Shown here piece by piece: positions 1 through 64,000 of a stretch of 64,000 bases of DNA. The notes beneath the pieces are model-generated. The model was not told where the DNA came from, did not search any database, and saw only the letters and a list, made by a program, of their open reading frames with translations. The translations under genes were made by a program, and so were the position numbers. Position 1 is the first letter of the stretch. Each line of letters begins with the position of its first letter. Where the stretch lies: the IMG/VR virus record IMGVR_UViG_2706794662_000007. One strand, given 5' to 3'. Origin of the DNA: a virus. Its lineage: Duplodnaviria; Heunggongvirae; Uroviricota; Caudoviricetes.

Positions 1-319
1 CACCTTTGAGGGCGATCTCCGAACCGTTCTTCAACACGATTGTCATCGTGGTGTCGTTCTTTTTCCTAACCCACTTACGAGGCAGAACTTCCTGTAGATC
101 GTCCCACAAAATCTGGCGAGCCATCTGGTAAGTAGGAGCGACATACCAGACTCTTTGCTTTTTTTCCTTTGCCGCCGCACGAATAATAGTGGAGATCGAC
201 AACCGGGATTTTCCCCAGCGTCGACCAGCACAAACAACTTTAAATCGATGCGGAGACTGGAAGACTTTCATCTGTCCAGAATGCAGTTGCACAAGACTGA
301 GCGAGGACGGGATTGCCAT
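1..319 (-). CDS. terminase large subunit, N-terminal part (runs off window edge)
   Basis: Manual minus-strand translation from ATG at 319-317 gives MAIPSSLSLVQLHSGQMKVFQSPHRFKVVCAGRRWGKS... with a Walker A P-loop; start overlaps stop of upstream small terminase (TAATG). Not in ORF track because truncated. Confidence 0.55.
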   Translation of the reverse strand, partial: MAIPSSLSLVQLHSGQMKVFQSPHRFKVVCAGRRWGKSRLSISTIIRAAAKEKKQRVWYVAPTYQMARQILWDDLQEVLPRKWVRKKNDTTMTIVLKNGSEIALKG

Positions 320-951
320 TATTCGTCCTCCCCTTCACTTCCATCATCTGTCGCATCAAATTCGCTTAGAGCTTCTTCTTCCAACGTCTCAAGCAATTCG
401 TCATCGATGATTTCAGGCTCGTCGTCTTCCTGACGTAATTTCGCCACCTGGGAAGGCGTAAGCTCACCAAATACCAGGTTCGGAATTTCTTCCTCGTCAT
501 TTTCCGCATGATCCATGCCCAATGCTTTGGACGAAACTTCAAAGCATTTTGCAAGAGTATTACTGGCTCTCTGTAAGCTCTTGAGAGAATCCTCAATCGC
601 CCCTAAAGGCTTACCCTCACGTTTGGCCGTAGTGACTTCGACCATCACCATCTGCCCCAACGCATACGCCCAGCCGTCATAACGTGTACGACGTTCTTCT
701 ATCTTTTCCGCACGGGCTTTAGCGCGAAGCTCTGCGTCAGATTTAAGAGACTCACGAACCATCTTCCCAACAGAGTCCGCGCCTTTCTCTAATCCTCGCT
801 TTTTGAAATGTCTGGAGAGTGTTTCACGACGAATGCCGTACTCTTCCTCCAGCTTTGAGAGTGTATATTCGCCTGACGTCCATTTGGCTTCAGCTTCGGC
901 CCACTCCGCTGGTGTCAGGCGAGTTTTTACCTCGTCTTTTTCGACCGTCAT
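319..951 (-). CDS. terminase small subunit (HTH N-terminus, acidic C-terminus)
   Basis: 210 aa; N-terminal HTH-like segment TLSKLEEEYGIRRETLSRHFKKRG, acidic tail; directly upstream of and coupled to the large terminase ORF. Confidence 0.5.
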   Translation of the reverse strand: MTVEKDEVKTRLTPAEWAEAEAKWTSGEYTLSKLEEEYGIRRETLSRHFKKRGLEKGADSVGKMVRESLKSDAELRAKARAEKIEERRTRYDGWAYALGQMVMVEVTTAKREGKPLGAIEDSLKSLQRASNTLAKCFEVSSKALGMDHAENDEEEIPNLVFGELTPSQVAKLRQEDDEPEIIDDELLETLEEEALSEFDATDDGSEGEDE

Positions 952-1066
952 AGATCCCTCTAAAACACACAGAGCGCGTCCATGCGCTCTAAAACAACTT
1001 GTTTACTGCATATGCTAACCAACTTGTTTTCTGGGGTGTTTAATTAGGTCTGGGCATGTCTTACTA

Positions 1067-1123
1067 AGCCTGCTTCTGTATATATTTAATAAGTTACTTA
1101 TTATTTATATATACAGAAGCAGG
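1067..1123. repeat. long nested inverted repeat element, copy 1
   Basis: cctgcttctgtatatat...atatatacagaagcagg with palindromic AT-rich loop aataagttacttatt; flanked by outer inverted repeat ggtctggg/cccagacc. Confidence 0.7.
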
Positions 1124-1147
1124 TCTTTAAATAAGCTCCCAGACCGA

Positions 1148-1414
1148 TTACATCACCAGTAACTTCGCTTTGGCTCGACCTAAAGTGGTTAACCCAAGAG
1201 TCCGGCGGTGATAGCGATTGTCACTGCGTTGGCGCGTATGTCCTTTCTCCACCAGCCCCTTTTTTATCAGAGCGCGAATTGAGAACTGGATGCTTTGCTT
1301 GGTTGTCTTGTACGGCAAAACTTCAAGCAATTCGTCCAGATCAAGTAGATGACCTCGCTCATAACCGAGATTGAGCGTTTTGATGATGTCCTTTTGTTTG
1401 TCGGTTAACGTCAT
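1148..1414 (-). CDS. small winged-helix-like DNA-binding protein (hypothetical)
   Basis: 88 aa ORF, basic, HTH-like segment KQSIQFSIRALIKKGLVEKG; last gene of the leftward operon starting at 4568. Confidence 0.4.
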   Translation of the reverse strand: MTLTDKQKDIIKTLNLGYERGHLLDLDELLEVLPYKTTKQSIQFSIRALIKKGLVEKGHTRQRSDNRYHRRTLGLTTLGRAKAKLLVM

Positions 1415-1423
1415 GGCAAATCC

Positions 1424-2323
1424 TTATGCCGGTAAAGCAATTTCTAACGGTTTATCCAAAGGTTGTTTGTCGAATGCCAGCAGTGGCAGCGTGTCAGGCA
1501 GTCGACGACCAAAGTCAGGGTTTCGGTACACACCATACAACGGAGACGTAAAGCTCAGGTTGTGAATGTCCTTGAGCAGCTTCACAATGCTGGCCTCGTC
1601 CACCAGACTGTCGGCAATGTCCTGAATCGTCGTGCCACGATTCCGCCCAGCTTTTGCCAGGGAACTGTTCTTGTGGTAGTCCGCCACCAGATCACGCAGT
1701 GCACGGCGACGACGAGACTCGCTCATTGCGAACAACTCTTTGACGATCGCCTCGTTATCACCAGGGTCGGAACGGAAATGGCGCTGGAATACACGCAGTG
1801 CACTTTCATAGCTCTTCGGTCGCTCAGGGCGGATGAACTTAAACCCTGCTTTCATGGCGAAGGGATTGTATTTGCTCATCGAGGACTGGATCTCAATGAT
1901 TGGCCGGTCATGCATCCTGCTAACCAGGTTAATCATTCGATAAGAGACGCCTACGCCACGATACTGAGTATCCACAACTGAGCGACTGATCACCGCAAAG
2001 TTGTTATTCACGTACCGACCCCAGTACTGGTTAGCTACGGTGGTATTAGTGGTTGGTTTCAACTTAGGAAACATGCGGTGGCGAGGTGCCAACAGTAGTT
2101 TCGGGTAAGCCATAACCACGACGCCCACCAGACGGTCATCAAGTTCGCAGCGATAGTAAGTTGGCGCGAAAGGTTTGCCGTCTGTTTTGTAGTGAAGCGA
2201 CTTAAGAGCGTGCCAGTCCTCTACAGTTCCCTTTGTGACAGTCATTCGCTCCAGAAAGTCCAGATGACGCGGAAACTCTTCAGGGCGGTAGCGTTTGATG
2301 ATGATATCTGCCATGTCGATCAC
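1424..2323 (-). CDS. hypothetical protein (possible GNAT-like fold)
   Basis: 299 aa ORF; RGVGVS motif resembles acetyltransferase motif A; start overlaps upstream stop. Confidence 0.45.
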   Translation of the reverse strand: MIDMADIIIKRYRPEEFPRHLDFLERMTVTKGTVEDWHALKSLHYKTDGKPFAPTYYRCELDDRLVGVVVMAYPKLLLAPRHRMFPKLKPTTNTTVANQYWGRYVNNNFAVISRSVVDTQYRGVGVSYRMINLVSRMHDRPIIEIQSSMSKYNPFAMKAGFKFIRPERPKSYESALRVFQRHFRSDPGDNEAIVKELFAMSESRRRRALRDLVADYHKNSSLAKAGRNRGTTIQDIADSLVDEASIVKLLKDIHNLSFTSPLYGVYRNPDFGRRLPDTLPLLAFDKQPLDKPLEIALPA

Positions 2324-2574
2324 CTGCGCTCGATATTGGCATTGATGAAATCCAGGCGAAGAGACTCCATCGCCCCTACCATGACATACGGGCGCCCGCC
2401 GTTATGCCAGCAATCAAGAACACTGCCGTCGTTGTTGATCATCAACAGCGCCAGGCTCTGGCTTTTTCCTTCTCTGGCGTGCTGAAGTGCTTCTTCCAGC
2501 AGGCGGATGACTTCCACGTTGTTGTTATCAGTCTCTTTCGATGGCTTCAGCTCTACGATCTTCAAATCAGGCAT
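2320..2574 (-). CDS. hypothetical protein
   Basis: 84 aa ORF, coupled to flanking genes by overlapping start and stop. Confidence 0.4.
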   Translation of the reverse strand: MPDLKIVELKPSKETDNNNVEVIRLLEEALQHAREGKSQSLALLMINNDGSVLDCWHNGGRPYVMVGAMESLRLDFINANIERR

Positions 2575-3205
2575 ATTCCACCTTCACGCGTTCTTTGTAG
2601 TGCTTGGTGATCTGCATATCCGGGCGCAGCGCGTTCTTCAGGTCTTCGTGAGTCGTCGCCACCATTACCGTCGCACCAACCTTTCGAGCGGCACGCTGGA
2701 GGTTAGACGCCACAACCTGAGCGGTTACACGGTCTAGAACAGCGCCGAACTCGTCAGCAGCCCATACTTTAGCGCCTGACTCAATCAGTTTGGCAATCTT
2801 GAGACGATATTTCTGGCCGTCTGACATTTCAGAAGGCTTGCGAACAAACAGATATGCATCGTTCAGACCAGCCATAGATAACAACCCAAGCGCATCACTG
2901 GTCGTTTTGCCCAACTGATCGATGACGTTAACCTCATTATCGAAGGTAAAATCATCGATGGAGGCTACAGACAGCCCTTCATCCTTCATCTGTCGTTGCA
3001 ACTCGCGCAGCACAACGGATTTGCCGGAACCGGATTGGCCGGTGATGTACACCACATCGCCCTGCTTCACTTCCAGCTCCAGATTGTCGTAAAGCGTCCA
3101 CTCTTTTTCGTCCAGGCCAAGCCCGAACGACTCAGCGATTTCCAACGTGCGCGTGGTTTTATTTACGCGTGTCTGAAACGATACGTTGATGATGTATTTG
3201 CTCAT
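2567..3205 (-). CDS. standalone ABC-type ATPase (nucleotide-binding domain only)
   Basis: Walker A GQSGSGKS, ABC signature MSDGQKYR, Walker B VWAADEF, H-loop ATTHE; only 212 aa and no transmembrane partner nearby. Confidence 0.7.
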   Translation of the reverse strand: MSKYIINVSFQTRVNKTTRTLEIAESFGLGLDEKEWTLYDNLELEVKQGDVVYITGQSGSGKSVVLRELQRQMKDEGLSVASIDDFTFDNEVNVIDQLGKTTSDALGLLSMAGLNDAYLFVRKPSEMSDGQKYRLKIAKLIESGAKVWAADEFGAVLDRVTAQVVASNLQRAARKVGATVMVATTHEDLKNALRPDMQITKHYKERVKVEYA

Positions 3206-3870
3206 GCAGCCATCTCCCCGGAAGAGATTTTCTCCGCATATGCCACAAATGCGTCTACCCCGCTTTCTCCCGTCATTTCTTCCATGTGGGCAAGCAAATC
3301 ACCAACAACAATGGCAGAGCCAGCAGGAAGCGTTTTAAAGCCCAATACGTCGACAACACGTACTTCTTCCGCTGCAACTTCACGACTGATCTCGGTGTGT
3401 TCATCCTTCTGTCGTTTAGTTTCTTCGCCAAGATCGATAACTAGCGAGTCGGTGTCCATTTCTTCTGTCATACTGCCAACGAGAACATTCAACTCACGCT
3501 CTTCGAAGCCGAAAACCTCGATATCGTCCAGAACAAGCGACTCAAGCTCTTTCTGTAGCTTAATTGCATCGTAATCAATGCTGGCAAGTCGGTTATCTTC
3601 AAGGCGCTTCGCACGAACCTCGTCATCACTGAGATCATCGCGAACAATAACCGGTACACGCTCAAGTCCAGCAAAAATTGCAGCCTCACGACGGCCGTGG
3701 CCAGTAATAATTACGTCGTTCTTATCGACCGTAATTGGCTGGTCAAATCCGCGCTTTTTAATGGCTGCGGCCAGATCTCTGATCTGCTGTTCATCATGCT
3801 TTTTGGCATTCATCTCATAGGGAATAAGATCTGCCGGGTCGCGATATACGATTTCAAACTTTTTGGTCAT
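3202..3870 (-). CDS. ParB N-terminal domain (ParB/Srx-like nuclease fold) protein
   Basis: ParB-NTD motif ITGHGRREAA; start moved to internal ATG (M12 of track ORF) that overlaps upstream stop as TAATG with GGAG ribosome-binding site. Confidence 0.65.
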   Translation of the reverse strand: MTKKFEIVYRDPADLIPYEMNAKKHDEQQIRDLAAAIKKRGFDQPITVDKNDVIITGHGRREAAIFAGLERVPVIVRDDLSDDEVRAKRLEDNRLASIDYDAIKLQKELESLVLDDIEVFGFEERELNVLVGSMTEEMDTDSLVIDLGEETKRQKDEHTEISREVAAEEVRVVDVLGFKTLPAGSAIVVGDLLAHMEEMTGESGVDAFVAYAEKISSGEMAA

Positions 3871-4568
3871 TACATACGCTCCTTGTAGTAGTCGACCAGC
3901 CACACCAGAGCCTCACCAGCGTTCTCCATTTCATTACCGGTGTTAATAGCCTGCTCTTTGATGATGTTTTTTATGGTTTCTGCAACACGATCTGACGCAT
4001 CGAAAGTTACTTTGAAGCGCATGGTCTGATGTTCCGCCCCCACACGTTCGGTTTTCTCTCGTTTGTCGGTATCGACAGGCTCATCACTACCACGAGACAA
4101 CGCCTCCAGTGCTTCAAGGTCGATTGCCGCCTCTTTTGCTAAAACCATCGAGATTTCGTCGTCATACGGGGCGATTTCAGACAGTTGATAGTCAAGTTCT
4201 GACTGAATTTCTTCAATGAAGCGTTGCAATGCGATTTGGTCGTCTTCACCGTATCGCTCGTTGTCCACCAGTGACATCTGTTTAGCTACGACATCGCTAA
4301 TTTTGCCCACAGAAAGCACTGGAACCGTTGAAATTCCTTGCTCAATAGCGGCACGCCAGCGATGTTCGCCGCCGAGGATTTCAAAAAATCCATCTTCAAG
4401 TTCACGAGCCAAAATTGGCTTAAAAAAGCCCAATTTTTCGATAGAACCTTTCAGTTTTTCGAAATTCTGCGCACCAACCGAATTGGTGTTCCAGGTATTC
4501 GGGCGAAGGTTGGCAACATCAACCTGCAAAATCGTGATTTTTACGTCCATTTTATTGCTACAATCCAC
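3870..4568 (-). CDS. ParB N-terminal domain protein (paralog of neighbour)
   Basis: ParB-NTD motif ILGGEHRWRAA; first gene of leftward operon; motif B upstream at 4567-4589. Confidence 0.65.
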   Translation of the reverse strand: MDCSNKMDVKITILQVDVANLRPNTWNTNSVGAQNFEKLKGSIEKLGFFKPILARELEDGFFEILGGEHRWRAAIEQGISTVPVLSVGKISDVVAKQMSLVDNERYGEDDQIALQRFIEEIQSELDYQLSEIAPYDDEISMVLAKEAAIDLEALEALSRGSDEPVDTDKREKTERVGAEHQTMRFKVTFDASDRVAETIKNIIKEQAINTGNEMENAGEALVWLVDYYKERM

Positions 4569-4632
4569 TAAGTAATCACTTACTTATTATAATAGCCAAA
4601 TAACATACAAAAGGCACTAAGGAAAGAGGTTT

Positions 4633-6192
4633 ATGACTGTTCGGATTGTATCTAACGCAGTAAATGCGCTTATTTCTGGCGCAGATGACAAGGTAAAGCA
4701 ACTGGTGCAGCAAATGTTGAGCTACGAAGTCGAGGCTGGCGACTGGAAGGGCACAAGCACAATGTTCAACTGGAGCAAAAACTCGTTCCCTGCTGGCTTT
4801 GCCAAGCCCGTGGCGGCTAATTTGAACAAGGCGGGCATCAAATGTGTTCATATCCGCAAAGACAAAGCCCCGGCGCTTGGTAAACCAAATCCGGCGGTTA
4901 ACCCATTCCCATACAATCCTGATTATGCGTATCAGGATCAGACTGTGGAAACACTGGTTCGAGAGGGAATGATGATTGCGCAGATCGCTACTGGTGGCGG
5001 GAAATCTAACGTTGCCTGCAAAGCAGCTGCACGTATCGGTCGAATGACATTATTTTTAACAACCCGCTCTGTTCTGATGTTTCAAATGGCCGAAAACTTC
5101 CAGAGATCCATCGACTACCGCGCCAAAAATGGCGAACCGTGGTTAAAAGACCAAAAGGTTGGAGTCATTGGCTCGGGTGAGTTCCAGGTATCACGACATA
5201 TCAACGTCGCTACAGTTCAAACTCTTGCAAGTTTCCTCGAAGAACCACCACGCGATGCAACACCAGATAAGAAAAGCTACCACCTCAAACGTCGGGAGTT
5301 GGTGAAACGCTTCCTTTCAAGTGTCTCTCTTCTTATTCTGGAAGAGGCGCATGAGTCTTCAGGCTCAAATTTCTATGACATCGCCAGATTATGTGTGAAC
5401 GCAGACTATCGTCTGGCGCTTACAGCCACGCCGTTCATGAAGGATTCGACGGAAGCCAACATGCGCCTGATGGCGGTGGCCGGGCGAATTGAAATTAAAG
5501 TCACAGAAAAGTATCTGATTGATCGAGGCATTCTGGCAAAGCCGTACTTCCTTTATCATAAAGTTGCCTACAAGCCAGACGAGGCCAGAATCAAGGCCGA
5601 ACTTGCCAACAAACACCTCAATTTTAGAGTTGGTATGAGCACCGCCTACCAAAAGGCTTATCAGTTGGGGATCGTGTATAATTTGGGACGTAACGAGGCC
5701 ATTGTGCGCGAAGCATTGCTCTATAAGCAACATTCTCTCAATTGTATGACTCTGGTTCGCCTTAAACGCCACGGGCAAATCCTGATGGAAATGATGAAAG
5801 AGTCCGGCCTTAGAGTTGACTTCATCTATGGGGAATCTAACCAGGCGACAAGGCAAGCAAAGCTGAACAGTTTAGCGTCTGGAGAAATAGATGTTTTAAT
5901 AGGCTCGACTATTCTGGATGTCGGTGTTGATGTGCCAAGCGTTGGTGCGGTCATTCTTGCTGGTGGTGGGAAAGCAGAAGTTGAAATGAGGCAGCGTGTC
6001 GGTCGTGGCTTACGAGCCAAGAAGAATCAGGCAAACGTGTGTTTTATCACTGATTTCATTGACATTAGCAACAAATACCTGTTGTCTCACTCTTATGAGC
6101 GAAAACACATCATCGACACCACACCTGGCTTTGCAGAAGGTGTATTGCCTATTGATGGCGCATTCGATTTTGGAGTTCTGAAACGAGATTAG
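4633..6192 (+). CDS. SF2 (DEAD/DEAH-type) helicase
   Basis: Walker A ATGGGKS, Walker B LILEEAHE, motif III TATP, motif VI QRVGRGLR. Confidence 0.8.
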   Translation: MTVRIVSNAVNALISGADDKVKQLVQQMLSYEVEAGDWKGTSTMFNWSKNSFPAGFAKPVAANLNKAGIKCVHIRKDKAPALGKPNPAVNPFPYNPDYAYQDQTVETLVREGMMIAQIATGGGKSNVACKAAARIGRMTLFLTTRSVLMFQMAENFQRSIDYRAKNGEPWLKDQKVGVIGSGEFQVSRHINVATVQTLASFLEEPPRDATPDKKSYHLKRRELVKRFLSSVSLLILEEAHESSGSNFYDIARLCVNADYRLALTATPFMKDSTEANMRLMAVAGRIEIKVTEKYLIDRGILAKPYFLYHKVAYKPDEARIKAELANKHLNFRVGMSTAYQKAYQLGIVYNLGRNEAIVREALLYKQHSLNCMTLVRLKRHGQILMEMMKESGLRVDFIYGESNQATRQAKLNSLASGEIDVLIGSTILDVGVDVPSVGAVILAGGGKAEVEMRQRVGRGLRAKKNQANVCFITDFIDISNKYLLSHSYERKHIIDTTPGFAEGVLPIDGAFDFGVLKRD

Positions 6193-6194
6193 TT

Positions 6195-6473
6195 ATGAGC
6201 GAAAAGAAAACAACTTATTGTCAGGTGGCATTGTCCGATAAGGCCAATGACAAACTTGGAAAGTTTCAAATGAAACTAAAAGAAAAAAACATCAAAATGT
6301 CTAAGGCTGAAGTTATCAATACCATTCTGGAGACGATGACGATGGCTGAATTTGACAAAGTTTCATCTGCCGTTGGAGTCTCTGCTAAGGCTCGTGAGAA
6401 AATCATGCGCATCTATGAGAACTCTAATATGACAAAGGAAGATTTAGAGCAAATTCTAAGCAAACTGCCGTAA
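6195..6473 (+). CDS. hypothetical protein
   Basis: 92 aa ORF 3 nt after helicase stop; followed by hairpin terminator. Confidence 0.45.
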   Translation: MSEKKTTYCQVALSDKANDKLGKFQMKLKEKNIKMSKAEVINTILETMTMAEFDKVSSAVGVSAKAREKIMRIYENSNMTKEDLEQILSKLP

Positions 6474-6528
6474 TATTGGATTCTTAGTCAATTTCAGAAT
6501 TGCCAGACTTGAAGAGCTAATAGACAGA

Positions 6529-6561
6529 GTGCGGCAACAACGCCTTTGCCGCACAGCTTTT
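6529..6561 (+). terminator. rho-independent terminator-like hairpin
   Basis: gtgcggcaa...ttgccgcac stem followed by agctttt. Confidence 0.5.
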
Positions 6562-6654
6562 AGAGAAAACACGTCTGCTATTTACAGTTGAAAACTTATC
6601 GTTTGAGACTATTGGATATTTATAATTCTACTTTGCAATAATCGCTGTATAAAA

Positions 6655-7248
6655 ATGAAACGTTCGTTACTTCTTGCTTGTATATACCTCTCGTCATTTT
6701 CCGCCAATGCGTTGTCAGATATCGTCTCCGACATGCAAAAAACGTACAGCATGTATACTTCTGAAGACGTACTAAAATACGAATCACGAGGTCTGATTCA
6801 ACCAGTCTGGTTCAGATTCTCAGATAACGCAGAAGAAACAATACTTAATGCAGGAAAAGAAAGATTACGGTTGCAAATTAACGGAACCGCTGTACCAGAA
6901 AACGTTAATGTAAGCTCTGACGAAGCCATGAAGCCATCTGGAATTGTTTTGGAAGTTCAAGACGGCACACTTTACTGTGATGAAATGGCTACAACAGGTT
7001 GCCAAGTAAACATTAGGGTTGGCAATGAAGAGCCTATCGTTACTTACGCCAAGGCTGAAGGGAATACAAGTGGAAAGGTATTGTTTATCGATGAAAATAC
7101 CTCAAAACGTATCGTTCGTGACATACAGAAAACAGCGAACTCTAAATCCGTCGATAAAAAAATCTATGTTGAGGTTCCCTTCTTTGTCGTTGGTAACAAA
7201 GAATTTAAATTTGGGTTGCTGAAAACACCTCTAAGAGTATCAGAATGA
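6655..7248 (+). CDS. secreted protein with cleavable signal peptide (hypothetical)
   Basis: N-terminus MKRSLLLACIYLSSFSANA; in AT-rich island; stop overlaps next start (ATGA). Confidence 0.5.
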   Translation: MKRSLLLACIYLSSFSANALSDIVSDMQKTYSMYTSEDVLKYESRGLIQPVWFRFSDNAEETILNAGKERLRLQINGTAVPENVNVSSDEAMKPSGIVLEVQDGTLYCDEMATTGCQVNIRVGNEEPIVTYAKAEGNTSGKVLFIDENTSKRIVRDIQKTANSKSVDKKIYVEVPFFVVGNKEFKFGLLKTPLRVSE

Positions 7249-7766
7249 GAACATTGGACATCACCTACGGCATACCGGCTGAAGTATGGCCGCGAGACTA
7301 CGAACATGCTGAACGTACCTTGCTCTTCTGGCGGAGTGCAAAATTTCCTGTAAGAGTCACTCTCGAAGACGGCCAAGTGTTTTGCATGTATGTCTACGGG
7401 CTATTGAGCGCAAGAAATAAGCTGAACCTCACACCAGATCCGCTTAGCAACACAAATCGTATAAGGCTCCCTCTTGAGCGCATTAGCACAATTGAGTCGG
7501 GCATAGAAGAGGTTGACACTTCATTCACAGGTCGACTAACGCTAAACAATGAACAGATGGTTAATCAGCCATCACGTCGTGACTTTTTTAAGATATGTCG
7601 TCAGGCTTACCAAAACGGCAAATCTATAAGGGTCTACATGGCAGACGGTCGCGAAATTGAGGGAACGTCAGATGGCGTTGACGCCTGTCTAGTCACACTT
7701 AAGTTGGAAGACGGTAGAAAAATACTTATTTTCTTCGATTGGGTTGAACGAATCCTTCCGTTTTAA
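7245..7766 (+). CDS. hypothetical cytoplasmic protein coupled to secreted protein
   Basis: 173 aa ORF overlapping upstream stop. Confidence 0.5.
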   Translation: MRTLDITYGIPAEVWPRDYEHAERTLLFWRSAKFPVRVTLEDGQVFCMYVYGLLSARNKLNLTPDPLSNTNRIRLPLERISTIESGIEEVDTSFTGRLTLNNEQMVNQPSRRDFFKICRQAYQNGKSIRVYMADGREIEGTSDGVDACLVTLKLEDGRKILIFFDWVERILPF

Positions 7767-7780
7767 TTTCTATAAGGGTA

Positions 7781-7808
7781 ATAACCGGCTAAGTCCGGTT
7801 ATTATTTT
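7781..7808 (+). terminator. terminator-like hairpin
   Basis: aaccggctaagtccggtt stem followed by T-rich run. Confidence 0.45.
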
Positions 7809-7959
7809 ACATGCCATTCATTTTATACTCTTTCAATTCTACCCCGTATAAATATATAAGGTCTAAAGCCGGAATCGATTATTTATTTAGGGAACACCCT
7901 CGACGATCTAACATTTATTTCTAGGACTTTCATCCCTGCAAAAAAACTTAAAAAAACAC

Positions 7960-7988
7960 TTGCAATCTTTTTTCGCGTATCGATAATT
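7960..7988 (+). promoter_or_regulatory. candidate sigma70 promoter for 8064 gene
   Basis: TTGCAA, about 17 bp spacer, GATAAT, roughly 75 bp upstream of ATG with AGGA ribosome-binding site. Confidence 0.35.
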
Positions 7989-8063
7989 GAACGCATCAGG
8001 AACGAGTGCAAAACACTTTCTTTCTTGAGTTAAATTTTAATATTTATACTAAGGAATAAAATC

Positions 8064-8714
8064 ATGGCTAACATTATCATTTCTAAAAAGTCCATCATTG
8101 AAGCTGCATCTATTGTATCCGACGAACTGCGCGAAAAAGCAGATCTGGCAACTCAAACATATAACGAACATTATAAAAATGGTACGCACACTAAAGCAGA
8201 CAAAGCAAATATGCAAGCTGCGACCACTAAACTTGCTTACTTCATCAACAACGTCGTAAACGCTGTAGAAGACGAAAAATTATGCTCTGTTTTCTACTAT
8301 GCGATTAAAGCAAGCAAACAAGCGCCAGAAGTATTTTTTCGTGACGCTATGACTAATAGTTATTCACTGGAAAAACTGGTTTATCTGGTTAAATCAATTA
8401 AAGCTGGAAAATGTGTTTATTCCGTCGCTGATATGTCTGGATCTCGTGTATTCGCTTTAATCGATATGATTAACGACGAGATCGACACGTTCACGAATGG
8501 CGCTGTTTTCGATTTAATGAATGAAGCCAAAAAAGCGTGTGAAATTAAATTGGACGCTGGCTATACTCAAGCTAACCAGCTAATCAATCTTTGCGAACGT
8601 CTCGGACTTGTTGAGAAAGTCAAAGGAATGGGAAGCGCCAAAGCTGGTACACAGCAATATCGCTTTATCAAGAATGATTTCTACAATTATCTAGCTGACG
8701 CTTTCAAAGCGTAA
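8064..8714 (+). CDS. hypothetical protein (AT-rich island)
   Basis: 216 aa ORF, low GC codon usage, AAGGA ribosome-binding site. Confidence 0.5.
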   Translation: MANIIISKKSIIEAASIVSDELREKADLATQTYNEHYKNGTHTKADKANMQAATTKLAYFINNVVNAVEDEKLCSVFYYAIKASKQAPEVFFRDAMTNSYSLEKLVYLVKSIKAGKCVYSVADMSGSRVFALIDMINDEIDTFTNGAVFDLMNEAKKACEIKLDAGYTQANQLINLCERLGLVEKVKGMGSAKAGTQQYRFIKNDFYNYLADAFKA

Positions 8715-8763
8715 TTAATGGAATCAAGCGCCCACTATGGGCGCTTTAAAGGAGCTTTAAAAA

Positions 8764-8967
8764 ATGGTCAGCTATGACAAGATCCGCGCGGAATATCGCG
8801 CAAAGTATCGCGCTTATAAACTAGAATTAATCAATGATTTAATCGCGCAACGCGACCAATTAAATTTTACGTTTTCTGATTTGCTTAACAGCAAACGAGA
8901 TTGCAAGCGTAAACGTGAATACTTACGTTTAAGCGCATTAATCGGAAAACTTCATAATTCTATTTAA
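8764..8967 (+). CDS. hypothetical small basic protein
   Basis: 67 aa ORF with AGGAG ribosome-binding site. Confidence 0.4.
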   Translation: MVSYDKIRAEYRAKYRAYKLELINDLIAQRDQLNFTFSDLLNSKRDCKRKREYLRLSALIGKLHNSI

Positions 8968-8987
8968 TTTTTTTAAGGAGCTTAATC

Positions 8988-9215
8988 ATGGTTATTTTCA
9001 TCTCTGGCGTAAATATCAATAATCATACTCTTGTTTATGATATTGCTGGTTTAGCTGGATATGCTCTAAGTTCTGAAGTGGTTGATGAAACAACGTTTAA
9101 AATAAACATCAATGACGTAGAACATAGAGCGCGCGCAGGAATCAATGAAGCAGATGTTACTTTAATGCTTCAAGAATTTTTAAACGCTGGTTTTAATATT
9201 CGCTTAGAAAAATAA
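8988..9215 (+). CDS. hypothetical small protein
   Basis: 75 aa ORF with AAGGAG ribosome-binding site; followed by strong terminator. Confidence 0.4.
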   Translation: MVIFISGVNINNHTLVYDIAGLAGYALSSEVVDETTFKININDVEHRARAGINEADVTLMLQEFLNAGFNIRLEK

Positions 9216-9222
9216 AAACAAT

Positions 9223-9247
9223 AGCGCCCATAGTGGGCGCTTTTTTC
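9223..9247 (+). terminator. rho-independent terminator
   Basis: agcgcccatagtgggcgct stem followed by tttttt. Confidence 0.6.
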
Positions 9248-9579
9248 GTTTCCAATACTCCCACCATAACGCGCCAATGATGGCGCGTTTTTTATTGTCT
9301 TTGACTCACTCCAACAACATAAAAATAAGCGCCAAAATAACGCCATAGACGCGCTTTTATATCCTTGCCAGTACATACCCATTACTTAACACATTAACGC
9401 GCTTAAAACGCGTTATATTGCGCTATAGCGCATAGTTAATCATTGGCTTTTAGTCTTGCTATGTGATCCGCGTTTATTTGTCGGCGCGGATCGGCATTTT
9501 GTTTTGTTCCGTATCCGCTCGCGTATTATGTGCGCGTGATTTTTCACATAATCACACCACTTAATCACGTATGCGATTA

Positions 9580-9843
9580 NNNNNNNNNNNNNNNNNNNNN
9601 NNNNNNNNNNNNNNNNNNNNNNNNNNNNNNNNNNNNNNNNNNNNNNNNNNNNNNNNNNNNNNNNNNNNNNNNNNNNNNNNNNNNNNNNNNNNNNNNNNNN
9701 NNNNNNNNNNNNNNNNNNNNNNNNNNNNNNNNNNNNNNNNNNNNNNNNNNNNNNNNNNNNNNNNNNNNNNNNNNNNNNNNNNNNNNNNNNNNNNNNNNNN
9801 NNNNNNNNNNNNNNNNNNNNNNNNNNNNNNNNNNNNNNNNNNN
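9580..9843. other. N-run (masked or unresolved sequence)
   Basis: 264 consecutive n. Confidence 1.
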
Positions 9844-10324
9844 ACACGCCATCAAGGATGTGGATGCGGTTGCTTGCGTATACATTCAGCATAAAGTTAG
9901 CGCAAAACAGTTTCCATGTATCAACGCCAGCGGTATACGTAATGTTTTTGCATTTAATTGCATTGTTGGCGATCCGCATCCCCTGCGATACTGCTTCATC
10001 GTCGGAAAATTTGAACGACGATTGAGTTTTAATCCAGACAGAAATCTGCGTAGCGAACTCAATCAGCTTGGACTGGCAGAATCGCCCGGAGCGCACCGGA
10101 AAGACGAACGTTCCGAATCCAGAATTTACCACATACGCTTTCTCAAATACCCGCGAGTAACGACGATTGCCAATGATGTCGCGTGCAATAATGCATTTTT
10201 CTTGTGCTGACAGTTCTACCGTCTCATTGTCGCGCCATGCACCAAGTACTCGTTTTTCAATGTCAGAGAACGTTACAGCGATATTGCCATGTGCGGGTGC
10301 GTTTACAGTAGCGATAAAATTCAT
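9844..10324 (-). CDS. hypothetical protein, 3' end lost in N-run
   Basis: ORF starts MNFIATVNAPAHG at 10324; motif A at 10343-10360 upstream; true stop unknown. Confidence 0.4.
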
Positions 10325-10674
10325 GATTAATTCCTTATCGTAAATAACAAATTGTTTTCTTGTTGGCGTTAATTATCGTTGTACGAATAAGGCGTCAAAG
10401 TGGAAAGTTGCGGTAGCCGGACGGGAACAGGTGGGTTTGTCGGTTGCCTGGAGGTAAGAGGTTGGTGTTTTTAGCCTGCGGGAAACAGGATGGTCATTTA
10501 AGGCCACCAGCAGTGGTGGCCTTAATAATTATCGACCGATTACGCTAAGGATCTTTTCCTCAACTGATTTGTTGTTGCGACTAAACTGCCTTGCGTATCT
10601 GATGACAGAAGAGGCGTTTTGCTTTCTGACTATCTCGGCTCTTTCCTTCAGGCGTTTCTTGAAATCGCCCATAT

Positions 10675-11049
10675 TTACCACCAGGCGCAGAAGGTCAGTC
10701 TGTTATTGTGAAAGTCGTGGTTCTTAATCAGCTCTTCCACAAGTTTTTTCAACTCCCCCACGTCATGCCAGTACCCTTCATCGTACTCCTGACTGCCGAA
10801 GAAAAAACCTTCACAGGTAGGTAAGTACTCTTCGCAGTTACTTTCGTTCATGTGCATCAAATGAGCTTTCAGAGCACAAATGTCATTCATCGTTAATTCT
10901 AAAAGCTCACAATTTTTGACTTCACCTACGTTGCGTTCCATCCACCCAAAGAGAGCATTGAACTTACGGAAGTAAGCAACCTTCTTTCTGGATGCATCGT
11001 TATTCAGATCGTTTTTTGGTTGCGTCTCAATGTAGATATCAAGTCCCAT
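10675..11049 (-). CDS. hypothetical protein
   Basis: 124 aa ORF; motif A at 11107-11124 upstream. Confidence 0.45.
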   Translation of the reverse strand: MGLDIYIETQPKNDLNNDASRKKVAYFRKFNALFGWMERNVGEVKNCELLELTMNDICALKAHLMHMNESNCEEYLPTCEGFFFGSQEYDEGYWHDVGELKKLVEELIKNHDFHNNRLTFCAWW

Positions 11050-11126
11050 GATGGTTTCCTTATCAAGTTGCTTTCAGTGAAAGCATTTTCACAAATCAGA
11101 TAAGGCAGAAAACAAATTGTTATCGG

Positions 11127-11147
11127 GCATAAGAAAATGGCGCGGTT
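11127..11147 (-). terminator. terminator hairpin
   Basis: atggcgcggtttacgcgccat followed by T-run on minus strand. Confidence 0.55.
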
Positions 11148-11167
11148 TACGCGCCATTCAAAGAGGA

Positions 11168-11575
11168 TTAAGCGAATACGCTTTCAGGGATTAAGGTGTC
11201 AGCAGGAATGCCGGAGGTAATGCGCAGACCATACTGACCAATCCAGGTAGTGTTAGTGTTCAGACTGGAAGCGAATACGGTGTTAACCATATTCATCATG
11301 GTTTCAAACACCTCTTTATTCACCTTACGGAAGTAACTTTCAATTTTCAACAACAACGGGTCCGTTGCATCAAAAATGGACTGATATTGCGCCTCATATT
11401 CCCCGCCTGATGTATCTCCTTTACGCACAATAGTACTTGCCTGAACTTCAGTTCCAGTTTCGGTGTTGTACGTAACGACGGTGATTTTAGCTACATTCTT
11501 ACCTTCGGCGCTTTCTGAAGCATAGTAGACATCAACTGTCAGGTTTTCTCGTTTAACGCTCATATCACTCTCCAT
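11168..11575 (-). CDS. hypothetical protein
   Basis: 135 aa ORF. Confidence 0.45.
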   Translation of the reverse strand: MESDMSVKRENLTVDVYYASESAEGKNVAKITVVTYNTETGTEVQASTIVRKGDTSGGEYEAQYQSIFDATDPLLLKIESYFRKVNKEVFETMMNMVNTVFASSLNTNTTWIGQYGLRITSGIPADTLIPESVFA

Positions 11576-11632
11576 AGTGTCTTGGTTATTTTTCTATTTT
11601 ATAGACATAGGTATGTACTTACAATACAAAAA

Positions 11633-11651
11633 ACCCCGTAAGGATGGCGGG
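11633..11651 (-). terminator. terminator hairpin
   Basis: ccccgtaaggatggcgggg followed by T6 on minus strand. Confidence 0.55.
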
Positions 11652-11688
11652 GCTGTCGTACTGTCGACTAATTACCACTTGCACATTA

Positions 11689-12000
11689 TCAGGCTATTGC
11701 CATCACTGATGCTCTCTGAATCTCTTGCTGGGCCACGCGGTTAACTTCCATCAAAGCCAGTTCGAGCTGATGTTCCGGCCACATTCTTTGAAATGCCATC
11801 CAGCCTTTTCCACGCTGGCGACGAACATTCATTACATAACGAGTAAAGGTGTTTTTATCGAAAGACACCGCTGTTTCACGGAACAGACGAATAGAGGTTC
11901 CATTGGCAACGATGTCCAGCAAAGTTAATTGAGCAACCAGTGCAGGCTTCTCTTTTCTCTTCTGGTCTTTGTCCAGACCAAGAACCAATGATTTTTTCAT
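11689..12000 (-). CDS. hypothetical protein
   Basis: Start set to internal ATG (MKKSL) with GGAG ribosome-binding site; motif A 13 nt upstream. Confidence 0.45.
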   Translation of the reverse strand: MKKSLVLGLDKDQKRKEKPALVAQLTLLDIVANGTSIRLFRETAVSFDKNTFTRYVMNVRRQRGKGWMAFQRMWPEHQLELALMEVNRVAQQEIQRASVMAIA

Positions 12001-12154
12001 CACAACTCCGTAAACAACTTGTTTTCTCAATGGCGTAAATAATACCAGTAAGAAAACGGCTACAAAGCATATTGATCAGGCGCATGAGCGATATGCAGGT
12101 TCTTCCCTGCGGCTACAGATGAAGTTAAGCCAGCAATGCTGGCTTTGGTTGGGC

Positions 12155-12484
12155 TTACGCGAATATCGCAAGGAAGTCCTGAACGTCCCAATGCTGGACG
12201 AGGTGAAGATAGACCTTAGAAATCACGTCATTTTCGCTATCGCATGTGAAGTAGTACTTCTGGCTGCGGTTGTATGTGTCCACACAAAATTCGCTCATAT
12301 CCATAAAGTCAGCATCTTCACCCATGTCGCAAATCATCAAAGCAGGTGCGTCATCACGAGTCATCAGCTCCAGCACCCATCTTGAATTAATCAGAGTGGA
12401 AGACCAACCTTCCAGCTCATAAAACTGGTCAAACTCTTTTTGAGTCAATTTCTTAATTTGGTTGATGTCGATATTTGCAAACAT
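12155..12484 (-). CDS. hypothetical protein
   Basis: Start set to MFANIDINQ; upstream region is a near-duplicate of that of the 11689-12000 gene. Confidence 0.45.
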   Translation of the reverse strand: MFANIDINQIKKLTQKEFDQFYELEGWSSTLINSRWVLELMTRDDAPALMICDMGEDADFMDMSEFCVDTYNRSQKYYFTCDSENDVISKVYLHLVQHWDVQDFLAIFA

Positions 12485-12622
12485 AAAGCAATCCTTAAAC
12501 ATGTTGTTTTCTGAATTACGTAAACAATACCAGTAAGAAAACGGCCACAAAGTATATCGTTACGGTGCTGCGCTGCCCCGAGGTTAATAGCGACAAAAGC
12601 CACCGTGCTGGTGGCCTCACTC

Positions 12623-12841
12623 TTAATCTTGGTCGTCCGGGAACTCGCTGTGTACCGCGCCCACCAGCTCCCGCTTTTCATCTTCACTCAGCAGGTGCCA
12701 GATATCCTTCCCTTTGGGCGATTCCCCTTCTGCCGGGACGAACGACCACAACTTGCGGTACAACTCCGGCCCCACTGCATCCAGACACTCAGCCAGGGAA
12801 TCCACGCCCCACACCTCAACCGTCACAGGCATCTTAATCAT
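12623..12841 (-). CDS. hypothetical protein
   Basis: 72 aa ORF followed by hairpin. Confidence 0.35.
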   Translation of the reverse strand: MIKMPVTVEVWGVDSLAECLDAVGPELYRKLWSFVPAEGESPKGKDIWHLLSEDEKRELVGAVHSEFPDDQD

Positions 12842-14412
12842 CTCTTCATCCTCACTTCGTTTCTATAACGTCTAAATATGCTGTTTACTTGTTGGTGTTA
12901 TTATCGCAATAAGATAAAGGCGAAAAAGGATTTTATGTCGGGAAAGCCAGGCTGGGCAGTGAATATCCGGGAACGACACGAGAGCCAGTATTTACGATAT
13001 TCTGCTCTACGCGCGCCGCGGGGCTGGTGGGTAGAATAATCCTCTCCCCGAAAACCTACTGAAATCGATTGTGACCCGCTGGCTGTCTGGCACAATTACG
13101 CTGTATCTGGCATTCAGAGGGAATCCAGCGGTAAGCAAGTCAGCCTGCACGTGAGCGCCTCTCTTCTTCCCGCACATTACAGGTGGGTAGCTGCAACTCT
13201 CTCTCTCTCGCTATACCGGTACGCCGCCGTTCCAGAACCGGCATCGAGCCTTTTCCCGAAATCCACACAGGCAACTCGACCGTTTCCCTGAAAATCCCCA
13301 GCCGTTCCCCCGAAGGCAACCCAGCCGTTTCTGTAGCTGGATGCAACCTTTTCCCTGTATGGACCGAAGGCTGACCGTAGGGGGTGTTACGGGGGATAAA
13401 ATCAGGAGTTGAATAAATACGAAAAAGGAGGCGACCCCCCTCCTTCCCTCTCCACTTATACATACCTGGCTTCTTCGCTATACATGTTGTGTTTTATCTG
13501 TCTCAACCTCTCTATAGGCGTTAATGCTCACTCCTTCCAGAATGTTCTATACGGCGACTATTTCTGTTGGTGAATTGGGTGTGTTGTTTTCTCTGTCGGT
13601 GTATGTGGTTTCGTTAGTTTTGCGGTGGTTCTTCTATGGGGGTGTTCTCGTCGTTTTGGTGATTGTTCTTCTCCGTGTATGGAGTAATGGCAGGTGGGCG
13701 ATTGCTTTCGTTATTGTGTTTGAGTTGTTTGTCTGGAGTGTGTGAAGGCTTTTGTAGTTATTCGTGTATTGGGTAATGGCGTTTCCCGTGATTGTTATGT
13801 TTCGTGTCTTTTGGGATTGAGAGAAACCTTGCGGTTACAGGCTTCGTTAGGGTTTCAGCGGTTCAGGTGTTTCTTCGCTGTTTGGGTAATGGCGTGTCGT
13901 GGGTATCGCGCGTATGAATGTTTTCGGATTGCCTGTGAAAGTTAGGTTGGTTGTCCGGTAGCCTGGGGAGAAGAGGTGGGTCTTTTCGGTAGCCTGCCAT
14001 AAAGAGGTTGGTTGTTTTGGGTAATGGCATATGTGTTATTTGGTTGTTTTGTTATGCCTGAAAATAAGTTGTTTATATGGTTGTGTAACGCAACGGGAGC
14101 GATTTTGAGCGTGTGTTTTTGTTGGTAGTGTGTTGAGTCGTCTGTGGTGAAATTTGGACGCTGTGGCGCTATCTGCTGCGTAGAATTACGGGTATAAGAA
14201 GTGATGTGTGATAACGTCAATTTTTTAGACCAAATCGGGAGAAAGCGTTGATGTTTCGTTGATCTGTTATTTAGTTGTTTTCTTATTGGTATAAACAACC
14301 ATAACCTATTGATATTTAATGATGTGATTGCTGGTATGGGAGGGTAGTAGTGGCGATCAACGGGTTCTTATAGAAAAGAATCAAATTGTGACCGCCATTA
14401 TCAACGGTTTGA

Positions 14413-14598
14413 TTAGATGAGATGGTCTAATTCATCATCTATCATGGCTTTGACGCTGGAGTCGTTCACTCCATATTTATTTATGAGCTGTTTCAGCTCT
14501 GTCGAAAACTGAAGGTAGATATCGTGAGCGTTTTTCACTGTAGGTTCAACGCCACTCATTTCAAGCGCCTTTAGTAGATATGAGTCTTCTTTAAGCAT
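14413..14598 (-). CDS. hypothetical protein
   Basis: 61 aa ORF. Confidence 0.35.
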   Translation of the reverse strand: MLKEDSYLLKALEMSGVEPTVKNAHDIYLQFSTELKQLINKYGVNDSSVKAMIDDELDHLI

Positions 14599-14634
14599 AA
14601 ATTCTCCGTTATCTAGTATGAAGCGATTGCCGGA

Positions 14635-14934
14635 TTACCATTGCCAGCACTCAAGCCCTTCAACGACCGGTGCGCCACAATCAAAATGTACAGAGTTAAA
14701 GCCTACATCAAGTACTTTCTGAATGTTCGCAATCGCACCCTCGGATATACCATATCGACGCAACTCATCTTTCCAGTCATCGTCCTGTAACCCGGCGTGG
14801 ACAATGCAACCGTACTCAATTTGTGAAACCCAATCCAGCTCATTGCTTGCGATCATGAATCGGCGAGCATCTTCCTCTGATGTATGAGATGAACTGATCA
14901 ATGCCACCTGGTAGGCTTGGGTAATGTTCAACAT
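14635..14934 (-). CDS. hypothetical protein
   Basis: 99 aa ORF; two motif A copies upstream (14947-14963, 14997-15014). Confidence 0.4.
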   Translation of the reverse strand: MLNITQAYQVALISSSHTSEEDARRFMIASNELDWVSQIEYGCIVHAGLQDDDWKDELRRYGISEGAIANIQKVLDVGFNSVHFDCGAPVVEGLECWQW

Positions 14935-15045
14935 TTCAACTACTCCAAAACAAGTTGTTTTCTTATGTGGCTTATTATCTCAATCAACAAAAGGTAGAAA
15001 ACAAATTGTTTTAGGGCTTGTGTAAATCAGGAGGGATTGTGTCTA

Positions 15046-15076
15046 TATGAAAATGCCCGGCGTGTTGCCGGGCATT
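15046..15076 (-). terminator. metG rho-independent terminator
   Basis: atgcccggcaacacgccgggcat hairpin followed by T-run on minus strand, just after metG stop. Confidence 0.6.
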
Positions 15077-15095
15077 GCGAAGAGAGGTTGTTTAA

Positions 15096-17034
15096 TTACT
15101 TAACCTGGTGGCCAGGTTTAGCACCAGCATCCGGGCTTAACAGGAAGATATCTTTCCCGCCAGGACCGGCAGCCATCACCATGCCTTCAGAGATACCGAA
15201 GCGCATTTTACGTGGTGCCAGGTTAGCCACCATAATGGTGTGACGACCAATCAGTGCCTGTGGATCTGGATAAGCGGAACGGATGCCTGAGAAGACATTA
15301 CGCTTTTCACCACCGAGATCCAGCGTCAGGCGAAGCAGTTTGTCAGAACCTTCGACAAACTCCGCGTTTTCAATCAGCGCCACACGCAGGTCAACTTTGG
15401 CGAAGTCGTCAAAGGTGATGGTTTCCTGAATCGGTTCGTCAGCCAGTGGGCCAGTTACCGGTGCAGCTGTGGCTTTCACTTCTTCTTTGGATGCTTCCAC
15501 CAGTGCTTCCACCTGTTTCATATCGATACGGTTATACAGTGCCTTGAACGGATTCACTTTATGGCCCAGAAGCGGTTGCTGGATACCATCCCAGGTCAGT
15601 TCTGTATTCAGGAATGCTTCTGCACGTTCAGTCAGTTTCGGCAGTACCGGTTTCAGGTACGTCATCAGCACGCGGAACAGGTTAATGCCCATAGAGCAAA
15701 TCGCCTGCAGATCTGCATCGCGACCTTCCTGCTTCGCCACCACCCACGGAGCCTGTTCATCGACATAGCGATTAGCCAGGTCAGCCAATGCCATGATTTC
15801 ACGGATAGCTTTACCAAATTCGCGGCTTTCCCATGCTTCGCCAATCACTTCAGCGGCATCAGTAAAGGTTTTGTACAGTTGCGGGTCAGCCAGTTCGCTT
15901 GTCAGCACGCCGTCAAAACGCTTGTTGATAAAGCCTGCATTACGGGAGGCCAGGTTAACCACTTTGTTCACGATATCGGCATTCACGCGCTGAACGAAAT
16001 CTTCCAGGTTGAGATCGATATCATCAATGCGCGAAGAGAGTTTCGCAGTGTAGTAGTAACGCAGGCTGTCAGCGTCAAAATGATTCAGCCAGGTGCTGGC
16101 TTTAATAAAGGTGCCGCGAGACTTGGACATCTTCGCGCCGTTCACCGTCACATAGCCGTGAACAAACAGGTTGGTCGGCTTGCGGAAGTTGCTGCCTTCC
16201 AGCATGGCAGGCCAGAACAGACTGTGGAAGTAAACGATATCTTTGCCGATGAAGTGGTACAGCTCGGCGGTGGAGTCTTTCTTCCAGTATTCGTCGAAGC
16301 TTACGCTGTCGCCGCGCTTGTCGCACAGATTCTTGAAAGAACCCATGTAGCCAATCGGCGCGTCCAGCCAGACGTAGAAATATTTGCCCGGCGCGTTCGN
16401 NNNNNNNNNNNNNNNNNNNNNNNNNNNNNNNNNNNNNNNNNNNNNNNNNNNNNNNNNNNNNNNNNNNNNNNNNNNNNNNNNNNNNNNNNNNNNNNNNNNN
16501 NNNNNNNNNNNNNNNNNNNNNNNNNNNNNNNNNNNNNNNNNNNNNNNNNNNNNNNNNNNNNNNNNNNNNNNNNNNNNNNNNNNNNNNNNNNNNNNNNNNN
16601 NNNNNNNNNNNNNNNNNNNNNNNNNNNNNNNNNNNNNNNNNNNNNNNNNNNNNNNNNNNNNNNNNNNNNNNNNNNNNNNNNNNNNNNNNNNNNNNNNNNN
16701 NNNNNNNNNNNNNNNNNNNNNNNNNNNNCTCTTCGCTGTGCGTCGAGTGATAGTTGTCATAGCTGATGTTAAAGCCTGCGAAATCAGTCTGATGTTCCTG
16801 ACTCATTTCGCCAATCATCTGTTCCGGTGTGATACCAAGCTGCTGTGCTTTCAGCATGATTGGCGTACCGTGGGCATCGTCGGCACAGATGAAATTAACC
16901 TCGTGGCCGCGCATTCGCTGGTAACGAACCCAGACATCAGCCTGGATGTGCTCCAGCATATGGCCGAGGTGGATTGAGCCGTTAGCGTACGGCAGCGCGC
17001 ACGTCACCAGAATTTTCTTCGCGACTTGGGTCAT
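15096..17034 (-). CDS. metG: methionyl-tRNA synthetase (interrupted by N-run 16400-16728)
   Basis: Start [29 protein letters not shown] (HIGH-type motif) and C-terminus ...[24 protein letters not shown] match E. coli MetG as I recall it; the two flanking ORF fragments are in different frames because of the N-run. Confidence 0.95.
16400..16728. other. N-run inside metG
   Basis: 329 n. Confidence 1.
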
Positions 17035-17191
17035 AGTAGGCATTACTTCTTTGTAGTGAAAAGGGGCTTGATAGTAACAAAATGGCCTTATGTCTGCCAT
17101 GTGATAACAGCATTTCTCATAAATGATTAAATGTCGTAGCTGGAGTACACTACAAGGCGACAATTGCGCAAATTAAAATAAAGGAGACGGG

Positions 17192-18292
17192 ATGAGCGAG
17201 TCCAAATCGCCGGATGCCCTGAGAGCAATGGTAGCCGGTACGCTGGCTAATTTTCAGCACCCAACCCTGAAACACAACTTGACTACGCTTAAAGCGTTAC
17301 ACCATGTTGCGTTGATGGATGACACACTGCATGTCGAACTAATCATGCCTTTCGTGTGGAATAAGCCTTTTGAAGACCTGAAAGAGCAATGTAGTGGTGA
17401 TCTGCTCCGTATCACTGGCGCAAAGGCTATTGACTGGAAGCTGTCGTACAACATTGCCACGCTTAAGCGCGTCAAAAACCAACCAGGCATTAATGGCGTT
17501 AAGAACATTATCGCCGTCAGCTCAGGCAAGGGCGGCGTGGGTAAATCCTCCACAGCAGTAAACTTGGCACTGGCTTTGGCTGCTGAAGGTGCGAAAGTTG
17601 GTATTTTGGATGCCGATATCTATGGTCCATCAATTCCAACCATGCTGGGCGCGGAAAACCAACGTCCAACCTCACCGGACGGTACTCACATGGCACCTAT
17701 CATGTCTCATGGCCTGGCAACCAACTCTATTGGTTATCTGGTCACCGATGACAATGCAATGGTGTGGCGTGGACCGATGGCGAGCAAGGCGCTGATGCAG
17801 ATGTTGCAGGAAACACTGTGGCCTGATCTGGACTATCTCGTTCTCGATATGCCACCGGGCACTGGTGATATTCAATTGACGCTGGCGCAGAACATTCCTG
17901 TAACTGGTGCGGTTGTGGTAACTACGCCGCAAGACATCGCGCTGATCGATGCGAAGAAAGGCATTGTGATGTTCGAAAAAGTCGAAGTGCCGGTACTGGG
18001 TATCGTTGAAAACATGAGTGTGCATATTTGCAGTAACTGCGGTCATCACGAGCCAATTTTTGGCACCGGTGGAGCACAGAAACTGGCCGAGAAATACAAC
18101 ACGCAGTTGTTAGGCCAAATGCCACTTCATATCTCTCTTCGTGAAGATCTGGATAACGGAACACCAACCGTTATTAGTCGTCCAGATAGCGAATTTACGG
18201 CTATTTATCGTGACCTCGCAGATCGCGTTGCTGCCCAAATGTATTGGCAAGGTGAAGTAATACCTGGCGAAATCGCATTCCGCGCAGTGTGA
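17192..18292 (+). CDS. apbC: Mrp/ApbC Fe-S cluster carrier ATPase
   Basis: 366 aa; deviant Walker A AVSSGKGGVGKSST and CxxC (CSNCGH); divergent from metG as in the E. coli chromosome. Confidence 0.95.
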   Translation: MSESKSPDALRAMVAGTLANFQHPTLKHNLTTLKALHHVALMDDTLHVELIMPFVWNKPFEDLKEQCSGDLLRITGAKAIDWKLSYNIATLKRVKNQPGINGVKNIIAVSSGKGGVGKSSTAVNLALALAAEGAKVGILDADIYGPSIPTMLGAENQRPTSPDGTHMAPIMSHGLATNSIGYLVTDDNAMVWRGPMASKALMQMLQETLWPDLDYLVLDMPPGTGDIQLTLAQNIPVTGAVVVTTPQDIALIDAKKGIVMFEKVEVPVLGIVENMSVHICSNCGHHEPIFGTGGAQKLAEKYNTQLLGQMPLHISLREDLDNGTPTVISRPDSEFTAIYRDLADRVAAQMYWQGEVIPGEIAFRAV

Positions 18293-18294
18293 TA

Positions 18295-18319
18295 AAAAGG
18301 CGGTGCATTGCACCGCCTA
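18295..18319 (-). terminator. hairpin terminator (T-run on minus strand)
   Basis: ggcggtgcaatgcaccgcc followed by ttttt on minus strand, between apbC stop and UmuD'-like stop. Confidence 0.5.
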
Positions 18320-18329
18320 ATCAGTTCTC

Positions 18330-18719
18330 CTACATCACAGGACAATCATCAAACTCGCCACTTCTTGCGTCGTTGATAATGTGAGTGATCACACCAAACA
18401 CGGCATTGCTGCCCGTGCATCCATCGTCATCCTTTGGCAATGCTTCCTTCTTACCGGTTCTTAAATCCTCCAGATGCTGACGTGGAGACTTCCGGTATCT
18501 TTTTACGCGATATTCCCCATCCAGAGCGCATACAAGCAGAGAACCATCAACCGGGGTAAGTGAGGAATCAACCACCAGCAATGCACCCTGTAATATTCCC
18601 TCACGATGATGACTATCAGCTGCTCTCATGAAGTAGGTCGCTGAAGGATGTCTAATTATCTGCTGATCAAGAGAAATACGGCTCTCAGCATAATCCGCCG
18701 CAGGAGAAGGGAAGCCCAT
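18330..18719 (-). CDS. UmuD'-like S24 peptidase family protein
   Basis: GFPSPAADYAE...HPSATYF...DS...VKRYRK...VFGVITHIIN aligns with the UmuD C-terminal domain and lacks the N-terminal arm, like processed UmuD'; motif A upstream at 18839-18856. Confidence 0.7.
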   Translation of the reverse strand: MGFPSPAADYAESRISLDQQIIRHPSATYFMRAADSHHREGILQGALLVVDSSLTPVDGSLLVCALDGEYRVKRYRKSPRQHLEDLRTGKKEALPKDDDGCTGSNAVFGVITHIINDARSGEFDDCPVM

Positions 18720-18904
18720 AGCGTTTTGCCCTCAATACTGTTCATTTACACAGTATACATGAAAGAAGCTCACTCAGTGCAACTGATCGGTACATAGCAC
18801 CAGACAAAGGAACGTTATTTTCTCGAACAAGAAAAGGTAGAAAACAAATTGTTTAAGGCCACAACTAGTGGCCTTAATGGAGAAGGGATGCTTATTGGCT
18901 ATGG

Positions 18905-19423
18905 CTAAAAATCAAANNNNNNNNNNNNNNNNNNNNNNNNNNNNNNNNNNNNNNNNNNNNNNNNNNNNNNNNNNNNNNNNNNNNNNNNNNNNNNNNNNNN
19001 NNNNNNNNNNNNNNNNNNNNNNNNNNNNNNNNNNNNNNNNNNNNNNNNNNNNNNNNNNNNNNNNNNNNNNNNNNNNNNNNNNNNNNNNNNNNNNNNNNNN
19101 NNNNNNNNNNNNNNNNNNNNNNNNNNNNNNNNNNNNNNNNNNNNNNNNNNNNNNNNNNNNNNNNNNNNNTTTAAAGGAAGATAGGTTCCCCATAGTAGCT
19201 GTCTGCCGTGCGCTCGTGTGAAATACCGGGCCATCTTCGGATTGCTATGCTGCTTAGGAGCGCCTGGTCTGTATGTCTGATACCCGGCCAACATCCCATC
19301 AAACCTGTATAGAGGGAATGTAACAACTCCTTCGCTTTCATCGATCCACTGTCTATATGGATGCACATCATAGCGGTAGTTACGAGTTAGCAAATGAGCT
19401 TCCAGCTTTCCAAATTTAGTCAT
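18905..19423 (-). CDS. hypothetical protein (interrupted by N-run)
   Basis: Start set to MTKFGKLEAH with GAGGGA ribosome-binding site; C-terminal part and frame uncertain. Confidence 0.35.
   Translation of the reverse strand: MTKFGKLEAHLLTRNYRYDVHPYRQWIDESEGVVTFPLYRFDGMLAGYQTYRPGAPKQHSNPKMARYFTRAHGRQLLWGTYLPLXXXXXXXXXXXXXXXXXXXXXXXXXXXXXXXXXXXXXXXXXXXXXXXXXXXXXXXXXXXXXXXXXXXXXXXXXXXXXXXXXXXXXFDF
18917..19169. other. N-run
   Basis: 253 n. Confidence 1.
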
Positions 19424-19436
19424 AACTTCGCATCCC

Positions 19437-20291
19437 TCATAACACTTCCCATTTATCACCATATTTCTCCATAGCTCTTAGCCAATAAACATGGCCACTA
19501 GGCATAGTGATGTGAGGCTCGCCAAACTCTTCTCCATGTACATCAAAGATGTCCCCAACAGAAAATTGGGGGATTTCTGTTCCGTTTTCACCTATATGTG
19601 TAATTCGTATACGTTTCGGTTGGGATTGTCCACCTTTGAGCGAGTTGTTCACTGCTCTGGCAATTTTCTCCCGCAATTGCTGCGTTCCGTGATACGTAAC
19701 CGCAATATCCCGCAACTCATTCACTAGTTCTCGAATTTGGTGATCTTTAAGCTCATTATTTGGGTGATTGGTAACAACTCTGGTTAATTCCCCATTGTCT
19801 TTTGCTCTTACGTATGCAGCTCTTGTGCATTCGCCCCATGTATTACCGCCTACATTAACTTCGTAGATTAGGCTGGACTTATCTGTCAATTCGGAACAAA
19901 TACGGGCCGTGGTCTGGCAACTAGAGCATTCGCAGTTATCGCGGAAACCGTGGTCTACTGGCTTCGGTTTAACATCATCAACTTTTTCTACCCTATTGGA
20001 ATTTAAATACTTCGAAGCCTTGCTATGCCAATCGCTGGTTTTAGGATCTTGTCCATCCATCAAACGCCAGGCTTCAGCTATTAACTCATAACTAGTGACT
20101 GTAGCTTCCTGCGCATCACCAATAAGTCGTGTAATCTCTCTTTCAAGCCGACCGCCTAACTCCGTTTTAGTGCAATGTTCTGACCAATCGCCAGTCTCAA
20201 GAAGCGCGAGAATGCTTAAAATATCGTCCAATAGAACGGTAGTATTATCGACTTCCTTCTGAAACTCACCGGCTACTGATTTATGCATCAT
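19437..20291 (-). CDS. hypothetical protein
   Basis: 284 aa ORF. Confidence 0.5.
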   Translation of the reverse strand: MMHKSVAGEFQKEVDNTTVLLDDILSILALLETGDWSEHCTKTELGGRLEREITRLIGDAQEATVTSYELIAEAWRLMDGQDPKTSDWHSKASKYLNSNRVEKVDDVKPKPVDHGFRDNCECSSCQTTARICSELTDKSSLIYEVNVGGNTWGECTRAAYVRAKDNGELTRVVTNHPNNELKDHQIRELVNELRDIAVTYHGTQQLREKIARAVNNSLKGGQSQPKRIRITHIGENGTEIPQFSVGDIFDVHGEEFGEPHITMPSGHVYWLRAMEKYGDKWEVL

Positions 20292-20569
20292 TCGTCATCC
20301 TCATCCGAGTCATCCTCATCACAGGATGAGAGTAGTGGGTTAGTCATTCGCCCTACTTGAGTGGCGTAGCAACGCCGACAGAGATTGCGCAGCACACTGT
20401 ATATTTCGAACATCTCGGTTCGTTCATCGCCAACATCAAGCTCAGATGCTATAGCGTGGCATTCAGTCGCGAGAGCCGATATTTTCTGAAATAACTCTGC
20501 TTTATTCACTCTTCGACTCCTGCGGAGGTTCTGGTAGCGGCATCCAGTGAGTTGCTTGCTCAATACCAT
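20288..20569 (-). CDS. hypothetical protein
   Basis: 93 aa ORF; overlaps neighbour 5' region, low certainty. Confidence 0.3.
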   Translation of the reverse strand: MVLSKQLTGCRYQNLRRSRRVNKAELFQKISALATECHAIASELDVGDERTEMFEIYSVLRNLCRRCYATQVGRMTNPLLSSCDEDDSDEDDE

Positions 20570-21077
20570 TACCCGGCTTAATCGTTACATCTCCGCGCCG
20601 AAAGGTGATTCCGGTATAGCGTGCGGAGCATATTAGCGGTTCAACCAGAGAGCTATCGAAATTCACCGAAATAAGCACGTTCTGGCCCTTTTCAGGCATT
20701 CGCTCACTACAGCTTATCCAACCATCCGGAGTTACCGGATGGGGTCCAGCGAACTCGGGAATGTCAGGACCTTTTCTGATAGCTTTAGCCAGATCCAGCG
20801 GGTCATCGTAAAGCCAGTCGCCAGTTTGTGGGTGATTTGCTTCTGCAAGCTGCGCAGCCCATTCAAGACCATCTTTTTGACCTTGGAGATAATCAAGCGG
20901 CAACTCTTCATGATTACTTGCAGGTTCTGCACTATCAGCTTCGCGCCGCTTCTGTAGCTCTGCTGCCATCGCTCTCACGACTTCAACTGGTGCCCTTGCA
21001 GCAAACTCTATGTTGGTGATCAGCTCATTAAGATATTGCTCGCCTGGATACTGTTTCTTATCGGTTATAGTGGTCAT
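20502..21077 (-). CDS. DUF551-like phage protein
   Basis: Start MTTITDKK; C-terminal ...GITFRRGDVTIKPGNG...THWMPLPEPP resembles the DUF551 signature. Confidence 0.5.
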   Translation of the reverse strand: MTTITDKKQYPGEQYLNELITNIEFAARAPVEVVRAMAAELQKRREADSAEPASNHEELPLDYLQGQKDGLEWAAQLAEANHPQTGDWLYDDPLDLAKAIRKGPDIPEFAGPHPVTPDGWISCSERMPEKGQNVLISVNFDSSLVEPLICSARYTGITFRRGDVTIKPGNGIEQATHWMPLPEPPQESKSE

Positions 21078-21078
21078 A

Positions 21079-21465
21079 TCACTCTCCTTTTCCCTGAAGC
21101 ATAGCAGCGCGGCAGGCATTCCAGCCTCTCACCTCTGCAATAGCGGCAACAGCATCAACCGCGTACATGCTAAGAGGATTAGGCATTGGTTTTTCTTCCG
21201 GTACTACTGGAACGGGTGGAGCGGCGTAGACCTCAATAATTCCATTATCAATAGGCCATTCTCCATCCTTGAGGTAGTCACTTGTGCCGTCAACTTGCTG
21301 TTCTGCAATGTGGAATGCACCTATTGGTTTTGCTTCCAGCGATGCCAGAGCAATTCGTGCCAGTTCTTCCGCTTCTTCTGCTGGCAGTACAACGTTGCTA
21401 CCAGGTCCGTATGTTTCGCGCCACTGTTTGATTGTCAGTAGTCGCTCTTTGGTAATAGTGGTCAT
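21079..21465 (-). CDS. hypothetical protein
   Basis: 128 aa ORF starting MTTITKERLL with AAGGAG ribosome-binding site. Confidence 0.5.
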   Translation of the reverse strand: MTTITKERLLTIKQWRETYGPGSNVVLPAEEAEELARIALASLEAKPIGAFHIAEQQVDGTSDYLKDGEWPIDNGIIEVYAAPPVPVVPEEKPMPNPLSMYAVDAVAAIAEVRGWNACRAAMLQGKGE

Positions 21466-21475
21466 GTGTTACTCC

Positions 21476-21748
21476 TTAACCCGCAGTGCNNNNNNNNNNN
21501 NNNNNNNNNNNNNNNNNNNNNNNNNNNNNNNNNNNNNNNNNNNNNNNNNNNNNNNNNNNNNNNNNNNNNNNNNNNNNNNNNNNNNNNNNNNNNNNNNNNN
21601 NNNNNNNNNNNNNNNNNNNNNNNNNNNNNNNNNNNNNNNNNNNNNNNNNNNNNNNNNNNNNNNNNNNNNNNNNNNNNNNNNNNNNNNNNNNNNNNNNNNN
21701 NNNNNNNNNNNNNNNNNNNNNNNNNNNNNNNNNNNNNNNAGTTGCCAT
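21476..21748 (-). CDS. hypothetical protein (mostly masked by N-run)
   Basis: ATG at 21748 preceded by conserved junction GGAGAGTGATATG; body is n. Confidence 0.3.
   Translation of the reverse strand: MATXXXXXXXXXXXXXXXXXXXXXXXXXXXXXXXXXXXXXXXXXXXXXXXXXXXXXXXXXXXXXXXXXXXXXXXXXXXXXXXXXXXXTAG
21490..21739. other. N-run
   Basis: 250 n. Confidence 1.
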
Positions 21749-21749
21749 A

Positions 21750-22271
21750 TCACTCTCCTTTGATGCGAATGCCTGCTGCAATGCTGTTTATGATGCTGTC
21801 AGTGCATGGAGTAGAAAGCTGGGCATCTCCAGCAATTTTCATGACCTCAACATCCGCATATCGAATACCGAGGTGTATCAGACCGGCTATACCTGACTTA
21901 AGTCGAACATTTTCCATAAACAGATCTTTTTCCCGCTGTTTAGCGGCTTCCAACTCCATCGACAATTTTTCCAACTGCTCTTTATGCTTCTTGTATTCCT
22001 GATACGCGTGCCAAGACTGACCTTTGCGCACACTATCAGTGATATCAGCAACCTGCTCCGGTGTTAGCGTGGTCAGTGGCTGTGCTGGAAAAATCATCAC
22101 TTTCCCGGCATCCCAATCAAAACCCGCCTGAATTGACTGAACCTCAACTGATGGTGTTGAACCGATGCGACCAGGCGAATGAACAACGATCGTTACATCC
22201 ATATCGCGACGATGGCTGTGGTTGTTGGACAAAATACGATTCACCAACTCAGAAAATTTGGAAAATTTCAT
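21750..22271 (-). CDS. hypothetical protein
   Basis: Start [10 protein letters not shown]; C-terminus ...AAGIRIKGE encoded by the repeated junction sequence. Confidence 0.5.
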
Positions 22272-22591
22272 GCTGATCCCTCTTTCTCTCCCCGGATAAT
22301 TCTGTTGCACACATCCACACACTCGTCGCAGATGAAAACGGCGTCCCCAGCAATTAACTTTTTGACGGCGTACTGGGATTTGTTGCAGAAGCTGCAACAA
22401 AGTGTTCGCCTGACTGATAAGGATGGAGCGCCAGATGTCAGCCGCTCCATATCGTTCTTGCGACGCAATATCACACGGCTGAACTCAACCAGTTTCTCCG
22501 GGGATATCTCCTCCTCCGTAGCAAGCGCCTCTAATCGTTCGAGTATGTGGAAGGCTTTTTTCTGGGTAATTGCAGAATGCGATGTGGTCAT
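22268..22591 (-). CDS. ClpX zinc-binding-domain-like protein
   Basis: C-terminal [34 protein letters not shown] closely resembles the ClpX N-terminal C4 zinc finger. Confidence 0.55.
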
Positions 22592-22592
22592 C

Positions 22593-23123
22593 TCACTCTC
22601 CTTTGATGCGAATGCCAGCGGCGCGGGAATCATTCCATCGCTTTACTTCTTCACGAATTACGTCAATGCATTCTTTCGAATCCATTAGGTAATCTTCATC
22701 AAAAAGACGTTCCTGTTCGTTTTCTATCGCAACAATGATTGCTTCAACTAACTTTTGTGCCTGAGAATCACTTTCTAACTCTGCTATGCGCTTACTTCCA
22801 TCCGAGATAACGCCCTCGTAATACTCACGCTGCTCGTTGAGTTTTGATTTTGCCAACTCCAGTTGTTTTGTTAGTTCCGCAATACGGCAAACATCGTTGA
22901 TACGCGTTTCCTCTAATGCGTTGATCTCATCCAGTAGTGCCAGCACGGTTTCTGGTCCGGCCAGAAATTTGAAGGCGTTGAGGGCATCAATATCAACACC
23001 GCTATCTTTAAGTTCCTGTTCACTTAACAAGTCATCATCAGCTGGCAACATTAACAGGCGTTCCATTGCTGGAATTGCACGTTCCGCCACCTCACGCAGT
23101 GCCTGGTAATTAATTTCGCTCAC
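22593..23123 (-). CDS. hypothetical protein
   Basis: 176 aa ORF ending ...AAGIRIKGE. Confidence 0.5.
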
Positions 23124-23364
23124 TGGCTGCCTCCTGCTTTTCTGCCTTCAACACCATGCGAGAACCATCATCCAGCTCCCACACTATCTCACCACCTTCA
23201 GCCATGACCAGTTGCCACACCAATTGAGCAGCCTCATTGGTAACATCACGACCTGGATCATTGCCAACGCGCATACGTCCACCTTCAACATCGCGCATTT
23301 TTGCCAGCATGATAGTTTTTGATAGCGGTGAAAAACCAAGCTGTAGTCGTGCTGAATTACTCAC
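23110..23364 (-). CDS. hypothetical protein
   Basis: 84 aa ORF. Confidence 0.4.
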   Translation of the reverse strand: MSNSARLQLGFSPLSKTIMLAKMRDVEGGRMRVGNDPGRDVTNEAAQLVWQLVMAEGGEIVWELDDGSRMVLKAEKQEAASERN

Positions 23365-23903
23365 TGGTTGCCTCCTTTGCGAAGCTGGGCAGCAAAGTCA
23401 ACTAACCACTCAGTCATTTCAACCTTCCCTACCAGGTCTGAACCAGGGTGCATACAGCAATCACTCTGCGCCGCTTTGAAATCCTTATACTCATATTCTT
23501 GGGCCACCAGATTTTTTGCAGCTTCTATAGCAGCATCCACCCCCTGCGCACGTACTTCAGCCAGAAAAGCATCGGTGGCTGGAGTCTCCGTTAATTCGCT
23601 AACCCAATTATCTCCGTGTTCCTCGGCACACATCGCATCGAATGCTCGCTCAGATTCTTTCAGGGCTGCATTCTCCGCCGCTAATGCGTCTCTCTGCGCC
23701 CGCAACTTCTCAATTTCGGCAGCCATGTAGTAACCAACCATAGCGAAGACGGCAAAAGAGTTGTCTGCCTCATCAGGCGACACTGAGGCCATTAGCAGAC
23801 CATCGTAATAATCGTGACTCCCATTGGTGATCGCCACCTCATAGGAGTCGTGGTTCTCACGCTTGTGAATGAGAACTACGGGGTTTTCGATTTTGTTACT
23901 CAT
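23361..23903 (-). CDS. hypothetical protein
   Basis: 180 aa ORF; conserved start context aaaaacacATG. Confidence 0.5.
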   Translation of the reverse strand: MSNKIENPVVLIHKRENHDSYEVAITNGSHDYYDGLLMASVSPDEADNSFAVFAMVGYYMAAEIEKLRAQRDALAAENAALKESERAFDAMCAEEHGDNWVSELTETPATDAFLAEVRAQGVDAAIEAAKNLVAQEYEYKDFKAAQSDCCMHPGSDLVGKVEMTEWLVDFAAQLRKGGNQ

Positions 23904-24041
23904 GTGTTTTTCTCTTCTTTGCTGTTACATAAGCACTACCAAGTGCTGGTTTATTTTCACAAATAAGAAAATGTAGAAAACAATTTATTTAAGGCCACAA
24001 CTTATGGCCTTTATTTATTCATGCCGAAGGATTTGTAGCGT

Positions 24042-24422
24042 CTAATTGCCGTATAAAATGGGGTGAGGTGCTTGCCAGTAGGCTCCACCGGTCCATGTGA
24101 ACCCCATGCGAATAAGAGTGTTTATTGCGGCTTTGGTAGACTCCGATTCGACACTGGCTTTACGAAACTCTTGAACCTCTTTCGCCAACCTGTATGTAAT
24201 TGTGCAGGGGACGATTGCAGCCCAGCCTTTCTCATGACTGTTAATGACCATCTGGATGTGACCATCCAGAATAGGTTGATTAGACATGTTATTGAAAATG
24301 TCTGCCTGTTTTTGAATGTGAAGAAAAAGCCTTGCCAGCTCCATTTGCTCACTACGAGACAAGGGATTATCAAGAGGGCTTTTTGCAAAAGCGGCTATAC
24401 GCTGTGCGTCAATGCCAAACAT
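24042..24422 (-). CDS. hypothetical protein
   Basis: 126 aa ORF. Confidence 0.45.
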   Translation of the reverse strand: MFGIDAQRIAAFAKSPLDNPLSRSEQMELARLFLHIQKQADIFNNMSNQPILDGHIQMVINSHEKGWAAIVPCTITYRLAKEVQEFRKASVESESTKAAINTLIRMGFTWTGGAYWQAPHPILYGN

Positions 24423-25126
24423 CAGCGCACCTCACCATCTTTATGGCTGGAGTTAACTTCCGCCATTAAATGTCTGACGTAATCGACAAGAGAGCCACCT
24501 GGTGGAATCTGGCATTCCTCAACTAACTGGAAGTAGATATCCGCAGCATTACGTGTATTGCTACCCGCGCATATTCTTTCTTCCCGAAGTGCATGAAGCT
24601 CGTTGATCAAACGGTCACACTCTCCGTTACGCTGATCCACAACAGCCTCAAGTTCTGCGACGCGTTCACCTGGCGTCTTACCTTCTTCGCGTTGGATGGT
24701 AACGACGAAATCGCCAATTGCAGGGACGTTGTAATCCAGCTCAAGGTAGTTTTTGGCACCGCTGCGGACGAACTCACCCGCGAACATGGTGGCGAACATC
24801 TCAGAGGCCATTGTGCTGTTGAAAAGTGACTCCAGATCTAACGGAGTCCCGGCAGCCAGAGCCTCTTTTGCTGTATCCATTGTATCCATGAACCGATCAA
24901 ACTCATTAGCGCGCTTTTCCAGGTCTTTCCATTGCTCGCTCCAACGTTTGGCAATGAAGTCTATGAATGTTTTCGCGGATTCATCAAAATCCCCCTCAAA
25001 CTTAACGATGCCTTTATCAATAATGATCTGGCCTACCGCATCCTCTGCATAACCTTTCAATGTAAACTTGAAAGGAAAATCAGAATGGCCTGTGACGTTA
25101 AAATGCTCTAACTGGAGGTTGTTCAT
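24422..25126 (-). CDS. hypothetical protein
   Basis: 234 aa ORF; motif B upstream at 25170-25190. Confidence 0.5.
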   Translation of the reverse strand: MNNLQLEHFNVTGHSDFPFKFTLKGYAEDAVGQIIIDKGIVKFEGDFDESAKTFIDFIAKRWSEQWKDLEKRANEFDRFMDTMDTAKEALAAGTPLDLESLFNSTMASEMFATMFAGEFVRSGAKNYLELDYNVPAIGDFVVTIQREEGKTPGERVAELEAVVDQRNGECDRLINELHALREERICAGSNTRNAADIYFQLVEECQIPPGGSLVDYVRHLMAEVNSSHKDGEVR

Positions 25127-25187
25127 ATGTTTTTCTCTTATCGTTTAGTTATTACATTCTTACACAAATTAAGTAAGTATTTACCTA

Positions 25188-26892
25188 TCATTTAACGCGT
25201 TTGAAAACGTATACGCTGACTGTGATCCCTGTGTCTTCAAACTCGTTGGTAAACGACTTCCCTCTGGCATAAACGTAATTATCCATCGTCATCCAGTCCA
25301 GTATTGGCGCNNNNNNNNNNNNNNNNNNNNNNNNNNNNNNNNNNNNNNNNNNNNNNNNNNNNNNNNNNNNNNNNNNNNNNNNNNNNNNNNNNNNNNNNNN
25401 NNNNNNNNNNNNNNNNNNNNNNNNNNNNNNNNNNNNNNNNNNNNNNNNNNNNNNNNNNNNNNNNNNNNNNNNNNNNNNNNNNNNNNNNNNNNNNNNNNNN
25501 NNNNNNNNNNNNNNNNNNNNNNNNNNNNNNNNNNNNNNNNNNNNNNNNNNNNNNNNNNNNNNNNNCCAGATCGGCGTTAATATAGGCCAGAAGATCCCCA
25601 CGTCCGGCTTGAGGCTCCAACAGCTTCTCACCAGGCTTCAATTCAGTGGCTCTGGCAACGTACTCAGCAATCAAGCGTGGGGTAGGGTAGAACTGGTGTG
25701 ATTTTGTATCCGGTATTAAACCGGTAGCCACAATCGTATTTAGCGTATGGCCGATCTCATACGGGAACTGCCAGTGCTTTTTCTCCTGCACGCCGCCAAT
25801 GAAGCTCAGTGTGCGCTCAAGCTCTTCCACCTGCGACTTCTGGAGAGCTGAATCAGAGAAGTACCATACGCCTTTGTCTTTGCTCAATCGCCCGTCACGA
25901 AGCGCAGTGCGAACCGGCACGGAGATCGTCTTCTGGATTAACCCGAACTGCTTTGGTGCCCGTGTTTTTGGCGCAGTTCGGCATGGCGCGGGGATTGCAG
26001 CAGGCATACTGTAAGCCAGCACCTCATTCAACTTCCAGGCCACGTCAGGATGTATTTCAAAGTGAACGTTGCCGTTCTTGAACATCTTCACGCGCATCAG
26101 ATTTCCATCGACGTTCATCCAGTCACCGGTCTGGCAGTCGTTTGCCCGATACGCAGCTGATAGCACCTCAGCAGTGCGGTTGATGGTAATAAATTCTTTG
26201 TGCGCGAAGAAATGAAGCAAGACACGCAGATCGTCGATGTAGTCCTCTTTGCGATAGTTCACGCTAACGCTGTCACGCCAGAAATCAGAAATGCAGTCAG
26301 CGATTATCAGACGCTCGCTGAAACCGTTTGTCTTATTTGTCTTGTGCGCAGGACTCAGCGCCTTAAACAAGCCATACACGCGCTCAGAGAGATATTTGTG
26401 CCTGTCATTCAGCAAATTAAGCATCGTTGGTATGACCGTTTCTGCTTTGAACTCCGGTACACCAACGAACTCTTTAACCTTCATCTGATAGCCGGTTCTG
26501 TCAGTTTTGATGACTTCCTGCTTGCCCTCGATAAATAGCTCACGCCACTCGTCGCGACGGGAAGCTGGCATGATCAGCAGAACGTTAGTCATATCCGTAA
26601 CCTTCCTCCAGTACTCGGCCCAAATATTCTGTTTCACCCATTCCAGATCGACGTTATCCAGCCAGACTCGATTCAAACGTGAGCGATCTTCATCTGGTCG
26701 GTGGTTTAGTCGAAGCAGGCGATTAATCATGTTGTGGCGTTCATCGCCATAAACGAAGTCGTGTACCTGATACATGAAGGAGATCTCTTTCTCGCACTCG
26801 GCCACAATTTCGTGGATGACGTTCATTTCCTGTCGATAGTCGATAGCAGTGTTTGAGCTGGCATCGCCCATGATGGAAAGGGCTGTATTCAT
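25188..26892 (-). CDS. putative N6-adenine DNA methyltransferase with large N-terminal extension (C-terminal part masked)
   Basis: FYPTPRLIAEYV followed by EPQAGRGDLLAYI (motif X then motif I, gamma-class order) just before the N-run; the catalytic (D/N)PPY region would lie in the masked part. Confidence 0.45.
25311..25565. other. N-run
   Basis: 255 n. Confidence 1.
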
Positions 26893-26995
26893 AATTGCAC
26901 CATTAAGAAATGATTTGTTTAATGATGCAATTATTTCAAAAATAAAAAGGTGCTAAATAGAAATTAACAGGCAATACTTAAAATAAAGGCATTGA

Positions 26996-27670
26996 CTAAT
27001 CATACTTGGATGTATTTATAACCAGGACTTTATTTGTATATAGTTTTTTTACATTCCATGTAACATTACTTGAATACCATTCACCATTATATATTTGGTT
27101 TCCCGTTGCGCCTGTCATTGTTACGTATACAGGTCTGTCGTAAGGTGTTCGTCTATAGTTATATACTCCAACCATTGCAGGCATTATCGCACACGGGTAT
27201 CCCATATTTATGGTAAATTGAGGATTTGTAATAGTGATAATCTCTGCATCAAGGGGCATCATCTCACCGTGATATACCATTTTACCTGCGCTATTATACA
27301 TGGCAATACCATATCCTGAATGTGGTAACACCATATCAGAAAAAGCATAAACTGTTATCGTTCCGGGGTTTCCTCCAACCTGATTCAGTCTGAGAACATT
27401 ATACCCATCTCTAAATTCATGAACGAACATCATATTCGCCTTATTACTGCTTTTTATAAAGAAAAAACATGATTTGTTCGACGGTATTGAAGTCTTAAAA
27501 ACAGAACCTTTAGACGTGGACATTGTCCCCCTATTAATCAAATTTTGCGGTGTAAATTCTGGACTCATCCACACATTACCATTTGACTGAGTAATTGACA
27601 TCCCGAACATTATTGTTATCCCCAATATGTATATATATAAGATCCAAGTCCCTTGTATAAATTTGACCAA
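26996..27670 (-). CDS. membrane-anchored or exported protein (hypothetical)
   Basis: N-terminal hydrophobic segment WILYIYILGITIMFGM; AT-rich region. Confidence 0.45.
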   Translation of the reverse strand: MVKFIQGTWILYIYILGITIMFGMSITQSNGNVWMSPEFTPQNLINRGTMSTSKGSVFKTSIPSNKSCFFFIKSSNKANMMFVHEFRDGYNVLRLNQVGGNPGTITVYAFSDMVLPHSGYGIAMYNSAGKMVYHGEMMPLDAEIITITNPQFTINMGYPCAIMPAMVGVYNYRRTPYDRPVYVTMTGATGNQIYNGEWYSSNVTWNVKKLYTNKVLVINTSKYD

Positions 27671-27897
27671 CTTACTGTATTGCCGTTAATAGTGATAGTT
27701 GGTGTAGGTATATTTACATGGTTATCGTTATTTAAAGGCATCAATGAGCACACAGCATGTAATGATTTGCCAGGTGGTGGATTTGGGTAAGTCTTAGAGC
27801 CTGACGTGGTTGTAAATCGATCAAGAAAAAAAATAGGAGTAAGGAAGCCGGTAACGTTAACTCCCTTATTATTGTAGATCCCTGTACCGTATGCCAT
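27616..27897 (-). CDS. hypothetical ORF overlapping the 5' end of the previous gene in another frame
   Basis: 93 aa ORF; may be the N-terminal part of a frameshifted gene. Confidence 0.3.
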   Translation of the reverse strand: MAYGTGIYNNKGVNVTGFLTPIFFLDRFTTTSGSKTYPNPPPGKSLHAVCSLMPLNNDNHVNIPTPTITINGNTVSWSNLYKGLGSYIYTYWG

Positions 27898-27951
27898 TTT
27901 TCATCCTTGTTTTTATCAACATAATATGGCCGATCATGCGGCCATATCAGA

Positions 27952-28521
27952 TCAATTAGAGCTTTGAAAGGCTTTGTGTGGCTGTGTTGCGAGGTTATGT
28001 CGATGGCTTAACTCACGCATCATGTCTTCAAGGCGACTCTTTGTGTCGTCGAGTTGGTCAGCCATTGCTCCTAAAAGCTGACGAACTACCATCGGATCGT
28101 CGCTGTTTAGTGATGGCATTTTATAACCCGCCTGAGAAGACATCAGATTGAATGCTGACATCAACATCGTTAGAGAGGATTTAAGCCCGGCAATTTCACG
28201 ATCTTTGCTGGCAATAATCGTCTCACTTTTGTTACTGTCATGAGTTCCTTGAGTCTCGATCACCATATCCAAAGTCTCTTGCAACTTATCAGCTCTCTGT
28301 TTTTCAGCAAGATAATGAACACCGAAATGATGTGCTAAAGCTACAACCTGAGTTGGCTCTTCAAAGGTGGACTCAAAATTAAGTGCTGTAACCACTCTCT
28401 CAAAAATGGAAACGTCTTCTATTCCTCGAAGAATGGCTAACATTTTGACAAGTTCATTAGCATCCATTTCTTCGAATAGGGCGTTTTGTTCATCAGCTAT
28501 TGCTTTGCATTTCTCGCACAT
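27952..28521 (-). CDS. hypothetical protein
   Basis: 189 aa ORF; motif A at 28538-28555 upstream. Confidence 0.5.
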   Translation of the reverse strand: MCEKCKAIADEQNALFEEMDANELVKMLAILRGIEDVSIFERVVTALNFESTFEEPTQVVALAHHFGVHYLAEKQRADKLQETLDMVIETQGTHDSNKSETIIASKDREIAGLKSSLTMLMSAFNLMSSQAGYKMPSLNSDDPMVVRQLLGAMADQLDDTKSRLEDMMRELSHRHNLATQPHKAFQSSN

Positions 28522-28660
28522 ATGTTTTCCTTAATGCTTAAACAAGTTGTTTTCTTATTGGCTTTATTGTGATGTGGCATAAAAGGGGAGCAAGCTAAAC
28601 GTAAAGGTGCAAACTCTCTATTTCGGTCAACGAAACACAATGGCCATTTGACCCTTGTCA

Positions 28661-28819
28661 TTAACACGTTGCTTTACGGACTAGCGGATAAGCGAAGTAG
28701 ATCGCCAGACCAATGAGGACGCCATCAGAAATGACAGACATCATCTTTCCCGTAAAATCCACCAACACCGCCATCACCAGAAGAGCAATGACGGTCACAA
28801 GCCGGAATCTCTCAAGCAT
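28661..28819 (-). CDS. small hydrophobic peptide (52 aa), coupled to TerB-like gene
   Basis: Manual translation MLERFRLVTVIALLVMAVLVDFTGKMMSVISDGVLIGLAIYFAYPLVRKATC; ATG overlaps upstream stop as TAATG; below ORF-track size cutoff. Confidence 0.35.
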   Translation of the reverse strand: MLERFRLVTVIALLVMAVLVDFTGKMMSVISDGVLIGLAIYFAYPLVRKATC

Positions 28820-29244
28820 TAGAGATAAGCATCCAGTGACAACTGAAGCGCCTGGGCGATCTTTTTCAGCGCCTGCTCTTCTGGTTCATCAATGCCGTCT
28901 TGGTCGGCAATATCAAGGCACAGACAAAGTACATCTACTGCATCATCAGTCCCGGCCACATCCGCCAGCTCACGTAAAGCCTGGGCATTAGCACGGCGCG
29001 GTGAGGCTTCGTATTGAGCGCGGATATTGGCGCTCATCTGGGCTATCTCACCAGCAAAAGGAGAAAATGCAGGCAGAGCTGCAATTGTTTTCTCAAGAAT
29101 GGAAATTTCTTTTGCATCGCATGTACCGTTGGCATAGGAGATCATGTACCCACCCCACACGGTGGCTTCAACCGCATCACGGTTCTCCATTTTTTTGACT
29201 TCGATAACTGCTTTACGAGTTTTCTTTTTGAAGAAACCTAACAT
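28819..29244 (-). CDS. TerB-like domain protein (hypothetical)
   Basis: 141 aa, all-helical profile reminiscent of TerB; motif A at 29268-29284 upstream. Confidence 0.4.
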   Translation of the reverse strand: MLGFFKKKTRKAVIEVKKMENRDAVEATVWGGYMISYANGTCDAKEISILEKTIAALPAFSPFAGEIAQMSANIRAQYEASPRRANAQALRELADVAGTDDAVDVLCLCLDIADQDGIDEPEEQALKKIAQALQLSLDAYL

Positions 29245-29337
29245 GTGTTTTCCTTTTGTTATTGGTCAAAACAAGTTGTTTTCTAGTTAAATAAATTGCT
29301 TACGCAAAGACGGTCAATGCATATGCACTAACAACCG

Positions 29338-29526
29338 TCAGAAATAACCAAGTACCGAACCGACTGGAAAAATAAAAATCCCAACTACACGAGCCAAGGT
29401 CATGCCAGCCTGAAACTGGAGATCGCCAGAGCAAACAAGTTTTATAATGTTCGATACCCAACCGGCGGCCATGAGGGCAAGAATTGCCAGCCAAATTTTT
29501 CCAAAGTGATTTGAAAACCAGTTCAT
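29338..29526 (-). CDS. small membrane protein
   Basis: 62 aa, hydrophobic segments WLAILALMAAGWV and VVGIFIFPVGSVLGYF. Confidence 0.4.
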   Translation of the reverse strand: MNWFSNHFGKIWLAILALMAAGWVSNIIKLVCSGDLQFQAGMTLARVVGIFIFPVGSVLGYF

Positions 29527-29535
29527 ACAACCGCC

Positions 29536-30051
29536 TTAGTCACAGCATGATCCTGAGTAACTGGATGAACTTGAGGTATCGCATCCACCGTCATCCCATC
29601 CAGAGTGACAGGTCGCTCTACTGGAGTGGTGGTAATTGTCGTCGACGGAGGTGTGGTGATGGATGAATCCGGCATCAAAAGGCTCTGACCGGCTGGAACG
29701 GCTACCGTCGCCAGTGAAACTATAATGAGAACGTAGGCCATTGGTTTCAGCCTCTTTCTTTGAAAATTTTCCATTCGAACTGTCCTTGTTGTTTTTCTCC
29801 TTCACTAAAGGCCGTGCATTTTTCGCTTCGCGTGAAGAACCAGAGGCAACAATCGCCCACACGTTCGCAACAACTGACGCTTGATTATCTAAACGTTCAT
29901 TCAGCAACCGAACGGTAGTCTCTAGTTCATCAAGGCGTGACATAACACGACCGCTAAATAATTCGGCCAAAATTTGACGTAAAGAACGAGGACGTTTAGT
30001 TACAGAAGTGAAATAGGTTTGACGTGCCATGTGGACTCCATCCAGTGTCAT
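29536..30051 (-). CDS. hypothetical protein (3' end ambiguous; overlapping alternative frame 29523-29774)
   Basis: N-terminal part MARQTYFTSV... is plausible; C-terminal low-complexity tail is doubtful. Confidence 0.3.
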   Translation of the reverse strand: MTLDGVHMARQTYFTSVTKRPRSLRQILAELFSGRVMSRLDELETTVRLLNERLDNQASVVANVWAIVASGSSREAKNARPLVKEKNNKDSSNGKFSKKEAETNGLRSHYSFTGDGSRSSRSEPFDAGFIHHHTSVDDNYHHSSRATCHSGWDDGGCDTSSSSSYSGSCCD

Positions 30052-30175
30052 AAAGAGTTGCGGCTGGCAATCGCCAGCCGCCTTTCTCGTTCCATCCTGG
30101 AACTGTGTCTTACCGACACATTGTCATCCTGACGCCGATAAGATACATGATTTATAATGATAGGTAAACACTTAC

Positions 30176-30769
30176 TTACTGTTTGTTATAAACAAAACCA
30201 ATATCTTTCTTGTGAGGCATATCTGCTGCTGAAAAAGCTGCGATCTTCGCGAGTCGATCACATATTTCATTTTCACGATGCCCGGCGTGACCTTTAACCC
30301 ACTTCCAGCGAACATTATGTCGACTTGCGGCCTCATCCAGACGCTTCCACAGATCAACATTCTTTACCGGTTTTTTGTCAGAAGTCATCCATCCATTGCG
30401 TTTCCACCATTTCATCCACTGTGTCATGCCGTTTTTCAGATACTGGCTATCAGAGTGCAAAATAACGTTGCATGGATATTTCAAACGCTCCAGCCCGATA
30501 AGTGCCCCCATCATCTCCATGCGGTTATTGGTGGTGCTATGAAAACCATCTGAGAACTCGCGTTCCTCGCCACGATACTGGAGAACGATACCGTAACCGC
30601 CCGGGCCACCCGGATTTTTAAGGCAAGAGCCATCACTAAAGATTTTCACGGTTTTAAGCTGGGGATTGAACTCTACGACAGGCGTTGTGGGATTGGTGCG
30701 GGGAGAATTTTTGTTTTTGTCTTTTTTGCGAGTTTTTGCTTGCGGTCGGGCTGGTGTCTTCGTTGTCAT
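30176..30769 (-). CDS. rnhA: ribonuclease HI
   Basis: [19 protein letters not shown]...HSDSQY...[16 protein letters not shown] matches the RNase H fold catalytic pattern; start set to MTTKTPAR. Confidence 0.85.
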
Positions 30770-31350
30770 ATAAACTCCTGAATCAAGCGCCGCGCCGATT
30801 TTTCCTCGCGCGTGCGCACACGCGTGCGTGTTAATAATTATTAAAATAAACAAATTACTTCCCAGAACAGGTTTTTATAAACCTGAACTGAACGAACGAA
30901 GTGAGTGAAGTTCACCTCGAACGAAGTGAGAGGTTGTCTTTTCAGGTAATACTCTCCCAGGGAGGTGAGTATAAAATTCCTCACCAACCTGGTCGTTTCA
31001 TAACCTGAAAAGCTATGGTCTAAGTCTACTGCCAGCTTAGACTTGGGAAGTTATGGATGACAGCACCCCAGAACCGAGATCTTCCCACACTTTATGAAGG
31101 GGAGTACTGGATTCAACCTCTCGAAACACCCCAGACTCGACAATCATAAAGTGACCCTTGTCTCCGCTCACTTTGGTTCCCCCTTCCCCGACACCTAAAC
31201 GGCACCGGTTCTACGCTGGTAGTGAGCTTTTTTAAACCTGACGCCAGTGACGCTTACCCCCACCCATCAGGTCGAGTCTCCAGTCTACGACTGGAAACTA
31301 TCAGATCTTAGCACTTACAATTCATCTTATGAATAGTTTGTACTTATCTA

Positions 31351-31581
31351 TCATTTCGATTGATTATTTTCTCGACCATGTAGTTGAACATTCAAGGCAA
31401 ACACCTCGTTGATCAACTCACCTAAAAGCTGTTCAACAAGTTCGCGATGCTCCCCAAGATGCAAGCACTTAATTGCCCACTCGTACAAGTTGAAAGCCTG
31501 CTCACGATCTTTCATCATTTCACGAGCCTGGGCCAGAAAATCGCTGTCTACGAGCGCAACGACATTAGTCGGGTATGACAT
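31351..31581 (-). CDS. hypothetical protein
   Basis: Start MSYPTNVV with AAGGA ribosome-binding site. Confidence 0.4.
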   Translation of the reverse strand: MSYPTNVVALVDSDFLAQAREMMKDREQAFNLYEWAIKCLHLGEHRELVEQLLGELINEVFALNVQLHGRENNQSK

Positions 31582-31689
31582 GTTGGTTTCCTTAAAGTGG
31601 TTCATAAAATCGATTTTAAAGCGTCTGGGAAGGGGGTCTAGTGGATTCTGTAGTGATGTTCAGGTCTGGAGTCTCTGATACAAAACAGC

Positions 31690-31746
31690 CTGCTTCCGTA
31701 TATTAATAATTAATATGTAGTTATTTATATATATACAGAAGCAGGC
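31690..31746. repeat. long nested inverted repeat element, copy 2
   Basis: cctgcttccgtatat...atatatacagaagcagg, same architecture as copy 1. Confidence 0.7.
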
Positions 31747-31768
31747 TAATTACAGACGCCAGAACAAA

Positions 31769-32362
31769 CTAAGCAGCCTTCTTTGATGGTCTTTTTTTCC
31801 TGATCACATTCGCAGGATCATACCCTCCCAGACTTTTCATGACGTCCAAAGGGATCTTGCTTATAGAGTGCCCAGCGTCCTGACAGAATCCTCGAAAAAC
31901 AACGAGCATACTGCCACCGGGGTTGATGTTTACTTCTACCTGACCCAAATTGACGTCAGGCTCGACAAACGCTACGCGGCCACCAGACAGAATAATCGTC
32001 TCATTCGCATACTCTGTTGCACGCTCATACCACTTTGTATCGAGGGATTGAGGAATTAGCATCACTGTAGTAACTCCGCGAGCCTGCTCACGTATAGCAG
32101 CATCAATCCAGGGGGAGATTTTGGAGTAGGGTGGATTGAGGAAGGCAATTGTACCTGGCTGTCCCCATTCAGATTTCAAAGCATCACGCTCAATGCCTAT
32201 GAAATTAGGCAGCTTTGCGTTGTCCTTGTTGCAGGCAACGTCAACATCAAATGTCACTCCAAGATAACGTTGAATGGCAGAAAACAGCCAATCAGGTGTT
32301 CTCCAGAGGTCACGAAGAGAGTTGTCGCGCTTTCGCTGTTTGATTTTTTCGGCTGCAATCAT
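31769..32362 (-). CDS. phage-type N6-adenine DNA methyltransferase (Dam-like)
   Basis: TPDWLF and NPPY motifs; about 197 aa typical of the phage Dam family. Confidence 0.75.
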   Translation of the reverse strand: MIAAEKIKQRKRDNSLRDLWRTPDWLFSAIQRYLGVTFDVDVACNKDNAKLPNFIGIERDALKSEWGQPGTIAFLNPPYSKISPWIDAAIREQARGVTTVMLIPQSLDTKWYERATEYANETIILSGGRVAFVEPDVNLGQVEVNINPGGSMLVVFRGFCQDAGHSISKIPLDVMKSLGGYDPANVIRKKRPSKKAA

Positions 32363-32544
32363 CTTCTTTCTCGATAGGTAAGTAAATACCTATTTTTGCA
32401 TTTGATTTTATGTATGGCAATCAAATAAAACGCGCCAGAAATGCGAACAAGAAGCTCTCTGGCGCGTTTTTTTGGTGCTGGGTATGGGTTATCTTACCCA
32501 GCACTATAAAGCTCTCTATGGGCTTTATTTTCAGTAGGGGAACG

Positions 32545-33354
32545 TCATCCAATAGTGTACTCCGCGACAAACTTCTTAACGATCGGTGATTCTTCGTTCA
32601 ATGTTAGATTTCCACCGTCTCTAACGGCAATTCCTGTAGCTGGAAATACAGCCATCATTTGCCCAGCCTGAGTTGACGCAGTGTTAAGCGGATACGGTTT
32701 TTCTGGATTGCTCATTAAAGCAATCTTAATACTATTACTTGTAGCCTTCTTTTCTGTAAGAAGGTGTCTCATGGAAATTACCGTGTAAACACTAATATCT
32801 GGACCTCCGCTAAACCAATTAAGAAGGTTTAATATCTTATCCTTCGCTTTGACAGGCGCGTTTTCGTAAGCGTCTAAGAAAATATCTTTTTCTAAGCCTG
32901 CTTTATTGAAAAACGAATCATCTTTATCACTTAAAGTAAAACTAGGACCTCTTGCAGCACGAGTTTTTTTATTTGTATTGCTATCATTTGACTGTTGAAC
33001 TTTTAATTCATCATTAACCTCAACACAATCTTCAACCTCAATGATCCCCAACTGTTCTGGCTCATTTTCGGCAGCTTCACCACTTTCAGCGTTAATTACG
33101 TTTATAGGCTCATGCGCTAACTCCAACTCATTTAAAGCAGAGCTGAAATCACCTGCTTTTTCTTCATTGAACAGTTCTTCGGCAACATCATCAGAACTCA
33201 TGGCTACGCCAGCATCGAGGCCGAGAAGCAGATCGTCAATATCATCAGTATTTTCAACCTGTGCAGCTTTTTTTACTGGTTCATCAAGTGATTGCAACAT
33301 GGCTGTCAGCTCATCCAGATCATCATTTGTCATTACATTTTCAACCGAACTCAT
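32545..33354 (-). CDS. hypothetical protein with highly acidic N-terminal half
   Basis: 269 aa; D/E-rich N-terminus. Confidence 0.5.
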   Translation of the reverse strand: MSSVENVMTNDDLDELTAMLQSLDEPVKKAAQVENTDDIDDLLLGLDAGVAMSSDDVAEELFNEEKAGDFSSALNELELAHEPINVINAESGEAAENEPEQLGIIEVEDCVEVNDELKVQQSNDSNTNKKTRAARGPSFTLSDKDDSFFNKAGLEKDIFLDAYENAPVKAKDKILNLLNWFSGGPDISVYTVISMRHLLTEKKATSNSIKIALMSNPEKPYPLNTASTQAGQMMAVFPATGIAVRDGGNLTLNEESPIVKKFVAEYTIG

Positions 33355-33514
33355 GTAAGTCTCCTTCTGTTTAGTTGCATTTGCGTTTCGATGGCTACAT
33401 TTTGACTAAACCTATCAGGCGGAAAAGTATTAAATACAGGCAGGAAATGATTGAAAGGCGACTGTTCTTTAAAAGAAAGCCTGCTTCAAACTCTCTTTAA
33501 AGCAGGCTTTTGTT

Positions 33515-34072
33515 TTACACAATTTCAGAGGGTAATTTAAAAAATCCGTATTTATTACGTGCCTTAAAGAAGCATTGCATCATTAAGTTTGTGTCATATA
33601 AGGCACTATGTGCTTTGGCATGATCGTATATAAAGCCAAGAGAGAAGGCCAATTCTTCAAGGCGAGGACGTTTACCGTCTTCTGTGGCCCACAATCCCGA
33701 TAACATAGTATCTATAACGGGAACGTCTGGCAGTCTTACTCCATACCCTGAAAACTCGTGTCTAATAAATGGTATATCAAACGCTTCGCCGTTATGAGCA
33801 ACCCACGCACTACATGCCTCCATATAAGCGCCAATTTCGCTAGCATGATTTGACAACAAAGGTTCAGCTGCGAGCTGTTCTAATGAAATGCCATGAACGG
33901 CTTGAGCTTTCGGATCTATGTTTCTGCGAGGGTTAAAACGCATCTCCAGACTATCAATATGTCTCTGTGTCTCCAGTTCATAGCGGGTAATTGCGATTTC
34001 AATAATTTTATGACCAGCAAGGAAATCCAGTCCCGTAGACTCGATATCGATGCCTGCAACAATCGTTGTCAT
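33515..34072 (-). CDS. DnaQ-like 3'-5' exonuclease (DEDDh)
   Basis: GIDIESTGL (Exo I), HNGEAFDIPF (Exo II), HSALYDT (Exo III). Confidence 0.8.
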   Translation of the reverse strand: MTTIVAGIDIESTGLDFLAGHKIIEIAITRYELETQRHIDSLEMRFNPRRNIDPKAQAVHGISLEQLAAEPLLSNHASEIGAYMEACSAWVAHNGEAFDIPFIRHEFSGYGVRLPDVPVIDTMLSGLWATEDGKRPRLEELAFSLGFIYDHAKAHSALYDTNLMMQCFFKARNKYGFFKLPSEIV

Positions 34073-34081
34073 CAGAACTCC

Positions 34082-34501
34082 TTACAACTTCTTAGCGCCC
34101 TTAAGTAGTGCGCTACGTACAAATTGAGCCGCTTTTTTCAAAGTTTCTTCACTGGTTTCACAGACAATCGGATCTTTCCACTTACCTGACGCAGTGTTGA
34201 GAATATTGATTTGGTTGCTATCCAGACAAACAGAGATATAAAGCACCGTGCCACCAGCCAGCATCAAATGCATAGGAAACAGAGGCTTTTTACTGTCTTC
34301 ACTGAACTGAGACATGGCGATGTTAATGGCTTCACCTACTTGTGCGCCAACAAGCCCCTGCGCAGTTTCGAATATGGCACGAATAGCCAGACGAGCCTCT
34401 CGATCGCTCATAAGCGACCGGGAATGTTCGTCCGCTACACGAATCAAAGCCTCTGTTGTTTTCCGATCCAGTTCATCTTCAAGCAACATTTCACTAAACA
34501 T
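34082..34501 (-). CDS. hypothetical protein
   Basis: 139 aa ORF. Confidence 0.45.
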   Translation of the reverse strand: MFSEMLLEDELDRKTTEALIRVADEHSRSLMSDREARLAIRAIFETAQGLVGAQVGEAINIAMSQFSEDSKKPLFPMHLMLAGGTVLYISVCLDSNQINILNTASGKWKDPIVCETSEETLKKAAQFVRSALLKGAKKL

Positions 34502-34562
34502 TTTTTATCCTTAACCCATTTTGAGAGTTTTATTGTCGCAATGTCGAAGAGGCGAACAATTT

Positions 34563-35207
34563 CTAATGAACGGTCACTCGACCACAGAACCGGTTTTCTA
34601 TCTTTTCTACAGCGTTATCTAGCATTCTCATCACTGATCTGGCTCTTGCTTCAACCGTGCGATATCGGTTGGAAACGACGAAGGTTTGCAGATCCCCCCT
34701 TTGCGGATGCAGGTGAATTTTTGTCAGTTCCCCGCACATCAACGCATCAATACGAGCGACATACAGACGGTCTAATGATGCTCGTTGTGATCGCAAGTAA
34801 TCTCGCTCTGAGAGAGCGACTCCCGGGCGTAGGCCAGCAATGGCGTTAAAGTTTGAAATAGCAGTTTTGTGGCAAAACTTTTCGATATCGAGGGCTAACT
34901 CAATACATCGATCTTCATTGGTATGGCCGACCAAATCCAACGTGTAGGCCATAACATCAGCAGGTGTGCGATCGATAACAAAGCCTTCAACACCACGCGT
35001 AAGTAGCTCTATATGCTTTGCGATTTCCATTTGAATCTGAAGCCGCTCATATAGAGGCATAGACTCACCTACTCGAACACCGAGTCGGCTCATCAAACTT
35101 CCGACACCAGCATCCACGTAAGGGATTCCGTAATGTTTGTCGATATATTTTGCCAGGGTTGTTTTCCCACTGCCCTGAGCACCAGTGATCCCAATCCGGT
35201 AATCCAT
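34563..35207 (-). CDS. P-loop nucleotide kinase-like protein
   Basis: Walker A GITGAQGSGKTT; sits within nucleotide-metabolism cluster. Confidence 0.5.
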   Translation of the reverse strand: MDYRIGITGAQGSGKTTLAKYIDKHYGIPYVDAGVGSLMSRLGVRVGESMPLYERLQIQMEIAKHIELLTRGVEGFVIDRTPADVMAYTLDLVGHTNEDRCIELALDIEKFCHKTAISNFNAIAGLRPGVALSERDYLRSQRASLDRLYVARIDALMCGELTKIHLHPQRGDLQTFVVSNRYRTVEARARSVMRMLDNAVEKIENRFCGRVTVH

Positions 35208-35683
35208 TACGACCTTCTGTATACGATCTGCGAAAAGCCAGGCTCTTCCTCGCTGGCTCGTTGGGTAAAAACTGTTTCAACAGGCACAAAGCCTAAATTA
35301 CGCATCATGCTTGCCGGGAAGAATGCATCGGCGTTTGGCACATCAACGCCGATGTGGGAGAGCCAAATCTCTTCAACATGCGGCATGAATAGCGAGTAAA
35401 TTTGTTCCCCGCCAATCACCCACACAGGCTCTGGTAATCGCAACACATCATCCACACCAGCAGGGTAGAATCCATTTGGTACAAAGCCATGAGAGCGCGT
35501 CAAAACGAGGTTATGACGCTCTGGAAGAGGGCGTTTGAGACTTTCCATCGTTTTACGCCCCATAACGACAGTGGCGTTTTTGGTGAGTCTCTTAAATAGC
35601 TTCAGATCGGTAGAACAACGCCAGGGCAGTTCGTTCGCTATGCCGATCTCATAGTTACGGCCAACAGCAGCTATCATCTTCAT
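35207..35683 (-). CDS. dihydrofolate reductase
   Basis: IAAVGRNYEIG...LPW...VVMGRKT...LPER...VIGG matches DHFR motifs. Confidence 0.85.
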   Translation of the reverse strand: MKMIAAVGRNYEIGIANELPWRCSTDLKLFKRLTKNATVVMGRKTMESLKRPLPERHNLVLTRSHGFVPNGFYPAGVDDVLRLPEPVWVIGGEQIYSLFMPHVEEIWLSHIGVDVPNADAFFPASMMRNLGFVPVETVFTQRASEEEPGFSQIVYRRS

Positions 35684-36093
35684 TTGCTCACCTCATAGAT
35701 GACCGGTCTATGATGAGAGTCAGCTAAAGCGGCACGGAGTCGAGGATCGTGCACCAGCGCAGCGATAAGCAGATCGCCTTTATGCTCCGCTAATGTGCGC
35801 TTAATATGCTTCTCATAACTGGTGCCATTCGGTACGAGATGAAGCCAGTCGTAATCAACGCCAAAATCTTTCAGCCATCGTTTAGTGGGCGCTTCAAGAG
35901 TTTCAGAGCGGCTACTGATAAGCACCACTTCAGCCCCTGAGCGAGCAAAACCACGCAACATACGGCTGGTGGGGAAAATGAGTTCATCACCGGCAATGAG
36001 CTGGCCTGCATCCGTGTCAGGTACAGATTTACGATGGCTGGTATTTGCCAGCACACCTTCAATTTCGCATAAGACATACATACCTCTTGCCAT
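35680..36093 (-). CDS. HAD-like (5'(3')-deoxyribonucleotidase-like) protein with non-canonical motif I
   Basis: MYVLCEIEGVLANT aligns to the HAD motif hhhDxDGVLAD but with C and E at the aspartate positions; start ATG 4 nt after thyA stop. Confidence 0.4.
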   Translation of the reverse strand: MARGMYVLCEIEGVLANTSHRKSVPDTDAGQLIAGDELIFPTSRMLRGFARSGAEVVLISSRSETLEAPTKRWLKDFGVDYDWLHLVPNGTSYEKHIKRTLAEHKGDLLIAALVHDPRLRAALADSHHRPVIYEVSK

Positions 36094-36094
36094 A

Positions 36095-37198
36095 TCACAC
36101 CGCCACTGGAACCTTGATCCACGGTAGAGGGTCATAGCCAAGAATCAGAATATCGTCCCATTTGAAATCATCCAGCTCAGACCATTCATGAGGGAAAATA
36201 ACGACCGGATCTGAATGCTCTGGAGCCTGTCGTTTCATTAGCTCACACACACCTTCCATGTGGTTGTTGTACAAATGCACGTCAAAGCCAAAATGCACAA
36301 ATGCACCGGCCATGTGACCCGTAATCTTCGCGAGAAAATGAGTGAGAATGCCATAGCCAGCAATATTGAATGGCATACCAACAAAAGTGTCTACGCTACG
36401 CTGTACGAGGCAGGAGTTGAGGATGCGTTTGGGGATTCCAAGTTCATCCAGTTCAGTTTCAGTAACACTGCCGTCCATCTCCAGATCGTATAGCATCTTG
36501 GTGTAGATAGACTCATAACCGAAGCGACTGTGTTGAAGACCAATGTCAGTTGCCATCGTTAAACGGGTTTCAAAATCAAGCTCACGACTCCACAAAGAGA
36601 AGACAAAGTGGCAAGGTGGCAGTTTCATATCCTCAAGCTCGCCTACGTTCCATGCGTTAAGCATGATGCGACGATCGGTAGGGTTCGTGCGCAGTGTGTC
36701 GACAATACGCTGTAGCTGATCGATTTCACGGGACAGCACTACGCGATCTTCACTGATACCCAGGTATCCCTCGACTTTGTACCCGCGTTCACGGAAAGTA
36801 GCGATCTTGCTCAGATATTCACTATGGCTCACGATGCGGGTATCTTCCCATCGACGCCACTGCTTACCGTAAACCGGCCCCAAATCGCCATTCTCATCGG
36901 CCCATGCATCCCAAATCTTAACGCCGTTATCCTTAAGAAATTGGATGTTGCCCGTGCCTTTCAGATACCACTCAAGTTCGACAAGCAGTGGCTTAAGATT
37001 TACCGCCTTTCCAGAAATAAGCGGCACAGTCCCACCAGTAAGCATGTAGTAAGAGGGAACGTAGCAGGTGCTTAAAGTACCAGTGCCTGTGCGATCATCA
37101 GTCTGCACGCCGCTTTTAAGCACCGTCTCAATAACTTTTGCATACGATGCGTTTGTTACCTGACCGTTCGTATGCTCACGATTCAAAAGGAGTGACAT
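36095..37198 (-). CDS. thyA: thymidylate synthase family protein (ThyA-like, with insertions)
   Basis: DRTGTGT, GPVYGKQWR, RRIMLNAWN, LPPCH, QRSVD, PFNIA, DVHLY, C-terminal IKVPVAV; 367 aa with an insertion of about 50 aa after the PCH motif. Confidence 0.85.
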   Translation of the reverse strand: MSLLLNREHTNGQVTNASYAKVIETVLKSGVQTDDRTGTGTLSTCYVPSYYMLTGGTVPLISGKAVNLKPLLVELEWYLKGTGNIQFLKDNGVKIWDAWADENGDLGPVYGKQWRRWEDTRIVSHSEYLSKIATFRERGYKVEGYLGISEDRVVLSREIDQLQRIVDTLRTNPTDRRIMLNAWNVGELEDMKLPPCHFVFSLWSRELDFETRLTMATDIGLQHSRFGYESIYTKMLYDLEMDGSVTETELDELGIPKRILNSCLVQRSVDTFVGMPFNIAGYGILTHFLAKITGHMAGAFVHFGFDVHLYNNHMEGVCELMKRQAPEHSDPVVIFPHEWSELDDFKWDDILILGYDPLPWIKVPVAV

Positions 37199-37279
37199 AA
37201 AACCTCACGAAGATAAGTAATCAATTATTTATCACGTGAGTTTACATTCATTGATAAAACAAGACCAGATAGATAAAAA

Positions 37280-37298
37280 ATGGTGGCCATAGGCCACC
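37280..37298 (-). terminator. terminator hairpin
   Basis: tggtggccataggccacca flanked by A/T runs. Confidence 0.5.
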
Positions 37299-37365
37299 AA
37301 AAAGAATAGTCGTTCCAGAGTTTTATACGCAAATCAAATATACATTAGTAGATAATCACCTACAA

Positions 37366-38235
37366 TTATTTTTTGATCATTCCGTACATTGCTGAGGCTT
37401 TAGCTTGCTCAACAAAGGAGGATAAATCGACATCACTATAGGTTGGAGACTTCAGAATCTTTCCATCGGAAATTCGAAAACCGATCATCTTATCGGTGCC
37501 ATCAGCATGGCGAAATCCCAGGTCTGAAGAGTCGTATTTGCAGTTGGCCACAGCCTGGCGACGTTCCTCTACATCAGCAGGCCATAATTTTGTCATGTTA
37601 GACCGATGAATTTCGCCAACCAGCTCGACTACATTGATACCGAGGAAATCAGCCAGTCGATAGGTCATCATGCACGCCACATAGATTTTGTTCATGACAC
37701 GGCGCAGTTCCTGAATCAGCTCAGAATCCTTAACAGTCTTGTTCTCAAGTTTATCTGCCAGCTCTTCGAGCATACATGACGCCTCACGAGCTTCCTGAAA
37801 TGGCATTGCCATATCATCGAAAACAGTGTTACCGGGCACAAAAATTGTCTGCATAAAGCGATCAATGCTCTGTTCCTGCGTGTAATAGGTCATGCCGGTA
37901 GAAATACCACCTTTGATGGCGACCATCGTACCAACACCAACGTATAAAAAGTCGGCCATTGCATCCAGCAGTTGCTCAATATCCCCATTCATTGCAGCTG
38001 GAATACCTTCCACTACAGCTTCTTCATGAATCAGGCTTGCACGGAGACGAAGCAGCTCTGGTGTCGGCATAACGCGTCTCGGATGCTGGAAGAGTTCATG
38101 AAACTGATCGACCATCTTGTAAATACTTTCAGTAGCTACACCATGACCTTCATGCAACTCATATGGTTCTGGCTTAAATCCAATGAGACGATCGGTGGCA
38201 AGTTTCAGGTGGTCAGTCAGTTTGGTAAAGTTCAT
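37366..38235 (-). CDS. hypothetical protein (possibly nucleotide metabolism)
   Basis: Start set to MNFTKLTDH; helical, with several ExxE-type acidic pairs; function not recognised. Confidence 0.45.
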   Translation of the reverse strand: MNFTKLTDHLKLATDRLIGFKPEPYELHEGHGVATESIYKMVDQFHELFQHPRRVMPTPELLRLRASLIHEEAVVEGIPAAMNGDIEQLLDAMADFLYVGVGTMVAIKGGISTGMTYYTQEQSIDRFMQTIFVPGNTVFDDMAMPFQEAREASCMLEELADKLENKTVKDSELIQELRRVMNKIYVACMMTYRLADFLGINVVELVGEIHRSNMTKLWPADVEERRQAVANCKYDSSDLGFRHADGTDKMIGFRISDGKILKSPTYSDVDLSSFVEQAKASAMYGMIKK

Positions 38236-38312
38236 GCTAGTTTTGTTCCTTCTTAATTCTTGTGATCCATTGTGGCCCAGCGTTGCCAGGTTACATAATG
38301 CTTTGTATCGGT

Positions 38313-39455
38313 TCACAGGTCTGCAAACTGGCTTAGAGAAGCCTTGTCCACGGTAGAATCGATCTGACCTACCAGATATGTGCTTTGCTCTGCCTCTTGT
38401 GGTGCAATTTGCAGTGTGTCGGTTAACAACCACTTGTTCATCCAGACCAGCGGATCGGTGGTAACCTCTGGAAATAAAGCCTTCAGGCCAAGACGATTCA
38501 TAGCCAGATTGGTGCGGTATTTTACATAGGTCTTCAAAATATCCGCGTTTAAACCAATCATCGAACCGTCTTTGAAGAGATACTCGGCCCAGTTCATTTC
38601 TTGTTCGGCGACTGATTTCATGGTGTCGTAAATGACGTTTTCTTCATCAGCAGCAATCTCTTTCCACAATAAACCTTCGCGACCGGTACGCATGAAGCGG
38701 ATCATGCGTTCAGTTCCTTCGCAATGCAGAGCTTCATCACGGGCAATAAAGCGCATAATTTTGGTGTTACCCTCAAGCAACTTCCGTTCGCCAAAGGCAA
38801 ACGTACATGCAAAACTTACATAGAAACGGATCGCCTCAAGCGCATTAATGGACACCAACGTGCGGAAAAGCTGACGGTGCAAAGGATATGGCTCCCAGCC
38901 ATATTCATTTACGTACAGACGCTCAAATTCCTTCTCGCCTAACGACTGGCGCTCGCAGGTCATCCCATAAAGCCTGTCATATTCAGCAGAGATACTGATC
39001 GCTCGGTTGATGATTTCTTCATCCGTAACAATACCGTCAAAAACAATGCTCGGATCGTCCACCATGCCACGAATAATGTGGGTGTAGCTGCGGCTATGGA
39101 TAGTCTCAGAGAAAGACCATGTTTCAACCCACGTTTCCAGTTCAGGAATAGAGATAAGCGGCAGCAGCGTTGCATTTGGGCTACGTCCCTGAACTGAATC
39201 GAGTAACGTTTGATAACGGAGATTGCTCAGAAAAATGTGACGTTCGTGGTCCCGCAGCTTCGTGTTGAAGTCGATACGATCGCTCGAAATATCAACTTCT
39301 TCCGGCCGCCAGAAGAAAGACAATTGACGTTCAATCAACTTTTCAAAATCACGGTATTTTTGCTGATCGTAACGTGCCACGTTGACAGATTGTCCGAGGA
39401 ACATAGGCTCTTTGGTTGCATCATTAGCACCCAAACGGAACGTTGAATATGACAT
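38313..39455 (-). CDS. nrdB: ribonucleotide reductase class Ia beta subunit
   Basis: Near-colinear with E. coli NrdB as I recall it ([38 protein letters not shown]-terminal YLVGQIDS...); start set to MSYSTFRLG. Confidence 0.95.
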
Positions 39456-39536
39456 GTGTTTTTCCTTTTGCTTTTTGATGTGTTTAAACAAGTTGTTATC
39501 CTATTTGTTTAAACAAGGCTTACAAATCAAAGAGAA

Positions 39537-39555
39537 GGTGGGGATACACCCCACC
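39537..39555 (-). terminator. terminator hairpin after nrdA
   Basis: ggtggggatacaccccacc followed by T-rich run on minus strand. Confidence 0.55.
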
Positions 39556-39560
39556 ATATG

Positions 39561-41876
39561 TCAGATTTTGCAGGCTCCGTCGCACTCATCTTCTGGCTCG
39601 ACGGCTACAGCTTGCGTCAGTGGATTCTGCGGTTCGTCGTCATCACGCTTTCCTGCCCCATCTCTGGTGTTGTGGTAGTAAAGCGTTTTAACTCCCATCT
39701 TGTAGGCGAGAAGCAAATCTGACAGTAGCGTCATCATTGGGACTTTATCGCCTTCAAAGCGAGAAGGGTCATAGTTGGTATTGGCCGAAATAGCCTGGTC
39801 AAAGAACTTCTGGATGATCGCCACCTTTGTCAGATAGCCGCGGTTGTCCGGCATATCCCACAGGTATTCATACTGTTCCTTCAGTTTTTCAATCTCAGGC
39901 ACGACCATCTTAACGATGCCGTCCTTAGAAGATTTCACCGACACCGGTCCACGAGGCGGTTCGATGCCGTTTGTGGAATTAGTGATCTGGCTGGAAGTCT
40001 CGCATGGCATTTGTGCCGTCAGTGTGGAGTTGCGAAGACCGTATTTTGCAATACGTTCACGCAGTTCTTCCCACGGCATCTTTAACTCAAAGTTGGTTTC
40101 GCCACTTTCGTCTAATGAAGAACGGTAATGGTCGATCGGCAACTGACCAATTGCGTACTTGGTCTGCTCAAACCAGTCACACTCACCTTTTGCTTCAGCA
40201 AGTTGGCAGCTGGCATCAAGAAGGTAATACTGGATAGCTTCGAACGTTTCATGCACCAGTTTATTACCAGCGGTATCAGAATAACGAATGCCATTCTTTG
40301 CCAGGTAATAAGCAAAGTTGGTTACACCGATCCCCAGGCTACGACGAGCTTTGGCAGGCACTTCGGCTGCCTCCATCGGATAGTCTTGATAATCCAGTAA
40401 CGAATCCAGTGCAGCAACGGCATAGAACGCCACCTCTTTAAGAGACTCCAGTGAACGGATGGCTCCGAGGTTAAAAGCGGATAAAGTGCATAGCGCGATC
40501 TCACCGTTCGGGTCGTCGGTAAATGCCAGTGGACGGGTAGGTAGGGTGATCTCCATACACAGGTTTGACTGGCGGACAGGTGCAAGAGCAGGAATGAAAG
40601 CGCCATGCTCATTAATATGATCGACGTTCGCAATATAAATTCGGCCCGTGGACGCTCGTTCCTGCATCAGAGATGAGAACAGCTCAATGGCAGGTACTGA
40701 CTTCTTGCGAATTGAATCATCGGCTTCGTATTTATGGTACAGCTTTTCAAACAGCTCCTGGTCTGTGAAGAAGGCTTCGTACATATCAGGCACATCATGC
40801 GGGCTGAACAGAGTGATGTTCTCGCTTCTGACGAGTCGACGGTACATTAGACGGTTACTCATGACGCCGTAATCAAGATGGCGAACGCGGTTTTCATCAA
40901 TACCACGGTTATTTTTCACCACCAGCAGACTTTCAACTTCAAGATGCCAGATCGGGTAAAACGCTGTTGCTGCGCCACCACGAACACCACCTTGCGAACA
41001 AGATTTAACAGCCGTCTGGAAATGCTTCAGGAATGGAATAACTCCGGTATGGGTGGCTTCACCATTGCGGATCTCGCTGCCCAGCGCACGGATACGGCCA
41101 AAACCAATACCAATTCCAGCACGACGTGAAACGTAGTCGATAATTGCGGCTGAAGCTGCACTAATCCCTTTCAGACTATCGCCAGACTCAATCAGCACAC
41201 AACTGGAGAACTGACGGGTTGGAGTACGGACGCCGGCCATGATTGGTGTGGGCAGAGACAGTTTGAACGTACTTGTAACGTCATAGAAACCTTTGACCAT
41301 CTCCATACGTGTTTTGCCAGCGCAGTCGTCTTCCCAATTCTGGAACAGACACATGCCTACCAGCATATAGATATGTTGCGGCCCCTCATGAATCTCACCA
41401 GTAACACGGTTTTGAACGAGGTATTTGCTTTGCAACTGCACCGTAGCTGCATAGCCAAAAAGATCGTCACGTTTCGGCTTAATGTAATTACCGAGTTCTT
41501 CGATCTCTTCAAACGAATAATGTGTCAGCAAATCCTTGTCATAAACGCCCTTGTTAACGTTCTTGACAATGTGTTGGTAGAAGTTCGGATAGTCGTAACG
41601 ACCGAAGGCATCTTTGCGGATTTTAAAAATGTTCAGGCGGGCAGCCACCTGTGAGTAATTTGGTGCTTCTGGTGAGATCAAATCAGCGGCAGATTTAACC
41701 AAAGCCTCATGCAACTGGCTGGTGGTCATCCCATCAAAAATGCTGGCCGCAGCTCCCATTGCTACAGCGGATGCGCTTACACCACGAATGCCTTCTACGC
41801 CATACATTACGACGCGGTTGTATTTTTCTTCGGATAACGGCTCTGTTTGGCCGTTACGTTTTACGATGCTTATCAT
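39561..41876 (-). CDS. nrdA: ribonucleotide reductase class Ia alpha subunit
   Basis: 771 aa; SLPTPIMAGVRTPTRQFSSCVLIE, NLCMEI, C-terminal ...TLYYHNTRDGA...DECDGACKI with CxxC tail. Confidence 0.95.
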   Translation of the reverse strand: MISIVKRNGQTEPLSEEKYNRVVMYGVEGIRGVSASAVAMGAAASIFDGMTTSQLHEALVKSAADLISPEAPNYSQVAARLNIFKIRKDAFGRYDYPNFYQHIVKNVNKGVYDKDLLTHYSFEEIEELGNYIKPKRDDLFGYAATVQLQSKYLVQNRVTGEIHEGPQHIYMLVGMCLFQNWEDDCAGKTRMEMVKGFYDVTSTFKLSLPTPIMAGVRTPTRQFSSCVLIESGDSLKGISAASAAIIDYVSRRAGIGIGFGRIRALGSEIRNGEATHTGVIPFLKHFQTAVKSCSQGGVRGGAATAFYPIWHLEVESLLVVKNNRGIDENRVRHLDYGVMSNRLMYRRLVRSENITLFSPHDVPDMYEAFFTDQELFEKLYHKYEADDSIRKKSVPAIELFSSLMQERASTGRIYIANVDHINEHGAFIPALAPVRQSNLCMEITLPTRPLAFTDDPNGEIALCTLSAFNLGAIRSLESLKEVAFYAVAALDSLLDYQDYPMEAAEVPAKARRSLGIGVTNFAYYLAKNGIRYSDTAGNKLVHETFEAIQYYLLDASCQLAEAKGECDWFEQTKYAIGQLPIDHYRSSLDESGETNFELKMPWEELRERIAKYGLRNSTLTAQMPCETSSQITNSTNGIEPPRGPVSVKSSKDGIVKMVVPEIEKLKEQYEYLWDMPDNRGYLTKVAIIQKFFDQAISANTNYDPSRFEGDKVPMMTLLSDLLLAYKMGVKTLYYHNTRDGAGKRDDDEPQNPLTQAVAVEPEDECDGACKI

Positions 41877-41894
41877 GTATCACCAAATAAAGAG

Positions 41895-41916
41895 GGCCAC
41901 TAAATATAGTGGCCCA
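41895..41916 (-). terminator. terminator hairpin
   Basis: gggccactatatttagtggccc followed by T-rich run on minus strand. Confidence 0.5.
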
Positions 41917-41949
41917 TGTTAATAGATAAGCACTTACCTATCAATGAAA

Positions 41950-42519
41950 TCAAATGAGAGACTTAAGAACATCGCGCACCTGGCGGAACTGATCTGTTTG
42001 CATACCGGTATGGATGGCAGCCACCGCATCAGCCAAATGTTCGTTTTTGTTCACGAGAACATCCTGTCCAGATTGCTTACGACGCAGCCACGGTGCTTTA
42101 GAGTGTTTTTTCGTAGCCCACTGGATAATCTCTTCTTTCGATGTAGTAAGTTTATTGCCGACAAAATGCTTGATTTCGTTTGGAGTAACCTGGATCAATG
42201 GCTTATCCACACACGCAAGTACACCGATACAAATACCGTAAGACGTCTGCGAACGAGAGTTTTGGCTCCCAACCGGTAGCTCACAAAAAACCATATTTGC
42301 CTTATCAATGATTGGCTTCGCAACACGCCATATTTCACTGGCTCGGCGCAGATCGTCACTGTTCACACGAACGGTCTTTTTGTTACTCCCCGCTTTAGTC
42401 TCAACAAGAGTAAGGTCGTGAATCTCAAGTTCGTCCGTTTCAAGGTCTAAAGTGCCCACAGCAAGCCCAAAGTTGCTCATTGAGGGATCAACACCAACTA
42501 CGCTGATTTTTTTACTCAT
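41950..42519 (-). CDS. RuvC-like Holliday junction resolvase
   Basis: VVGVDPSMSNFG (catalytic D), CELPVG (E), EHLADAVAAIH (H/D) spacing typical of the RuvC fold. Confidence 0.65.
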   Translation of the reverse strand: MSKKISVVGVDPSMSNFGLAVGTLDLETDELEIHDLTLVETKAGSNKKTVRVNSDDLRRASEIWRVAKPIIDKANMVFCELPVGSQNSRSQTSYGICIGVLACVDKPLIQVTPNEIKHFVGNKLTTSKEEIIQWATKKHSKAPWLRRKQSGQDVLVNKNEHLADAVAAIHTGMQTDQFRQVRDVLKSLI

Positions 42520-42528
42520 ATAGTCTCC

Positions 42529-43272
42529 TTACCATGTTCCCCATATAGGGTTTTCCAATAATCTCGCCTCCAACGAATTGGTTACTATTGCCGTTTGCAA
42601 CGTTGGTTGGGGAGAGTTTGCAAAGTCTGAATACTCATTTTCCTGCGTGACACGTTTATCTACGGCATGTTTAACGCCACTTGCTATGAAATGACGCATG
42701 ATGCCCAACAGCCTCCGACTGTCTGCACTATCGTTTGCTAAAACATGCGGGAGCTGAAGTTCGATTTCTACCATTTCTCCATACTTACCAACAAACTGTA
42801 GTTTGTCCGCACTGTACTTTTTATCCCTCCTTTGGATAAGGAAACCAGTAAAAGCATCACCTGGCGATGCCAAACTATCCACCCGCTTATTGGCAAGTCG
42901 AATAAGGTTGGTGAAAGCCATACAGTGATGCGCACCCATTCCCCCAAAGAACCCTTCGCTATTAATGTTAAGATCTTCATTTTCATGGGATGCAATAAAC
43001 CCAGGCCCGACGTTGGGAAGATATCCCCCCTCAACAAAAGGATTAATCAGGATCGGCGCAATACATCCAGGTGGTAGTGATTTCAAACTTTGCATCAATG
43101 GCGTCTCGGATATTAGACCAAGCAACGCGGCAAATTGTACTCCGTCAATATTGTTGCTGCCCCACAGAATACGTGGAGCCGCACCATTGGAAGTATGCCC
43201 ATTGATCAGTTTTATCGACTGCATCACTGCAAATACCTGCAAAAACTGCGAGCGGCTTAATTTAAACGACAT
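42529..43272 (-). CDS. hypothetical protein
   Basis: 247 aa ORF. Confidence 0.5.
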   Translation of the reverse strand: MSFKLSRSQFLQVFAVMQSIKLINGHTSNGAAPRILWGSNNIDGVQFAALLGLISETPLMQSLKSLPPGCIAPILINPFVEGGYLPNVGPGFIASHENEDLNINSEGFFGGMGAHHCMAFTNLIRLANKRVDSLASPGDAFTGFLIQRRDKKYSADKLQFVGKYGEMVEIELQLPHVLANDSADSRRLLGIMRHFIASGVKHAVDKRVTQENEYSDFANSPQPTLQTAIVTNSLEARLLENPIWGTW

Positions 43273-45195
43273 AGCTGCGCCCCTCTTTAACTTCCAGCGT
43301 AATAGTTTCCCGGAACCATGACTTCATCTCTTTATGGGAGATAATCAGCACAGTACCTCGCTCGCGAGCTTTGGACTCCAGAATACCCATGAGGCGTTCA
43401 AGACCGGCTGTATCGAGTGCATCGTCAATTTCGTCGCCGATAAACAAATCGATGTTTTTACTCGCCCGGTTACTAACCAGATCCTGCAATGCCAAAGAAC
43501 ACGCAATGCGAACCTTCCGCTTCTCACCACCAGAGAGGGTCTGGAACGACTTACTTGAACCTTTCTTCTGCACACTAATGTTGAATTTGTCGCGATACTC
43601 ACCTTTTTTGGTGACATCCATCGTCGACCACTCAGCAGTAATATTCCCGTCAGACAACGTATTGAGATACTCGGCAGTGCGTGTATTCAGGAAAGGCGTA
43701 ACAGACGTCAAAATATGAGAACGCACCCCGGCAGGAGAGTAGACCTGACGAGCTTTTTCCAATAGCAACGTTTGTTCCTGAATAGCCTTCAACTCATCTT
43801 TTAAGGACTTGAAGGTAGACTTACTGGATACCAGGTTATCTTCGTGTCTGGCGATAAGAGCAATAAACGGATTAATCTCTTTTGATATACGATCGACCTC
43901 AGTACGAGCACGAGTCACAAGAGACTCAATAGCAACAATCTCCTTCTCACGATGACGCAAAGATGAGAGTTGTTTCGTAAGCTCTTCAATCCGGGCAATG
44001 ATAGCCGTTACATCAGGTGTCGTTTTAACAAGGGCAGACTCAATGCTTAACGCTTTCTCAAGATTCGTTTTGTGTTTAGCCATTGCCTCTGCAAGTGTCT
44101 TCGCCTGACCAATTTCCTGACGTGCTTGTTCAATGAAATTCTCCTTCACCGTTGATAGATCTTCTTCGCAGTAGGCTTTGCCACAAGTAGGGCATGGTGA
44201 TCCCACTTTAGTACCAACCTCTTCTGCTTTGGTCTTAAAATTACGCGCGCGGTTCATTGCATCAGCCTGACTATTTTCTGTAGCTTTGATGCTTGCCCGA
44301 ATATCAGTTATCGCACCACGAACNNNNNNNNNNNNNNNNNNNNNNNNNNNNNNNNNNNNNNNNNNNNNNNNNNNNNNNNNNNNNNNNNNNNNNNNNNNNN
44401 NNNNNNNNNNNNNNNNNNNNNNNNNNNNNNNNNNNNNNNNNNNNNNNNNNNNNNNNNNNNNNNNNNNNNNNNNNNNNNNNNNNNNNNNNNNNNNNNNNNN
44501 NNNNNNNNNNNNNNNNNNNNNNNNNNNNNNNNNNNNNNNNNNNNNNNNNNNNNNNNNNNNNNNNNNNNNNNNNNNNNNNNNNNNNNGATTGTCGACTCCA
44601 ATTTGGTTTTAACCACATCCATACGTGCGGCAGCTGCATTAGCTCGCTCACGAGCAATAGCGTAGGCGCGTGTCAGTCTGTCAACGCCAGCGGCTTCTTC
44701 TACGATGGTTTTGAGGTTTTTGTCGGACATTCCAGGTAAATCTGGCATAGCTTCTTGGCTCGCATAGATGGAAGCCATGAAAACCTCTTTAGATGCACCG
44801 ATCAGACGCTCGACGAACTCTTGCGTCAGCGCATCTTTGCCTTTCGTCATATCGCCGTCTTCACCACGAACGATAAGCCGATTTTTGAACTCTTTGTGTT
44901 TACGGTGACGAATGATCGCATATCTCTTGCCTTCATCCTCGATGGTTACTGCAACACGACAGTTCTTTTCATGGTCGGTAGACAACACATCGTCACCCTT
45001 CACACCATGAGCTGTTTCGCCATAAAGACACCACATCAGGCTATTCATTAGCGTTGACTTTCCAGAGCCATTACTTGATGCGGAACTATCATCACTATTA
45101 ACACCCTGAATGAGCACTAAACCACGCTGATCTAACTCGACCTCCGCGCTGGCGATAGCCATAAAATTCTCAACCTGGAGCTTTAAAAACTTCAT
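43262..45195 (-). CDS. SbcC/Rad50-like ATPase (gp46-like), interrupted by N-run 44324-44586
   Basis: N-terminal Walker A GSNGSGKST; C-terminal signature LSGGEKRK and Walker B LFIGDEID; coiled-coil middle. Confidence 0.8.
44324..44586. other. N-run
   Basis: 263 n. Confidence 1.
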
Positions 45196-45424
45196 ATAAC
45201 ACCTTTGATACCGTGTGTTAGCTTTTGACCTTCTTTCAATCTGAACTCCGTATGCGCCGGGAAGGATCTGCGCCTCAATACGCCTTTTCTGGTTAACCTT
45301 CCAAGATAAAACGCTACGGGATTTCCTTGTGGCGGGTAGGGCTTGTGAAACATCACCGTCTGGCCTCGTTCAAGTCTTTTCATCGTGATGGCAAAGTCTC
45401 GAAAGCTCCCATAACGACTTTGTC

Positions 45425-46510
45425 TCACACAGCCTCCGAACTCTCCGCTTCGGTGAGGATTTCCTGACACAAAATATCCAACTTGCTCAGATCAAATCCG
45501 CCGTCAGTATCGTGGACAATCTTGCAATAAGCAGATACCGACTCTCCCAGGCTATCGATTTTGCTGGTTTCAGTTGTGCTGGCTGTCCCTTCCATCATTG
45601 ATGACTTACGGATGAAGTTGCACACGACACCTTTTGCGCCCATTGTTTTGAGGATGTTCTGGTACTTAATGCCTTCTTCATCGTTCTCAATTACGGCGCG
45701 GAAACGCACGTAGTTGCCGCGAATTTGGTCATCAGCAACATCATCTTCCAGGTTAATGAATTTAGGCGCACTGGTTTCGTAGTGACTGAAACTGCCGTCC
45801 GGGTTTACGATCATGTAACCAGCCAGAGATCCAACATCTCCCCAATTTTGATGGGTCAGTGCACCGACACTGATAACTCCAGGAATGACCTCTTTGTGGT
45901 TGTGGTAATGCCCACTAAGCACGAGACGAAAGCCGATATCCTTTAACTCCTGCGCATCGATACCGACGTCAGGCATTGTTGGAATGGCTTTGTTAATGGA
46001 TGTATGGATAACAACGTCATGATTATCACCTTCTACGCTCTTACGTAATGCTTTCAGATCGCTGATAAGCTCCGCATGATTGTTACGCCAGCTAATCAGG
46101 TGGACAGTCACATCACCAATTTTTATTGAGTGTGGGCGTTTGCCACATACGATTACCACGCCGATAGAACTCAGCGATGCTGCTGCGTTGGCGCTATATA
46201 CTGAATCGTTGGTTTCAAGATCGTGATTACCGGCCAGCATTACTACTGTCAGATCAAGCTCGTTGATAATCCACTTGTACGTTTCAGTTACGTAATGCAA
46301 AACAGAAGGGGACACAGTTCCTCGGACGTGAAATGTATCACCGGCAACCAACATGTACTTACAACCGGCCTTCTTCATGGCGATGGCTGCTTCTTTCGTT
46401 GCTTCCAACTGTATTTCAAGTCTGGAGTTAAGCCCCTCTGCGTTCGTCGTGGAGAACGCATCCCATTTGTGGTAGTGGCAGTCAGAAATGACGCCGTATG
46501 GCAAAGTCAT
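45425..46510 (-). CDS. SbcD/Mre11-like nuclease (gp47-like)
   Basis: Calcineurin-like phosphoesterase motifs DCHYH, GDTFH, GNHD, GHYH. Confidence 0.85.
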   Translation of the reverse strand: MTLPYGVISDCHYHKWDAFSTTNAEGLNSRLEIQLEATKEAAIAMKKAGCKYMLVAGDTFHVRGTVSPSVLHYVTETYKWIINELDLTVVMLAGNHDLETNDSVYSANAAASLSSIGVVIVCGKRPHSIKIGDVTVHLISWRNNHAELISDLKALRKSVEGDNHDVVIHTSINKAIPTMPDVGIDAQELKDIGFRLVLSGHYHNHKEVIPGVISVGALTHQNWGDVGSLAGYMIVNPDGSFSHYETSAPKFINLEDDVADDQIRGNYVRFRAVIENDEEGIKYQNILKTMGAKGVVCNFIRKSSMMEGTASTTETSKIDSLGESVSAYCKIVHDTDGGFDLSKLDILCQEILTEAESSEAV

Positions 46511-46764
46511 GTGTTTTTCCTTTGTGGTTATTTTGATACAAATTTTAAGAGCAATGAGAAGGTAAACAACTATGCATAACGGTATGTTAGGAATGAAACG
46601 AGCGTCTTAATATACAAAATTTATAAGTAAGTATATACCTATTTGTTGTGGCGCAACTTTGCTTGTCTGTATGACTAAAAATAAGACAGGATCACTGTAG
46701 AACGCTATGAGAGCTATTTTGAGGAGGCGTAGATTCTATCTACGCCAATATACGATCTGGAGGG

Positions 46765-47409
46765 TTACAGCGCGTCAGTGGGCTTTTTACGCGCTGCGTT
46801 TATGCTTATGACGCCAGCTTTTGGACGTGGGTCAACAAGGTTAAGCTCTTCTTCGCTGTGGTATTCGAGGTCGAACTCACGTTTTACATGTCTGATGTAG
46901 ATTGCGGTGAGCAGGCTATCTTTGGTCAGAAAGTGTCCGTAGGATTTGCGGATCACTTCTTCTACCTTCTCGATTTTCTCACCACCCATACAGAGATGAT
47001 TAAACCGGCTGTGTTTCCGCAACATTTCGTCTACTGGGCCTGAGTAAACCTTGTCTACTTTCCCAAAACGGATGATTTTTCCTGTGTCTGCGGATACGAG
47101 GCAAATCAGCTTGTCTGGTGATAAACGATCTCGCCACGTCACACCTGAACGGAGTGTGTTGAAGTAGGGGGCATCCAATCCGATGATCGGTTTACGAAAT
47201 GCGAGTAATGGAACGTACCTGATGCAACTGTTTAAATGAAAATTCACACCAGCCTTATCAAGTTTAATTCTGGTTTCGTAGATCGGGCACTTCGCCGCTA
47301 TACCGCAGATGTCACAAAGCAACTTCTGCTTATTCAGGTTGGAATTTGATTCGATAGTGTAGGAGCCGTCTTCAAGACGACGAACCCAGCGCGTGCGTTT
47401 TAGATCCAT
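46765..47409 (-). CDS. hypothetical protein (Cys-containing)
   Basis: 214 aa ORF. Confidence 0.5.
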   Translation of the reverse strand: MDLKRTRWVRRLEDGSYTIESNSNLNKQKLLCDICGIAAKCPIYETRIKLDKAGVNFHLNSCIRYVPLLAFRKPIIGLDAPYFNTLRSGVTWRDRLSPDKLICLVSADTGKIIRFGKVDKVYSGPVDEMLRKHSRFNHLCMGGEKIEKVEEVIRKSYGHFLTKDSLLTAIYIRHVKREFDLEYHSEEELNLVDPRPKAGVISINAARKKPTDAL

Positions 47410-47495
47410 ATGTCATTTTTCTGTGATTGTTAGCCGAGGCAACGATAACCCACCAGGTGCGCCGAAGGTAGTAAATGCCTGTTTTAATTATTCAC

Positions 47496-47570
47496 ATATC
47501 CACAGGATAGATCCTAATAAAGAGATCCATAGATAGATCCTTATATAGATCAAATAAGATCCCCGATCGC
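47496..47570. promoter_or_regulatory. origin elements: DnaA-box-like site plus cluster of GATC-containing heptamers
   Basis: atatccaca (8/9 match to TTATCCACA) followed by five AGATCC/AGATCA repeats and cgatcg, immediately upstream of the iterons. Confidence 0.6.
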
Positions 47571-47608
47571 TGTAAGCCGCGCCACGACTGGTCTGAAGTC
47601 ATGTTCAT

Positions 47609-47710
47609 GTATGCTGTCAGCGGTAATTGATAGTCTGTCAGCGGTTCACCGTATGCTGCCAACTGTTTTTGGTATTCTGTCAGCGGCAAATCAAGTATGC
47701 TGTCAGCGGT
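47609..47710 (+). repeat. five upstream iterons, consensus (g)tatgctgtcagcggt
   Basis: Copies at about 47609, 47632, 47651, 47674, 47695, ending 21 nt before the repA ATG. Confidence 0.85.
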
Positions 47711-47730
47711 TGAATGACAAAGGTGTCCAC

Positions 47731-48825
47731 ATGTCCACAAAAAATAAAAAAGGTAAAAATAACAAAGAAGTAGAAGATAACATCGACAACTTTGAAGAAG
47801 GTTCCCTTGAATTGTACACAGGGGAACTTGTCCCTAATAGCAACAATACAGTCCAACCAATTGCGTTGATGCGACTGGGGTTGTTCGTCCCCACGCTTAA
47901 GGGAACAAAATACAGTAAACGTAACAAGCCAAATGAGATCGATGCTTCAAAGGAGCTTGTCCAGCTCGAAGTAGCCCGTTCTGAAGGCTATTCCGATATC
48001 AAGATAACCGGTCCTCGTCTCGACATGGATCATGATTTCAAAACGTGGGTGGGCGTTGTGCGTTCGCTGGCAGAATACGGCGAACCTAACGGTCGTGTCG
48101 AGTTAAGCATCACGAAATTTGCTAAGTTTTGTGGCTATCCATCGTCACAGATCCGCAAAACACTCCGCGACCGGCTTACAAACAGTCTTTTGAAGATCAT
48201 GCGTACAACTCTGTCTTTCCAGAGAACGTATGAAGAAAAGAACGTCGACGGCTCTAACAAGATCTCGCTTCTGATGGTGCACCTCATCAATAGCGTGGAC
48301 TACAACGAGCAGAAAGATACGGTGGTGTTCTATGCAGAACCGAAGCTGGCCGAACTATATCGCTTTGACCATAAGGTTCTTTTGCAGTTAAAGGTTATCA
48401 ATAAGCTACCACGCAAAGAAACAGCACAGGCTCTGTACACCTTCATCGAAAGTCTTCCAACCAAGCCTGCGCCGGTATCGCTTGCTCGATTGCGTGCGCG
48501 ACTCAATTTGAGTAGCAGGAATGTCAGCTCGCAGAATCAGACTATACGTAACGGCTTAAAAGCTCTCCAAGATTTGGGCTATCTCGAATACAGCGAGATT
48601 AAGCGTGGGCGGTCGATCTATATCCAGATTCACAGCCGCAATCCAAAACTCAAAGTCGCACCGCCAAAACCTGAAGACATCGAACCCAAAAAACCAGATG
48701 AGAAAGCTGGGGAAATTGATGCCAAACAGAACATTATCAACAAGATAACCGAACTTTCGCAGAATTTGACGCCTGAAAATATCAAGATGATTGAGATCCT
48801 TTCCAATAGTCTCAAACTGCTTTGA
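47731..48825 (+). CDS. repA: iteron-binding replication initiator RepA (P1-type)
   Basis: NSNNTVQPIALMRLGLFVP...GYSDIKITGPRLDMDHDFKTW...ALYTFIESLP...IHSRNPKLK resembles P1-family RepA as I recall it; start set to MSTKNKK (M41 of track ORF). Confidence 0.85.
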   Translation: MSTKNKKGKNNKEVEDNIDNFEEGSLELYTGELVPNSNNTVQPIALMRLGLFVPTLKGTKYSKRNKPNEIDASKELVQLEVARSEGYSDIKITGPRLDMDHDFKTWVGVVRSLAEYGEPNGRVELSITKFAKFCGYPSSQIRKTLRDRLTNSLLKIMRTTLSFQRTYEEKNVDGSNKISLLMVHLINSVDYNEQKDTVVFYAEPKLAELYRFDHKVLLQLKVINKLPRKETAQALYTFIESLPTKPAPVSLARLRARLNLSSRNVSSQNQTIRNGLKALQDLGYLEYSEIKRGRSIYIQIHSRNPKLKVAPPKPEDIEPKKPDEKAGEIDAKQNIINKITELSQNLTPENIKMIEILSNSLKLL

Positions 48826-49357
48826 TATGCTGTCAGCGGTGAAATGTATGCTATCAGCGGCTATTTTTCTGAAAAGTATGCTGTGAACGGTTAAAGATAT
48901 GCTACCAGCGGTATAGTGAGATGAACGTATGCTGTGAGCGGTAAATCATCTATCACCACTCAATGCTCTGTCATACCTCCCCAGTGGTTACTAACCTCGA
49001 AGAGTGCATTCCATATAGGTTTGCGCTCACTAACATTCTATTGCTATTGCGCTGATTGCTTGTAGTGAAAGGCATTTATTGCCTGCTACTCCCTGATAGA
49101 ACGTATGCTGTCAGCGGTGTTTTATTGAGGAATTTTTGTTTGGATATGCTATCAGCGGTAATTAATGGCATATGTCAGACATTCGTATGCTGCCAGCGGT
49201 AATTTTGTTCTGGTTATACCCATACCGGTACACATTATTCATGCAATGTCTTAAGTATGCTGTCAGCGGTAAAAAATCGAGTAAAGTATGCTGTGAGCGG
49301 TGAGATAGACTCTCGATATGCTATCAGCGGTAGTTGATTGTGTATGCTGTCAGCGGT
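48824..49357 (+). repeat. downstream iteron array (12 copies in two groups)
   Basis: tatgctNNcagcggt copies at about 48824, 48846, 48876, 48896, 48926, then 49103, 49143, 49184, 49254, 49285, 49315, 49341; all same orientation. Confidence 0.85.
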
Positions 49358-49404
49358 GACGACTATGAAATATGACTGCGGAACGTGCCGCAGTCAGTTT
49401 GCAT

Positions 49405-49617
49405 TTAGTGTATTTTCTTTAACAGACCCCAAAGTGTACCGGCTTTTGTAGTCAGTTTTCCTGTTTCTGGATCGTACATACGCCATTCACGCCGCTGGTG
49501 GACGATATACCCATCTTCACGTTCCAGACGCTCAAGAATGCCAGGCTGCTTGAAACCCTTAGCACGCCAGTAGCCGCTTGTTTTCTCGATTTCCAGACCT
49601 GCCAGTGTTAATGCCAT
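49405..49617 (-). CDS. hypothetical protein
   Basis: 70 aa ORF; hairpin 49373-49394 downstream. Confidence 0.4.
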   Translation of the reverse strand: MALTLAGLEIEKTSGYWRAKGFKQPGILERLEREDGYIVHQRREWRMYDPETGKLTTKAGTLWGLLKKIH

Positions 49618-49952
49618 TACCCAACCTCCTTGCAGTCATCGAAAAGGTAGCTTTGCTGAGAAGCGTGAACGCCATAGAAGCCCTTGTATTTGTTGTATAC
49701 GAAGTGGTCTTCTCCGACGCCGGTTAATTTGCCATTACGATTTGTGAGATATGGGGATGACAACACTCGATCGTCACGCACAACATAGAACTGGTCGCCG
49801 CTGTCTACGACCATCGCTCCATATGGTGCTTTTATGACGTCGGTAAGAGCGCCATTCTTAACGTCGGCTACAGACATTTCACACTGATAAACAGTGGTGT
49901 CGGCCACAACGATCGAAGAAAGAAACAACAGCGCGAATGGGATGGTCTTCAT
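49617..49952 (-). CDS. secreted protein with signal peptide (hypothetical)
   Basis: MKTIPFALLFLSSIVVA N-terminus. Confidence 0.45.
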   Translation of the reverse strand: MKTIPFALLFLSSIVVADTTVYQCEMSVADVKNGALTDVIKAPYGAMVVDSGDQFYVVRDDRVLSSPYLTNRNGKLTGVGEDHFVYNKYKGFYGVHASQQSYLFDDCKEVG

Positions 49953-50128
49953 GCTGCCACCTCTTTGATTACATCAAATGCTGAATTAAATACGAGCACG
50001 ATAGCCAAAGCGTTTATGACTACGTCGTGCACCGGGGAAAAGACTTTACGAATGACACCAGTGAAAATGCAGTCGATGACAAAAGCTATTGAAACGATGA
50101 GTAACAAGTATTCAATAAAAATCTTCAT
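49949..50128 (-). CDS. small membrane protein (59 aa)
   Basis: Manual translation MKIFIEYLLLIVSIAFVIDCIFTGVIRKVFSPVHDVVINALAIVLVFNSAFDVIKEVAA; stop overlaps next ATG (ATGA); motif B upstream. Confidence 0.35.
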   Translation of the reverse strand: MKIFIEYLLLIVSIAFVIDCIFTGVIRKVFSPVHDVVINALAIVLVFNSAFDVIKEVAA

Positions 50129-50167
50129 GATAGGTAGATACTAACTTATATAAACTTTACTGTAAAC

Positions 50168-50443
50168 TCACTCAAAAGTGCTGATGCTTAAAATACGCTC
50201 AAGATGTTCAGCATCTTCATTACTGATTTGTTGAGTCTCTTCTACGTACCAACAGTTGCCGTTATGCCAACAAACACCATCATCATCAACCATCACTGAA
50301 TCAGCGTCATGACCTGTATATTCAACAAGAGTACGCTGGATCAGCGCGTCAGTTTCTTCATCGTTAAGGCCATCGACTTTGACCATAAAAAGCGGAAACA
50401 CGTCATAGACAGTGCTGGTAACGATTCGAACTAAAACTCTCAT
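50168..50443 (-). CDS. hypothetical protein
   Basis: 91 aa ORF with conserved start context. Confidence 0.45.
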   Translation of the reverse strand: MRVLVRIVTSTVYDVFPLFMVKVDGLNDEETDALIQRTLVEYTGHDADSVMVDDDGVCWHNGNCWYVEETQQISNEDAEHLERILSISTFE

Positions 50444-50498
50444 GTGTTTTTCCTTTTGTGGTTAGTGTTTACTTATTTTGTTAGTTATGAATAGGCGA

Positions 50499-50924
50499 TC
50501 AATCTTCTTGGTTAGGGAAAAACTGTTCAATAACTCTGTCAACGGCTGTGTCTATATGGAGTAGATGCCACACAACCATATCTTTGCTTCCCATGCCTTG
50601 TGTGAATATCACGTCATACTTACGCCATGCGCAGTGGAACCAATATGCTGAGTCATCAATTGGTAAATCCTCTCCCGCCTCTTTGAAGTATTTCAGCAGC
50701 ATTGCCTGCTCTGCCGTTGGCGTTGGACCTATTTCCTGAGCGTACATACGGATGAATCGCTGCCAGTCTGTCTCGTCGGGGGTTGGATCTGGTGGGGTCA
50801 TTTCTGCGATAGCGTTTCGTAGCTGATGCGCCCAATCAGGTTCAGGAAAGCCTTTTGCTACTTCATCATCAATAACATCCAGAGCCACGTTTGCGGCATC
50901 GTAGAGTTTCTTAATTGCTGCCAT
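50499..50924 (-). CDS. hypothetical protein
   Basis: 141 aa ORF. Confidence 0.45.
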   Translation of the reverse strand: MAAIKKLYDAANVALDVIDDEVAKGFPEPDWAHQLRNAIAEMTPPDPTPDETDWQRFIRMYAQEIGPTPTAEQAMLLKYFKEAGEDLPIDDSAYWFHCAWRKYDVIFTQGMGSKDMVVWHLLHIDTAVDRVIEQFFPNQED

Positions 50925-50985
50925 GTTTACTTCTCCTTATAAATAGGAAAATAATCACCTTTGAAAAAATAAAGCAAAGATATAT

Positions 50986-51375
50986 TCACTCCGATACAAG
51001 ACGTTTATATGCTTCGATGTCTCGACGTGCTTCACCGAGTTTTCTTCTTAGGTCCATATTTTCTGATTCAAGTTTTTCAATGTTTTTTTGGTATCGGCCA
51101 CGATGTTCTTCCCAGGCATCCTGATATGCCTTCATATATGTCGTATTAGCCTTTCTTTTTGCCTGACGAACCGCGTGGTGATTTTCTACAAACCAGTCAG
51201 GGTCGTTAAATGCTGCTCTTGCGCATTTATACCAATAATCGGTTGACTCTCTGTTTAACCAATGAATGGTGATAAATGGTAATCGAATAGACAGAATTTT
51301 TCGTTTGGAATCTCGCTCACCAAACATATGCCCTTTTTTTATCTTTAAACCGAACCCAGGTTGAATTAAAAGCAT
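50986..51375 (-). CDS. hypothetical protein
   Basis: 129 aa ORF. Confidence 0.45.
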   Translation of the reverse strand: MLLIQPGFGLKIKKGHMFGERDSKRKILSIRLPFITIHWLNRESTDYWYKCARAAFNDPDWFVENHHAVRQAKRKANTTYMKAYQDAWEEHRGRYQKNIEKLESENMDLRRKLGEARRDIEAYKRLVSE

Positions 51376-51395
51376 TGTCAGTACCTCAGATGCAT

Positions 51396-52136
51396 TTATG
51401 GCAGTAATTCTTTACCGCTTTCCATTTTGGTGATAGAGACAGTAGGATCATCGTTAATGCATGATTCTGTGCCTAATGCTGCTAACCCTTTACGCATAAC
51501 CGTGCCCGCAACATACGCCTCAATCTCCGCCTTTCCAGATGAGACAATTTCATCCATTTGTTCCTGCATTAATTCGGTAGCAAAGCACAGATTTTCAGGA
51601 AGGTTAGCTACAGCAGATGCTAGTTTTCTATATAGTTCTTCAAGGTCACGTTTTCCAGCTCTTCCTTTTTTCACAAGTTCACCTAGCTCTGAAACTTGCT
51701 GATTAAGTCGATCAATCTCACTATTCGTAGCGGCCTTTATTTGATCGTTGAATTTTTGCCGAATACTTTTTTGCTCGGCAATATCATGAACTCTAATTGA
51801 GTCTCCAATGGTTTTATATGAAATAGTGCATGGCACACCTTCGCCCACTCCAAAACTGCTAACCATAGCAGCCCATTGTGCCTGGCTAAGTCTAATTTCA
51901 ACTAAAGGCCGTCTATTGCAACTTCTTTGTGGGCGGGTTCGTTCATTGTCTAAGGACAGTTCCGCCTCGTAAACGCCTATTTCAATATAGTCTCTATGTT
52001 CCAGTTCTGAATCAAATAGGCGAATGCCAGTTGTGCTAACACGGCTTGTTTTCACAAGACCGAACGCTGGATGTGTTTGAATTTTTTCCCCATGTTTATT
52101 AAGGGTCGTTTTTGGTTCTTCAATTTTTCTTTTCAT
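51396..52136 (-). CDS. hypothetical protein
   Basis: 246 aa ORF. Confidence 0.5.
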   Translation of the reverse strand: MKRKIEEPKTTLNKHGEKIQTHPAFGLVKTSRVSTTGIRLFDSELEHRDYIEIGVYEAELSLDNERTRPQRSCNRRPLVEIRLSQAQWAAMVSSFGVGEGVPCTISYKTIGDSIRVHDIAEQKSIRQKFNDQIKAATNSEIDRLNQQVSELGELVKKGRAGKRDLEELYRKLASAVANLPENLCFATELMQEQMDEIVSSGKAEIEAYVAGTVMRKGLAALGTESCINDDPTVSITKMESGKELLP

Positions 52137-52183
52137 CTTATTAACCTCTATGCTTCATGCGTAAAGCTAAATGACAATTTTTT

Positions 52184-53008
52184 TTAATATCCGGCGTATT
52201 CGTATTCTTCATTTAGACCGTATTCTTGTGGAGTGATACCAGGACAACATAACTCAAAGGCGAACTTGCGCCATTTGATTTTTTCTTCTGACGATTGTTT
52301 GTTATTCGCCGGTGCAATGTAGTCATATTCCCATTTGCCGTTGCGAAGTAAAATGAATCCGCAGTTATTGCCGAAGTCTTCGTCTGCATAACGTATTACA
52401 AACTCAAGGTGCGGGAACTTTCTAGCCATCGCTTGATAAATTGGTTTTGGCATAGACCAGGCTGTTTCAAAGCGAATCACCAACTCACCACCAGTTGCGG
52501 CATGTCTTGCAAGACGTTTTTTATAGATTCGTTTTGCATATGCTCGAACGTGTGTATGGCGGAAATTATGGCCGTACTTAATACGTGTAGGGATACGTTT
52601 TACGGGCATTTCGATGTTGTAGGCATTCCATTTTGTTCCCCAATTAGCTCGCGACCAGTCAAACCATGAGTAATAGCCATAGCGACGATAATTCTCAAGC
52701 CGCATAAGAGCCTGCTCTTTGATTTTGCGAATTTCCTTGCGTGTCATTCCTGATTCACGCATAGCTAATTCGACCTGTTCTGGAGTCTTTAATTCACCGA
52801 ACATGTGGTCGTAAACTGTTTCGCCCGCCATTGCAGAGGCCATGCGCCTGATATGATTGTTTTCTTCCATTTCTATACTTTTCGGACGTCTGCAAATGGT
52901 ATTAAAGTCAATTAGACCTTTTTTGTTAGTTATGGCACGTATGAAATCTAAGCGTTGTTTATTTGTACCACCTATGACTCGGATTTCGTTTGTAATGTGG
53001 TTGGGCAT
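52184..53008 (-). CDS. hypothetical conserved phage/plasmid protein
   Basis: 274 aa; YGYYSWFDWSRANWGTKWNA motif; motif A at 53013-53031 upstream. Confidence 0.5.
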   Translation of the reverse strand: MPNHITNEIRVIGGTNKQRLDFIRAITNKKGLIDFNTICRRPKSIEMEENNHIRRMASAMAGETVYDHMFGELKTPEQVELAMRESGMTRKEIRKIKEQALMRLENYRRYGYYSWFDWSRANWGTKWNAYNIEMPVKRIPTRIKYGHNFRHTHVRAYAKRIYKKRLARHAATGGELVIRFETAWSMPKPIYQAMARKFPHLEFVIRYADEDFGNNCGFILLRNGKWEYDYIAPANNKQSSEEKIKWRKFAFELCCPGITPQEYGLNEEYEYAGY

Positions 53009-53067
53009 AATTAACTTAACCTTTTAACAAATTGTTTTCTTGTGTGTGATAATAACGAGAATAAAAC

Positions 53068-53086
53068 GGCGTCCAACTGGACGCCT
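53068..53086 (-). terminator. terminator hairpin
   Basis: ggcgtccagttggacgcc followed by T-run on minus strand. Confidence 0.55.
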
Positions 53087-53103
53087 GATCTTCTTAATGA
53101 GAG

Positions 53104-53934
53104 TTATTTCACTGTAATGAAAGGAGTGTTAGCCCCTTGAGTCATGTACTGCGGTAACTGGCCATTCCATTTATTGATGGCTTCCAGTTCCATAACGTTC
53201 GGGTTTTGACGCAGAGCTTCACCGCGCAGACGAATGGCGTCTGCTTCTGCTTGCGCACGAGCACGGATAGCATCAGCTTCACCATTAGCCTGTTCACGTA
53301 GCATATTCGCCTCAGCTTTACGTTGTTCAACTTCCTGCTGACGTTGCAGAGTACGCTGGTTAGCCGTTACTTTGGCGTTGATAGATTCAATGACGGTTTT
53401 TGGGTAATCAGGCTTTCCAACCCATGACAGGCTCAGTACCTCAATACCAACCGGAGACATCTCTTTCTGAATATCTTTCAGTGCGTTGTCCAGCAATTGC
53501 GCCTTACCACCGTCGATAAATGAGTCAGTGGTCATACGGCTGGCCAAACGGTTTAGAGAGTCGGCAATTTTCTGACGCAGATCTGATTCGGTGATATCGT
53601 CTACGCCTTTGCGATAGGTCTGGAACACCGTCGTTACCTTGTCACGATTAACCAGATACGCAACGCCAATTTTGTGACCAATAGCAGTACCGTCACTCAT
53701 CTGGAATGTGAACGGTTCGTCGTAGGTCTTCATTTGTTTGAAGGTCGGGAATACGTAAAGTTCGGTGTTAAGACCTGTCCATTGGCGACCAACGCCAACC
53801 ACTTCACCGATCCCTTTGTCTTCACCTAATTTGTTTACTTTGATGCCAACGTATCCAGGCTCCACGCGATCACAGCCAGTAAGACCCATTGTGCAAATAG
53901 CCGCCAGAGCAACTGCAAGTAAACCTTTCTTCAT
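53104..53934 (-). CDS. SPFH/band-7 domain lipoprotein
   Basis: Lipobox-like MGLTGC at N-terminus; SPFH-type body with coiled-coil A/E/R-rich C-terminal region. Confidence 0.7.
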   Translation of the reverse strand: MKKGLLAVALAAICTMGLTGCDRVEPGYVGIKVNKLGEDKGIGEVVGVGRQWTGLNTELYVFPTFKQMKTYDEPFTFQMSDGTAIGHKIGVAYLVNRDKVTTVFQTYRKGVDDITESDLRQKIADSLNRLASRMTTDSFIDGGKAQLLDNALKDIQKEMSPVGIEVLSLSWVGKPDYPKTVIESINAKVTANQRTLQRQQEVEQRKAEANMLREQANGEADAIRARAQAEADAIRLRGEALRQNPNVMELEAINKWNGQLPQYMTQGANTPFITVK

Positions 53935-53937
53935 TAC

Positions 53938-54138
53938 TTATTTCCCCTTTGCTTTGATTAATGAGTTGATAAACTTACGACCAGCAATAAGACCGATTAC
54001 AGGAGCACCAAAACCAACGATAACTCCAAACATGACGGCTAAATCACTCTTGGTAGAAATCAGCGACGGAACCAGTAAACCGTAGATGAGAGCCACTGAA
54101 ACGCCTGTGGCTACTGCCAATAGATAGATTTTGATCAT
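53938..54138 (-). CDS. small two-helix membrane protein upstream of SPFH gene
   Basis: 66 aa, IYLLAVATGVSVALIYGLLV and VMFGVIVGFGAPVIGLIAG; 3 nt from SPFH start. Confidence 0.45.
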   Translation of the reverse strand: MIKIYLLAVATGVSVALIYGLLVPSLISTKSDLAVMFGVIVGFGAPVIGLIAGRKFINSLIKAKGK

Positions 54139-54205
54139 GTGTTTTCCTATGTGGTTGTTATGCGAAAATAATAAGTAAGTACTTATATATTTTCAAGAGA
54201 TAAAA

Positions 54206-54226
54206 AAGGCGTCCTGTGGACGCCTT
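54206..54226 (-). terminator. terminator hairpin
   Basis: aaggcgtccacaggacgcctt followed by T6 on minus strand. Confidence 0.6.
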
Positions 54227-54230
54227 GTGT

Positions 54231-55321
54231 TTACTCTTCTACTGACTCGGTGGGGTTGTCTTTTGCTCTTCGGTCGTCGATTGCCTGCAAAGCCGCAATG
54301 ATTTCAGCCAGTGGCTTCTCCCGATACATCTCGACGATCTGCGATTTGGTGTATTTCTTGTCACCAATTTCAACTCGCCCGCTGGCGTTCTTTGGCAGGT
54401 ATCCTTCTTCCAGCATGTACTCGACGAGCGATTCGATAACGTCGAGGCCACGAGTAGGATCGAAGTAGAATTTCCAGGTGCATTTGCCATACGGTGGTGC
54501 AACTTTGTTTTTGATGCATTCTGCGCCTACGTCCTGGCCGATCTTCTCTTTACCATCCTTCATCACCGATGCACCAAGACGGATACGTACAGAAGCGTAG
54601 AACTTCGGTGAATCTCCACCTGGAGACGTAGTAGGGTCGCCAAACATTACACCGATTTTTGTGCGAACCTGATTCAAGAAGATGATGCAGGCGTTGTATT
54701 TGCGTGCCCACAAAGCCAGAGTAGGGAAGTTCGCACTTGTCGCACGAGCCAGTGCCGTATTGTCGTTCATGTTTAGCTGATCTTTGTCTTTGGCAGTGCC
54801 TTCAGCCATCTTTTCGAACTTCTCGGCTTTGGAGTTCGGAACCATAGACGCAAGTGAGTCAGCCACGATACAGATAGGTGCTGATTCAGGAATAAGCTCT
54901 TCATCACGTACCAATTTAAGAATTGTGCCGATCAACTCTACAGAGTCTTCGAAGGTATCAGGCTGCTTGTATACCCACTGACCGTCATCCTCATCTGCAT
55001 TCAAACCATTGGCTACAGCCAGGCCAACGTCAAAACTGTTCTCATGATCGAGGANNNNNNNNNNNNNNNNNNNNNNNNNNNNNNNNNNNNNNNNNNNNNN
55101 NNNNNNNNNNNNNNNNNNNNNNNNNNNNNNNNNNNNNNNNNNNNNNNNNNNNNNNNNNNNNNNNNNNNNNNNNNNNNNNNNNNNNNNNNNNNNNNNNNNN
55201 NNNNNNNNNNNNNNNNNNNNNNNNNNNNNNNNNNNNNNNNNNNNNNNNNNNNNNNNNNNNNNNNNNNNNNNNNNNNNNNNNNNNNNNNNNNNNNNNNNNN
55301 NNNNNNNNNNNNTTTTGCCAT
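54231..55321 (-). CDS. RecA-family recombinase (UvsX/RecA-like), interrupted by N-run 55055-55312
   Basis: C-terminal part ...IIFLNQVRTKIGVMFGDPTTSPGGDSPKFYASVRIRLG matches the RecA core (loop L2 region); N-terminal ATG at 55321; Walker motifs presumably masked. Confidence 0.8.
55055..55312. other. N-run
   Basis: 258 n. Confidence 1.
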
Positions 55322-55323
55322 GA

Positions 55324-55596
55324 TCAGGCTCCTTTTGTTTCGTTGATTCGTTTTAAAGCGGCGGATTCGTCGAATACAATCGCATCGTGGTTAAGGAGTC
55401 TGGATACACGAGCGAGGATTTTTACGACCTGCTCGCTGACTAATCCAAACTCGCGATCTGTCGCTTTCATTCCGGCAGCGCCTAGAATTGACGGCAGTGC
55501 GATGACAGCGTACTCACCGTGATAAAAGACAATCTCTTTTGCCAGTTGGGTAGGGGTGGTTGTAGCGCCATTAATAATCGATTTAAGCATTAGCAA
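55324..55596 (-). CDS. hypothetical protein
   Basis: 90 aa ORF. Confidence 0.4.
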   Translation of the reverse strand: MLMLKSIINGATTTPTQLAKEIVFYHGEYAVIALPSILGAAGMKATDREFGLVSEQVVKILARVSRLLNHDAIVFDESAALKRINETKGA

Positions 55597-56534
55597 TACC
55601 TTTCGAATGGAAGAACAAACACTTCAAGGTCTTCAAGGAACGAACGGAAATTCAGCTCGTAGCACAGTTGCTCGAATGCTTTCACGTCACGATTGCCTTT
55701 GATTGTTTCGATTTCGGTAGGCGGAAACTTCGTCTCAATCAGGTTCATTAGCGTGATGTTTCTCTTGAACGCTTCGAGCATTCGACAGCCTGTTTTCTCG
55801 TTGAAGGCATTCTTCGCTAGTTTGTTGAAGGCGGTCTTATGGCGTCCTTTGTCAACCACGATTGAGCCGTCGTTGATGCCGCGTACCATCGTTGCGACAC
55901 TTCCCCATTCATGCAGCAGCTCTTTCGCACCGCCAGCACCAATGCCACCAACACCGCTAATGTTGTCCGATTTATCGCCTTGTAATGCTTTTGCTTCCAA
56001 AAATGCGCGAGGAGTAGCGAATCCTGTCAGCTCCGCAAATTGCTCAAAATTAACCTGCTTGTTTTTGGCGTCTTCGCGCAGGCTTACCCAGCTTACGTTT
56101 TCGCGAACTAACTGAAGCCAGTCGCTATCGCCTGTTAACAGATAGATGTGTTCAACAATTGGCTGCGGTGCAATGCTGGCTACCAGCAGCCCGGCCAGAT
56201 CATCCGCTTCTGCATCTTTTGCAATGAGTTGGGTAACTCCAAGCGCGGTCATCATTTTGAGGATGTATGGCTTCTGGATAGCAAAGCCTTCCTTCATCTT
56301 TTTCATATCAGGATCGTCGTCGCGATTTGCTTTGTAGTCCGGGTAAAAGTCGCGACGCTTGTCACTAAATCCATCCCAAAGAATCATAGGTCGGGCATGG
56401 AGGATGGAGGCATAACGACGGACGTTCTTAACAAAGCCGAAAGCAGCCTGTACTTCCATTTCGCCGTTGTGCAATTTGTCAGATTGTTGGTGGTAATAAC
56501 CCAGGCTATTGCCATCTACGAAGAGATAATTCAC
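55590..56534 (-). CDS. 5'-3' exonuclease / flap endonuclease (FEN family)
   Basis: NYLFVDGNSLGYY, EADDLAG, LLTGDSDWLQL, GDKSDNISGVGGIG; start set to GTG after GGAAGGA ribosome-binding site, because the longer track ORF runs through the ssb terminator hairpin. Confidence 0.8.
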   Translation of the reverse strand: MNYLFVDGNSLGYYHQQSDKLHNGEMEVQAAFGFVKNVRRYASILHARPMILWDGFSDKRRDFYPDYKANRDDDPDMKKMKEGFAIQKPYILKMMTALGVTQLIAKDAEADDLAGLLVASIAPQPIVEHIYLLTGDSDWLQLVRENVSWVSLREDAKNKQVNFEQFAELTGFATPRAFLEAKALQGDKSDNISGVGGIGAGGAKELLHEWGSVATMVRGINDGSIVVDKGRHKTAFNKLAKNAFNEKTGCRMLEAFKRNITLMNLIETKFPPTEIETIKGNRDVKAFEQLCYELNFRSFLEDLEVFVLPFERYC

Positions 56535-56552
56535 CGGTACATTCCTTCCAAA

Positions 56553-56578
56553 AAGTAAGGCGTCCGTAGACGCCTTAC
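56553..56578 (-). terminator. terminator hairpin after ssb
   Basis: aaggcgtctacggacgcctt followed by T-run on minus strand. Confidence 0.5.
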
Positions 56579-56594
56579 TGGTCACGTAATGGGA

Positions 56595-57623
56595 TTACAG
56601 AGAGTCCAGCTCTCTCAGTAGGTCATCCAGACCTTCATCTTCCGTCGCAGATGCGGCTGCTACAGATGTCGCTGCGACTGCTTCAGACTCTTTGACTGAT
56701 ACGGCAACGGCAGCGGAACTTGCCTCTGGTTTAAATTCAGTTTCAACGGCACGGAGGATTTCTTCATCAACCAGACTGGTTGGTTCAGAAGCCGGTGTGT
56801 GCGCGGTTGCTACAGCCGTCGCTCCTTCTGTATGACCAGTGACAGAGCCAAATCCAGGTAGTGCCGCAGCCGATGTTTTCGCGGTTGAGGAAATTGCTGG
56901 TGCAGATGCTGCGGCAGTTGGTGCAGCGATGCCAATCAGACGACCCATAGTGCGAACTGTCGACAGAAGACGAGTTTCATCAGCCTGATTTGCGTATGCG
57001 ATCAGATCATGCTGGGTGTTCCAGAATTTATCTTCGATATCGCCTTTGTAGACTTTACGCTTAGGCGAGACGTCATATTTGGTATCGCGACCAGAGCCAG
57101 TACGTTTAATCAGGAATGCGTAGCCTTCCTCTTTGCTCAGTGGATTGCCGATATCATCAGCGATGTCTTCGGTGATTGCTTTGCAGATATCATCGAATAC
57201 AGTAGACGGCAGCTCGATTAATTGGCATTTCTCAGCATCTGCGAAATCCTCACGAGCAGAAAGAATGCCGTTGACCAGGTAGCGAGGAGTGGCACGCATT
57301 TGACCGATGCGTTCTTCCATTGCTTTGTTACCCTTGTGACGAGCGCGACCTTCCATCACCATTTCGCATAGCTGACAAGCGCGACCGTGAGTATGTTGCT
57401 CACAAATATAAGCGTTGGTTGCTTCTTTACCTTCCTCGTTCTGATACTTAACGTAGTGCATACCGAAAGTCTGGAAGAACTTACCGTTTGGGTCGTCTTT
57501 ATTCGGGAAGATGCGGATATAGTTGACGCCGTCTTTTAAGCGAGTCAGATCAACGTTGTTGCCACGTTTGGCGGCAATGTCTTCACGAGTTTTGTTAAGC
57601 AAATCAAGTAATGTCTTAGACAT
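56595..57623 (-). CDS. single-stranded DNA-binding protein (gp32-like)
   Basis: Zn-ligand-like C/H cluster YICEQHTHGRACQLCE, A/S/T-rich linker, acidic tail DEGLDDLLRELDSL. Confidence 0.6.
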   Translation of the reverse strand: MSKTLLDLLNKTREDIAAKRGNNVDLTRLKDGVNYIRIFPNKDDPNGKFFQTFGMHYVKYQNEEGKEATNAYICEQHTHGRACQLCEMVMEGRARHKGNKAMEERIGQMRATPRYLVNGILSAREDFADAEKCQLIELPSTVFDDICKAITEDIADDIGNPLSKEEGYAFLIKRTGSGRDTKYDVSPKRKVYKGDIEDKFWNTQHDLIAYANQADETRLLSTVRTMGRLIGIAAPTAAASAPAISSTAKTSAAALPGFGSVTGHTEGATAVATAHTPASEPTSLVDEEILRAVETEFKPEASSAAVAVSVKESEAVAATSVAAASATEDEGLDDLLRELDSL

Positions 57624-57740
57624 GTGTTTCTCCTTGTTGTGATTTGGCCGATGGCGCTATGCGCGTTGGGCTTTCGTTCATTCGTGGCTCTTTCGAGCTG
57701 TTAAATGATAGATCAGTACTTACTTATTATCTATCAAAAA

Positions 57741-58172
57741 TCAACGGGGAGTAATAAAGCGTTCAGAGCCTAATCGCTCTAATTCAACGATGGCCATCTT
57801 TGACGCCTGAACGATCATGTCTCGGCGATGCGAAAAGGCGGCGACAGCATGTTTGTATATGTCTGCTATGTGCCGTGCGTCATCCAACTTCTGACGTTTA
57901 GATAGATACTGTGGGTTCGTTTTAACCTTAGCGTCCAGTACAGACTCGTTGAACTTAATGCCGTTCATACTCAAGTTCTTACGCTCTGTGTCGTATAGCT
58001 TTGCTTCAACAGCTTCAAGGTTAAGTTTTGCCTCTGCGACACTTCTTTCTGCATGAGCGAGTTTTGAGCCATACTCCATTAAAAGGCGGGGTTGTCTACG
58101 CCAGACTTCCTCCAGATTGTCTCGGTCAAACTCGAGATCAGACATTATTTTCTCGTAAATATCGGTGATCAT
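57741..58172 (-). CDS. hypothetical protein (helical; possible recombination mediator)
   Basis: 143 aa ORF between ssb and dnaE; function not recognised. Confidence 0.45.
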   Translation of the reverse strand: MITDIYEKIMSDLEFDRDNLEEVWRRQPRLLMEYGSKLAHAERSVAEAKLNLEAVEAKLYDTERKNLSMNGIKFNESVLDAKVKTNPQYLSKRQKLDDARHIADIYKHAVAAFSHRRDMIVQASKMAIVELERLGSERFITPR

Positions 58173-58267
58173 GTGCTTTCCTTTTTACTTATCATCTTAT
58201 ATTGATTATATCATTGTGATGATAAGGCAAGGAGTTCGAGGATAGGGGATATGAGGGGATAAGAGAA

Positions 58268-58290
58268 AACATGGCCATAGAGGCCATGTT
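58268..58290 (-). terminator. terminator hairpin after dnaE
   Basis: aacatggcctctatggccatgtt followed by T-rich run. Confidence 0.55.
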
Positions 58291-58297
58291 TATTGGA

Positions 58298-61200
58298 TCA
58301 CGACTTAATAGTTTCTGCTACGTCGGCTAATATCGCTTCTAGTCGTTCTCCCTCTTCAGGTCTGAAGTAAAGAATGTTGGGGTTAAACCCGTAAAAGACT
58401 GTAACGTCAAGGTCTGGAAGATACTCCTTCCTACCGACTAAATCGGATGGCTTGTTTTTGTTGTTAAACAATGCCGTTGCCCGACTGCCACACGTCAGCA
58501 CATAGGTCGGACGTACCAGATTGATCTCTTCACGCATAAAGTCGGTGAACTGGCCGATCTCGTCTTTGGTGTAGTCCTTTTCTTTGTCTTTCACCTTTTT
58601 GCAAACGCCTGTGACATAGAGATCGCCCATGCGCAAATCTCCAGCCGTCAACAGCTTGGCCTTAAAATCGTCGTATCCGTTCTCCATGAAGTAACCGGTT
58701 CGAGCATCATTGCCGTTTGCATTGTCCAGAATGATCATGATTTTCGGCTTAATACCAATGCTGGGGCGGATTAGTTCATCACCTAAGCCCATTTCAGCCG
58801 CCATCCGCGTCATAAGTACGTTAATTTCAGCCGAACGTTTGGAGTTCATCTCAAACGGACGTGAGGCTTTAACTGCGTCTATGACAAGATTTCCCATCAA
58901 TTCCGCTTGGTCGCGGAGACGTTCTGGATCAGTTGCTGGCAGACTGCCTGGCTCGATGGATGCAAACGCCCCTACTTTTTGCAGTGATTCGCGCACTCGA
59001 CTATTACAGGCACGTTTCTCGACAGCTTCTTCGAATTGCGCCAGTGACTCGAATTTGCCGCCAACTTTTTCTCGCGCTCTCATGATGGCCTGGCAGCCAT
59101 TCTCAGAACAACCTTTCACAGCAGAGAAGGGCGCATACAGCACCTGGCTGCCATCTTCAAGCGTGCGGATCTCAATTCGGTTAGATGACACGTTAACGTC
59201 TGGTGGCAATACGCGAATACCATAGGTCAGCGCATCTTTAACCAGCCCCTGGTGTTTATCTTCGCCAAGAATAGTGAGAGCAGCAGCGAAAAACTCTGCG
59301 GGATAATGAGTTTTCAACCACATAGATTGATAACTGATTAAGGAGTAAGCAACAGAGTGTGATTTGTTGAACTGGTAGGCACCATTCTTTTCGAATGCGG
59401 TCCAGATCTCCTTCGCTTTCATCTCTGATAGCCCTGGATGTGACGCTGTAACGCGTACTGCGTTTATAGGTAGTTTTGCGCCGTACTCAAGTGCCTCTTC
59501 GACAGTTTTCATAGTTCCGTCTTCGCATTTAAAATGTTCCGCACGGTGAATGCGCTGTGTAGTGCCATCTTCCAGCTCAACGTCTATCCAGCCAGCTTGA
59601 GCCTGAACGATGAACTTCTCGCCCATGCTCTTCATTTTTTCCATGTCTTTTTTGCCTATCGCTTTACGAACGCCGTCAGCTTCAGCCATTGTGAAGCCAG
59701 CAAGCAATCGAGTCGCGTTCATCGTCTGTTCCTGATAGAGAATCACGCCATTTGTTTCTGCGGTAAGTTCATCAAGAACGGGGTGTAATGATTCCGGCGT
59801 CATAAAGCCTTTGGCGACAGAAACATAATCATCCAACATGCCTGACTGAATTGGTCCCGGCCGGAAGAGCGCAGTCGTGGCGACAACGGTTTTAAAGCTC
59901 ATTGGCTCAATGCCACCGCCCAGATCTTTAAGCAGCTTGCGCATTGGGCCTGATTCAAGCTGGAAAACACCTTGAGTGTACCCAGCAGCAAAACCATCCA
60001 GCACCTTGCGATCTTCAAGAGAAATGGTATCAAGATTGATATCTTCACCTGTGTTCTCTTTAATGTAGCGTTTTGCACTATCGAGCAAATCGAGAGTTGC
60101 CAGGCCAAGCACGTCCAGCTTAATTAGGCCCATAGCCTCGCAGTAACGCTTGTCAAATGCGATACAACGCGCGTCACCACGGCGCTCAACCGGTGTACGT
60201 TCTGTCAGAGGAACACCTGCTACGATCATCCCTGCCGCATGTCTACCAAAGCCACGCATAAGGCTTTGTAACTTGCAGGCTGCATTGAATGCATCAGGAT
60301 ATTTTGTTGCGTATTTGTCGAGACTTGCCAGTTGTTCGCGCAGCTCTTCCAATGGAAGGCTATCATCCTCGACGTTCTTCAGTTCTTTTGATACCGCCAT
60401 ATCTGCGGACTCCACACCATAAATACGAGCGGTATCACGTAGTGCAGAGGCTGCGCCCAGGTAGGTGAAGTTCGGAATGCCTGCAACGTAATCTTCGCCG
60501 TAGCGTTCATTCAGATACTCGATCACTTCATGGCGACGTGCCTGGCTGAAGTCCAAATCCGCATCCGGCAAGTCGAGACGCTCAGGGTTGATGAAACGTT
60601 CAAACAGAAGACCGTGACGGATTGGGTCGACGTTGGTTATGCCTATGCACCATGCCACCAGAGATCCAGCGGAGGAACCACGACCAGGCCCGACAGGAAT
60701 GCCAGTTTCACGACTATGATTCATCAGATCGCGCACCATCAGGAAGTAACCACAGAATCCCAGGCGAGTCAGCGTGTCCATTTCGTACTTTAGCCGCTCA
60801 ACATAAACCCTGTTCTCAGAAGCAGGTGGTGTGTATCCAAACTCTTTTGTGGTAAGACGTTTACGCAGCCCTGCAACAGCCAGTTTCATCAGCGTTGCAG
60901 GTTCGTCGTCTGCCATCTTGGGCAGTGCTGGTGGCAATTCATGCCAGCGCCATGTGCAGGCATCGATAATGGTATCCTGCGTTGTTGAGGCCATTGCAGC
61001 TGTTACCGGCACATCCATGCGAACGGAGAAGGCTTTAAGCGCCTCAAGGAGATGGCGGCGACCATTGACGGCGTTATCTCGCTGGTGGGGGATACGCAGA
61101 CGATGCGGCTGGTCGATTTTTATGTTGTTCGTAACCATGTGCGCAATGTCTTTAATGTCTGCATCGTCGATCGATTCGTAATAAGCGGGATAGAACGCCA

Positions 61201-61816
61201 CTGGCTCTATTTTCAATGCGCTGGCGACTTTCATCGCCCGGACGTTAATCTGGTCGTAGAATGGGGTAGGGTGCGGATAAACCACACTATAGAAGTTGTC
61301 TTTTCCACCCGGTGTAATCAGTGTGCTTATGATTTTTGCAAAATCGTTGCGTTGGAACACGCTACCGATGTCGGAAGTGAGCAGGATGATGTTGCCTTTG
61401 GCATATGTAGAAACCAACTGTTCGAGCGAGAGACGCGGTACAAAGTAGAACTGTTCTCGTGTGTTGGCCACCGTCATTAGTTCGCAGATGTCGCGATATC
61501 CTTGCTCATTTTTAATTAGAGCGGTAAACGAGTAGTTACGTCCTCGCTCTAATGATTCCATACATCCCTTAGATTCTTTAGCAAGTTTATCCCGGTGCTC
61601 GTATGTGGGATCATCAACGATGTTTAGTTTCACACCACAAATAACCGCCATGTCGTCACCAGCGGCACGTTGTAGTGGAATAACACTCGCAATATTCATG
61701 CTATCTGCTGAAATTACAGCGGTGTAGCCAGCTTCTCTGGCAATCTTCACCGCGTTTTCTGCTTTTAGAGCCGACTCCCCAAGTGAGAAGTCAGTTCGAA
61801 CCATCAGTGCCTTCAT
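58298..61816 (-). CDS. dnaE: DNA polymerase III alpha-type replicative polymerase (PHP domain N-terminus)
   Basis: 1172 aa; N-terminal PHP-like region, GFCGYFLMVRDLMNHSRETGIPVGPGRGSSAGSLVAWCIGITNVDP palm/fingers signature. Confidence 0.9.
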   Translation of the reverse strand: MKALMVRTDFSLGESALKAENAVKIAREAGYTAVISADSMNIASVIPLQRAAGDDMAVICGVKLNIVDDPTYEHRDKLAKESKGCMESLERGRNYSFTALIKNEQGYRDICELMTVANTREQFYFVPRLSLEQLVSTYAKGNIILLTSDIGSVFQRNDFAKIISTLITPGGKDNFYSVVYPHPTPFYDQINVRAMKVASALKIEPVAFYPAYYESIDDADIKDIAHMVTNNIKIDQPHRLRIPHQRDNAVNGRRHLLEALKAFSVRMDVPVTAAMASTTQDTIIDACTWRWHELPPALPKMADDEPATLMKLAVAGLRKRLTTKEFGYTPPASENRVYVERLKYEMDTLTRLGFCGYFLMVRDLMNHSRETGIPVGPGRGSSAGSLVAWCIGITNVDPIRHGLLFERFINPERLDLPDADLDFSQARRHEVIEYLNERYGEDYVAGIPNFTYLGAASALRDTARIYGVESADMAVSKELKNVEDDSLPLEELREQLASLDKYATKYPDAFNAACKLQSLMRGFGRHAAGMIVAGVPLTERTPVERRGDARCIAFDKRYCEAMGLIKLDVLGLATLDLLDSAKRYIKENTGEDINLDTISLEDRKVLDGFAAGYTQGVFQLESGPMRKLLKDLGGGIEPMSFKTVVATTALFRPGPIQSGMLDDYVSVAKGFMTPESLHPVLDELTAETNGVILYQEQTMNATRLLAGFTMAEADGVRKAIGKKDMEKMKSMGEKFIVQAQAGWIDVELEDGTTQRIHRAEHFKCEDGTMKTVEEALEYGAKLPINAVRVTASHPGLSEMKAKEIWTAFEKNGAYQFNKSHSVAYSLISYQSMWLKTHYPAEFFAAALTILGEDKHQGLVKDALTYGIRVLPPDVNVSSNRIEIRTLEDGSQVLYAPFSAVKGCSENGCQAIMRAREKVGGKFESLAQFEEAVEKRACNSRVRESLQKVGAFASIEPGSLPATDPERLRDQAELMGNLVIDAVKASRPFEMNSKRSAEINVLMTRMAAEMGLGDELIRPSIGIKPKIMIILDNANGNDARTGYFMENGYDDFKAKLLTAGDLRMGDLYVTGVCKKVKDKEKDYTKDEIGQFTDFMREEINLVRPTYVLTCGSRATALFNNKNKPSDLVGRKEYLPDLDVTVFYGFNPNILYFRPEEGERLEAILADVAETIKS

Positions 61817-61996
61817 GTGTTTTTACCTTTCTGGTTTTTTTGATTTTGTCATTTGGGAAGCCTACGAACTTCCCATGCATCGAAATCGCAACTTCTTTTG
61901 CTGATTGGTGACAATAAGGCTTGTCTGGACACTCCAGACAAGCCTTACCAGTTTCAGAAGCAGCGATAAGAGAGCCGAAACATCCTTTACGCACGA

Positions 61997-63232
61997 TCAA
62001 CCAAATATTTTTTGAACAACTTCACGAGCCGCTTGTGCAGAAGCTGAAGGGAGTTTGTTAATGAAAGAACGCTCAATACCTGTCACAAAATCGCCTCGCA
62101 TCATTCCAATCTTGGCCGACAACAAAAGCTCACGAGGCCCAATCGGTTGGCTGATATTGTGTTCTTCGTATCCATCGCGAACGATACCGGCAAACTTAAC
62201 CATCTTTTCAGCGTATTCATCCACGATGCCTGCATTTGTCAACATGTTGATCTCTGCGTCTTTGCTCATGTATTTCACATTCGAAACGATGCCAAAACGC
62301 GAAAAGTTCGCGGCGTTCTGGATGTTTGTACCCTGGTACAAGCCGGTTTCATCACCAGATCCGTTCGTGTTGCCAGTGCCAATGAAAGCAAACCGTTCAT
62401 GCGGAGTAATGCGACGCCATTCTGGAGTTGCCTCTTTGATGACCAACGCTTCACCTTCCAGCACTGGCTGATACACGCCAAGAATTTGTGGAAACGCAAA
62501 GTCGTATTCATCCGCGAGGTAAACCCAGCCATGCTTCATTGCGAGCGCAAGCAAGCCAGGTTCGAAATACGTAGAGCCATCACGCGCCAGAATTTGCCCC
62601 GTAACATGTGCCTCTTCCATTGATGCTGTATGTTGGGCACGGATCAACGGACGATTGAGCAAAGCACATAGCTGTGTAGGCAATGACGATTTGCCTGTTC
62701 CTGCATGACCCCACAAATAGCCAGGTATGCCAAGTTCAAGCATCATGAAAATATCTTTGATCAGTTCGAAGTCGCCATATACGTAGCCTTTCTTCACTTC
62801 GGGAACGAACTCTGGATACGGCGTATTGACGTTGACGCTAACCATGAGCGGCGTCCCACGTTTTGTTCCGAGTTCTTCCACCGTTACGTTTAGCAGTTCG
62901 TGAGCTGCGACCAGATCTGTCTTGTACTCAACTGTGCCTGTGTAGCCAGGGCTACTGGTCAAGCCAGAAGATTTGGCCATTTCGCTTTTTTGCTCGGCAC
63001 GTTTAGCTTGAATTGCATCAAGTGCCTTTTTCGATAGCGTTGGCTCATCTGGAAACTGTGTTGTGTACATTTTCAGTACGGTGTCAGGATCGGCATCTTT
63101 TACTGACTCAGGAATGCCCTCGCAATTACCATTGGCTACATGGGACTTAAAATAGTGAAATGATTTTCCGCACCACTTGCAAACAAGGTAATCAGAAGGA
63201 TTTTTTTCATTTTGCAGTGCAGTAGTAGTCAT
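61997..63232 (-). CDS. MoxR/CobS-like AAA+ ATPase
   Basis: Walker A GHAGTGKSS, Walker B VYLADEYD; N-terminal C4-like cluster CKWCGK...C. Confidence 0.65.
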   Translation of the reverse strand: MTTTALQNEKNPSDYLVCKWCGKSFHYFKSHVANGNCEGIPESVKDADPDTVLKMYTTQFPDEPTLSKKALDAIQAKRAEQKSEMAKSSGLTSSPGYTGTVEYKTDLVAAHELLNVTVEELGTKRGTPLMVSVNVNTPYPEFVPEVKKGYVYGDFELIKDIFMMLELGIPGYLWGHAGTGKSSLPTQLCALLNRPLIRAQHTASMEEAHVTGQILARDGSTYFEPGLLALAMKHGWVYLADEYDFAFPQILGVYQPVLEGEALVIKEATPEWRRITPHERFAFIGTGNTNGSGDETGLYQGTNIQNAANFSRFGIVSNVKYMSKDAEINMLTNAGIVDEYAEKMVKFAGIVRDGYEEHNISQPIGPRELLLSAKIGMMRGDFVTGIERSFINKLPSASAQAAREVVQKIFG

Positions 63233-63327
63233 GCGTTTTTCCTTTGTTTTCTAATGAGCTTTCAACTTCTTATATAAATATACCATCAAATATCGTAAGT
63301 GATTACTTATCATTAAGGCTATTCTAA

Positions 63328-64000
63328 TCACTTCAAAATGATACGAGATAGTTCAGTAACTACAGATGAACCAAGACTATCAACGCTCGTTACCAGGGCA
63401 TGATTTGAGTAAAATCTCTCCGGTGCGTCAGTCATGATGCCAATTGCCATCAAATCAATGTCAGTCTGCGTTTCAATTTGCTTCGCAACCGAACGCAAAT
63501 GAGCGTCAAAACCTCTCCCAACAGCCCACGGCGCGCCATCACTCAGAACAAGCATGATCTTCCTGTCCTCCATGCGACCGGAAAATAACGATGCAAGGCT
63601 GGCTATGCTTTCACCATCCACGTTATTAAGAAGTGGGAATGTGTAGCCTACGCACCCCATACGTGAGCGAACTTCGCGAGAACTTACCTTTTCATTCCAA
63701 TTTTTGATGATAGGTAGCATTAAAGATTCAAAGCGAGAGAACTCATACTTGACAGCCTTAAGTTCTCCTGCCGCCATATGACTACCAAATGTAGTGAAGC
63801 CGGTGATAATGTTGGGAACATTTATTCGATCAAGGGCATCGGCGATGGTATATGAACTTGCAAGAGCCAATTGTATCGTTATACCACTCATTGAACCTGA
63901 TAAATCAATCACTTGTTGAACACAGGCGTTAACGGCTTTAGATTCTTCTTTTTTACGAAACACGCGATCATCATTCATTGCTAATCTGTAGATACTAGAA
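63328..64000 (-). CDS. vWA (MIDAS) domain protein, CobT-like; N-terminus beyond window
   Basis: MIDAS motif DLSGSM; no in-frame stop between listed ATG (63978) and window end, so likely longer. Confidence 0.6.
   Translation of the reverse strand, partial: SSIYRLAMNDDRVFRKKEESKAVNACVQQVIDLSGSMSGITIQLALASSYTIADALDRINVPNIITGFTTFGSHMAAGELKAVKYEFSRFESLMLPIIKNWNEKVSSREVRSRMGCVGYTFPLLNNVDGESIASLASLFSGRMEDRKIMLVLSDGAPWAVGRGFDAHLRSVAKQIETQTDIDLMAIGIMTDAPERFYSNHALVTSVDSLGSSVVTELSRIILK

Follow-up and report, generated by a model that had tools for sequence, protein, structure and literature searches.

About 14 early genes of an SSU5-like phage-plasmid, with functions in DNA replication, recombination and accessory processes, open with a near-identical run of 13-16 bases composed of a ribosome-binding site and a conserved spacer, AAACAC, that abuts the ATG (Table 1). 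This motif is real, statistically solid and evolutionarily conserved. Going by the sequence comparisons below, it exceeds what a generic ribosome-binding site would show, and it is not a recombination boundary. Tentatively, and at a little under an even chance, I read it as a start-associated translation-initiation signal acting in cis, in which a well-spaced AAGGA-type Shine-Dalgarno (SD) sequence would be combined with a spacer of the ACA enhancer type.

The window analysed here, a single stretch of 64,000 nucleotides, is the non-structural part of an SSU5-like phage-plasmid of the Escherichia phage CMS-2020a/Cyrano type; Cyrano can be induced with ciprofloxacin. Its minus strand carries nearly all genes from 14 kb to 64 kb, seven stretches of about 250-330 bases each are N-masked, and T4-like gp32, UvsY-like and UvsW-like genes are also found in the element. 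Phage-plasmids of the SSU5 type abound in clinical Escherichia, Klebsiella, Salmonella and Enterobacter, and the nrdAB segment was found in 741 plasmid records (Klebsiella, Escherichia, Enterobacter, Salmonella and others). Gene regulation in these elements has so far been essentially unstudied, and in the papers searched on them I found no description of the present start-site motif.

A preliminary description of the window had listed 12 start codons as preceded by a near-identical context. All 12 are present on the minus strand, each as the first in-frame start codon of its open reading frame (ORF), and the names given to nrdB, sbcD, ssb (gp32-like) and dnaE agree with the Cyrano annotation. 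Near-identity in about a dozen genes was confirmed: with up to two mismatches allowed, GGAAAAACACATG has 11 matches in the window against 2.79 expected, all 11 lie on the minus strand at ORF starts, and none of 100 shuffles attained that number. The start at 31581 (AAGGAAACCAACATG), however, is a weak variant, and its orthologues read ...CTATC or ...CCATC, without AACAC. Inclusion of looser variants brings the number of sites in the window to 14, and two members, at 21465 (GGAGTAACACATG) and 58172 (AAGGAAAGCACATG), had been absent from the original list. Positions 23895-23906, under which that list was given, take in the start codon of the Eae-like gene (23901-23903) and part of its motif.

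The copies are uniform in wording as well as in register. An identical 16-mer, AAAGGAAAAACACATG, is common to nrdB (39455), sbcD (46510) and the 91-aa gene (50443); the copy at 28521 (AAGGAAAACATATG) is one base shorter, and that at 29244 likewise has one A fewer. Every copy has an SD core (AAGGA, GGAG or GAGG) at -12 to -8 and ACA at -4 to -2, and a second ACA or CACA often lies 5' of the SD. All nine minus-strand occurrences of AACACATG are ORF starts and the plus strand has no copy, while AACAC occupies -5 to -1 in 8 of the 76 window genes (binomial P = 9e-14).

Table 1. Copies of the start-site motif in the window, with an associated terminator and promoter and the candidate trans-acting factor.
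Feature	Position	Strand	Remarks
Motif GGAGTAACAC+ATG	21463-21475	minus	start of 128-aa ORF 21079-21465
Motif AGAAAAACAC+ATG	23901-23913	minus	Eae-like gene 23361-23903
Motif AGAAAAACAT+ATG	25124-25136	minus	Ead/Ea22-like gene 24422-25126
Motif AAGGAAAACAT+ATG (one A shorter)	28519-28532	minus	189-aa gene; palindrome AAACAAGTTGTTT 20 nt upstream
Motif AGGAAAACAC+ATG	29242-29254	minus	TciA/TerB-like gene 28819-29244
Weak variant AAGGAAACCAAC+ATG	31579-31593	minus	76-aa gene
Exact copy AAAGGAAAAACAC+ATG	39453-39468	minus	nrdB; upstream nrdA terminator hairpin 39555-39537, palindrome at 39486
Exact copy AAAGGAAAAACAC+ATG	46508-46523	minus	sbcD
Exact copy AAAGGAAAAACAC+ATG	50441-50456	minus	91-aa gene, PHROG 2209 (unknown function)
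Motif AGGAAAACAC+ATG	54136-54148	minus	66-aa membrane protein gene
Terminator hairpin 54226-54206, then sigma70-like promoter TTGAAA-17-TATTAT 54196-54168	54168-54226	minus	from consensus scans
Motif GGAGAAACAC+ATG	57621-57633	minus	gp32-like ssb
Variant AAGGAAAGCAC+ATG	58170-58183	minus	UvsY-like gene
Motif GTAAAAACAC+ATG	61814-61826	minus	dnaE; identical in SSU5 and a Klebsiella relative
Motif GGAAAAACGC+ATG	63230-63242	minus	CobS-like AAA ATPase gene
FljA-family protein, candidate trans-acting factor	7245-7766	plus	173 aa, predicted tandem Hfq/Sm fold

A generic ribosome-binding site has a purine-rich SD core, complementary to the 3' end of 16S rRNA, at 5-9 nt before the start codon, and a core of this kind is present in all copies at -12 to -8. 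Alignment of the start regions shows a conserved spacer in addition, so the similarity is not that of a generic ribosome-binding site. The earlier proposal that the uniformity extends beyond the SD is thereby supported: the AAACAC spacer, the ATG start and A or T at +4 are specific and are kept in diverged relatives while the SD varies. Among 43 motif-bearing starts pooled from the window and four relatives, A stands at -6 in 42 and at -12 in 40, both positions being outside the rule by which the starts were selected, and the eight bases 5' of the SD (-13 to -20) are rich in A and C, with hardly any G. Of the 45 hexamers before start codons in which A and C are the sole bases, 31 read AAACAC, and thus a particular word is selected, not composition alone. 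The start codon is ATG in 44 of 44 motif starts, and +4 is A or T in 43 of 44 as against 70% of other genes.

Controls from the host, from another phage and from the family's own late genes were largely free of the motif. In E. coli K-12, none of 65 annotated genes, the ribosomal protein operons, tufA, fusA and rpoA included, has CAC at -3 to -1, and the roughly 50 kb of sequence bearing these genes contains no copy of AACACATG. Phage T7 is noted for its strong ribosome-binding sites; no 5-mer dominates before its starts, the commonest occurring 2 times in 57 genes. The structural and lysis genes of SSU5 did not yield the motif, and in the structural part (about 30 kb) of the closely related CMS-2020a record it is present only at a DnaB-like helicase gene and the adjoining 393-aa gene. 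Since related plasmids keep the signal, and the host sample and structural genes are without it, the motif appears to mark a separately controlled gene set.

Orthologues were tabulated for the window, SSU5, an Enterobacter plasmid, two Klebsiella plasmids and the Pectobacterium plasmid Drgb1, of which the Klebsiella plasmids show about 76% and about 70%, and Drgb1 about 66%, nucleotide identity over nrdAB. The bases (A)AACAC right before the ATG are kept at cobS, dnaE, ssb, the membrane-protein gene, the 91-aa gene, sbcD, nrdB, tciA and others. Orthologues that keep the spacer span 37-90% protein identity, and the SD part varies among them (AAGGA, GAGGG, AAGAGA, AGGT). The more distant Klebsiella plasmid has the motif at 13 of 52 genes, with extra members in a recombinase gene, a ruvC-like gene and three genes of unknown function, whose window orthologues have other contexts; Drgb1 has it in none of 46. 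Over 14 bases, the sites of different genes within a genome match one another about as closely as orthologous sites of different genomes do (2.6-3.8 mismatches, as against 4.0-4.8 for non-orthologous sites between genomes), which hints, in a small sample, at genome-specific optima for the motif. Genomes also show their own preferred length of A-run. Taken jointly with the cis reading, and with the same not quite even confidence, the motif may be regarded as maintained by purifying selection within the SSU5 family's Enterobacteriaceae branch, where it would define a class of genes.

Motif-bearing genes are also distinguished by where they lie. In the pooled set the motif stands at 38 of 197 genes that are preceded by a gap of 40 nt or more, compared with 5 of 126 genes with a shorter gap (P = 4e-5), and the same split in the window alone gives 12 of 48 and 0 of 28. 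Several copies lie 3' of terminator-like hairpins and promoter-like sites. In the clearest case, ahead of the membrane-protein gene, the palindrome TAAGTACTTACTTA falls inside the spacer of the promoter at 54196-54168, and the leader to the ATG at 54138, with its transcription start predicted from consensus scans, would be about 23 nt long and, the SD aside, nearly all A and C. Two distinct kinds of operator-like palindrome occur in the motif-bearing intergenic regions, and as the motif may be 3' of either kind or of neither, it forms a module of its own rather than belonging to a single duplicated promoter cassette. The motif starts are predicted to be open: the mean unpaired probability at -15 to +3 is 0.66, as against 0.49 for other starts, and the minimum free energy of 90-nt windows is -9.8 versus -17.3 kcal/mol (P about 1e-11).

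How might such a module work? The sequence shows an AAGGA-type SD at a fixed distance from the start codon, with an aligned spacing of about 5 nt in AAGGAAAAACAC+AUG, and then a selected spacer of A and C only, AAACAC, with an ACA triplet in it; the leader is poor in G, rich in A and C, and predicted to be single-stranded. On the cis reading the motif would act at the level of the mRNA. An aligned SD spacing of about 5 nt is reportedly the optimum, and a C/A-rich enhancer is said to act at gltI. The ACA/C-A-rich element would work like the known ACA translational enhancers, and the A/C flanks can neither self-pair nor give rise to alternative start codons or SD-like sequences. Loading of the 30S subunit would then be efficient, structure-free and unambiguous at the first cistron of many short early transcription units, covering DNA replication, recombination, nucleotide metabolism and accessory genes. 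Each of these units would begin after a terminator or an operator-bearing promoter. Downstream cistrons, for which translational coupling is possible, and late structural genes would leave the motif unused; on the cis reading, first cistrons need an efficient start site precisely because they cannot rely on such coupling. Given the ACA enhancers, the spacing of about 5 nt and the inert A/C flanks, an open first-cistron start site is the most economical reading.

Supporting this, ACA motifs near the SD have been shown experimentally to be translational enhancers in Salmonella (PMC3879156), where replacing ACA lowered expression of yifK by up to 90% and that of dppA more than 100-fold. These C/A-rich enhancers of enterobacterial mRNAs have been proposed to serve as anchors for the 30S subunit or S1 (Yang et al. 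2014, PMC3879156). The motif resembles them in having ACA within an unstructured C/A-rich stretch beside the SD, but the enhancers lie 5' of the SD and act independently of position, whereas the ACA of the motif sits in the spacer in a fixed register with the whole of AAACAC conserved. Spacers of the ACAC type do occur in strong start sites, in T7 (GGAGACAC) and in E. coli rplR (AAGGTAACACT ATG) and rpoA (GGACACA ATG). The cis reading is further favoured by the enrichment in exact register (P about 1e-13) with every coding-strand AACACATG at an ORF start, by the conservation of -6, -12 and the G-depleted -13 to -20 outside the selection rule, by the bias towards genes with an upstream gap and with terminators or promoters ahead of them, by the high predicted accessibility, and by a spacer that is kept in orthologues while the SD changes.

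Some observations sit less comfortably with it. The word and its register are more uniform (31 of 45 hexamers) than a position-independent enhancer requires; the 65 E. coli genes have no CAC at -3 to -1 and T7 has no dominant 5-mer (2 in 57); the family's own highly expressed structural genes do without the motif; and the Klebsiella lineage has gained the word at five more genes, with A-run lengths particular to each genome. The uniform word, its absence from host and late genes and the lineage-specific gains would suit a dedicated reader molecule better than they suit the ribosome in general. Even so, a purely cis-acting, enhancer-type ribosome-binding site explains most of the data as well as an operator does.

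An operator of this kind is the next reading in order of probability, possible but on balance unlikely. The motif (RNA AAAGGAAAAACACAUG) would be the putative binding site of a protein that acts in trans on RNA to control the early genes jointly and, functionally like RegA of T4, may hold leaky early transcripts untranslated in the plasmid state or silence early genes late. The specific word in strict register, always with ATG and nearly always with A or T at +4, would suit such a protein, as would the restriction of the motif to one class of genes, its absence from the host sample and T7, and the lineage-specific gains and genome-specific consensus.

The best candidate for the reader is the FljA-family product of 7245-7766, a putative RNA binder judging from its modelled structure. 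It matches Pfam PF03614 (phase-1 flagellin repressor FljA) over its full length (E=1.4e-68), and its AlphaFold (AF2) model (pLDDT 81.8) consists of two helix-plus-five-strand repeats whose top 50 structural matches in the PDB are all Hfq. The distal face of Hfq binds A-R-N repeats, and AGG-AAA-AAC is such a run; A-R-N runs are longer at motif starts than elsewhere (2.7 versus 1.9). The gene is a core gene of the family, with 831 plasmid records carrying it, 341 of them from Klebsiella and 62 from Yersinia, and among phage records it is confined to SSU5-like ones, bar two weak partial matches in short fragment records. Klebsiella and Y. pestis are non-flagellated hosts in which a flagellin repressor has no obvious use. 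In an LF82 lysogen its transcript (CYRAN_114) stands above the silent early genes. FljA-type proteins are known to block translation of fliC mRNA (PMC2652032), and the Salmonella/Citrobacter flagellin start, GAUAAGGAAAAGAUC-AUG, shares SD, A-run and spacing with the motif. Furthermore, in the Pectobacterium plasmid, which is without the motif, the one FljA-like copy is very divergent (33 bits). That copy was missed by tblastn and recovered by Pfam, and its presence means that motif and gene do not correlate cleanly.

Other facts count against this protein as the reader. Within the E. coli lineage its identity ranges over 100, 86, 75 and 67% while the Cyrano motif set is unchanged, so there is no co-variation at that scale. 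The start of the FljA-like gene itself is without the motif, in motile hosts the protein could still serve to silence host flagellin, and the E. coli fliC start site bears no more than a loose resemblance to the motif. A 10-mer, ATAGGATAAC, shared between the E. coli fliC leader and the region upstream of nrdB was dismissed, as chance alone would by estimate yield about six such matches. When about 40 proteins, small or of unknown function, were compared with Pfam, PHROGs and NCBIfam, the one post-transcriptional regulator recognised was the FljA-like protein, and no RegA, CsrA, KH or S1-type regulator or other known translational repressor was found. RegA itself (PF01818) had no match in Pfam among 37 window proteins, a set chosen outside the genes of established function, and PHROGs and NCBIfam produced no candidate of that type either. 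The most explicit version of the operator reading is that the FljA-like protein, as a tandem-Hfq ring, binds the A-R-N-rich AAGGAAAAACAC-AUG of about 16 early genes and so keeps the lytic genes for replication, recombination and nucleotide metabolism untranslated in the plasmid state. This version strikes me as improbable, more so than the operator reading in general. If it were true, classical repression of flagellin by FljA would be a derived use of the same mechanism.

A far less probable reader is a small RNA, either GcvB of the host or one encoded by the plasmid, whose G/U-rich seed would pair with the C/A-rich starts and block all members together. C/A-rich elements with ACA motifs are known targets of GcvB (PMC3879156), and its R1 region, GUUGUGUUUGCA, holds GUGUUU, the complement of AAACAC. 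With GcvB 56-100, motif leaders are predicted to form on average slightly more stable duplexes than non-motif leaders do (-15.8 versus -13.3 kcal/mol), but this shift is well inside the spread of the non-motif leaders, and a strict ATG register is not something that an sRNA seed needs. As for an RNA from the plasmid, no conserved anti-motif GTGTTTTYY was found outside motif sites in six genomes, where matches were sporadic and non-conserved, and an Rfam scan of the whole window returned no family.

The preliminary description had offered a recombination-module boundary as another explanation, in which the shared 13-16 bp would supply microhomology for the exchange of gene cassettes among relatives. 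At one site the pattern is as this would predict: the uvsY-like gene at 58172 is homologous to Cyrano, SSU5 and a Klebsiella relative exactly as far as its ATG, with different upstream DNA in each, and accessory genes of the Eae/Ead type carry the motif too. This is the only site at a homology break, however. Most others, namely 39455, 46510, 50443, 54138, 57623, 61816 and 63232, lie inside long collinear alignments, most other alignment ends coincide with N-masked runs or generally diverged intergenic DNA, and the motif keeps stable orthologous positions. The proposal is therefore not supported, and I consider it very improbable indeed.

Hardly credible is an operator at the level of DNA, that is, an asymmetric repressor site that halts transcription into each gene, like the stoperators of Cluster A mycobacteriophages. 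Those of L5 are 13-bp asymmetric sites, many in number and in one orientation, near gene boundaries. The motif is likewise asymmetric, has a single orientation relative to transcription and is found in about 14-16 copies at the 5' ends of genes. It differs in its zero-base register with the ATG, its inclusion of an SD and its restriction to ATG starts, which together point to translation, whereas L5 stoperators act on DNA and have neither a fixed start-codon register nor an SD. Two separate palindromic operator-like sequences, moreover, already exist in the same intergenic regions. The least credible account, that there is nothing specific here and that chance or an ordinary SD with A-rich spacers suffices, can appeal to AAGGA being an ordinary SD core and to A-rich spacers being common, but it is contradicted by the shuffle and binomial tests, the conservation in relatives, the E. 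coli and T7 controls and the 31 of 45 hexamers that read AAACAC.

Among phage translational regulators, RegA of T4 invites comparison. In both systems a set of early mRNAs, largely of DNA metabolism, has in common an A-rich, single-stranded stretch at the start codon which could be read by a phage protein. The sites of RegA differ in being rich in A and U and poorly conserved and in overlapping the AUG, and no PF01818 homologue was seen among the scanned window proteins. Salmonella FljA and fliC are similar in that the window has a FljA-family gene and in that the flagellin start, UAAGGAAAAGAUC-AUG, resembles the motif in SD, A-run and spacing. They differ in that the window protein is about 36% identical to the product of a Salmonella plasmid gene annotated as phase-1 flagellin repressor, in that the window-type protein is kept in plasmids of Klebsiella and Y. 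pestis and in that the E. coli fliC site is unlike the motif.

The closest published analogue is found in Cluster K mycobacteriophages, namely their start-associated sequences (SAS/ESAS; Pope et al. 2011, PMC3203893), of which SAS is a 13-bp asymmetric sequence with an SD core near the ATG of some non-structural genes. Like the motif, SAS is tied to ATG in one orientation, marks a subset of genes of unrelated families in the non-structural region, occurs rarely or not at all in the host, often lies just 3' of inverted repeats, and is few or missing in some sub-lineages. The consensus of SAS (GGGATAGGAGCCC) and that of the motif (AAGGAAAAACAC) differ by more than two deviations, and SAS is set 3-7 bp away from the start, in contrast to the conserved spacer of the motif, which runs right up to the ATG. 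Because sequence, host phylum and phage group are unrelated, the motif is an analogue of SAS and not a member; as SAS had no known function as of 2025, the comparison yields no mechanism. The motif is thus a further example of start-associated, class-specific translation-initiation motifs, and an enterobacterial, genetically tractable counterpart of mycobacteriophage SAS.

In practical terms the motif offers a straightforward way to recognise the genes that are early or independently translated and to annotate start codons correctly, and it is a compact, apparently strong, structure-free ribosome-binding site of possible use in synthetic designs. Should the plasmid encode a reader, for which the FljA-like tandem-Hfq protein is a candidate, that reader would be a post-transcriptional switch between plasmid and lytic life styles. 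A scan for the exact 15-mer across viral contigs gave mostly lone chance matches in unrelated contigs. Eae-like homologues in lambdoid phages share the C-terminal part of the window gene only.

The 13-bp palindrome AAACAAnTTGTTT occurs 15 times in the window at no more than one mismatch, where 0.5 copies would be expected, and it is frequent in the genome of the related phage-plasmid SSU5 too. In the subset of copies that I inspected, 10-40 nt separate the palindrome from the downstream gene start. It looks like an operator through which a dimeric DNA-binding regulator would act over numerous small transcription units. A second palindrome, (A)TAAGTA-n-TACTTA(T), is located within the spacer of sigma70-like promoters and has five exact pattern matches at three loci, compared with 0.3 expected in the window; it probably represents another operator class, for a repressor.

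Coordinates of repeated motifs, start contexts, Hfq-like loci and sequence gaps (positions in the window except for Drgb1)
Feature	Positions	Remark
AAACAAnTTGTTT palindrome, 13 bp	992, 1017, 10345, 11110, 12012, 12497, 14062, 14948, 14999, 18842, 23978, 28540, 29269, 39486, 53025	palindrome match, <=1 mismatch
(A)TAAGTA-n-TACTTA(T)	4569-4586; 54172-54185; 57715-57726	exact pattern match
(A)TAAGTA-n-TACTTA(T), looser copies	upstream of 63232, 46510, 37198, 32362, 25126	
TAAGGA(A/G)nnnAATC ATG	8064, 8988, 10324, 11049	gene starts
Drgb1 (L133), Hfq-like and divergent FljA-like genes	48354-48575; 10476-10994	
N runs	9580-9843, 16400-16728, 18917-19169, 21490-21739, 25311-25565, 44324-44586, 55055-55312	n=7, 250-329 bases each

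The product of 7245-7766 (+) belongs to the FljA family (PF03614) and is predicted to be built of two Hfq/Sm-like domains. Its gene belongs to the core set of SSU5-like phage-plasmids, among them the elements of Klebsiella and Yersinia pestis, both of which are non-flagellated hosts, and the protein differs strongly from one E. coli element to another (67-100% identity). At the syntenic position the Pectobacterium plasmid Drgb1, a relative without the conserved start-site string, carries an FljA-like gene of very divergent sequence; it has an additional 73-aa Hfq-like gene directly upstream of its DnaB-like helicase gene. The 73-aa protein also matches the FljA model, over the N-terminal half of the model.

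Individual gene starts show further features. The nrdA start codon (41876) lies 18 nt past a strong terminator-like hairpin at 41894-41915 (GGGCCACTATATTTAGTGGCCC followed by a T-run), its Shine-Dalgarno sequence is weak (GGTGATAC ATG), and this arrangement is kept in relatives, a layout that may provide read-through or attenuation control over ribonucleotide reductase. The ATG of the UvsY-like gene is the exact end of homology to Cyrano, SSU5 and a Klebsiella relative, with the differing upstream segment at 58173-58305. Because each element has its own sequence upstream of this gene (Cyrano carries hicAB there, the Klebsiella plasmid cspG), the region is a cargo-insertion hot spot. Another start context, TAAGGA(A/G)nnnAATC ATG, recurs at genes of the 8-11 kb region; it looks generic because ATC before ATG is likewise common in E. 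coli (5/65 genes).

The N runs in the window fall inside genes, such as the recA-like gene, sbcC and metRS, where they split ORF calls and give rise to artificial ends in alignments. The last of these genes, at 15096-17034 (-), encodes methionyl-tRNA synthetase, as annotated in Cyrano, a kind of cargo that is unusual in phage-plasmids.

What the first reader, a model, noticed from the sequence alone, without database searches (positions are those of the whole stretch)
26900..27950. AT-rich locus with two overlapping ORFs for a membrane-anchored protein
ORFs 26996-27670 and 27616-27897 overlap by 55 nt in different frames within a low-GC segment. This is either a programmed or mutational frameshift in a single exported protein of about 300 aa, or two genes. 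Low GC and envelope localisation are typical of receptor-blocking or exclusion proteins.
Basis: seen in the sequence. Interest (0 to 1): 0.4.

Follow-up and report, generated by a model that had tools for sequence, protein, structure and literature searches.

The report
Displaced two-gene phage receptor-binding cassette
The "overlapping ORFs" are two ordinary adjacent genes of a phage-plasmid that most likely build the receptor-binding tip of its tail; they are not a frameshifted membrane protein, and the only unusual thing is that the cassette sits about 60 kb from the tail genes.

Summary
The window is an SSU5-like phage-plasmid of E. coli/Shigella, identical to p09EL50 over the region compared. 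On the minus strand lie a 93-aa gene (27897-27616) and a 204-aa gene (27610-26996), separated by 5 nt. The 55-nt overlap and the "membrane anchor" appear only if the second ORF is extended to an unconserved upstream TTG.

- **Family:** both genes match separate phage families end to end (phrog_557, phrog_425). They are two genes in every close relative examined and evolve under purifying selection (dN/dS 0.08 and 0.11).
- **Context elsewhere:** the same pair sits next to the central tail-fibre gene in Warwickvirus phages (Drexlerviridae), Nonagvirus and Stx phages. Recent papers propose it as the tail-tip receptor binder.
- **Fused forms:** remote 307-326-aa single-chain homologues span both genes, so this is an old, stable split.
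- **This element:** the pair is a 1-kb low-GC insertion between backbone genes. Relatives with an empty site carry their own pair plus Cor in the tail module.

This is an ordinary member of a known family, and its function is inferred. Deleting either homologue in Stx phage Sp5 did not abolish infectivity.

The parts
27616..27897 (-). Gene for the 93-aa small partner protein (phrog_557, widely mis-annotated as 'outer membrane protein'). ATG at 27897-27895, TAA stop at 27618-27616.
   Evidence: ORF list. phrog_557 E 1.4e-29 over residues 1-93. Homologues 93-95 aa. dN/dS 0.08 against Cyrano. AF2 model pLDDT 85, small beta-sandwich. hhalign to the N-terminal 80 residues of single-chain homologues, E 2.9e-7.
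26996..27610 (-). Gene for the 204-aa 'hand-like' all-beta protein (phrog_425, mis-annotated as 'membrane associated protein'). This is the putative receptor-binding subunit. ATG at 27610-27608.
27611..27624 (-). Gene junction. The last two sense codons TGG GGA (27624-27619) form a GGGGA Shine-Dalgarno-like motif. Then come the TAA stop, the 5-nt spacer CAATA (27615-27611) and the ATG of the 204-aa gene. This is the layout expected for translational coupling.
   Evidence: Read directly from the sequence. The same ...YIYT(Y/F)WG-stop, 2- or 5-nt spacer and M(Y/F)G(M/L)SI start occur in Cyrano, Ss-VASD, tonijn, JenP1 and Bas04. In SSU5 the stop and the ATG overlap.
27904..27908 (-). AAGGA ribosome-binding site, 6 nt upstream of the ATG of the 93-aa gene.
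   Evidence: Read from the sequence.
27915..27956 (-). Stable hairpin at the upstream edge of the cassette, overlapping the stop codon of the backbone 189-aa gene. No U-tract follows, so it is not a canonical intrinsic terminator.
   Evidence: RNA fold -18.8 kcal/mol, z -3.5 against shuffles. It replaces the GC-rich terminator-like hairpin found in the empty site of SSU5 and pJN2-26.
26925..27951 (-). The whole cassette of about 1.03 kb and low GC. It is inserted between the backbone 189-aa gene (27952-28521) and the DUF4942 methyltransferase-like gene (25279-26892).
   Evidence: Homology to SSU5 and pJN2-26 stops right after the 189-aa gene and resumes about 35 nt before the DUF4942 ATG. The site is empty in SSU5, Klebsiella pJN2-26, E. 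coli C1 p1 and pECAZ162_2. GC 0.36 against 0.45-0.50. Synonymous divergence is 4-11 times that of the flanking genes.

Best explanation
These are two separate, probably translationally coupled genes of a temperate SSU5-like siphovirus that is maintained as a plasmid. Neither protein has a signal peptide or a membrane span. The 204-aa 'hand-like' beta protein, together with the 93-aa beta-sandwich partner, most likely caps the distal tip of the trimeric J central tail fibre. There it would bind an outer-membrane protein of E. coli/Shigella as the terminal receptor. The likely stoichiometry is 1:1, because remote homologues carry both parts in one chain. The receptor itself cannot be assigned. 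The closest allele (80%) is in Nonagvirus JenP1, whose receptor I could not find. The Stx-phage allele (60%) belongs to phages that use BamA. The Warwickvirus allele (40%) belongs to the BtuB-dependent phage Bas04. In this lineage the module is a horizontally acquired 1-kb cassette lodged among non-structural genes about 60 kb from the tail operon. It takes the place of the pair-plus-Cor module that SSU5 itself keeps beside its tail-fibre genes. Shown: gene structure, family membership, fold, selection, insertion boundaries and the distribution across relatives. Inferred: virion incorporation, docking on J, receptor binding and coupling.
For: - **Two genes.** Annotations agree on two genes. 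Each matches a separate PHROG end to end. Homologue lengths are single-gene. The junction is conserved in seven phages. dN/dS is 0.08 and 0.11.
- **Genomic context elsewhere.** The pair lies directly beside the J-like tip gene in tonijn, Bas04 and JenP1, and after the needle gene in Stx phage Ss-VASD. BASEL and a 2026 preprint show that this locus tracks receptor specificity (PMC8594841; 10.64898/2026.04.02.716166). Bas04 uses BtuB.
- **Literature on the family.** Matusiak 2025 (PMC12309495) models the hand-like protein on the spike tip. The phi24B cryo-EM preprint detects the 204-aa homologue gp54 in the virion proteome and sees extra density at the needle tip.
- **Single-chain homologues.** P0087 carries phrog_557 at residues 1-80 and phrog_425 at 99-307. 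hhalign gives E 2.9e-7 and 1e-25. Vid5 gp23 sits right after its J-like gene.
- **One pair per element.** Four cassette-bearing plasmids have no pair and no Cor in the tail module. SSU5 and pECAZ162_2 have pair plus Cor there and an empty ectopic site.
- **J tip.** J of this plasmid ends like T1-type J proteins. The match to T1-type J runs to its last residue, whereas the match to HK97 J stops about 30 residues short, which I read as HK97 J carrying its own distal domain there.
- **Not lysogen-expressed.** The homologues are not in the list of Cyrano genes expressed in the lysogen.
Against: - No experiment on this element or on any phrog_425 protein shows receptor binding.
- In Stx2 phage Sp5, single in-frame deletions of the homologues ORF72 (92 aa) and ORF73 (205 aa) were built. 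They are not among the nine genes needed for plaques or lysogeny on K-12 (PMC5155283). At least in that podovirus the pair is dispensable in the laboratory.
- The genes lie among non-structural genes on the opposite strand, far from the tail operon, and I found no convincing promoter.
- The last 75 residues of J are 93-96% identical between SSU5 and these plasmids, although their pairs are only 28% identical. JenP1's J tip is only 40% identical, although its pair is 80% identical. Docking specificity is therefore unexplained.
- The link to the LptD-binding RBP rests on structure plus one weak profile hit. Direct profile searches against PDB sequences and hhalign against the Oekolampad RBP found nothing.
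- The one-pair-per-element pattern rests on six elements.
Confidence: 0.65

Rival explanations
1. The pair is a real virion or assembly component but not the essential terminal receptor binder. It could be an accessory adhesin that widens host range, or a chaperone-like factor for the tail tip.
For: Sp5 mutants lacking ORF72 or ORF73 were made and are not listed as defective. Matusiak 2025 also mentions a structural or chaperone-like role. phi24B gp54 is of low abundance in virions and gp55 was not detected. The J tip does not co-vary with the pair allele.
Against: The fold matches a proven RBP. In Drexlerviridae the locus tracks receptor use, by the authors' account without exception (PMC8594841). 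Every SSU5-like element examined keeps exactly one pair, unless its tail module is destroyed. Purifying selection is strong.
Confidence: 0.2
2. It is a receptor-blocking or superinfection-exclusion envelope protein made by the resident plasmid-prophage.
For: The segment is a low-GC, moron-like insertion outside the structural operon. Historical annotations call the proteins 'outer membrane' and 'membrane associated'.
Against: There is no signal peptide, lipobox or membrane span once the true start is used. The genuine exclusion proteins of these modules are separate small lipoproteins: Cor, SSU5_025, bas04_0025 and the Rtp45 type (PMC12685063). The homologues are not among lysogen-expressed Cyrano genes. 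Published membrane-affinity estimates for family members are low (PMC12309495). The pair is also carried by strictly virulent phages: the Warwickvirus phages tonijn and Bas04, and JenP1.
Confidence: 0.05
3. It is one protein of about 300 aa made by a programmed -1 frameshift, or a recently frameshifted pseudogene of such a protein.
For: Remote single-chain homologues exist. In all seven relatives examined the second gene is in the -1 frame relative to the first, with spacers of -1, 2 or 5 nt.
Against: There is no slippery heptamer and no conserved sequence in the overlap. The second frame is closed by stops 10-18 codons upstream in relatives. The ATG and the M(Y/F)G(M/L)SI N-terminus are conserved immediately after the stop, with an SD-like GGGGA. 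The split persists across proteins only 28-60% identical, in four phage groups and in 150 E. coli genomes. Both genes are under purifying selection in their own frames.
Confidence: 0.02
4. It is a functionless passenger fragment picked up from another phage.
For: The location is ectopic, the GC is foreign, and no promoter stands out.
Against: dN/dS is about 0.1, with dS of 0.65-0.85 between two plasmid lineages. Both reading frames are intact in 150 complete genomes. The canonical pair is absent from the tail module of the four cassette carriers examined.
Confidence: 0.03

Closest known systems
phi24B gp55/gp54, equivalent to Sp5 ORF72/ORF73 and Ss-VASD gp65/gp66 (short-tailed Stx phages, Sepvirinae)
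   Same: The same two families in the same order with the same junction. Identity is 65% for the small protein and 60% for the large one. gp54 is in the virion proteome and is proposed to cap the central needle as a gp54-gp55 heterodimer.
   Different: There the genes follow the needle gene directly and precede lom. Here they are about 60 kb from the tail genes in a siphovirus. The Sp5 deletions were not essential. The presumed receptor there is BamA.
Pair beside gpJ in Nonagvirus JenP1
   Same: This is the closest phage allele: 80% for the 204-aa protein and 68% for the 93-aa protein. It is also a siphovirus with a J-like tip protein that ends without a lambda-type distal domain.
   Different: JenP1 is virulent and its pair sits in the canonical locus. 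The last 75 residues of its J are only 40% identical to those of the plasmid's J. I did not find its receptor in the literature.
BtuB-type 'bona fide RBP locus' of Drexlerviridae (Bas04 FritzSarasin bas04_0025/0024/0023; tonijn)
   Same: phrog_557 plus phrog_425 in the same order, 49% and 40% identical. The locus correlates with the terminal receptor (PMC8594841).
   Different: That locus adds a Cor-like lipoprotein gene and lies convergent to gpJ. Specificity for BtuB cannot be carried over at 40% identity.
SSU5_023/024/025 (the prototype phage-plasmid's own module)
   Same: Same backbone phage and same two families (phrog_557 E 7.6e-22, phrog_425 E 7.5e-44). The J tip is nearly identical.
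   Different: Only 28% identical to the window pair. It lies in the tail module after the tail-fibre adhesin and is followed by a Cor exclusion lipoprotein. The ectopic site of SSU5 is empty.
LptD-binding single-chain RBPs (Oekolampad bas18_0025 / Rtp44; phrog_1265; PDB 9RPT)
   Different: One chain of 321 aa as annotated in the genome, with no detectable similarity by hhalign. It has a different receptor and an adjacent Rtp45-type exclusion protein.
Single-chain phrog_557+phrog_425 proteins (Pantoea phage Vid5 gp23; metagenomic P0087 and others, 307-326 aa)
   Same: Collinear with both window genes. Vid5 gp23 starts at the stop of the J-like gene.
   Different: Fused, about 25-30% identical, and no experimental data.
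T5 pb5 / Llp (functional analogue)
   Same: A monomeric RBP attached non-covalently to a trimeric central fibre, encoded with an exclusion lipoprotein. The comparison is drawn in PMC12685063 and PMC8594841.
   Different: Unrelated fold and size. No homology was tested or claimed here.

Membership tests
phrog_425 'hand-like' tail-tip protein (mis-annotated 'membrane associated protein') | End-to-end profile match and a length of about 200-225 aa | tested here: met
   E 4.2e-69, residues 1-204 against profile positions 3-224 of 224. Homologues are 203-216 aa.
phrog_425 'hand-like' tail-tip protein (mis-annotated 'membrane associated protein') | All-beta fold shared with a solved small-siphovirus RBP | tested here: met
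phrog_425 'hand-like' tail-tip protein (mis-annotated 'membrane associated protein') | Encoded immediately downstream of, or beside, the central tail-fibre (J or needle) gene | tested here: not met
   In this plasmid J lies about 60 kb away and outside the window. The pair sits between a 189-aa backbone gene and a DUF4942 gene. This is a feature of gene organisation, not of the protein.
phrog_425 'hand-like' tail-tip protein (mis-annotated 'membrane associated protein') | Preceded by a phrog_557 small partner gene with a tight junction | tested here: met
   5-nt spacer. The same arrangement occurs in seven phages.
phrog_425 'hand-like' tail-tip protein (mis-annotated 'membrane associated protein') | Present in virions and binding an outer-membrane receptor | not testable with these tools
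   The only support is proteomic detection of the phi24B homologue gp54 and correlation with receptor use in Drexlerviridae.
phrog_557 small Ig-like partner (mis-annotated 'outer membrane protein') | End-to-end profile match, about 85-95 aa, beta-sandwich | tested here: met
Single-chain LptD-type RBP (phrog_1265, Rtp44/RBPOeko) | Significant sequence-profile membership | tested here: inconclusive
   Partial hit at E 1.3e-4, residues 41-151 against profile positions 159-282. hhalign of the single-chain homologue profile A4 against RBPOeko was negative, and PDB sequence searches with the A2, A3 and A4 profiles found nothing relevant.
Single-chain LptD-type RBP (phrog_1265, Rtp44/RBPOeko) | One polypeptide of about 310-320 aa with an adjacent Rtp45-type exclusion lipoprotein | tested here: not met
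   Two polypeptides of 93 and 204 aa. No Cor- or Rtp45-like ORF was found in the window or in the fetched parts of p09EL50 and Cyrano.
Programmed -1 ribosomal frameshift gene pair | Slippery X XXY YYZ heptamer in a conserved, open overlap | tested here: not met
   No heptamer is present. The overlap frame is not conserved and is closed by stops in relatives.
Programmed -1 ribosomal frameshift gene pair | The downstream frame lacks its own start signals | tested here: not met
   A conserved ATG, a conserved N-terminus and an SD-like GGGGA lie 8-11 nt upstream.
Superinfection-exclusion or receptor-blocking envelope proteins (Cor, Llp, Rtp45 type) | Signal peptide with lipobox, or a membrane span | tested here: not met
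   Maximum hydropathy is 1.12 and 0.79, with no basic-then-hydrophobic N-terminus. The Cor control begins MKKMILILGMALTLTAC.
Superinfection-exclusion or receptor-blocking envelope proteins (Cor, Llp, Rtp45 type) | Profile match to known exclusion or defence families | tested here: not met
   No PADLOC, Pfam or NCBIfam hit. phrog_1119 (Cor) matches the neighbouring genes in SSU5 and Bas04, not these proteins.
Superinfection-exclusion or receptor-blocking envelope proteins (Cor, Llp, Rtp45 type) | Expressed from the resident prophage | not testable with these tools
   Literature only: CYRAN_88 and CYRAN_89 are absent from the list of lysogen-expressed Cyrano genes (PMC9928086).

The most novel reading that the evidence does not exclude
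E. coli/Shigella SSU5-like phage-plasmids may carry their terminal receptor-binding module as a free-standing, exchangeable two-gene cassette outside the tail operon, swapped with virulent Nonagvirus and Stx phages. If so, host range could be re-set without touching the structural genes. The small-plus-hand-like pair would also be a split version of one ancestral single-chain RBP fold. That fold would then underlie the LptD binders and the FhuA-, BtuB- and BamA-associated modules, which a 2026 preprint treats as unrelated families. Three copies of an aromatic-Gly-hydrophobic hairpin motif might match the monomeric binder to the three-fold J tip.
Probability: 0.35. Interest if true: 0.5.

Novelty: new member of a known kind. 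Interest (0 to 1): 0.3.

Why it matters
For the scan, this removes a false lead: there is no frameshift, no membrane anchor and no exclusion protein.

For phage biology the instance has modest value.

- **Annotation:** about 150 complete E. coli genomes and hundreds of phage records label these proteins 'outer membrane', 'membrane associated', 'hypothetical' or even 'C39 peptidase'. They most likely decide which surface protein the phage docks to.
- **Organisation:** the ectopic cassette, set against relatives that keep a divergent pair plus Cor in the tail module, is a natural experiment in swapping receptor-binding modules on an otherwise near-identical backbone.
- **Testability:** PhiR41_1, which carries this allele (99.9% nucleotide identity over the region), lists K-12 MG1655 as its host. 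The proposed RBP role is untested for the whole family and is contradicted for Sp5, so this phage offers a direct test.
- **Architecture:** the split-versus-fused forms favour a 1:1 heterodimer over the homotrimer model for the small protein. They also link RBP classes that are currently treated as unrelated.

Tried and rejected
1. **Internal repeat.** I asked whether the 93-aa protein is a third copy of a domain repeated twice in the 204-aa protein. BLASTP gave E 0.24 and hhalign matched only 16 columns at probability 3%. Only a short motif is shared, so I did not pursue it.
2. **J tip as an indicator of RBP type.** The last 200 aa of the plasmid's J hit 1,727 phage records, including T1 and HK97. 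Tip identity does not follow the pair allele. The test does not discriminate.
3. **Sequence-level link to solved structures.** Profiles A2, A3 and A4 found nothing relevant in PDB sequences. A4 against the Oekolampad RBP by hhalign was negative.
4. **Promoter and terminator scan of 26500-28800.** Counts did not exceed those from shuffles.
5. **Pfam, NCBIfam and PADLOC.** No hits for either protein.
6. **Cobalamin lead.** The plasmid's CobT/CobS-like genes, annotated in Cyrano, looked suggestive beside a BtuB-type relative. I dropped this as a coincidence of annotation with no supporting evidence.
7. **Plasmid C1 p1 for the exclusivity test.** Its tail module has been replaced by an IS26-flanked phs operon, so it is uninformative for that test.
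8. **Receptor literature.** I found no paper on the receptor of PhiR41_1 or of SSU5-like E. coli phages.

Full report
**What the window is.** The 1,051 bases of the finding are 100% identical to about 108-kb non-mobilisable plasmids of E. coli O104:H4 (p09EL50) and Shigella sonnei, and to phage CMS-2020a. They are 99.9% identical to phage PhiR41_1 and about 86% identical to a second, commoner lineage that includes phage Cyrano. These are SSU5-like phage-plasmids. Their records annotate the region as two hypothetical genes of 93 and 204 aa (201 aa in Cyrano, whose start I judge to be called three codons late).

**Checking the observation.** Both ORFs are on the minus strand. The upstream one (ATG 27897, TAA 27618-27616) encodes 93 aa.

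- The ORF finder extends the downstream ORF to a TTG at 27670, which creates the 55-nt overlap.
- The ATG at 27610 lies 5 nt after the upstream stop. It opens with MFGMSI, the N-terminus shared by all homologues.
- In Cyrano, Ss-VASD, tonijn, JenP1, Bas04 and SSU5 the first gene runs into a stop, then a spacer of -1, 2 or 5 nt, then ATG. In all but SSU5 it ends ...YIYT(Y/F)WG.
- Upstream of that ATG the second frame is not conserved and is closed by stops 10-18 codons back.
- The hydrophobic stretch that suggests a membrane anchor (WILYIYILGITIMFGMSIT, hydropathy 1.83) is the out-of-frame reading of the first gene's 3' end. The real proteins peak at 1.12 and 0.79 and have no signal peptide.
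- The low GC is real: 0.36 against 0.45-0.50 in the flanks.

**Two genes, both functional.** Close database homologues are 203-216 aa and 93-95 aa, apart from fragments and one outlier of 118 aa, and none is fused. Each protein matches its own PHROG end to end: phrog_425 at E 4e-69 and phrog_557 at E 1e-29. Between the window and Cyrano, dN/dS is 0.08 for the small gene and 0.11 for the large one. Synonymous divergence is 0.85 and 0.65, against 0.07-0.16 in the two flanking backbone genes. The genes are therefore constrained as proteins, and this locus is far more diverged than its surroundings, which suggests allele exchange. No slippery heptamer exists. The TGGGGA of the last two sense codons sits 8-11 nt before the second ATG, the layout expected for coupled translation. 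That last point is inference.

**What the proteins are.** Pfam, NCBIfam and PADLOC find nothing.

- The 204-aa protein gives a confident all-beta AlphaFold model (pLDDT 91, pTM 0.86).
- That RBP is phrog_1265, which the 204-aa protein also touches weakly and collinearly (E 1.3e-4).

**Where the pair occurs.** By tblastn the 204-aa gene is in 478 phage records and the 93-aa gene in 278, in the same order wherever I inspected the locus.

- In short-tailed Stx phages it follows the central needle gene and precedes lom.
- In the Warwickvirus phages tonijn and Bas04 FritzSarasin it lies convergent to the J-like tip gene. In Bas04 a Cor-like lipoprotein gene accompanies it.
- In Nonagvirus JenP1 it lies between gpJ and the lateral fibre gene.
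[quoted passage not shown] Bas04 depends on BtuB.
- Matusiak et al. 2025 (PMC12309495) describe exactly these proteins as a small Ig-like protein plus a 'hand-like' protein. They appear in Dhillonvirus JLBYU60 (FhuA), phi24B (BamA) and a Pseudomonas podovirus, mis-annotated as membrane proteins and modelled onto the spike tip.
- A 2026 cryo-EM preprint on phi24B detects the 204-aa homologue gp54 in the virion proteome. It also sees extra density at the needle tip that fits a gp54-gp55 heterodimer.

The family and its proposed role are therefore already published, although no member has been shown to bind a receptor.

**A caveat from genetics.** In Stx2 phage Sp5 the homologues are ORF72 (92 aa) and ORF73 (205 aa). 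Single in-frame deletions were constructed. Neither is among the nine genes required for plaques and lysogeny on K-12, nor among the mutants with altered efficiency (PMC5155283). In that podovirus the pair is dispensable in the laboratory. This keeps an 'accessory' reading alive.

**Single-chain relatives.** An exhaustive profile search found 117 homologues. Most are 200-230 aa. Ten are 309-325 aa, with the match starting at residue 94-115.

- Their alignment matches the 93-aa family at columns 2-80 (probability 93%, E 2.9e-7) and the 204-aa family at columns 100-310 (probability 99.7%, E 1e-25).
- One of them, P0087, independently hits phrog_557 at residues 1-80 and phrog_425 at 99-307.
- In Pantoea phage Vid5 such a protein (gp23, 326 aa) starts at the stop codon of the J-like gene.

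The pair is thus a split form of a one-chain architecture, or that architecture is a fusion of the pair. The split is shared by proteins as little as 28% identical, so it is old and stable. It argues for 1:1 stoichiometry of the two parts. I did not find this point in the papers I read. The 2026 receptor-prediction preprint calls the FhuA, BtuB, LptD and YncD RBP families unrelated. The fold match to the LptD binder suggests otherwise.

**What is unusual here.** In this plasmid lineage the tail operon (J, a P1-S-like fibre, an adhesin, then lysis genes) lies about 60 kb away and outside the window. The pair sits between a conserved 189-aa gene and a DUF4942 methyltransferase-like gene.

- SSU5, Klebsiella pJN2-26, E. 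coli C1 p1 and pECAZ162_2 have an empty site there. It is a 140-nt spacer that, in the two elements I aligned (SSU5 and pJN2-26), carries a GC-rich hairpin.
- The insertion spans about 26925-27951. It begins with a different stable hairpin (-18.8 kcal/mol).
- SSU5 and pECAZ162_2 carry their own, very divergent pair (28% identity) plus a Cor lipoprotein right after the tail-fibre genes.
- Four cassette-bearing plasmids (p09EL50, Cyrano, pNT1F34-108k and S. sonnei FDAARGOS_524) have no pair and no Cor there by six-frame search.

Each intact element examined therefore has exactly one pair, four against two. That fits functional equivalence but is a small sample. J of this plasmid ends like T1-type J proteins: the match to T1-type J runs to its last residue, whereas the match to HK97 J stops about 30 residues short. 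That fits a need for a separately encoded binder, but the tip domain is too widespread to discriminate.

The cassette is in 150 of 5,426 complete E. coli genomes, almost always on plasmids. The backbone DUF4942 gene is in 187. In the LF82 study the Cyrano homologues are not among the genes expressed in the lysogen.

**Receptor.** The receptor cannot be assigned. The nearest alleles are JenP1 (80%; I found no receptor data), Stx phages (60%; BamA according to work cited) and Bas04 (40%; BtuB).

**Verdict.** This is not a frameshift, not a membrane-anchored protein and not an exclusion protein. It is an ordinary member of a recently described, still unproven family of tail-tip receptor-binding modules. 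The one notable feature is that it is encoded as a displaced low-GC cassette.

Noticed in passing
window 9580-9843, 16400-16728, 18917-19169, 21490-21739, 25311-25565, 44324-44586, 55055-55312: There are seven runs of N, 250-329 nt each and 1,872 nt in all. They depress the apparent GC in the composition profile, and the run at 25311-25565 interrupts the DUF4942 gene next to the finding. Several 'low-GC' bins of the profile are therefore masking artefacts.
   Followed up: yes
window 27915-27956 (-): A stable hairpin (-18.8 kcal/mol, z -3.5) lies at the upstream cassette boundary and overlaps the stop of the 189-aa gene. It has no U-tract. It replaces the terminator-like GC hairpin of the empty site in SSU5 and pJN2-26. 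Its role is unknown: RNA processing or stability, or a recombination scar.
   Followed up: partly
window 27608-27897 and 27300-27320; L015:20657-21619: A short motif recurs three times. It reads aromatic/Met-Gly-x-x-hydrophobic, then a Gly 4-6 residues later, then a hydrophobic residue. It opens the 93-aa protein (MAYGTGIYNNKGVNV), opens the 204-aa protein (MFGMSITQSNGNVWM) and recurs at residue 99 of the latter (GYGIAMYNSAGKMVY). It also opens the Oekolampad RBP (MGAGILIDYNDGRP). Statistics are weak. Three copies facing a three-fold J tip is a speculation.
   Followed up: partly
window 27611-27615 and the equivalent junctions in L002, L004, L005, L006, L009, L014: In all seven elements the second gene is in the -1 frame relative to the first, with spacers of -1, 2 or 5 nt, all equal to 2 modulo 3. 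No frameshift signal accompanies this. With only three distinct spacer lengths it may be chance or shared ancestry.
   Followed up: partly
L014:12611-13219 (SSU5_024); L002:6097-6711 (CYRAN_89): The annotated starts look too late. In SSU5 an ATG overlapping the stop of SSU5_023 gives 202 aa beginning MYGS, like the rest of the family, instead of 188 aa. In Cyrano the start three codons upstream gives 204 aa (MFGMSI).
   Followed up: yes
L011:9497-12868 and 8899-9411 (p09EL50, outside the window): The C-terminal 117 residues of the plasmid's lateral tail fibre are 92% identical to those of tail fibre gp61 of Stx phage Ss-VASD. The following 170-aa adhesin is 68% identical to that phage's gp38-like gp62. 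Both host-recognition modules of this plasmid thus have close relatives in Stx phages.
   Followed up: partly
RefSeq E. coli plasmids listed (for example NZ_CP104844.1 76801-77849): Recent RefSeq annotation labels one gene of the 86% allele as 'cysteine peptidase family C39 domain-containing protein'. Neither Pfam nor NCBIfam supports this for the window protein. It looks like an annotation error that is spreading.
   Followed up: partly
L017 (E. coli C1 plasmid p1, 12000-34000): This is a degenerate SSU5-like plasmid. Most of the tail module has been replaced by an IS26-flanked thiosulfate reductase (phsABC) operon plus other insertion elements, so it is a phage-plasmid turned into a plain plasmid.
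   Followed up: no
window 28661-29244 (-): Just upstream of the backbone 189-aa gene lie a TerB/TciA-like gene ('tellurite/colicin resistance') and a DUF3927 (TciB-like) gene. Both are conserved in the E. coli and Klebsiella relatives, but a Rha/Ant-like gene stands in their place in SSU5 and in E. coli C1 p1.
   Followed up: no

Follow-up and report, generated by a model that had tools for sequence, protein, structure and literature searches.

The window, a stretch of 64,000 nucleotides from the Caudoviricetes record IMGVR_UViG_2706794662_000007, carries on its minus strand a gene for a 141-amino acid protein, tciA, followed by a gene for a 52-amino acid peptide, tciB (Table 1). The original prediction, made from the sequence of this stretch, described the stop codon of the first gene as overlapping the start codon of the second in the form TAATG. 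Direct reading confirms this: bases 28817-28821 of the plus strand are CATTA, hence TAATG on the coding strand. Based on sequence similarity, the pair is tciA-tciB, a known accessory ('moron') cassette that was first given its name in phage P1.

Table 1. Position of the tciA-tciB genes, their signals and other features of the window
Feature	Position	Strand	Description
tciA	28819..29244	-	141-aa TerB-fold protein; basic hydrophobic N-terminal tail and acidic helical domain
tciB	28661..28819	-	52-aa DUF3927 peptide; two predicted hydrophobic helices, conserved polar loop between them, invariant P45
TAATG junction	28817..28821	-	tciA stop TAA and tciB start ATG, one base in common; read from sequence
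Shine-Dalgarno AAGGA	29251..29255	-	6-10 nt 5' of tciA ATG; read from sequence
Palindrome AAACAA-G-TTGTTT	29269..29281	.	24 nt 5' of tciA ATG
AAACAA-S-TTGTTT 13-nt sites	992, 1017, 12012, 12497, 14062, 14948, 14999, 18842, 28540, 29269, 39486		All copies in the window
62-aa ORF	29338..29526	-	Two hydrophobic segments; directly upstream of tciA
GC-rich hairpin	30060..30081		9 pairs, 8 of them G-C; between RNase H gene and 171-aa ORF
Protospacer	28954..28985		32 nt, inside tciA
Masked N runs	9580..9843, 16400..16728, 18917..19169, 21490..21739, 25311..25565, 44324..44586, 55055..55312		Seven runs of 250-329 nt; one interrupts a DUF4942 methylase-like ORF (25279..26892)

The Shine-Dalgarno motif upstream of tciA is kept in phage Cyrano and is found in an altered form in Klebsiella phage pJN2-26. 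No well-placed Shine-Dalgarno is present in the 16 nt located 5' of the tciB ATG (TGGATGCTTATCTCTA), and translation of tciB thus probably depends on ribosomes terminating at tciA. Stop/start overlaps of 1 to 4 nt are ordinary among operon genes; as judged from the related sequences, the informative point of this one is its conservation. Indeed, the overlap measures 1 or 4 nt in all 148 related loci, a set comprising 88 distinct nucleotide alleles, 55 distinct TciA proteins and 54 distinct TciB proteins. Among the 88 alleles, the junction reads TAATG in 41, GTGA in 33, TGATG in 12 and ATGA in 2. Translational coupling, which the original prediction had proposed, fits this arrangement and is a probable step, to judge from the overlap found in all relatives and from the lack of a usable tciB Shine-Dalgarno. 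A 92-amino acid ORF spanning the pair on the plus strand (28713-28991) was given no weight, as selection and homology favour the minus-strand frames.

TciA is a cytoplasmic protein of the TerB family, as its original description as TerB-like implied. It matches the Pfam TerB domain (PF05099) over residues 33-136 with a score of 26.2 bits, above the cut-off of 24.4 (E=1e-5), and phrog_632 with an E-value of 2.8e-61; most TciA relatives are already assigned to PF05099 in precomputed annotation. A profile built from ten relatives retrieves the solved TerB structure 2JXU (E=2.1e-14, positions 15-138). The profile was needed here: a PDB search using TciA as a single sequence returned nothing meaningful and missed 2JXU, the identity between the two being too low. 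The AF2 model (pLDDT 90.9, pTM 0.87) shows a disordered stretch at residues 1-20 followed by six helices, and a structure comparison places it closest to TerB-like structures. Residues 1-20, starting with MLGFFKKK, have a net charge of +5, and the remainder of the protein has a net charge of -11. The second acidic motif, [AS]DG...E, is intact (D116 G117 ... E122), while the first reads A38 N39 G40 ... E46, D39 being present in at least 90% of relatives. The asparagine (window 29128-29130) is common to the window TciA and those relatives that are 100% identical to it. TciA contains neither a DNA-binding nor an RNase domain, the helix-turn-helix matches remaining below threshold (HTH_3, 13.9 bits against 23; RstR, 18.8 against 80). 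Neither TciA nor TciB matches any PADLOC model, and NCBIfam gave nothing significant for either.

The second gene was predicted as an unannotated peptide with two membrane helices. Hydropathy and the match to DUF3927 bear out the helices, but the word 'unannotated' is wrong at the family level: TciB scores 47.4 bits against Pfam DUF3927 (PF13064; cut-off 25, E=1.9e-12) and matches phrog_1470, 'TciB-like', at 7.8e-21, the Cyrano gene is annotated 'P1 TciB-like protein', and the RefSeq product name is 'DUF3927 family protein'. The hydrophobic segments cover approximately residues 7-22 and 30-43, with a polar loop between them (GRAVY 1.32). D21, F22, S28, D32, G33 and P45 are invariant across the 54 distinct proteins, and conservation is centred on the polar loop, D21 F22 ... 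S28 ... D32 G33. From its sequence and family membership, TciB is predicted to be a helical-hairpin membrane peptide. A word-indexed protein search with TciB yielded 12 close relatives only, and comparison with phage TerC by hhalign revealed no relationship (probability 0.1%).

Conservation of the pair in relatives, which the original prediction had put forward as a check, is nearly complete. A TciB match is present at all 82 tciA-anchored loci, and tciA lies directly 5' of tciB at 81 of the 84 tciB-anchored loci. The three exceptions are a contig edge (L110) and two orphans: a short tciB directly 3' of a methyltransferase gene (L084) and a degenerate copy whose second helix is disrupted (L086). 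A profile scan of genome contigs with the TciB alignment returned four loci. Relative to the window allele, and where dS is measurable, dN/dS ranges from 0.03 to 0.14 for tciA and from 0.15 to 0.41 for tciB. Both genes are therefore under purifying selection, with TciB evolving several times faster (TciA identities of 80-88% correspond to TciB identities of 31-65%). Taken with the DUF3927 match and the constant overlap, this selection places tciB well beyond a chance ORF. On the evidence of these loci, tciA and tciB are inherited as a unit in which the overlap is kept.

DNA similarity to Klebsiella phage-plasmids is confined to positions 28682-29295, that is, to tciB, tciA and about 50 nt upstream. 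That similarity ends at the edges of tciAB indicates that the two genes travel together as a cassette. In close E. coli relatives (L018, L095 and others), tciA shows 27 differing sites and tciB is identical; this unequal divergence points to recombination within or beside the cassette, that is, mosaic evolution.

We observed no C-terminal membrane fusion in the TciA family among the best 150 of 262 clusters. One candidate for a natural fusion, P0097 (196 amino acids, TerB plus DUF3927), was rejected: it is a single Logan sequence whose junction (...LEQLYLMVIKARL) sits where P1 has its stop/start overlap, and it appears to be P1 tciA/tciB with a 1-nt frameshift. The AF2 model of a TciA-TciB fusion of the P0097 type had a pTM of 0.64, with pLDDT values of 46-67 in the TciB part, and is uninformative about docking. 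TciB rows were left out of the MAFFT alignment, in which they were mis-aligned onto TerB.

Over the 2.2 kb that were compared, the window matches Escherichia phage CMS-2020a (109 kb) at 100% identity, and phage Cyrano is 95% identical to the window, with genes labelled 'P1 TciA-like' and 'P1 TciB-like'. A search of 5426 complete E. coli genomes identified the 584-bp pair in 218, and 216 of the 222 places where it occurs are plasmid-borne; the plasmids, among those listed, measure about 106-113 kb. RefSeq names the first product 'tellurite resistance TerB family protein'. According to these matches, the window pair sits in an E. coli phage-plasmid of about 110 kb.

The pair is also carried by virulent phages, namely N4-like, jumbo and Pseudomonas phages (Schitoviridae, Machinavirus and Nickievirus). 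The tciA and tciB genes abut in the N4-like phage Pollock (Schitoviridae), and they are separated by a 3-nt gap in Erwinia and Salmonella jumbo phages (Machinavirus), where the DUF3927 match is weak. In Pseudomonas phage ZY21 (L168, 986-1174), a 62-amino acid TciB, given as 39 amino acids in the record, begins 2 nt past the TerB stop; in Pseudomonas phage AF (L169, 1932-2153), an unannotated one-helix ORF of 73 amino acids lies across the TerB stop. The N4-like Vibrio phage BUCT194 (L170, 1-1923) has TerB, TerC (PF03741, 3e-41) and a TciA-type TerB in a row, an arrangement that we read from the sequence as a phage-borne partial ter cluster. No membrane gene adjoins the TerB gene of phage PMBT3, the sole such case among the distant phages examined. 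Judging from these gene orders, TciA-type TerB genes generally lie next to a gene for a membrane protein. TciA-type TerB genes are also seen beside tRNA genes in P1 (L002), in the Erwinia and Salmonella jumbo phages (L167, L172) and in ZY21 (L168); a tRNA scan of the window found none.

Within the window, the pair belongs to a long minus-strand block encoding RNase H, a Dam-type adenine methylase, an exonuclease, DHFR, PNK and ThyX, which by its gene content looks like an early, DNA-metabolism region. The palindrome AAACAA-S-TTGTTT, one copy of which precedes tciA, is found 11 times in the window when up to one mismatch is allowed, against 0.2 expected. Most copies are located about 11-30 nt 5' of minus-strand gene starts, including that of the gene next downstream of tciB, and they often take the form GAAAACAACTTGTTT. 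The palindrome is kept 5' of tciA in Klebsiella phage pJN2-26 despite diverged flanks and is absent in P1. This distribution suggests that it is probably an operator or a promoter-linked site specific to this group of phage-plasmids; if so, the pair would have its own regulated 5' region. A sigma-70 consensus scan upstream of tciA gave no convincing promoter, and an Rfam search produced no match, leaving no antisense or known RNA element at the pair.

Further upstream, the strong GC-rich hairpin listed in Table 1 looks, from its sequence, like a terminator on either strand; the transcription unit holding tciAB may begin there. The 62-amino acid ORF directly upstream of tciA matches phrog_6006 (2e-25). 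Sequence homologous to it forms the N-terminal extension of some database TciA entries, for example P0034, an extension that looks like a gene-calling artefact. The protospacer inside tciA is identical to a 32-nt spacer in a chromosomal type I-E array of E. coli EC42405 (NZ_CP043414.1), where the array adjoins cas2e. In the canonical repeat orientation this protospacer is preceded by ATG, which we take to be an interference-proficient I-E PAM.

The closest known system is the tciABC operon of P1. The two TciA proteins are 80% identical and the two TciB proteins, both DUF3927, 39% identical; gene order and the one-base overlap (TGATG in P1) are the same. The window differs in lacking tciC, which encodes a 35-amino acid single-helix peptide in P1, as well as the flanking tRNA genes and the ban operon, in its upstream regulatory palindrome, and in the N39 of TciA described above. 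No hydrophobic ORF resembling tciC follows tciB in the window; the ORF found there encodes 56 amino acids, lacks hydrophobic character and recurs in near-identical relatives only. Of the 72 distinct sequences that follow tciB, the P1 locus alone has tciC. The three P1 genes are annotated by homology only and lie between the C1-controlled Pban promoter and ban, on the same strand. Published work on P1 reports that they are transcribed during lytic infection and that each is non-essential by CRISPRi, and nearly half of P1 subgroup-1 plasmids have been found to lack the operon, which was lost.

TciA has the fold and family of the TerB protein encoded by terZABCDEF of Klebsiella and E. coli (2JXU), including a similarly basic N-terminus; the acidic DG...E motif is duplicated, its first copy carrying N39 in the window TciA. 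TerB has been shown to interact with an integral membrane protein, TerC, and a TciA-type TerB adjoins TerC in BUCT194; in the window, however, the partner would be a 52-amino acid hairpin unrelated to TerC, and terZ, A, C, D and E are missing from the neighbourhood of the pair. A tblastn search of the window detected no homologue of TerC, and the neighbours within about 6 kb include no ter genes. As far as this gene content tells, the pair is not a Ter system, since terC, absent from the window, and terD and E, absent from the 6-kb neighbourhood, are the minimal resistance genes. In the published literature, tellurite resistance is attributed to terCDE and filamentation to terZAB and not to terCDE, and the canonical ter cluster confers resistance to phages and colicins. 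TerB domains, described as membrane-attached or amphitropic, also form part of the defence systems Bunzi, Shango and Dionysus, and membrane surveillance is their proposed role; Dionysus, which is TerB-based, targets jumbo phages. The suggestion in the original prediction that such a pair could form a 'membrane stress module' agrees, by analogy, with these descriptions of TerB as an amphitropic protein, a partner of TerC and a defence component. Bunzi (BnzA), Shango (SngA) and Dionysus (DinB and the pore-forming DinC) resemble tciAB in combining a TerB domain with membrane-embedded components. In contrast to tciAB, which is phage-borne, occurs in virulent phages as well and matches no PADLOC model, they are bacterial, comprise three or more genes and include helicase/ATPase or four-helix pore-forming effectors.

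The explanation that we favour, and to which we would give about an even chance, is that TciB is a dedicated inner-membrane partner of TciA, produced by coupled translation, and that the two form a dispensable module adjusting host membrane physiology. Ribosomes finishing tciA would re-initiate at the overlapping AUG, such that both proteins would be made together. TciB would insert in the inner membrane such that the basic termini lie on the cytoplasmic side and the conserved acidic loop faces outward, an N-in/C-in topology predicted by the positive-inside rule. It would hold or regulate TciA at the membrane, in a manner similar to the partnership of TerC with TerB in the ter system; direct binding of TciA and TciB is proposed by this analogy and may occur. 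The pair would be transcribed along with the early genes of DNA metabolism, from a 5' region of its own marked by the palindrome, and would be dispensable for laboratory growth. Its most likely effect would be on the physiology of the host inner membrane during phage development: candidate outcomes are that the membrane is protected or that superinfecting phages and pore-forming colicins are excluded, with a delay of cell division as a further possibility. Exclusion, colicin resistance and division delay are phenotypes that tciAB may have, by analogy with the canonical ter system, from which they are wholly drawn and with which the pair has one component in common. Several observations count against a partnership. 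No more than about 10 residues of an N-in/C-in TciB would face the cytoplasm, the PMBT3 TerB gene stands without a membrane gene, natural fusions are absent among the best clusters surveyed, and recombination between tciA and tciB, as suggested by the mosaic pattern, argues against tight co-adaptation.

We may also hypothesize that the pair is a sensor-effector module for exclusion or abortive infection, in which TciA would sense the membrane and TciB would perturb it upon attack by a second phage or a colicin, in resemblance to Bunzi, Shango and Dionysus. TerB domains are found beside membrane or pore-forming proteins in validated defence systems, the canonical ter cluster provides resistance against both kinds of attack, and tciAB is typical accessory cargo of temperate phage-plasmids; we nevertheless hold this reading to be unlikely, because neither protein matches a PADLOC model, virulent phages also carry the pair, the conservation of TciB lies in its polar loop and not in pore-lining features, and the P1 pair, as inferred from its position, apparently belongs to a C1-repressed lytic operon that is not expressed from the prophage. 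The pair could also be a counter-defence decoy, a TerB mimic held at the membrane by TciB and interfering with host Ter, Shango, Bunzi or Dionysus. Its carriage by virulent phages, jumbo phages included, the targeting of jumbo phages by Dionysus and the position of the pair among early genes would fit. Such a role is purely inferential, however, it assumes that TerB-based systems exist in the enterobacterial hosts of the element, and no anti-defence family matches either protein, which makes it very improbable. A wider formulation, a minimal phage TerB sensor with its membrane peptide acting either through membrane state to exclude superinfecting phages and colicins or as a decoy against host TerB immunity, is quite unlikely in our estimate; if true, it would provide the first function for DUF3927 and for stand-alone phage TerB proteins.

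In the GhoS/GhoT type V toxin-antitoxin system, the gene of a soluble protein precedes that of a two-helix membrane peptide of about 57 amino acids in one operon, and GhoS is an RNase cleaving ghoT mRNA. The same succession in tciAB could suggest that TciB is a small membrane toxin and TciA its co-translated upstream antitoxin, serving plasmid addiction. Soluble-then-hydrophobic gene order and an overlap of 1-4 nt are typical of such operons, tciB is almost never seen on its own, TerB can lack a tciB neighbour, and the element is a plasmid prophage. This idea, already raised in the original prediction, is not supported by our results and is distinctly unlikely. There is no sequence or family match to GhoS/GhoT, and TciA has a TerB fold in place of a toxin-antitoxin domain, DNA-binding and RNase domains included; neither defence nor toxin-antitoxin models match the pair, and no antisense or known RNA element accompanies it. 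The pair also resides in virulent N4-like, jumbo and Nickievirus phages, which need no addiction modules, and the loss of the operon from nearly half of P1 subgroup-1 plasmids likewise counts against the idea. As for a tellurite resistance gene acquired by lysogenic conversion, as many database product names have it and as reviews have speculated, we consider it extremely unlikely: resistance maps to terCDE and not to terZAB, TerC has no homologue in the window, ter genes are absent among the neighbours of the pair, and the authors of the D6-like plasmid study regard the operon as incomplete.

The pair was already known: its name dates from the description of the P1 genome, Pfam and PHROG families cover it, and annotations of it exist in hundreds of genomes. 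Its weight as a new finding is small, and it remains useful as a target for experiments. What tciAB offers is a two-gene cassette of about 580 bp that is strictly co-inherited across unrelated temperate and virulent phages. Since TerB domains are now found in anti-phage systems, this smallest natural unit of a TerB protein and its putative membrane partner may be a convenient model for the action of TerB at the membrane.

What the first reader, a model, noticed from the sequence alone, without database searches (positions are those of the whole stretch)
30860..31350. About 490 bp ORF-free, highly structured region between rnhA and the next gene: candidate ncRNA
Dense local stem-loops (caggttt-ttat-aaacctg at about 30867, gtgaagttcac, ctcccagggag, ggtgag...ctcacc, gtctaag...cttagac), duplicated gaacgaagtgag at 30893 and 30921, and a plus-strand hairpin plus T-run (gctcact...agtgagctttttt, about 31165-31233) suggest a plus-strand structured RNA transcribed antisense to the flanking genes.
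Basis: seen in the sequence. Interest (0 to 1): 0.5.

Follow-up and report, generated by a model that had tools for sequence, protein, structure and literature searches.

The report
Conserved structured RNA gene in phage-plasmid
The gap between two genes of an SSU5-like phage-plasmid holds an unannotated gene for a roughly 450-base, highly folded non-coding RNA that is more conserved than its neighbours and is made while the phage lies dormant; what it does is unknown.

Summary

The window is an SSU5-like phage-plasmid. The core at about 30860-31280 shows 0.93-0.996 pairwise identity across Escherichia, Klebsiella, Salmonella, Enterobacter and Cronobacter elements. The flanking genes show 0.78-0.89 with codon periodicity.

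A conserved sigma-70 promoter, consensus folding energy, G·U pairs and compensatory changes (81 double-change cells against about 22 in shuffles) all point to the minus strand, the same direction as the neighbouring genes.

Published RNA-seq of E. coli LF82 (phage-plasmid Cyrano) gives a spurious CDS inside this region 117 fpkm, against 8-10 for both neighbours in lysogens.

The RNA persists where rnhA is truncated or displaced, so it is not simply the rnhA leader. It matches no Rfam family, has no toxin-like ORF and no long complementarity to the element or to rRNA.

Best reading: a stand-alone, lysogeny-expressed structured RNA that acts through its fold. An RNA-primed origin and a cis-acting insulator remain open. 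Its 3' part carries a hairpin cap that recurs in unrelated phages.

The parts
31328..31333 (-). -35 hexamer (TTCATA) of the RNA's own sigma-70-type promoter
   Evidence: Alignment A1 columns 13-18. The two leading T are invariant in 18 representative homologues, and the spacer to the -10 hexamer is 17 nt.
31305..31313 (-). Extended -10 element (TGcTAAGAT; TGaTAAAAT in most relatives)
   Evidence: A1 columns 33-41. G32, T33, T36, A37, A40 and T41 are invariant, which gives the TAnnAT pattern. The surrounding bases vary.
30845..31298 (-). Predicted non-coding RNA, about 450 nt. The 5' end is inferred from the promoter. The 3' end is inferred from the U-rich tract and is uncertain by about 15 nt.
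   Evidence: The conservation profile is, the consensus structure, and the covariation test. Published lysogen RNA-seq (PMC9928086) gives fpkm 117 inside this region against 9.5 and 8.4 in the flanking genes.
31275..31298 (-). P1, the 5'-terminal hairpin; sequence varies but pairing is kept
   Evidence: A1 columns 48-73. Four to seven sequences per pair carry compensatory changes, for example CG/UA/GC at columns 52-69.
31235..31273 (-). P2, a long hairpin with four G·U pairs
   Evidence: Three pairs have double changes: AU/GC in 12 cells, CG/UA in 15 cells, and AU/GC in 11 cells. The G·U pairs are invariant (helix 1).
31166..31227 (-). P3, a helix enclosing a small hairpin and the invariant G-rich loop GGGGAAGGGGGAACC (31176-31190).
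   Evidence: The pair at columns 79-137 is UA in 29, CG in 17 and UG in 9 sequences. The inner helix varies only through G·U (helices 2-4).
31088..31153 (-). P4, a 10-bp helix with a branched or irregular apical part
   Evidence: the repeat finder I7 gives 10/10 complementary arms. Two pairs have double changes (helix 7).
31044..31087 (-). P5, UGGGAAG/CUUCCCA helix with an inner hairpin; invariant
   Evidence: It is predicted. All 12 pairs are invariant or vary on one side only, so covariation neither supports nor contradicts it (helices 11-12).
31018..31042 (-). P6 hairpin (gtctaag/cttagac)
   Evidence: Two pairs have double changes: CG/UA in 12 cells and in 1 cell. One pair alternates GU/GC/AU (helix 13).
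30938..31012 (-). P7, a long three-tier hairpin (CUUUUCAGGU.../...ACCUGAAAAG; inner CCAGG/CCUGG; apical GGUGAG/CUCACC)
   Evidence: the repeat finder I1 and I3. It is predicted. Its stems are invariant and variation is confined to the apical loop.
30886..30934 (-). 3' module with two copies of the 13-nt hairpin cap CUCACUUCGUUCG (plus strand CGAACGAAGTGAG at 30893-30905 and 30918-30930). The second copy is closed by CCUC/GAGG (30915-30933).
   Evidence: The repeat is D4. The module is the most conserved stretch, with pairwise identity 0.99-0.996. The same cap sits on top of covarying stems in unrelated phage contigs.
30861..30892 (-). P9, the terminal hairpin (inner stem 30868-30885) flanked by UUCAG/CUGGG
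   Evidence: One pair is UA/GC (8 cells, helix 18). Variants CAGGUUU/AAACCUG, CAGGGG/CCCCUG and CAGGGA/UCCUUG are seen.
30840..30856 (-). U-rich tract after P9 (AAGUAAUUUGUUUAUUUUAAU), the presumed end of the RNA
   Evidence: It is T-rich in all lineages although the sequence varies. In lysogens, expression is about 14-fold lower in the rnhA gene just downstream of this tract than in the RNA. The terminator scan did not report it as a canonical intrinsic terminator.

Best explanation
The region is an independent gene for a non-coding RNA of about 450 nt on the minus strand, the same direction as its neighbours. The gene belongs to SSU5-like phage-plasmids of Enterobacteriaceae.

Shown:
- A conserved extended -10 promoter lies at about 31305-31333.
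- The transcript would start at about 31298 with a protective hairpin, P1.
- The RNA folds into about nine helices. Six of them (P1, P2, P3, P4, P6, P9) keep their pairing through compensatory changes.
- The 3' half is almost invariant between genera.
- In a 97%-identical element, the region is transcribed 12-14 times more strongly than both flanking genes while the phage is a dormant plasmid.
- The RNA is kept where the downstream rnhA gene is truncated, displaced or lost.

Inferred:
- The RNA ends at a compound structure (two capped hairpins, then P9, then a U-rich tract), so little transcription runs on into rnhA.
- It acts in trans through its folded shape, as a binding platform, scaffold or decoy for a conserved host or phage protein. 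It does not act by long antisense pairing or as a leader.
- Loops and stems are frozen together over about 200 nt, which is the pattern of ribonucleoprotein or tertiary-structured RNAs.

I put about 0.85 on 'a real, stand-alone minus-strand structured RNA gene'. I put about 0.35-0.4 on the trans-acting, shape-dependent mode of action. The biological role (support of the plasmid-prophage state, or a lysogen-benefit 'moron' function) is not known.
For: Identity of the element: the window is 100% identical to Escherichia phage CMS-2020a and 87.7% to Salmonella phage SSU5. The region is found in 689 plasmid records and in 232 of 5426 complete E. coli genomes. All but two of the 234 E. coli matches lie on plasmids (the listed records are 106-120 kb), and PGAP annotates nothing there.

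Constraint: the core shows 0.93-0.996 pairwise identity against 0.78-0.89 with 3-periodicity in the flanking CDSs.

Promoter: the invariant pattern is TT(-35)...TG.TA..AT.

Strand.

Structure.

Expression: in PMC9928086 table S1, CYRAN_81 gives 117 fpkm against 9.5 for CYRAN_80 and 8.4 for CYRAN_82. Its log2 values are 2.8-5.3 units above both neighbours (about 7- to 40-fold) in all five conditions. CYRAN_81 maps inside the core.

Independence from rnhA: the intact core sits upstream of a JukAB insertion that removes the 5' half of rnhA (L113, L117, L127, L133). It also sits upstream of an IS3 insertion (L128).

Not antisense: the longest complementarity to the rest of the element is 12 nt, which is chance level. 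Complementarity to rRNA is also no more than chance.

No known family: there are 0 Rfam hits at gathering threshold, and only chance miRNA-type hits at E up to 10. There are no tRNA or tmRNA genes.
Against: - No partner protein or target has been identified. Neighbouring proteins have no recognisable RNA-binding domain.
- The transcript ends are predicted, not mapped. The promoter matches consensus only moderately (8-9 of 12 positions) and the simple promoter scan did not report it. The 3' end is not a canonical terminator.
- I could not confirm that the published gene counts were made strand-specifically.
- Sequence diversity is shallow (86-100% identity). P5, P7 and the 3' module are therefore untested by covariation.
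- The hairpin cap folds better in the plus sense, where it forms tandem G·A pairs and a GAA triloop. This leaves room for a DNA-level or plus-strand role of that module.
- One natural plasmid, pFY-1.p1, lacks the RNA altogether. It is therefore not essential for plasmid maintenance.
Confidence: 0.5

Rival explanations
1. RNA-primed (R-loop) origin of replication. Under this reading the transcript stays hybridised to its template near its 3' end. It is trimmed by the RNase HI encoded immediately downstream (or by the host enzyme). It then primes leading-strand synthesis for lytic or auxiliary replication, as in ColE1 RNA II, T4 oriF/oriG or the RNA-based origins of mycobacteriophage plasmid-prophages.
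For: - The region lies inside the replication and nucleotide-metabolism gene block and directly upstream of rnhA.
- No DNA polymerase is named among the products listed in the two stretches I fetched. A host-polymerase, RNA-primed start is therefore conceivable.
- The RNA has G-rich runs (GGGUGGGGG, GGGGAAGGGGG). An AT-rich stretch and an alternating purine-pyrimidine tract follow it.
- DNA-level invariance exceeds what the secondary structure needs.
- In T4-like phages the same hairpin-cap module lies in an intergenic region next to uvsW and uvsY. From general knowledge, T4 oriF lies in uvsY and UvsW unwinds origin R-loops.
- There is a precedent for lysogen-expressed RNA origins (PMC7157519).
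Against: - The element has a RepB-family initiator 17 kb away and is typed IncFIB or rep_cluster_488.
- pFY-1.p1 is maintained without the RNA.
- The RNA is retained where rnhA is truncated.
- There is no inflection of GC skew at the locus.
- No antisense copy-control RNA (Rfam RNAI) was detected.
- No R-loop data exist.
Confidence: 0.15
2. Cis-acting leader or insulator of the early operon, an immunity-type device. A constitutive promoter makes a structured leader whose 3' structures stop transcription before rnhA and the genes beyond it in lysogens. Read-through or processing changes on induction. This would be analogous in logic to P1 c4, P4 CI or N15 CA RNAs.
For: - The RNA has the same orientation as the downstream genes.
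- Expression is about 14-fold lower in rnhA, just past the RNA 3' end, in lysogens.
- Mutually exclusive pairings are predicted around the two 13-mers and the A-rich CUGAAAAGACAACC segment.
- SSU5 itself has an anti-repressor gene three genes further downstream.
- RNA-based immunity is a recurring theme in phage-plasmids (general knowledge).
Against: - About 400 nt of near-invariant sequence is far more than an attenuator needs.
- There is no match to Rfam C4 at E up to 10.
- No complementary target of 13 nt or more exists downstream or elsewhere.
- The RNA is kept when rnhA is destroyed or when unrelated cargo (JukAB, IS3) is inserted between it and rnhA.
- A separate promoter-like AT-rich stretch precedes rnhA.
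Confidence: 0.15
3. A plus-strand RNA, or a short plus-strand antisense RNA that covers the 3' module of the minus-strand RNA.
For: - The plus strand also folds better than shuffles (z = -4.81).
- In the plus sense the hairpin caps form regular helices: C-G, tandem G·A/A·G, A-U, C-G and a GAA triloop. I worked this out from the sequences.
- The second cap hairpin is followed by UUGUCUUUUC on the plus strand.
- P3 plus its T-run resembles a terminator.
Against: - The consensus fold is weaker by 38 kcal/mol and has fewer pairs.
- G·U against A·C variation favours the minus strand 73:4.
- No conserved plus-strand promoter is seen.
- P3 has a 48-nt loop and acquires A·C mismatches on the plus strand in several lineages.
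Confidence: 0.07
4. A DNA-level element with incidental transcription: a protein-binding array, a recombination or module-exchange hotspot, or a cargo-insertion landing site.
For: - Nucleotide conservation is extreme.
- The 13-bp motif is duplicated.
- Accessory insertions (JukAB, IS3) occur repeatedly at its downstream edge.
Against: - Compensatory base changes and strand-asymmetric G·U tolerance are signatures of selection on RNA.
- The promoter is conserved.
- The transcript is discrete and elevated.
Confidence: 0.05
5. A small protein-coding gene (the 44-aa ORF at 31037-31171 on the minus strand, annotated as CYRAN_81 in phage Cyrano) or a type I toxin-antitoxin locus.
For: One record annotates an ORF here, and it is expressed.
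Against: - There is no codon periodicity in the conservation profile.
- Indels of 1-2 nt fall inside the ORF among relatives.
- The ORF has a GTG start with no conserved Shine-Dalgarno sequence.
- No hydrophobic peptide is found in any frame.
- PGAP annotates no gene there in any of the 12 E. coli records listed, out of 233 with a match.
Confidence: 0.02

Closest known systems
Large orphan structured ncRNAs of bacteria and phages (GOLLD, ROOL, HEARO/omega RNA, OLE, raiA classes in Rfam)
   Same: It is several hundred nucleotides long and multi-helix, with covariation. Its conservation exceeds that of neighbouring genes. It is carried on a mobile element or phage, and no function is obvious from the sequence.
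   Different: It has no sequence or structure match to any of the 4227 Rfam 15 models, even at E up to 10. It is restricted to one phage-plasmid lineage of Enterobacteriaceae. It has its own sigma-70 promoter and published expression data in lysogens.
ColE1 RNA II primer and other R-loop origins, including the RNA-based origins of extrachromosomal mycobacteriophage prophages (PMC7157519)
   Same: It is a non-coding transcript of about 450-550 nt that is expressed in the plasmid state. It is structured, has G-rich segments and is linked to RNase H. The mycobacteriophage case shows that plasmid-prophages can use such RNAs.
   Different: A RepB-type initiator is present elsewhere on the element. 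No antisense RNA I-like partner was found. The RNA is dispensable for maintenance in at least one natural plasmid. No hybrid or RNA-DNA junction data exist, and there is no sequence similarity.
Immunity RNAs of phage-plasmids and satellites (P1/P7 c4, P4 CI, N15 CA; Rfam C4, RF01695)
   Same: It is constitutively made in lysogens from within a lytic operon and in the same direction as the genes it precedes. Expression of the genes downstream of it is low.
   Different: Those RNAs are about 70-90 nt, are processed from a leader, and act by short complementarity to nearby target boxes. This RNA is about five times larger. It has no C4 match and no detectable complementary boxes.
GAA-triloop / d(GCGAAGC)-type mini-hairpins and tandem sheared G·A helices (from general knowledge of nucleic-acid structure)
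   Same: Read on the plus strand, the 13-nt cap is C-G, G·A, A·G, A-U, C-G closing a GAA loop. A variant cap in T4-like phages and a CPR bacterium contains GCGAAGC exactly.
   Different: In this RNA the cap is transcribed in the opposite (UUC) sense. No function of the cap has been tested. The resemblance comes from inspection, not from a structure determination.

Membership tests
Any Rfam 15 RNA family | Covariance-model score at or above the family's gathering threshold | tested here: not met
   There are 0 hits in the whole window at gathering thresholds. At E up to 10 on 30600-31800, only miRNA-type chance hits appear, mostly on the AT-rich hairpin at about 31690-31750.
tRNA / tmRNA | Cloverleaf or tmRNA architecture detectable by ARAGORN | tested here: not met
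   There are 0 genes in the window.
ColE1-type RNA II primer origin | Antisense copy-control RNA (RNA I) encoded opposite the 5' part of the primer | tested here: not met
   There is no RNAI (Rfam) hit at E up to 10. No conserved plus-strand promoter was found where I looked, on the rnhA-proximal side opposite the 3' end of the RNA. The plus strand opposite the 5' part was not examined for promoter conservation. The scan reported one promoter-like site there (31292-31321), which points away from the RNA core.
ColE1-type RNA II primer origin | Persistent RNA:DNA hybrid at the origin, RNase H cleavage and an RNA-DNA junction | not testable with these tools
   This needs DRIP or primer-extension mapping, or in vitro replication.
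ColE1-type RNA II primer origin | The region is necessary for replication of the replicon | tested here: not met
   pFY-1.p1 (NZ_CP090793.1) keeps the flanking genes, lacks the RNA and exists as a plasmid. A RepB-family initiator lies 17 kb away. This speaks to plasmid maintenance, not to lytic replication.
P1 c4 / P4 CI / N15 CA immunity RNAs (Rfam C4) | Homology to the C4 covariance model | tested here: not met
   There is no hit at E up to 10.
P1 c4 / P4 CI / N15 CA immunity RNAs (Rfam C4) | Complementary target boxes on the same transcript or operon | tested here: inconclusive
   The longest perfect complementarity anywhere in the element is 12 nt, which is chance level. Boxes of 8-9 nt could not be told from chance.
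Type I toxin-antitoxin locus (hok/sok-like) | Conserved small hydrophobic toxin ORF within a structured mRNA | tested here: not met
   Six-frame translation shows no hydrophobic peptide. The conservation profile has no codon periodicity.
5' leader / riboswitch of rnhA | Obligate linkage to an intact downstream rnhA | tested here: not met
   The intact core (nhmmer E about 1e-151 to 1e-169) is retained in L113, L117, L127, L133, L128, L134 and L139. In these, rnhA is truncated, displaced about 2 kb by JukAB, or not detected downstream in the fetched locus (L128, L134).
Intrinsic (Rho-independent) terminator, as proposed for 31165-31233 on the plus strand | Short G+C-rich hairpin with a loop of 3-8 nt, directly followed by a U-run | tested here: not met
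   The stem is 7 bp and the loop 48 nt. The scan did not report it. The stem takes A·C mismatches on the plus strand in several lineages.

The most novel reading that the evidence does not exclude
This is the founding member of a new class of large, near-invariant non-coding RNAs. Phage-plasmids would use them during the plasmid-prophage state as the RNA core of a ribonucleoprotein, or even as a catalytic RNA. Such an RNA could control copy number, dormancy or superinfection. Its 3' end uses a hairpin cap ([GAAC]n-GAA-[GUGA]n) that is itself an undescribed nucleic-acid signal shared by phages, bacteria and archaea.
Probability: 0.3. Interest if true: 0.8.

Novelty: new member of a known kind. 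Interest (0 to 1): 0.6.

Why it matters
SSU5-like phage-plasmids are common. They occur in 4% of complete E. coli genomes and in hundreds of Klebsiella, Enterobacter and Salmonella plasmids. Phage-plasmids as a class are known to carry antibiotic-resistance genes (PMC9600943), and some of these elements carry defence cargo (JukAB).

Their best-conserved non-coding segment turns out to be an unannotated RNA gene that is switched on in lysogens. Large structured RNAs of unknown function are rare, and most sit in organisms that are hard to manipulate. This one sits in E. coli on an inducible phage-plasmid (Cyrano, PhiR41_1), so deletion, pull-down and structure work are immediately feasible.

If it proves to be an RNA-primed origin or a dormancy regulator, it would explain how this family couples its phage and plasmid life styles.

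Annotation pipelines currently leave the region blank or call spurious ORFs such as CYRAN_81.

Tried and rejected
- **Rfam scans.** Gathering thresholds on the whole window and E up to 10 on the locus gave nothing relevant. The same held for the T4-like loci.
- **tRNA / tmRNA.** None found.
- **Distant rnhA loci.** Phage rnhA genes at 38-49% identity (L073-L081) have no long upstream gap and no nhmmer hit. The RNA is therefore not a general companion of phage rnhA.
- **Type I toxin idea.** No hydrophobic ORF.
- **Antisense target search.** Across the whole element, complementarity stays at chance level.
- **rRNA pairing.** The RNA contains UCACCUCC, identical to the 16S 3' end. Identity or complementarity to 16S, 23S and 5S rRNA and tRNA-Glu is no longer than in shuffles.
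- **Partner motif.** No inverted partner of the 13-mer occurs elsewhere in the element.
- **GC-skew test for an origin.** The skew is monotonic and uninformative.
- **Neighbouring proteins.** Pfam and PHROGs give only 'unknown function'.
- **Wider homologues.** Scans of metagenome, viral and genome collections returned only the same 86-100% identical family.
- **Hairpin cap as a terminator.** A U-tract follows the cap in only 2-5 of 33 unrelated loci, so this was not confirmed.
- **Literature.** No paper describes this RNA or the 13-mer.
Full report
**What is in the sequence.** Window 30000-32400 shows a gap between two minus-strand genes. One is an 84-aa ORF (31351-31605). The other is rnhA. 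The ORF lister extends rnhA to a TTG at 30853. Alignment of relatives shows the conserved start is the ATG at 30769, preceded by GGAG. The non-coding gap is therefore 30770-31350, or 581 nt. The duplicated motif is a 13-mer, CGAACGAAGTGAG, at 30893-30905 and 30918-30930. Both strands fold much better than dinucleotide shuffles, with z = -4.81 on the plus strand and -5.26 on the minus strand. No tRNA or tmRNA gene and no Rfam family is found.

**What the window is.** The locus is 100% identical to Escherichia phage CMS-2020a, 97-98% to phages PhiR41_1 and Cyrano, and 87.7% to Salmonella phage SSU5. It recurs in 689 plasmid records from Klebsiella, Escherichia, Enterobacter, Salmonella, Citrobacter, Cronobacter and others. 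It is present in 232 of 5426 complete E. coli genomes. All but two of the 234 matches lie on plasmids (the listed records are 106-120 kb), and PGAP annotates nothing under the match. The surroundings are the early replication and nucleotide-metabolism block: methyltransferase, exonuclease, DHFR, thymidylate synthase and RNR. All of these genes lie on the minus strand. A RepB-family plasmid initiator lies 17 kb away.

**Conservation.** I aligned 59 distinct relatives from the 84-aa gene through rnhA. The two genes show 0.78-0.89 mean pairwise identity with the usual third-position pattern. The gap core (about 30860-31280) shows 0.93-0.996 with no periodicity. It is bounded by two short variable patches. 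Small indels that are not multiples of three occur inside it. This is a non-coding element under stronger constraint than its neighbours.

**Strand, promoter and structure.**
- In minus orientation, the stretch just after the 84-aa gene's stop shows the conservation signature of a sigma-70 promoter. The invariant pattern is TT at -35, a 17-nt spacer, and TG-n-TA..AT at -10 (window 31305-31333), surrounded by variable bases.
- About seven bases further on, at about 31298, a hairpin (P1) begins. Its sequence differs between lineages but always pairs.
- The consensus fold of the core is -157.9 kcal/mol with 139 pairs on the minus strand. It is -119.9 kcal/mol with 121 pairs on the plus strand.
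- On 55 distinct sequences, 99.8% of cells in 122 pairs are standard pairs. Nine pairs (81 cells) change on both sides, against 21.7 +/- 4.4 cells in column shuffles (0 of 500 reach the observed value). Slid registers give 0-7 such cells.
- Covariation supports P2, P3, P4, P6 and P9 in that test, and P1. P5, P7 and the 3' module are invariant and so are untested.
- Fourteen pairs are G·U by consensus in the minus sense. Among Watson-Crick-consensus pairs, 16 vary to G·U (73 cells). Only 4 vary to A·C (4 cells), which is the change a plus-strand RNA would tolerate.
- No conserved promoter is visible on the plus side.
- The RNA therefore runs in the same direction as its neighbours, from about 31298 to a U-rich tract at about 30840-30856. 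It is not antisense to them.

**Transcript evidence.** In phage-plasmid Cyrano of E. coli LF82 (97% identical here), the record annotates a 44-aa 'hypothetical protein', CYRAN_81. This ORF lies inside the core and corresponds to window 31037-31171 on the minus strand. [quoted passage not shown] Their table S1 gives 117 fpkm for CYRAN_81, against 9.5 for the 84-aa gene (CYRAN_80) and 8.4 for rnhA (CYRAN_82). Its log2 values are 2.8-5.3 units above both neighbours in all five conditions, and its level is similar to that of the repressor gene (PMC9928086). The region is therefore an autonomous transcription unit that is active while the flanking lytic genes are silent. I could not verify that the counting was strand-specific.

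**Not a leader of rnhA.** The complete core (nhmmer E about 1e-151 to 1e-169) is present in several elements where rnhA is damaged or missing.
- In L113, L117, L127 and L133, a two-gene insertion replaces the 5' half of rnhA. PADLOC identifies the two genes as the JukA/JukB defence pair.
- In L128, an IS3-family element follows the core.
- In L134, no rnhA is detected downstream of the core.
- In L139, only the last 24 codons of rnhA remain.

Distant phage rnhA genes have no comparable upstream region. One plasmid, pFY-1.p1, keeps the upstream genes but has an IS3 element in place of the RNA and carries no copy elsewhere. The RNA is therefore not needed for plasmid maintenance as such.

**Known mechanisms that were excluded.** No frame encodes a hydrophobic peptide, which argues against a type I toxin. 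The longest perfect complementarity between the RNA and the rest of the element is 12 nt, as expected by chance. The RNA contains an 8-nt copy of the 16S 3' end, but matches to rRNA are no longer than in shuffles. Neighbouring proteins have no recognisable RNA-binding domains. Collection scans with conserved words and with the flanking proteins recovered only the same family at 86-100% identity.

**The 3' module.**
- The two 13-mers sit in the most conserved 60 nt (pairwise identity 0.99-0.996).
- The same double motif occurs in unrelated phage contigs. In T4-like marine phages (L165, L215) it forms inverted pairs around an AT-rich centre of about 170 bp, in the gap between gp55 and a uvsW/uvsY cluster.
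- The 19-mer GAACGAACGAAGTGAGTGA occurs in about 35 further viral contigs. The double 13-mer occurs in more than 120 bacterial and archaeal loci.
- In these places the motif is the apex of a hairpin whose outer Watson-Crick stem differs from case to case. Flank complementarity is far above chance.
- The motif is nearly always intergenic, usually just 3' of a gene or between convergent genes. A U-tract seldom follows it.
- Read on the plus strand, the cap is a regular helix of A-U and C-G steps alternating with tandem G·A pairs and closed by a GAA loop. A natural variant (CGAGCGAAGCGAG) changes the A-U step to G-C.
- I take the module to be a stable end structure of the RNA. Its wider meaning is unexplained.

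**How it most likely works.**
- Shown: a promoter, a covarying fold on the minus strand, discrete lysogenic expression, independence from rnhA, and no long antisense target.
- Inferred: the RNA acts in trans through its shape, as a platform or decoy for a conserved protein. Stems and loops are frozen together over about 200 nt, while P1 and P9 have drifted through several compensatory changes. That pattern is typical of ribonucleoprotein or tertiary-structured RNAs.
- I give about 0.85 to 'a real stand-alone minus-strand RNA gene' and about 0.35-0.4 to this mode of action.
- An R-loop or primer origin remains a serious rival (0.15). It fits the position in the replication block next to RNase HI, the G-rich runs, the uvsW/uvsY neighbourhood of the shared module in T4-like phages, and the precedent of RNA-based origins in mycobacteriophage plasmid-prophages (PMC7157519). 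Against it stand the RepB replicon, the RNA-less plasmid and the flat GC skew.
- A cis-acting insulator or immunity leader is also possible (0.15).
- A plus-strand RNA (0.07), a purely DNA-level element (0.05) and a small protein (0.02) are unlikely.

**Novelty.** No Rfam family, no annotation and no paper in the searchable library describes this RNA or its motif. The only trace is a mis-called ORF listed as a 'moron'. It is a new family of a known kind of thing: a large structured phage RNA of unknown function. It is found in a very tractable host.

Noticed in passing
window 30893-30905 and 30918-30930 (plus strand); L165 9029-9069 and 9206-9245; L215 1915-1927 and 2076-2111; L206 1103-1138; L367-L408; L241-L360: A hairpin cap with the pattern [GAAC]n-GAA-[GTGA]n (core CGAACGAAGTGAG) recurs in unrelated phages, bacteria and archaea. 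It sits on top of stems that covary, almost always in intergenic DNA just 3' of a gene. On one strand it would form alternating Watson-Crick and tandem G·A steps closed by a GAA triloop. No paper in the library mentions it, and its role is unknown. It is not a canonical terminator in most cases.
   Followed up: partly
L165 8928-9844 and L215 1840-2456 (T4-like marine phage contigs): The gap between gp55 and a small ORF/uvsW/uvsY cluster holds two inverted double-cap modules around an AT-rich centre. In L215 the centre contains two 41-bp direct repeats. Next to it lies a conserved element, AGAGACAGGT.ACGG.ATCCTGTTTGCCACTG-hairpin-TCTCT, with compensatory changes between the two phages. This is a candidate origin or ncRNA. 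It has no Rfam hit.
   Followed up: partly
L113 4007-5619 (also L117, L127, L133); L128 4070-5190; L409 2847-3967: The downstream edge of the RNA is an insertion hotspot. JukA/JukB anti-phage defence genes (PADLOC E = 6e-65 and 2e-12) replace the 5' half of rnhA in one group of relatives. IS3-family elements sit at the same place in two other elements. One of these, pFY-1.p1, has lost the RNA.
   Followed up: partly
window 30805-30830: An alternating purine-pyrimidine tract (CACGCACGCGTGTGCGCACGCGCG on the minus strand), prone to Z-DNA or hairpin formation, lies in the rnhA 5' region. It is followed by an A-run and a GC-rich block. It is kept as a feature in all lineages although the exact sequence drifts.
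   Followed up: no
window about 31688-31750: A near-perfect inverted repeat with 17-bp arms around an AT-rich loop is followed on the minus strand by GUUUUGU. It is probably the terminator of the adenine-methyltransferase gene. It is also the source of all the better miRNA-like chance hits in the permissive Rfam scan.
   Followed up: no
window 30176-30853: The rnhA ORF is over-extended to a TTG at 30853 by mechanical ORF calling. The conserved start is ATG 30769. The RNase_H domain covers residues 40-178 and is preceded by a basic, low-complexity tail of about 40 aa that host RNase HI lacks.
   Followed up: partly
outside the window (phage Cyrano OV696614, 40268-40822): In the same published lysogen transcriptome, another 'hypothetical protein', CYRAN_43, is expressed 723-fold above background (about 7000 fpkm). 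It lies next to the integrase and repressor genes. It may be another mis-annotated RNA or a highly expressed moron.
   Followed up: no
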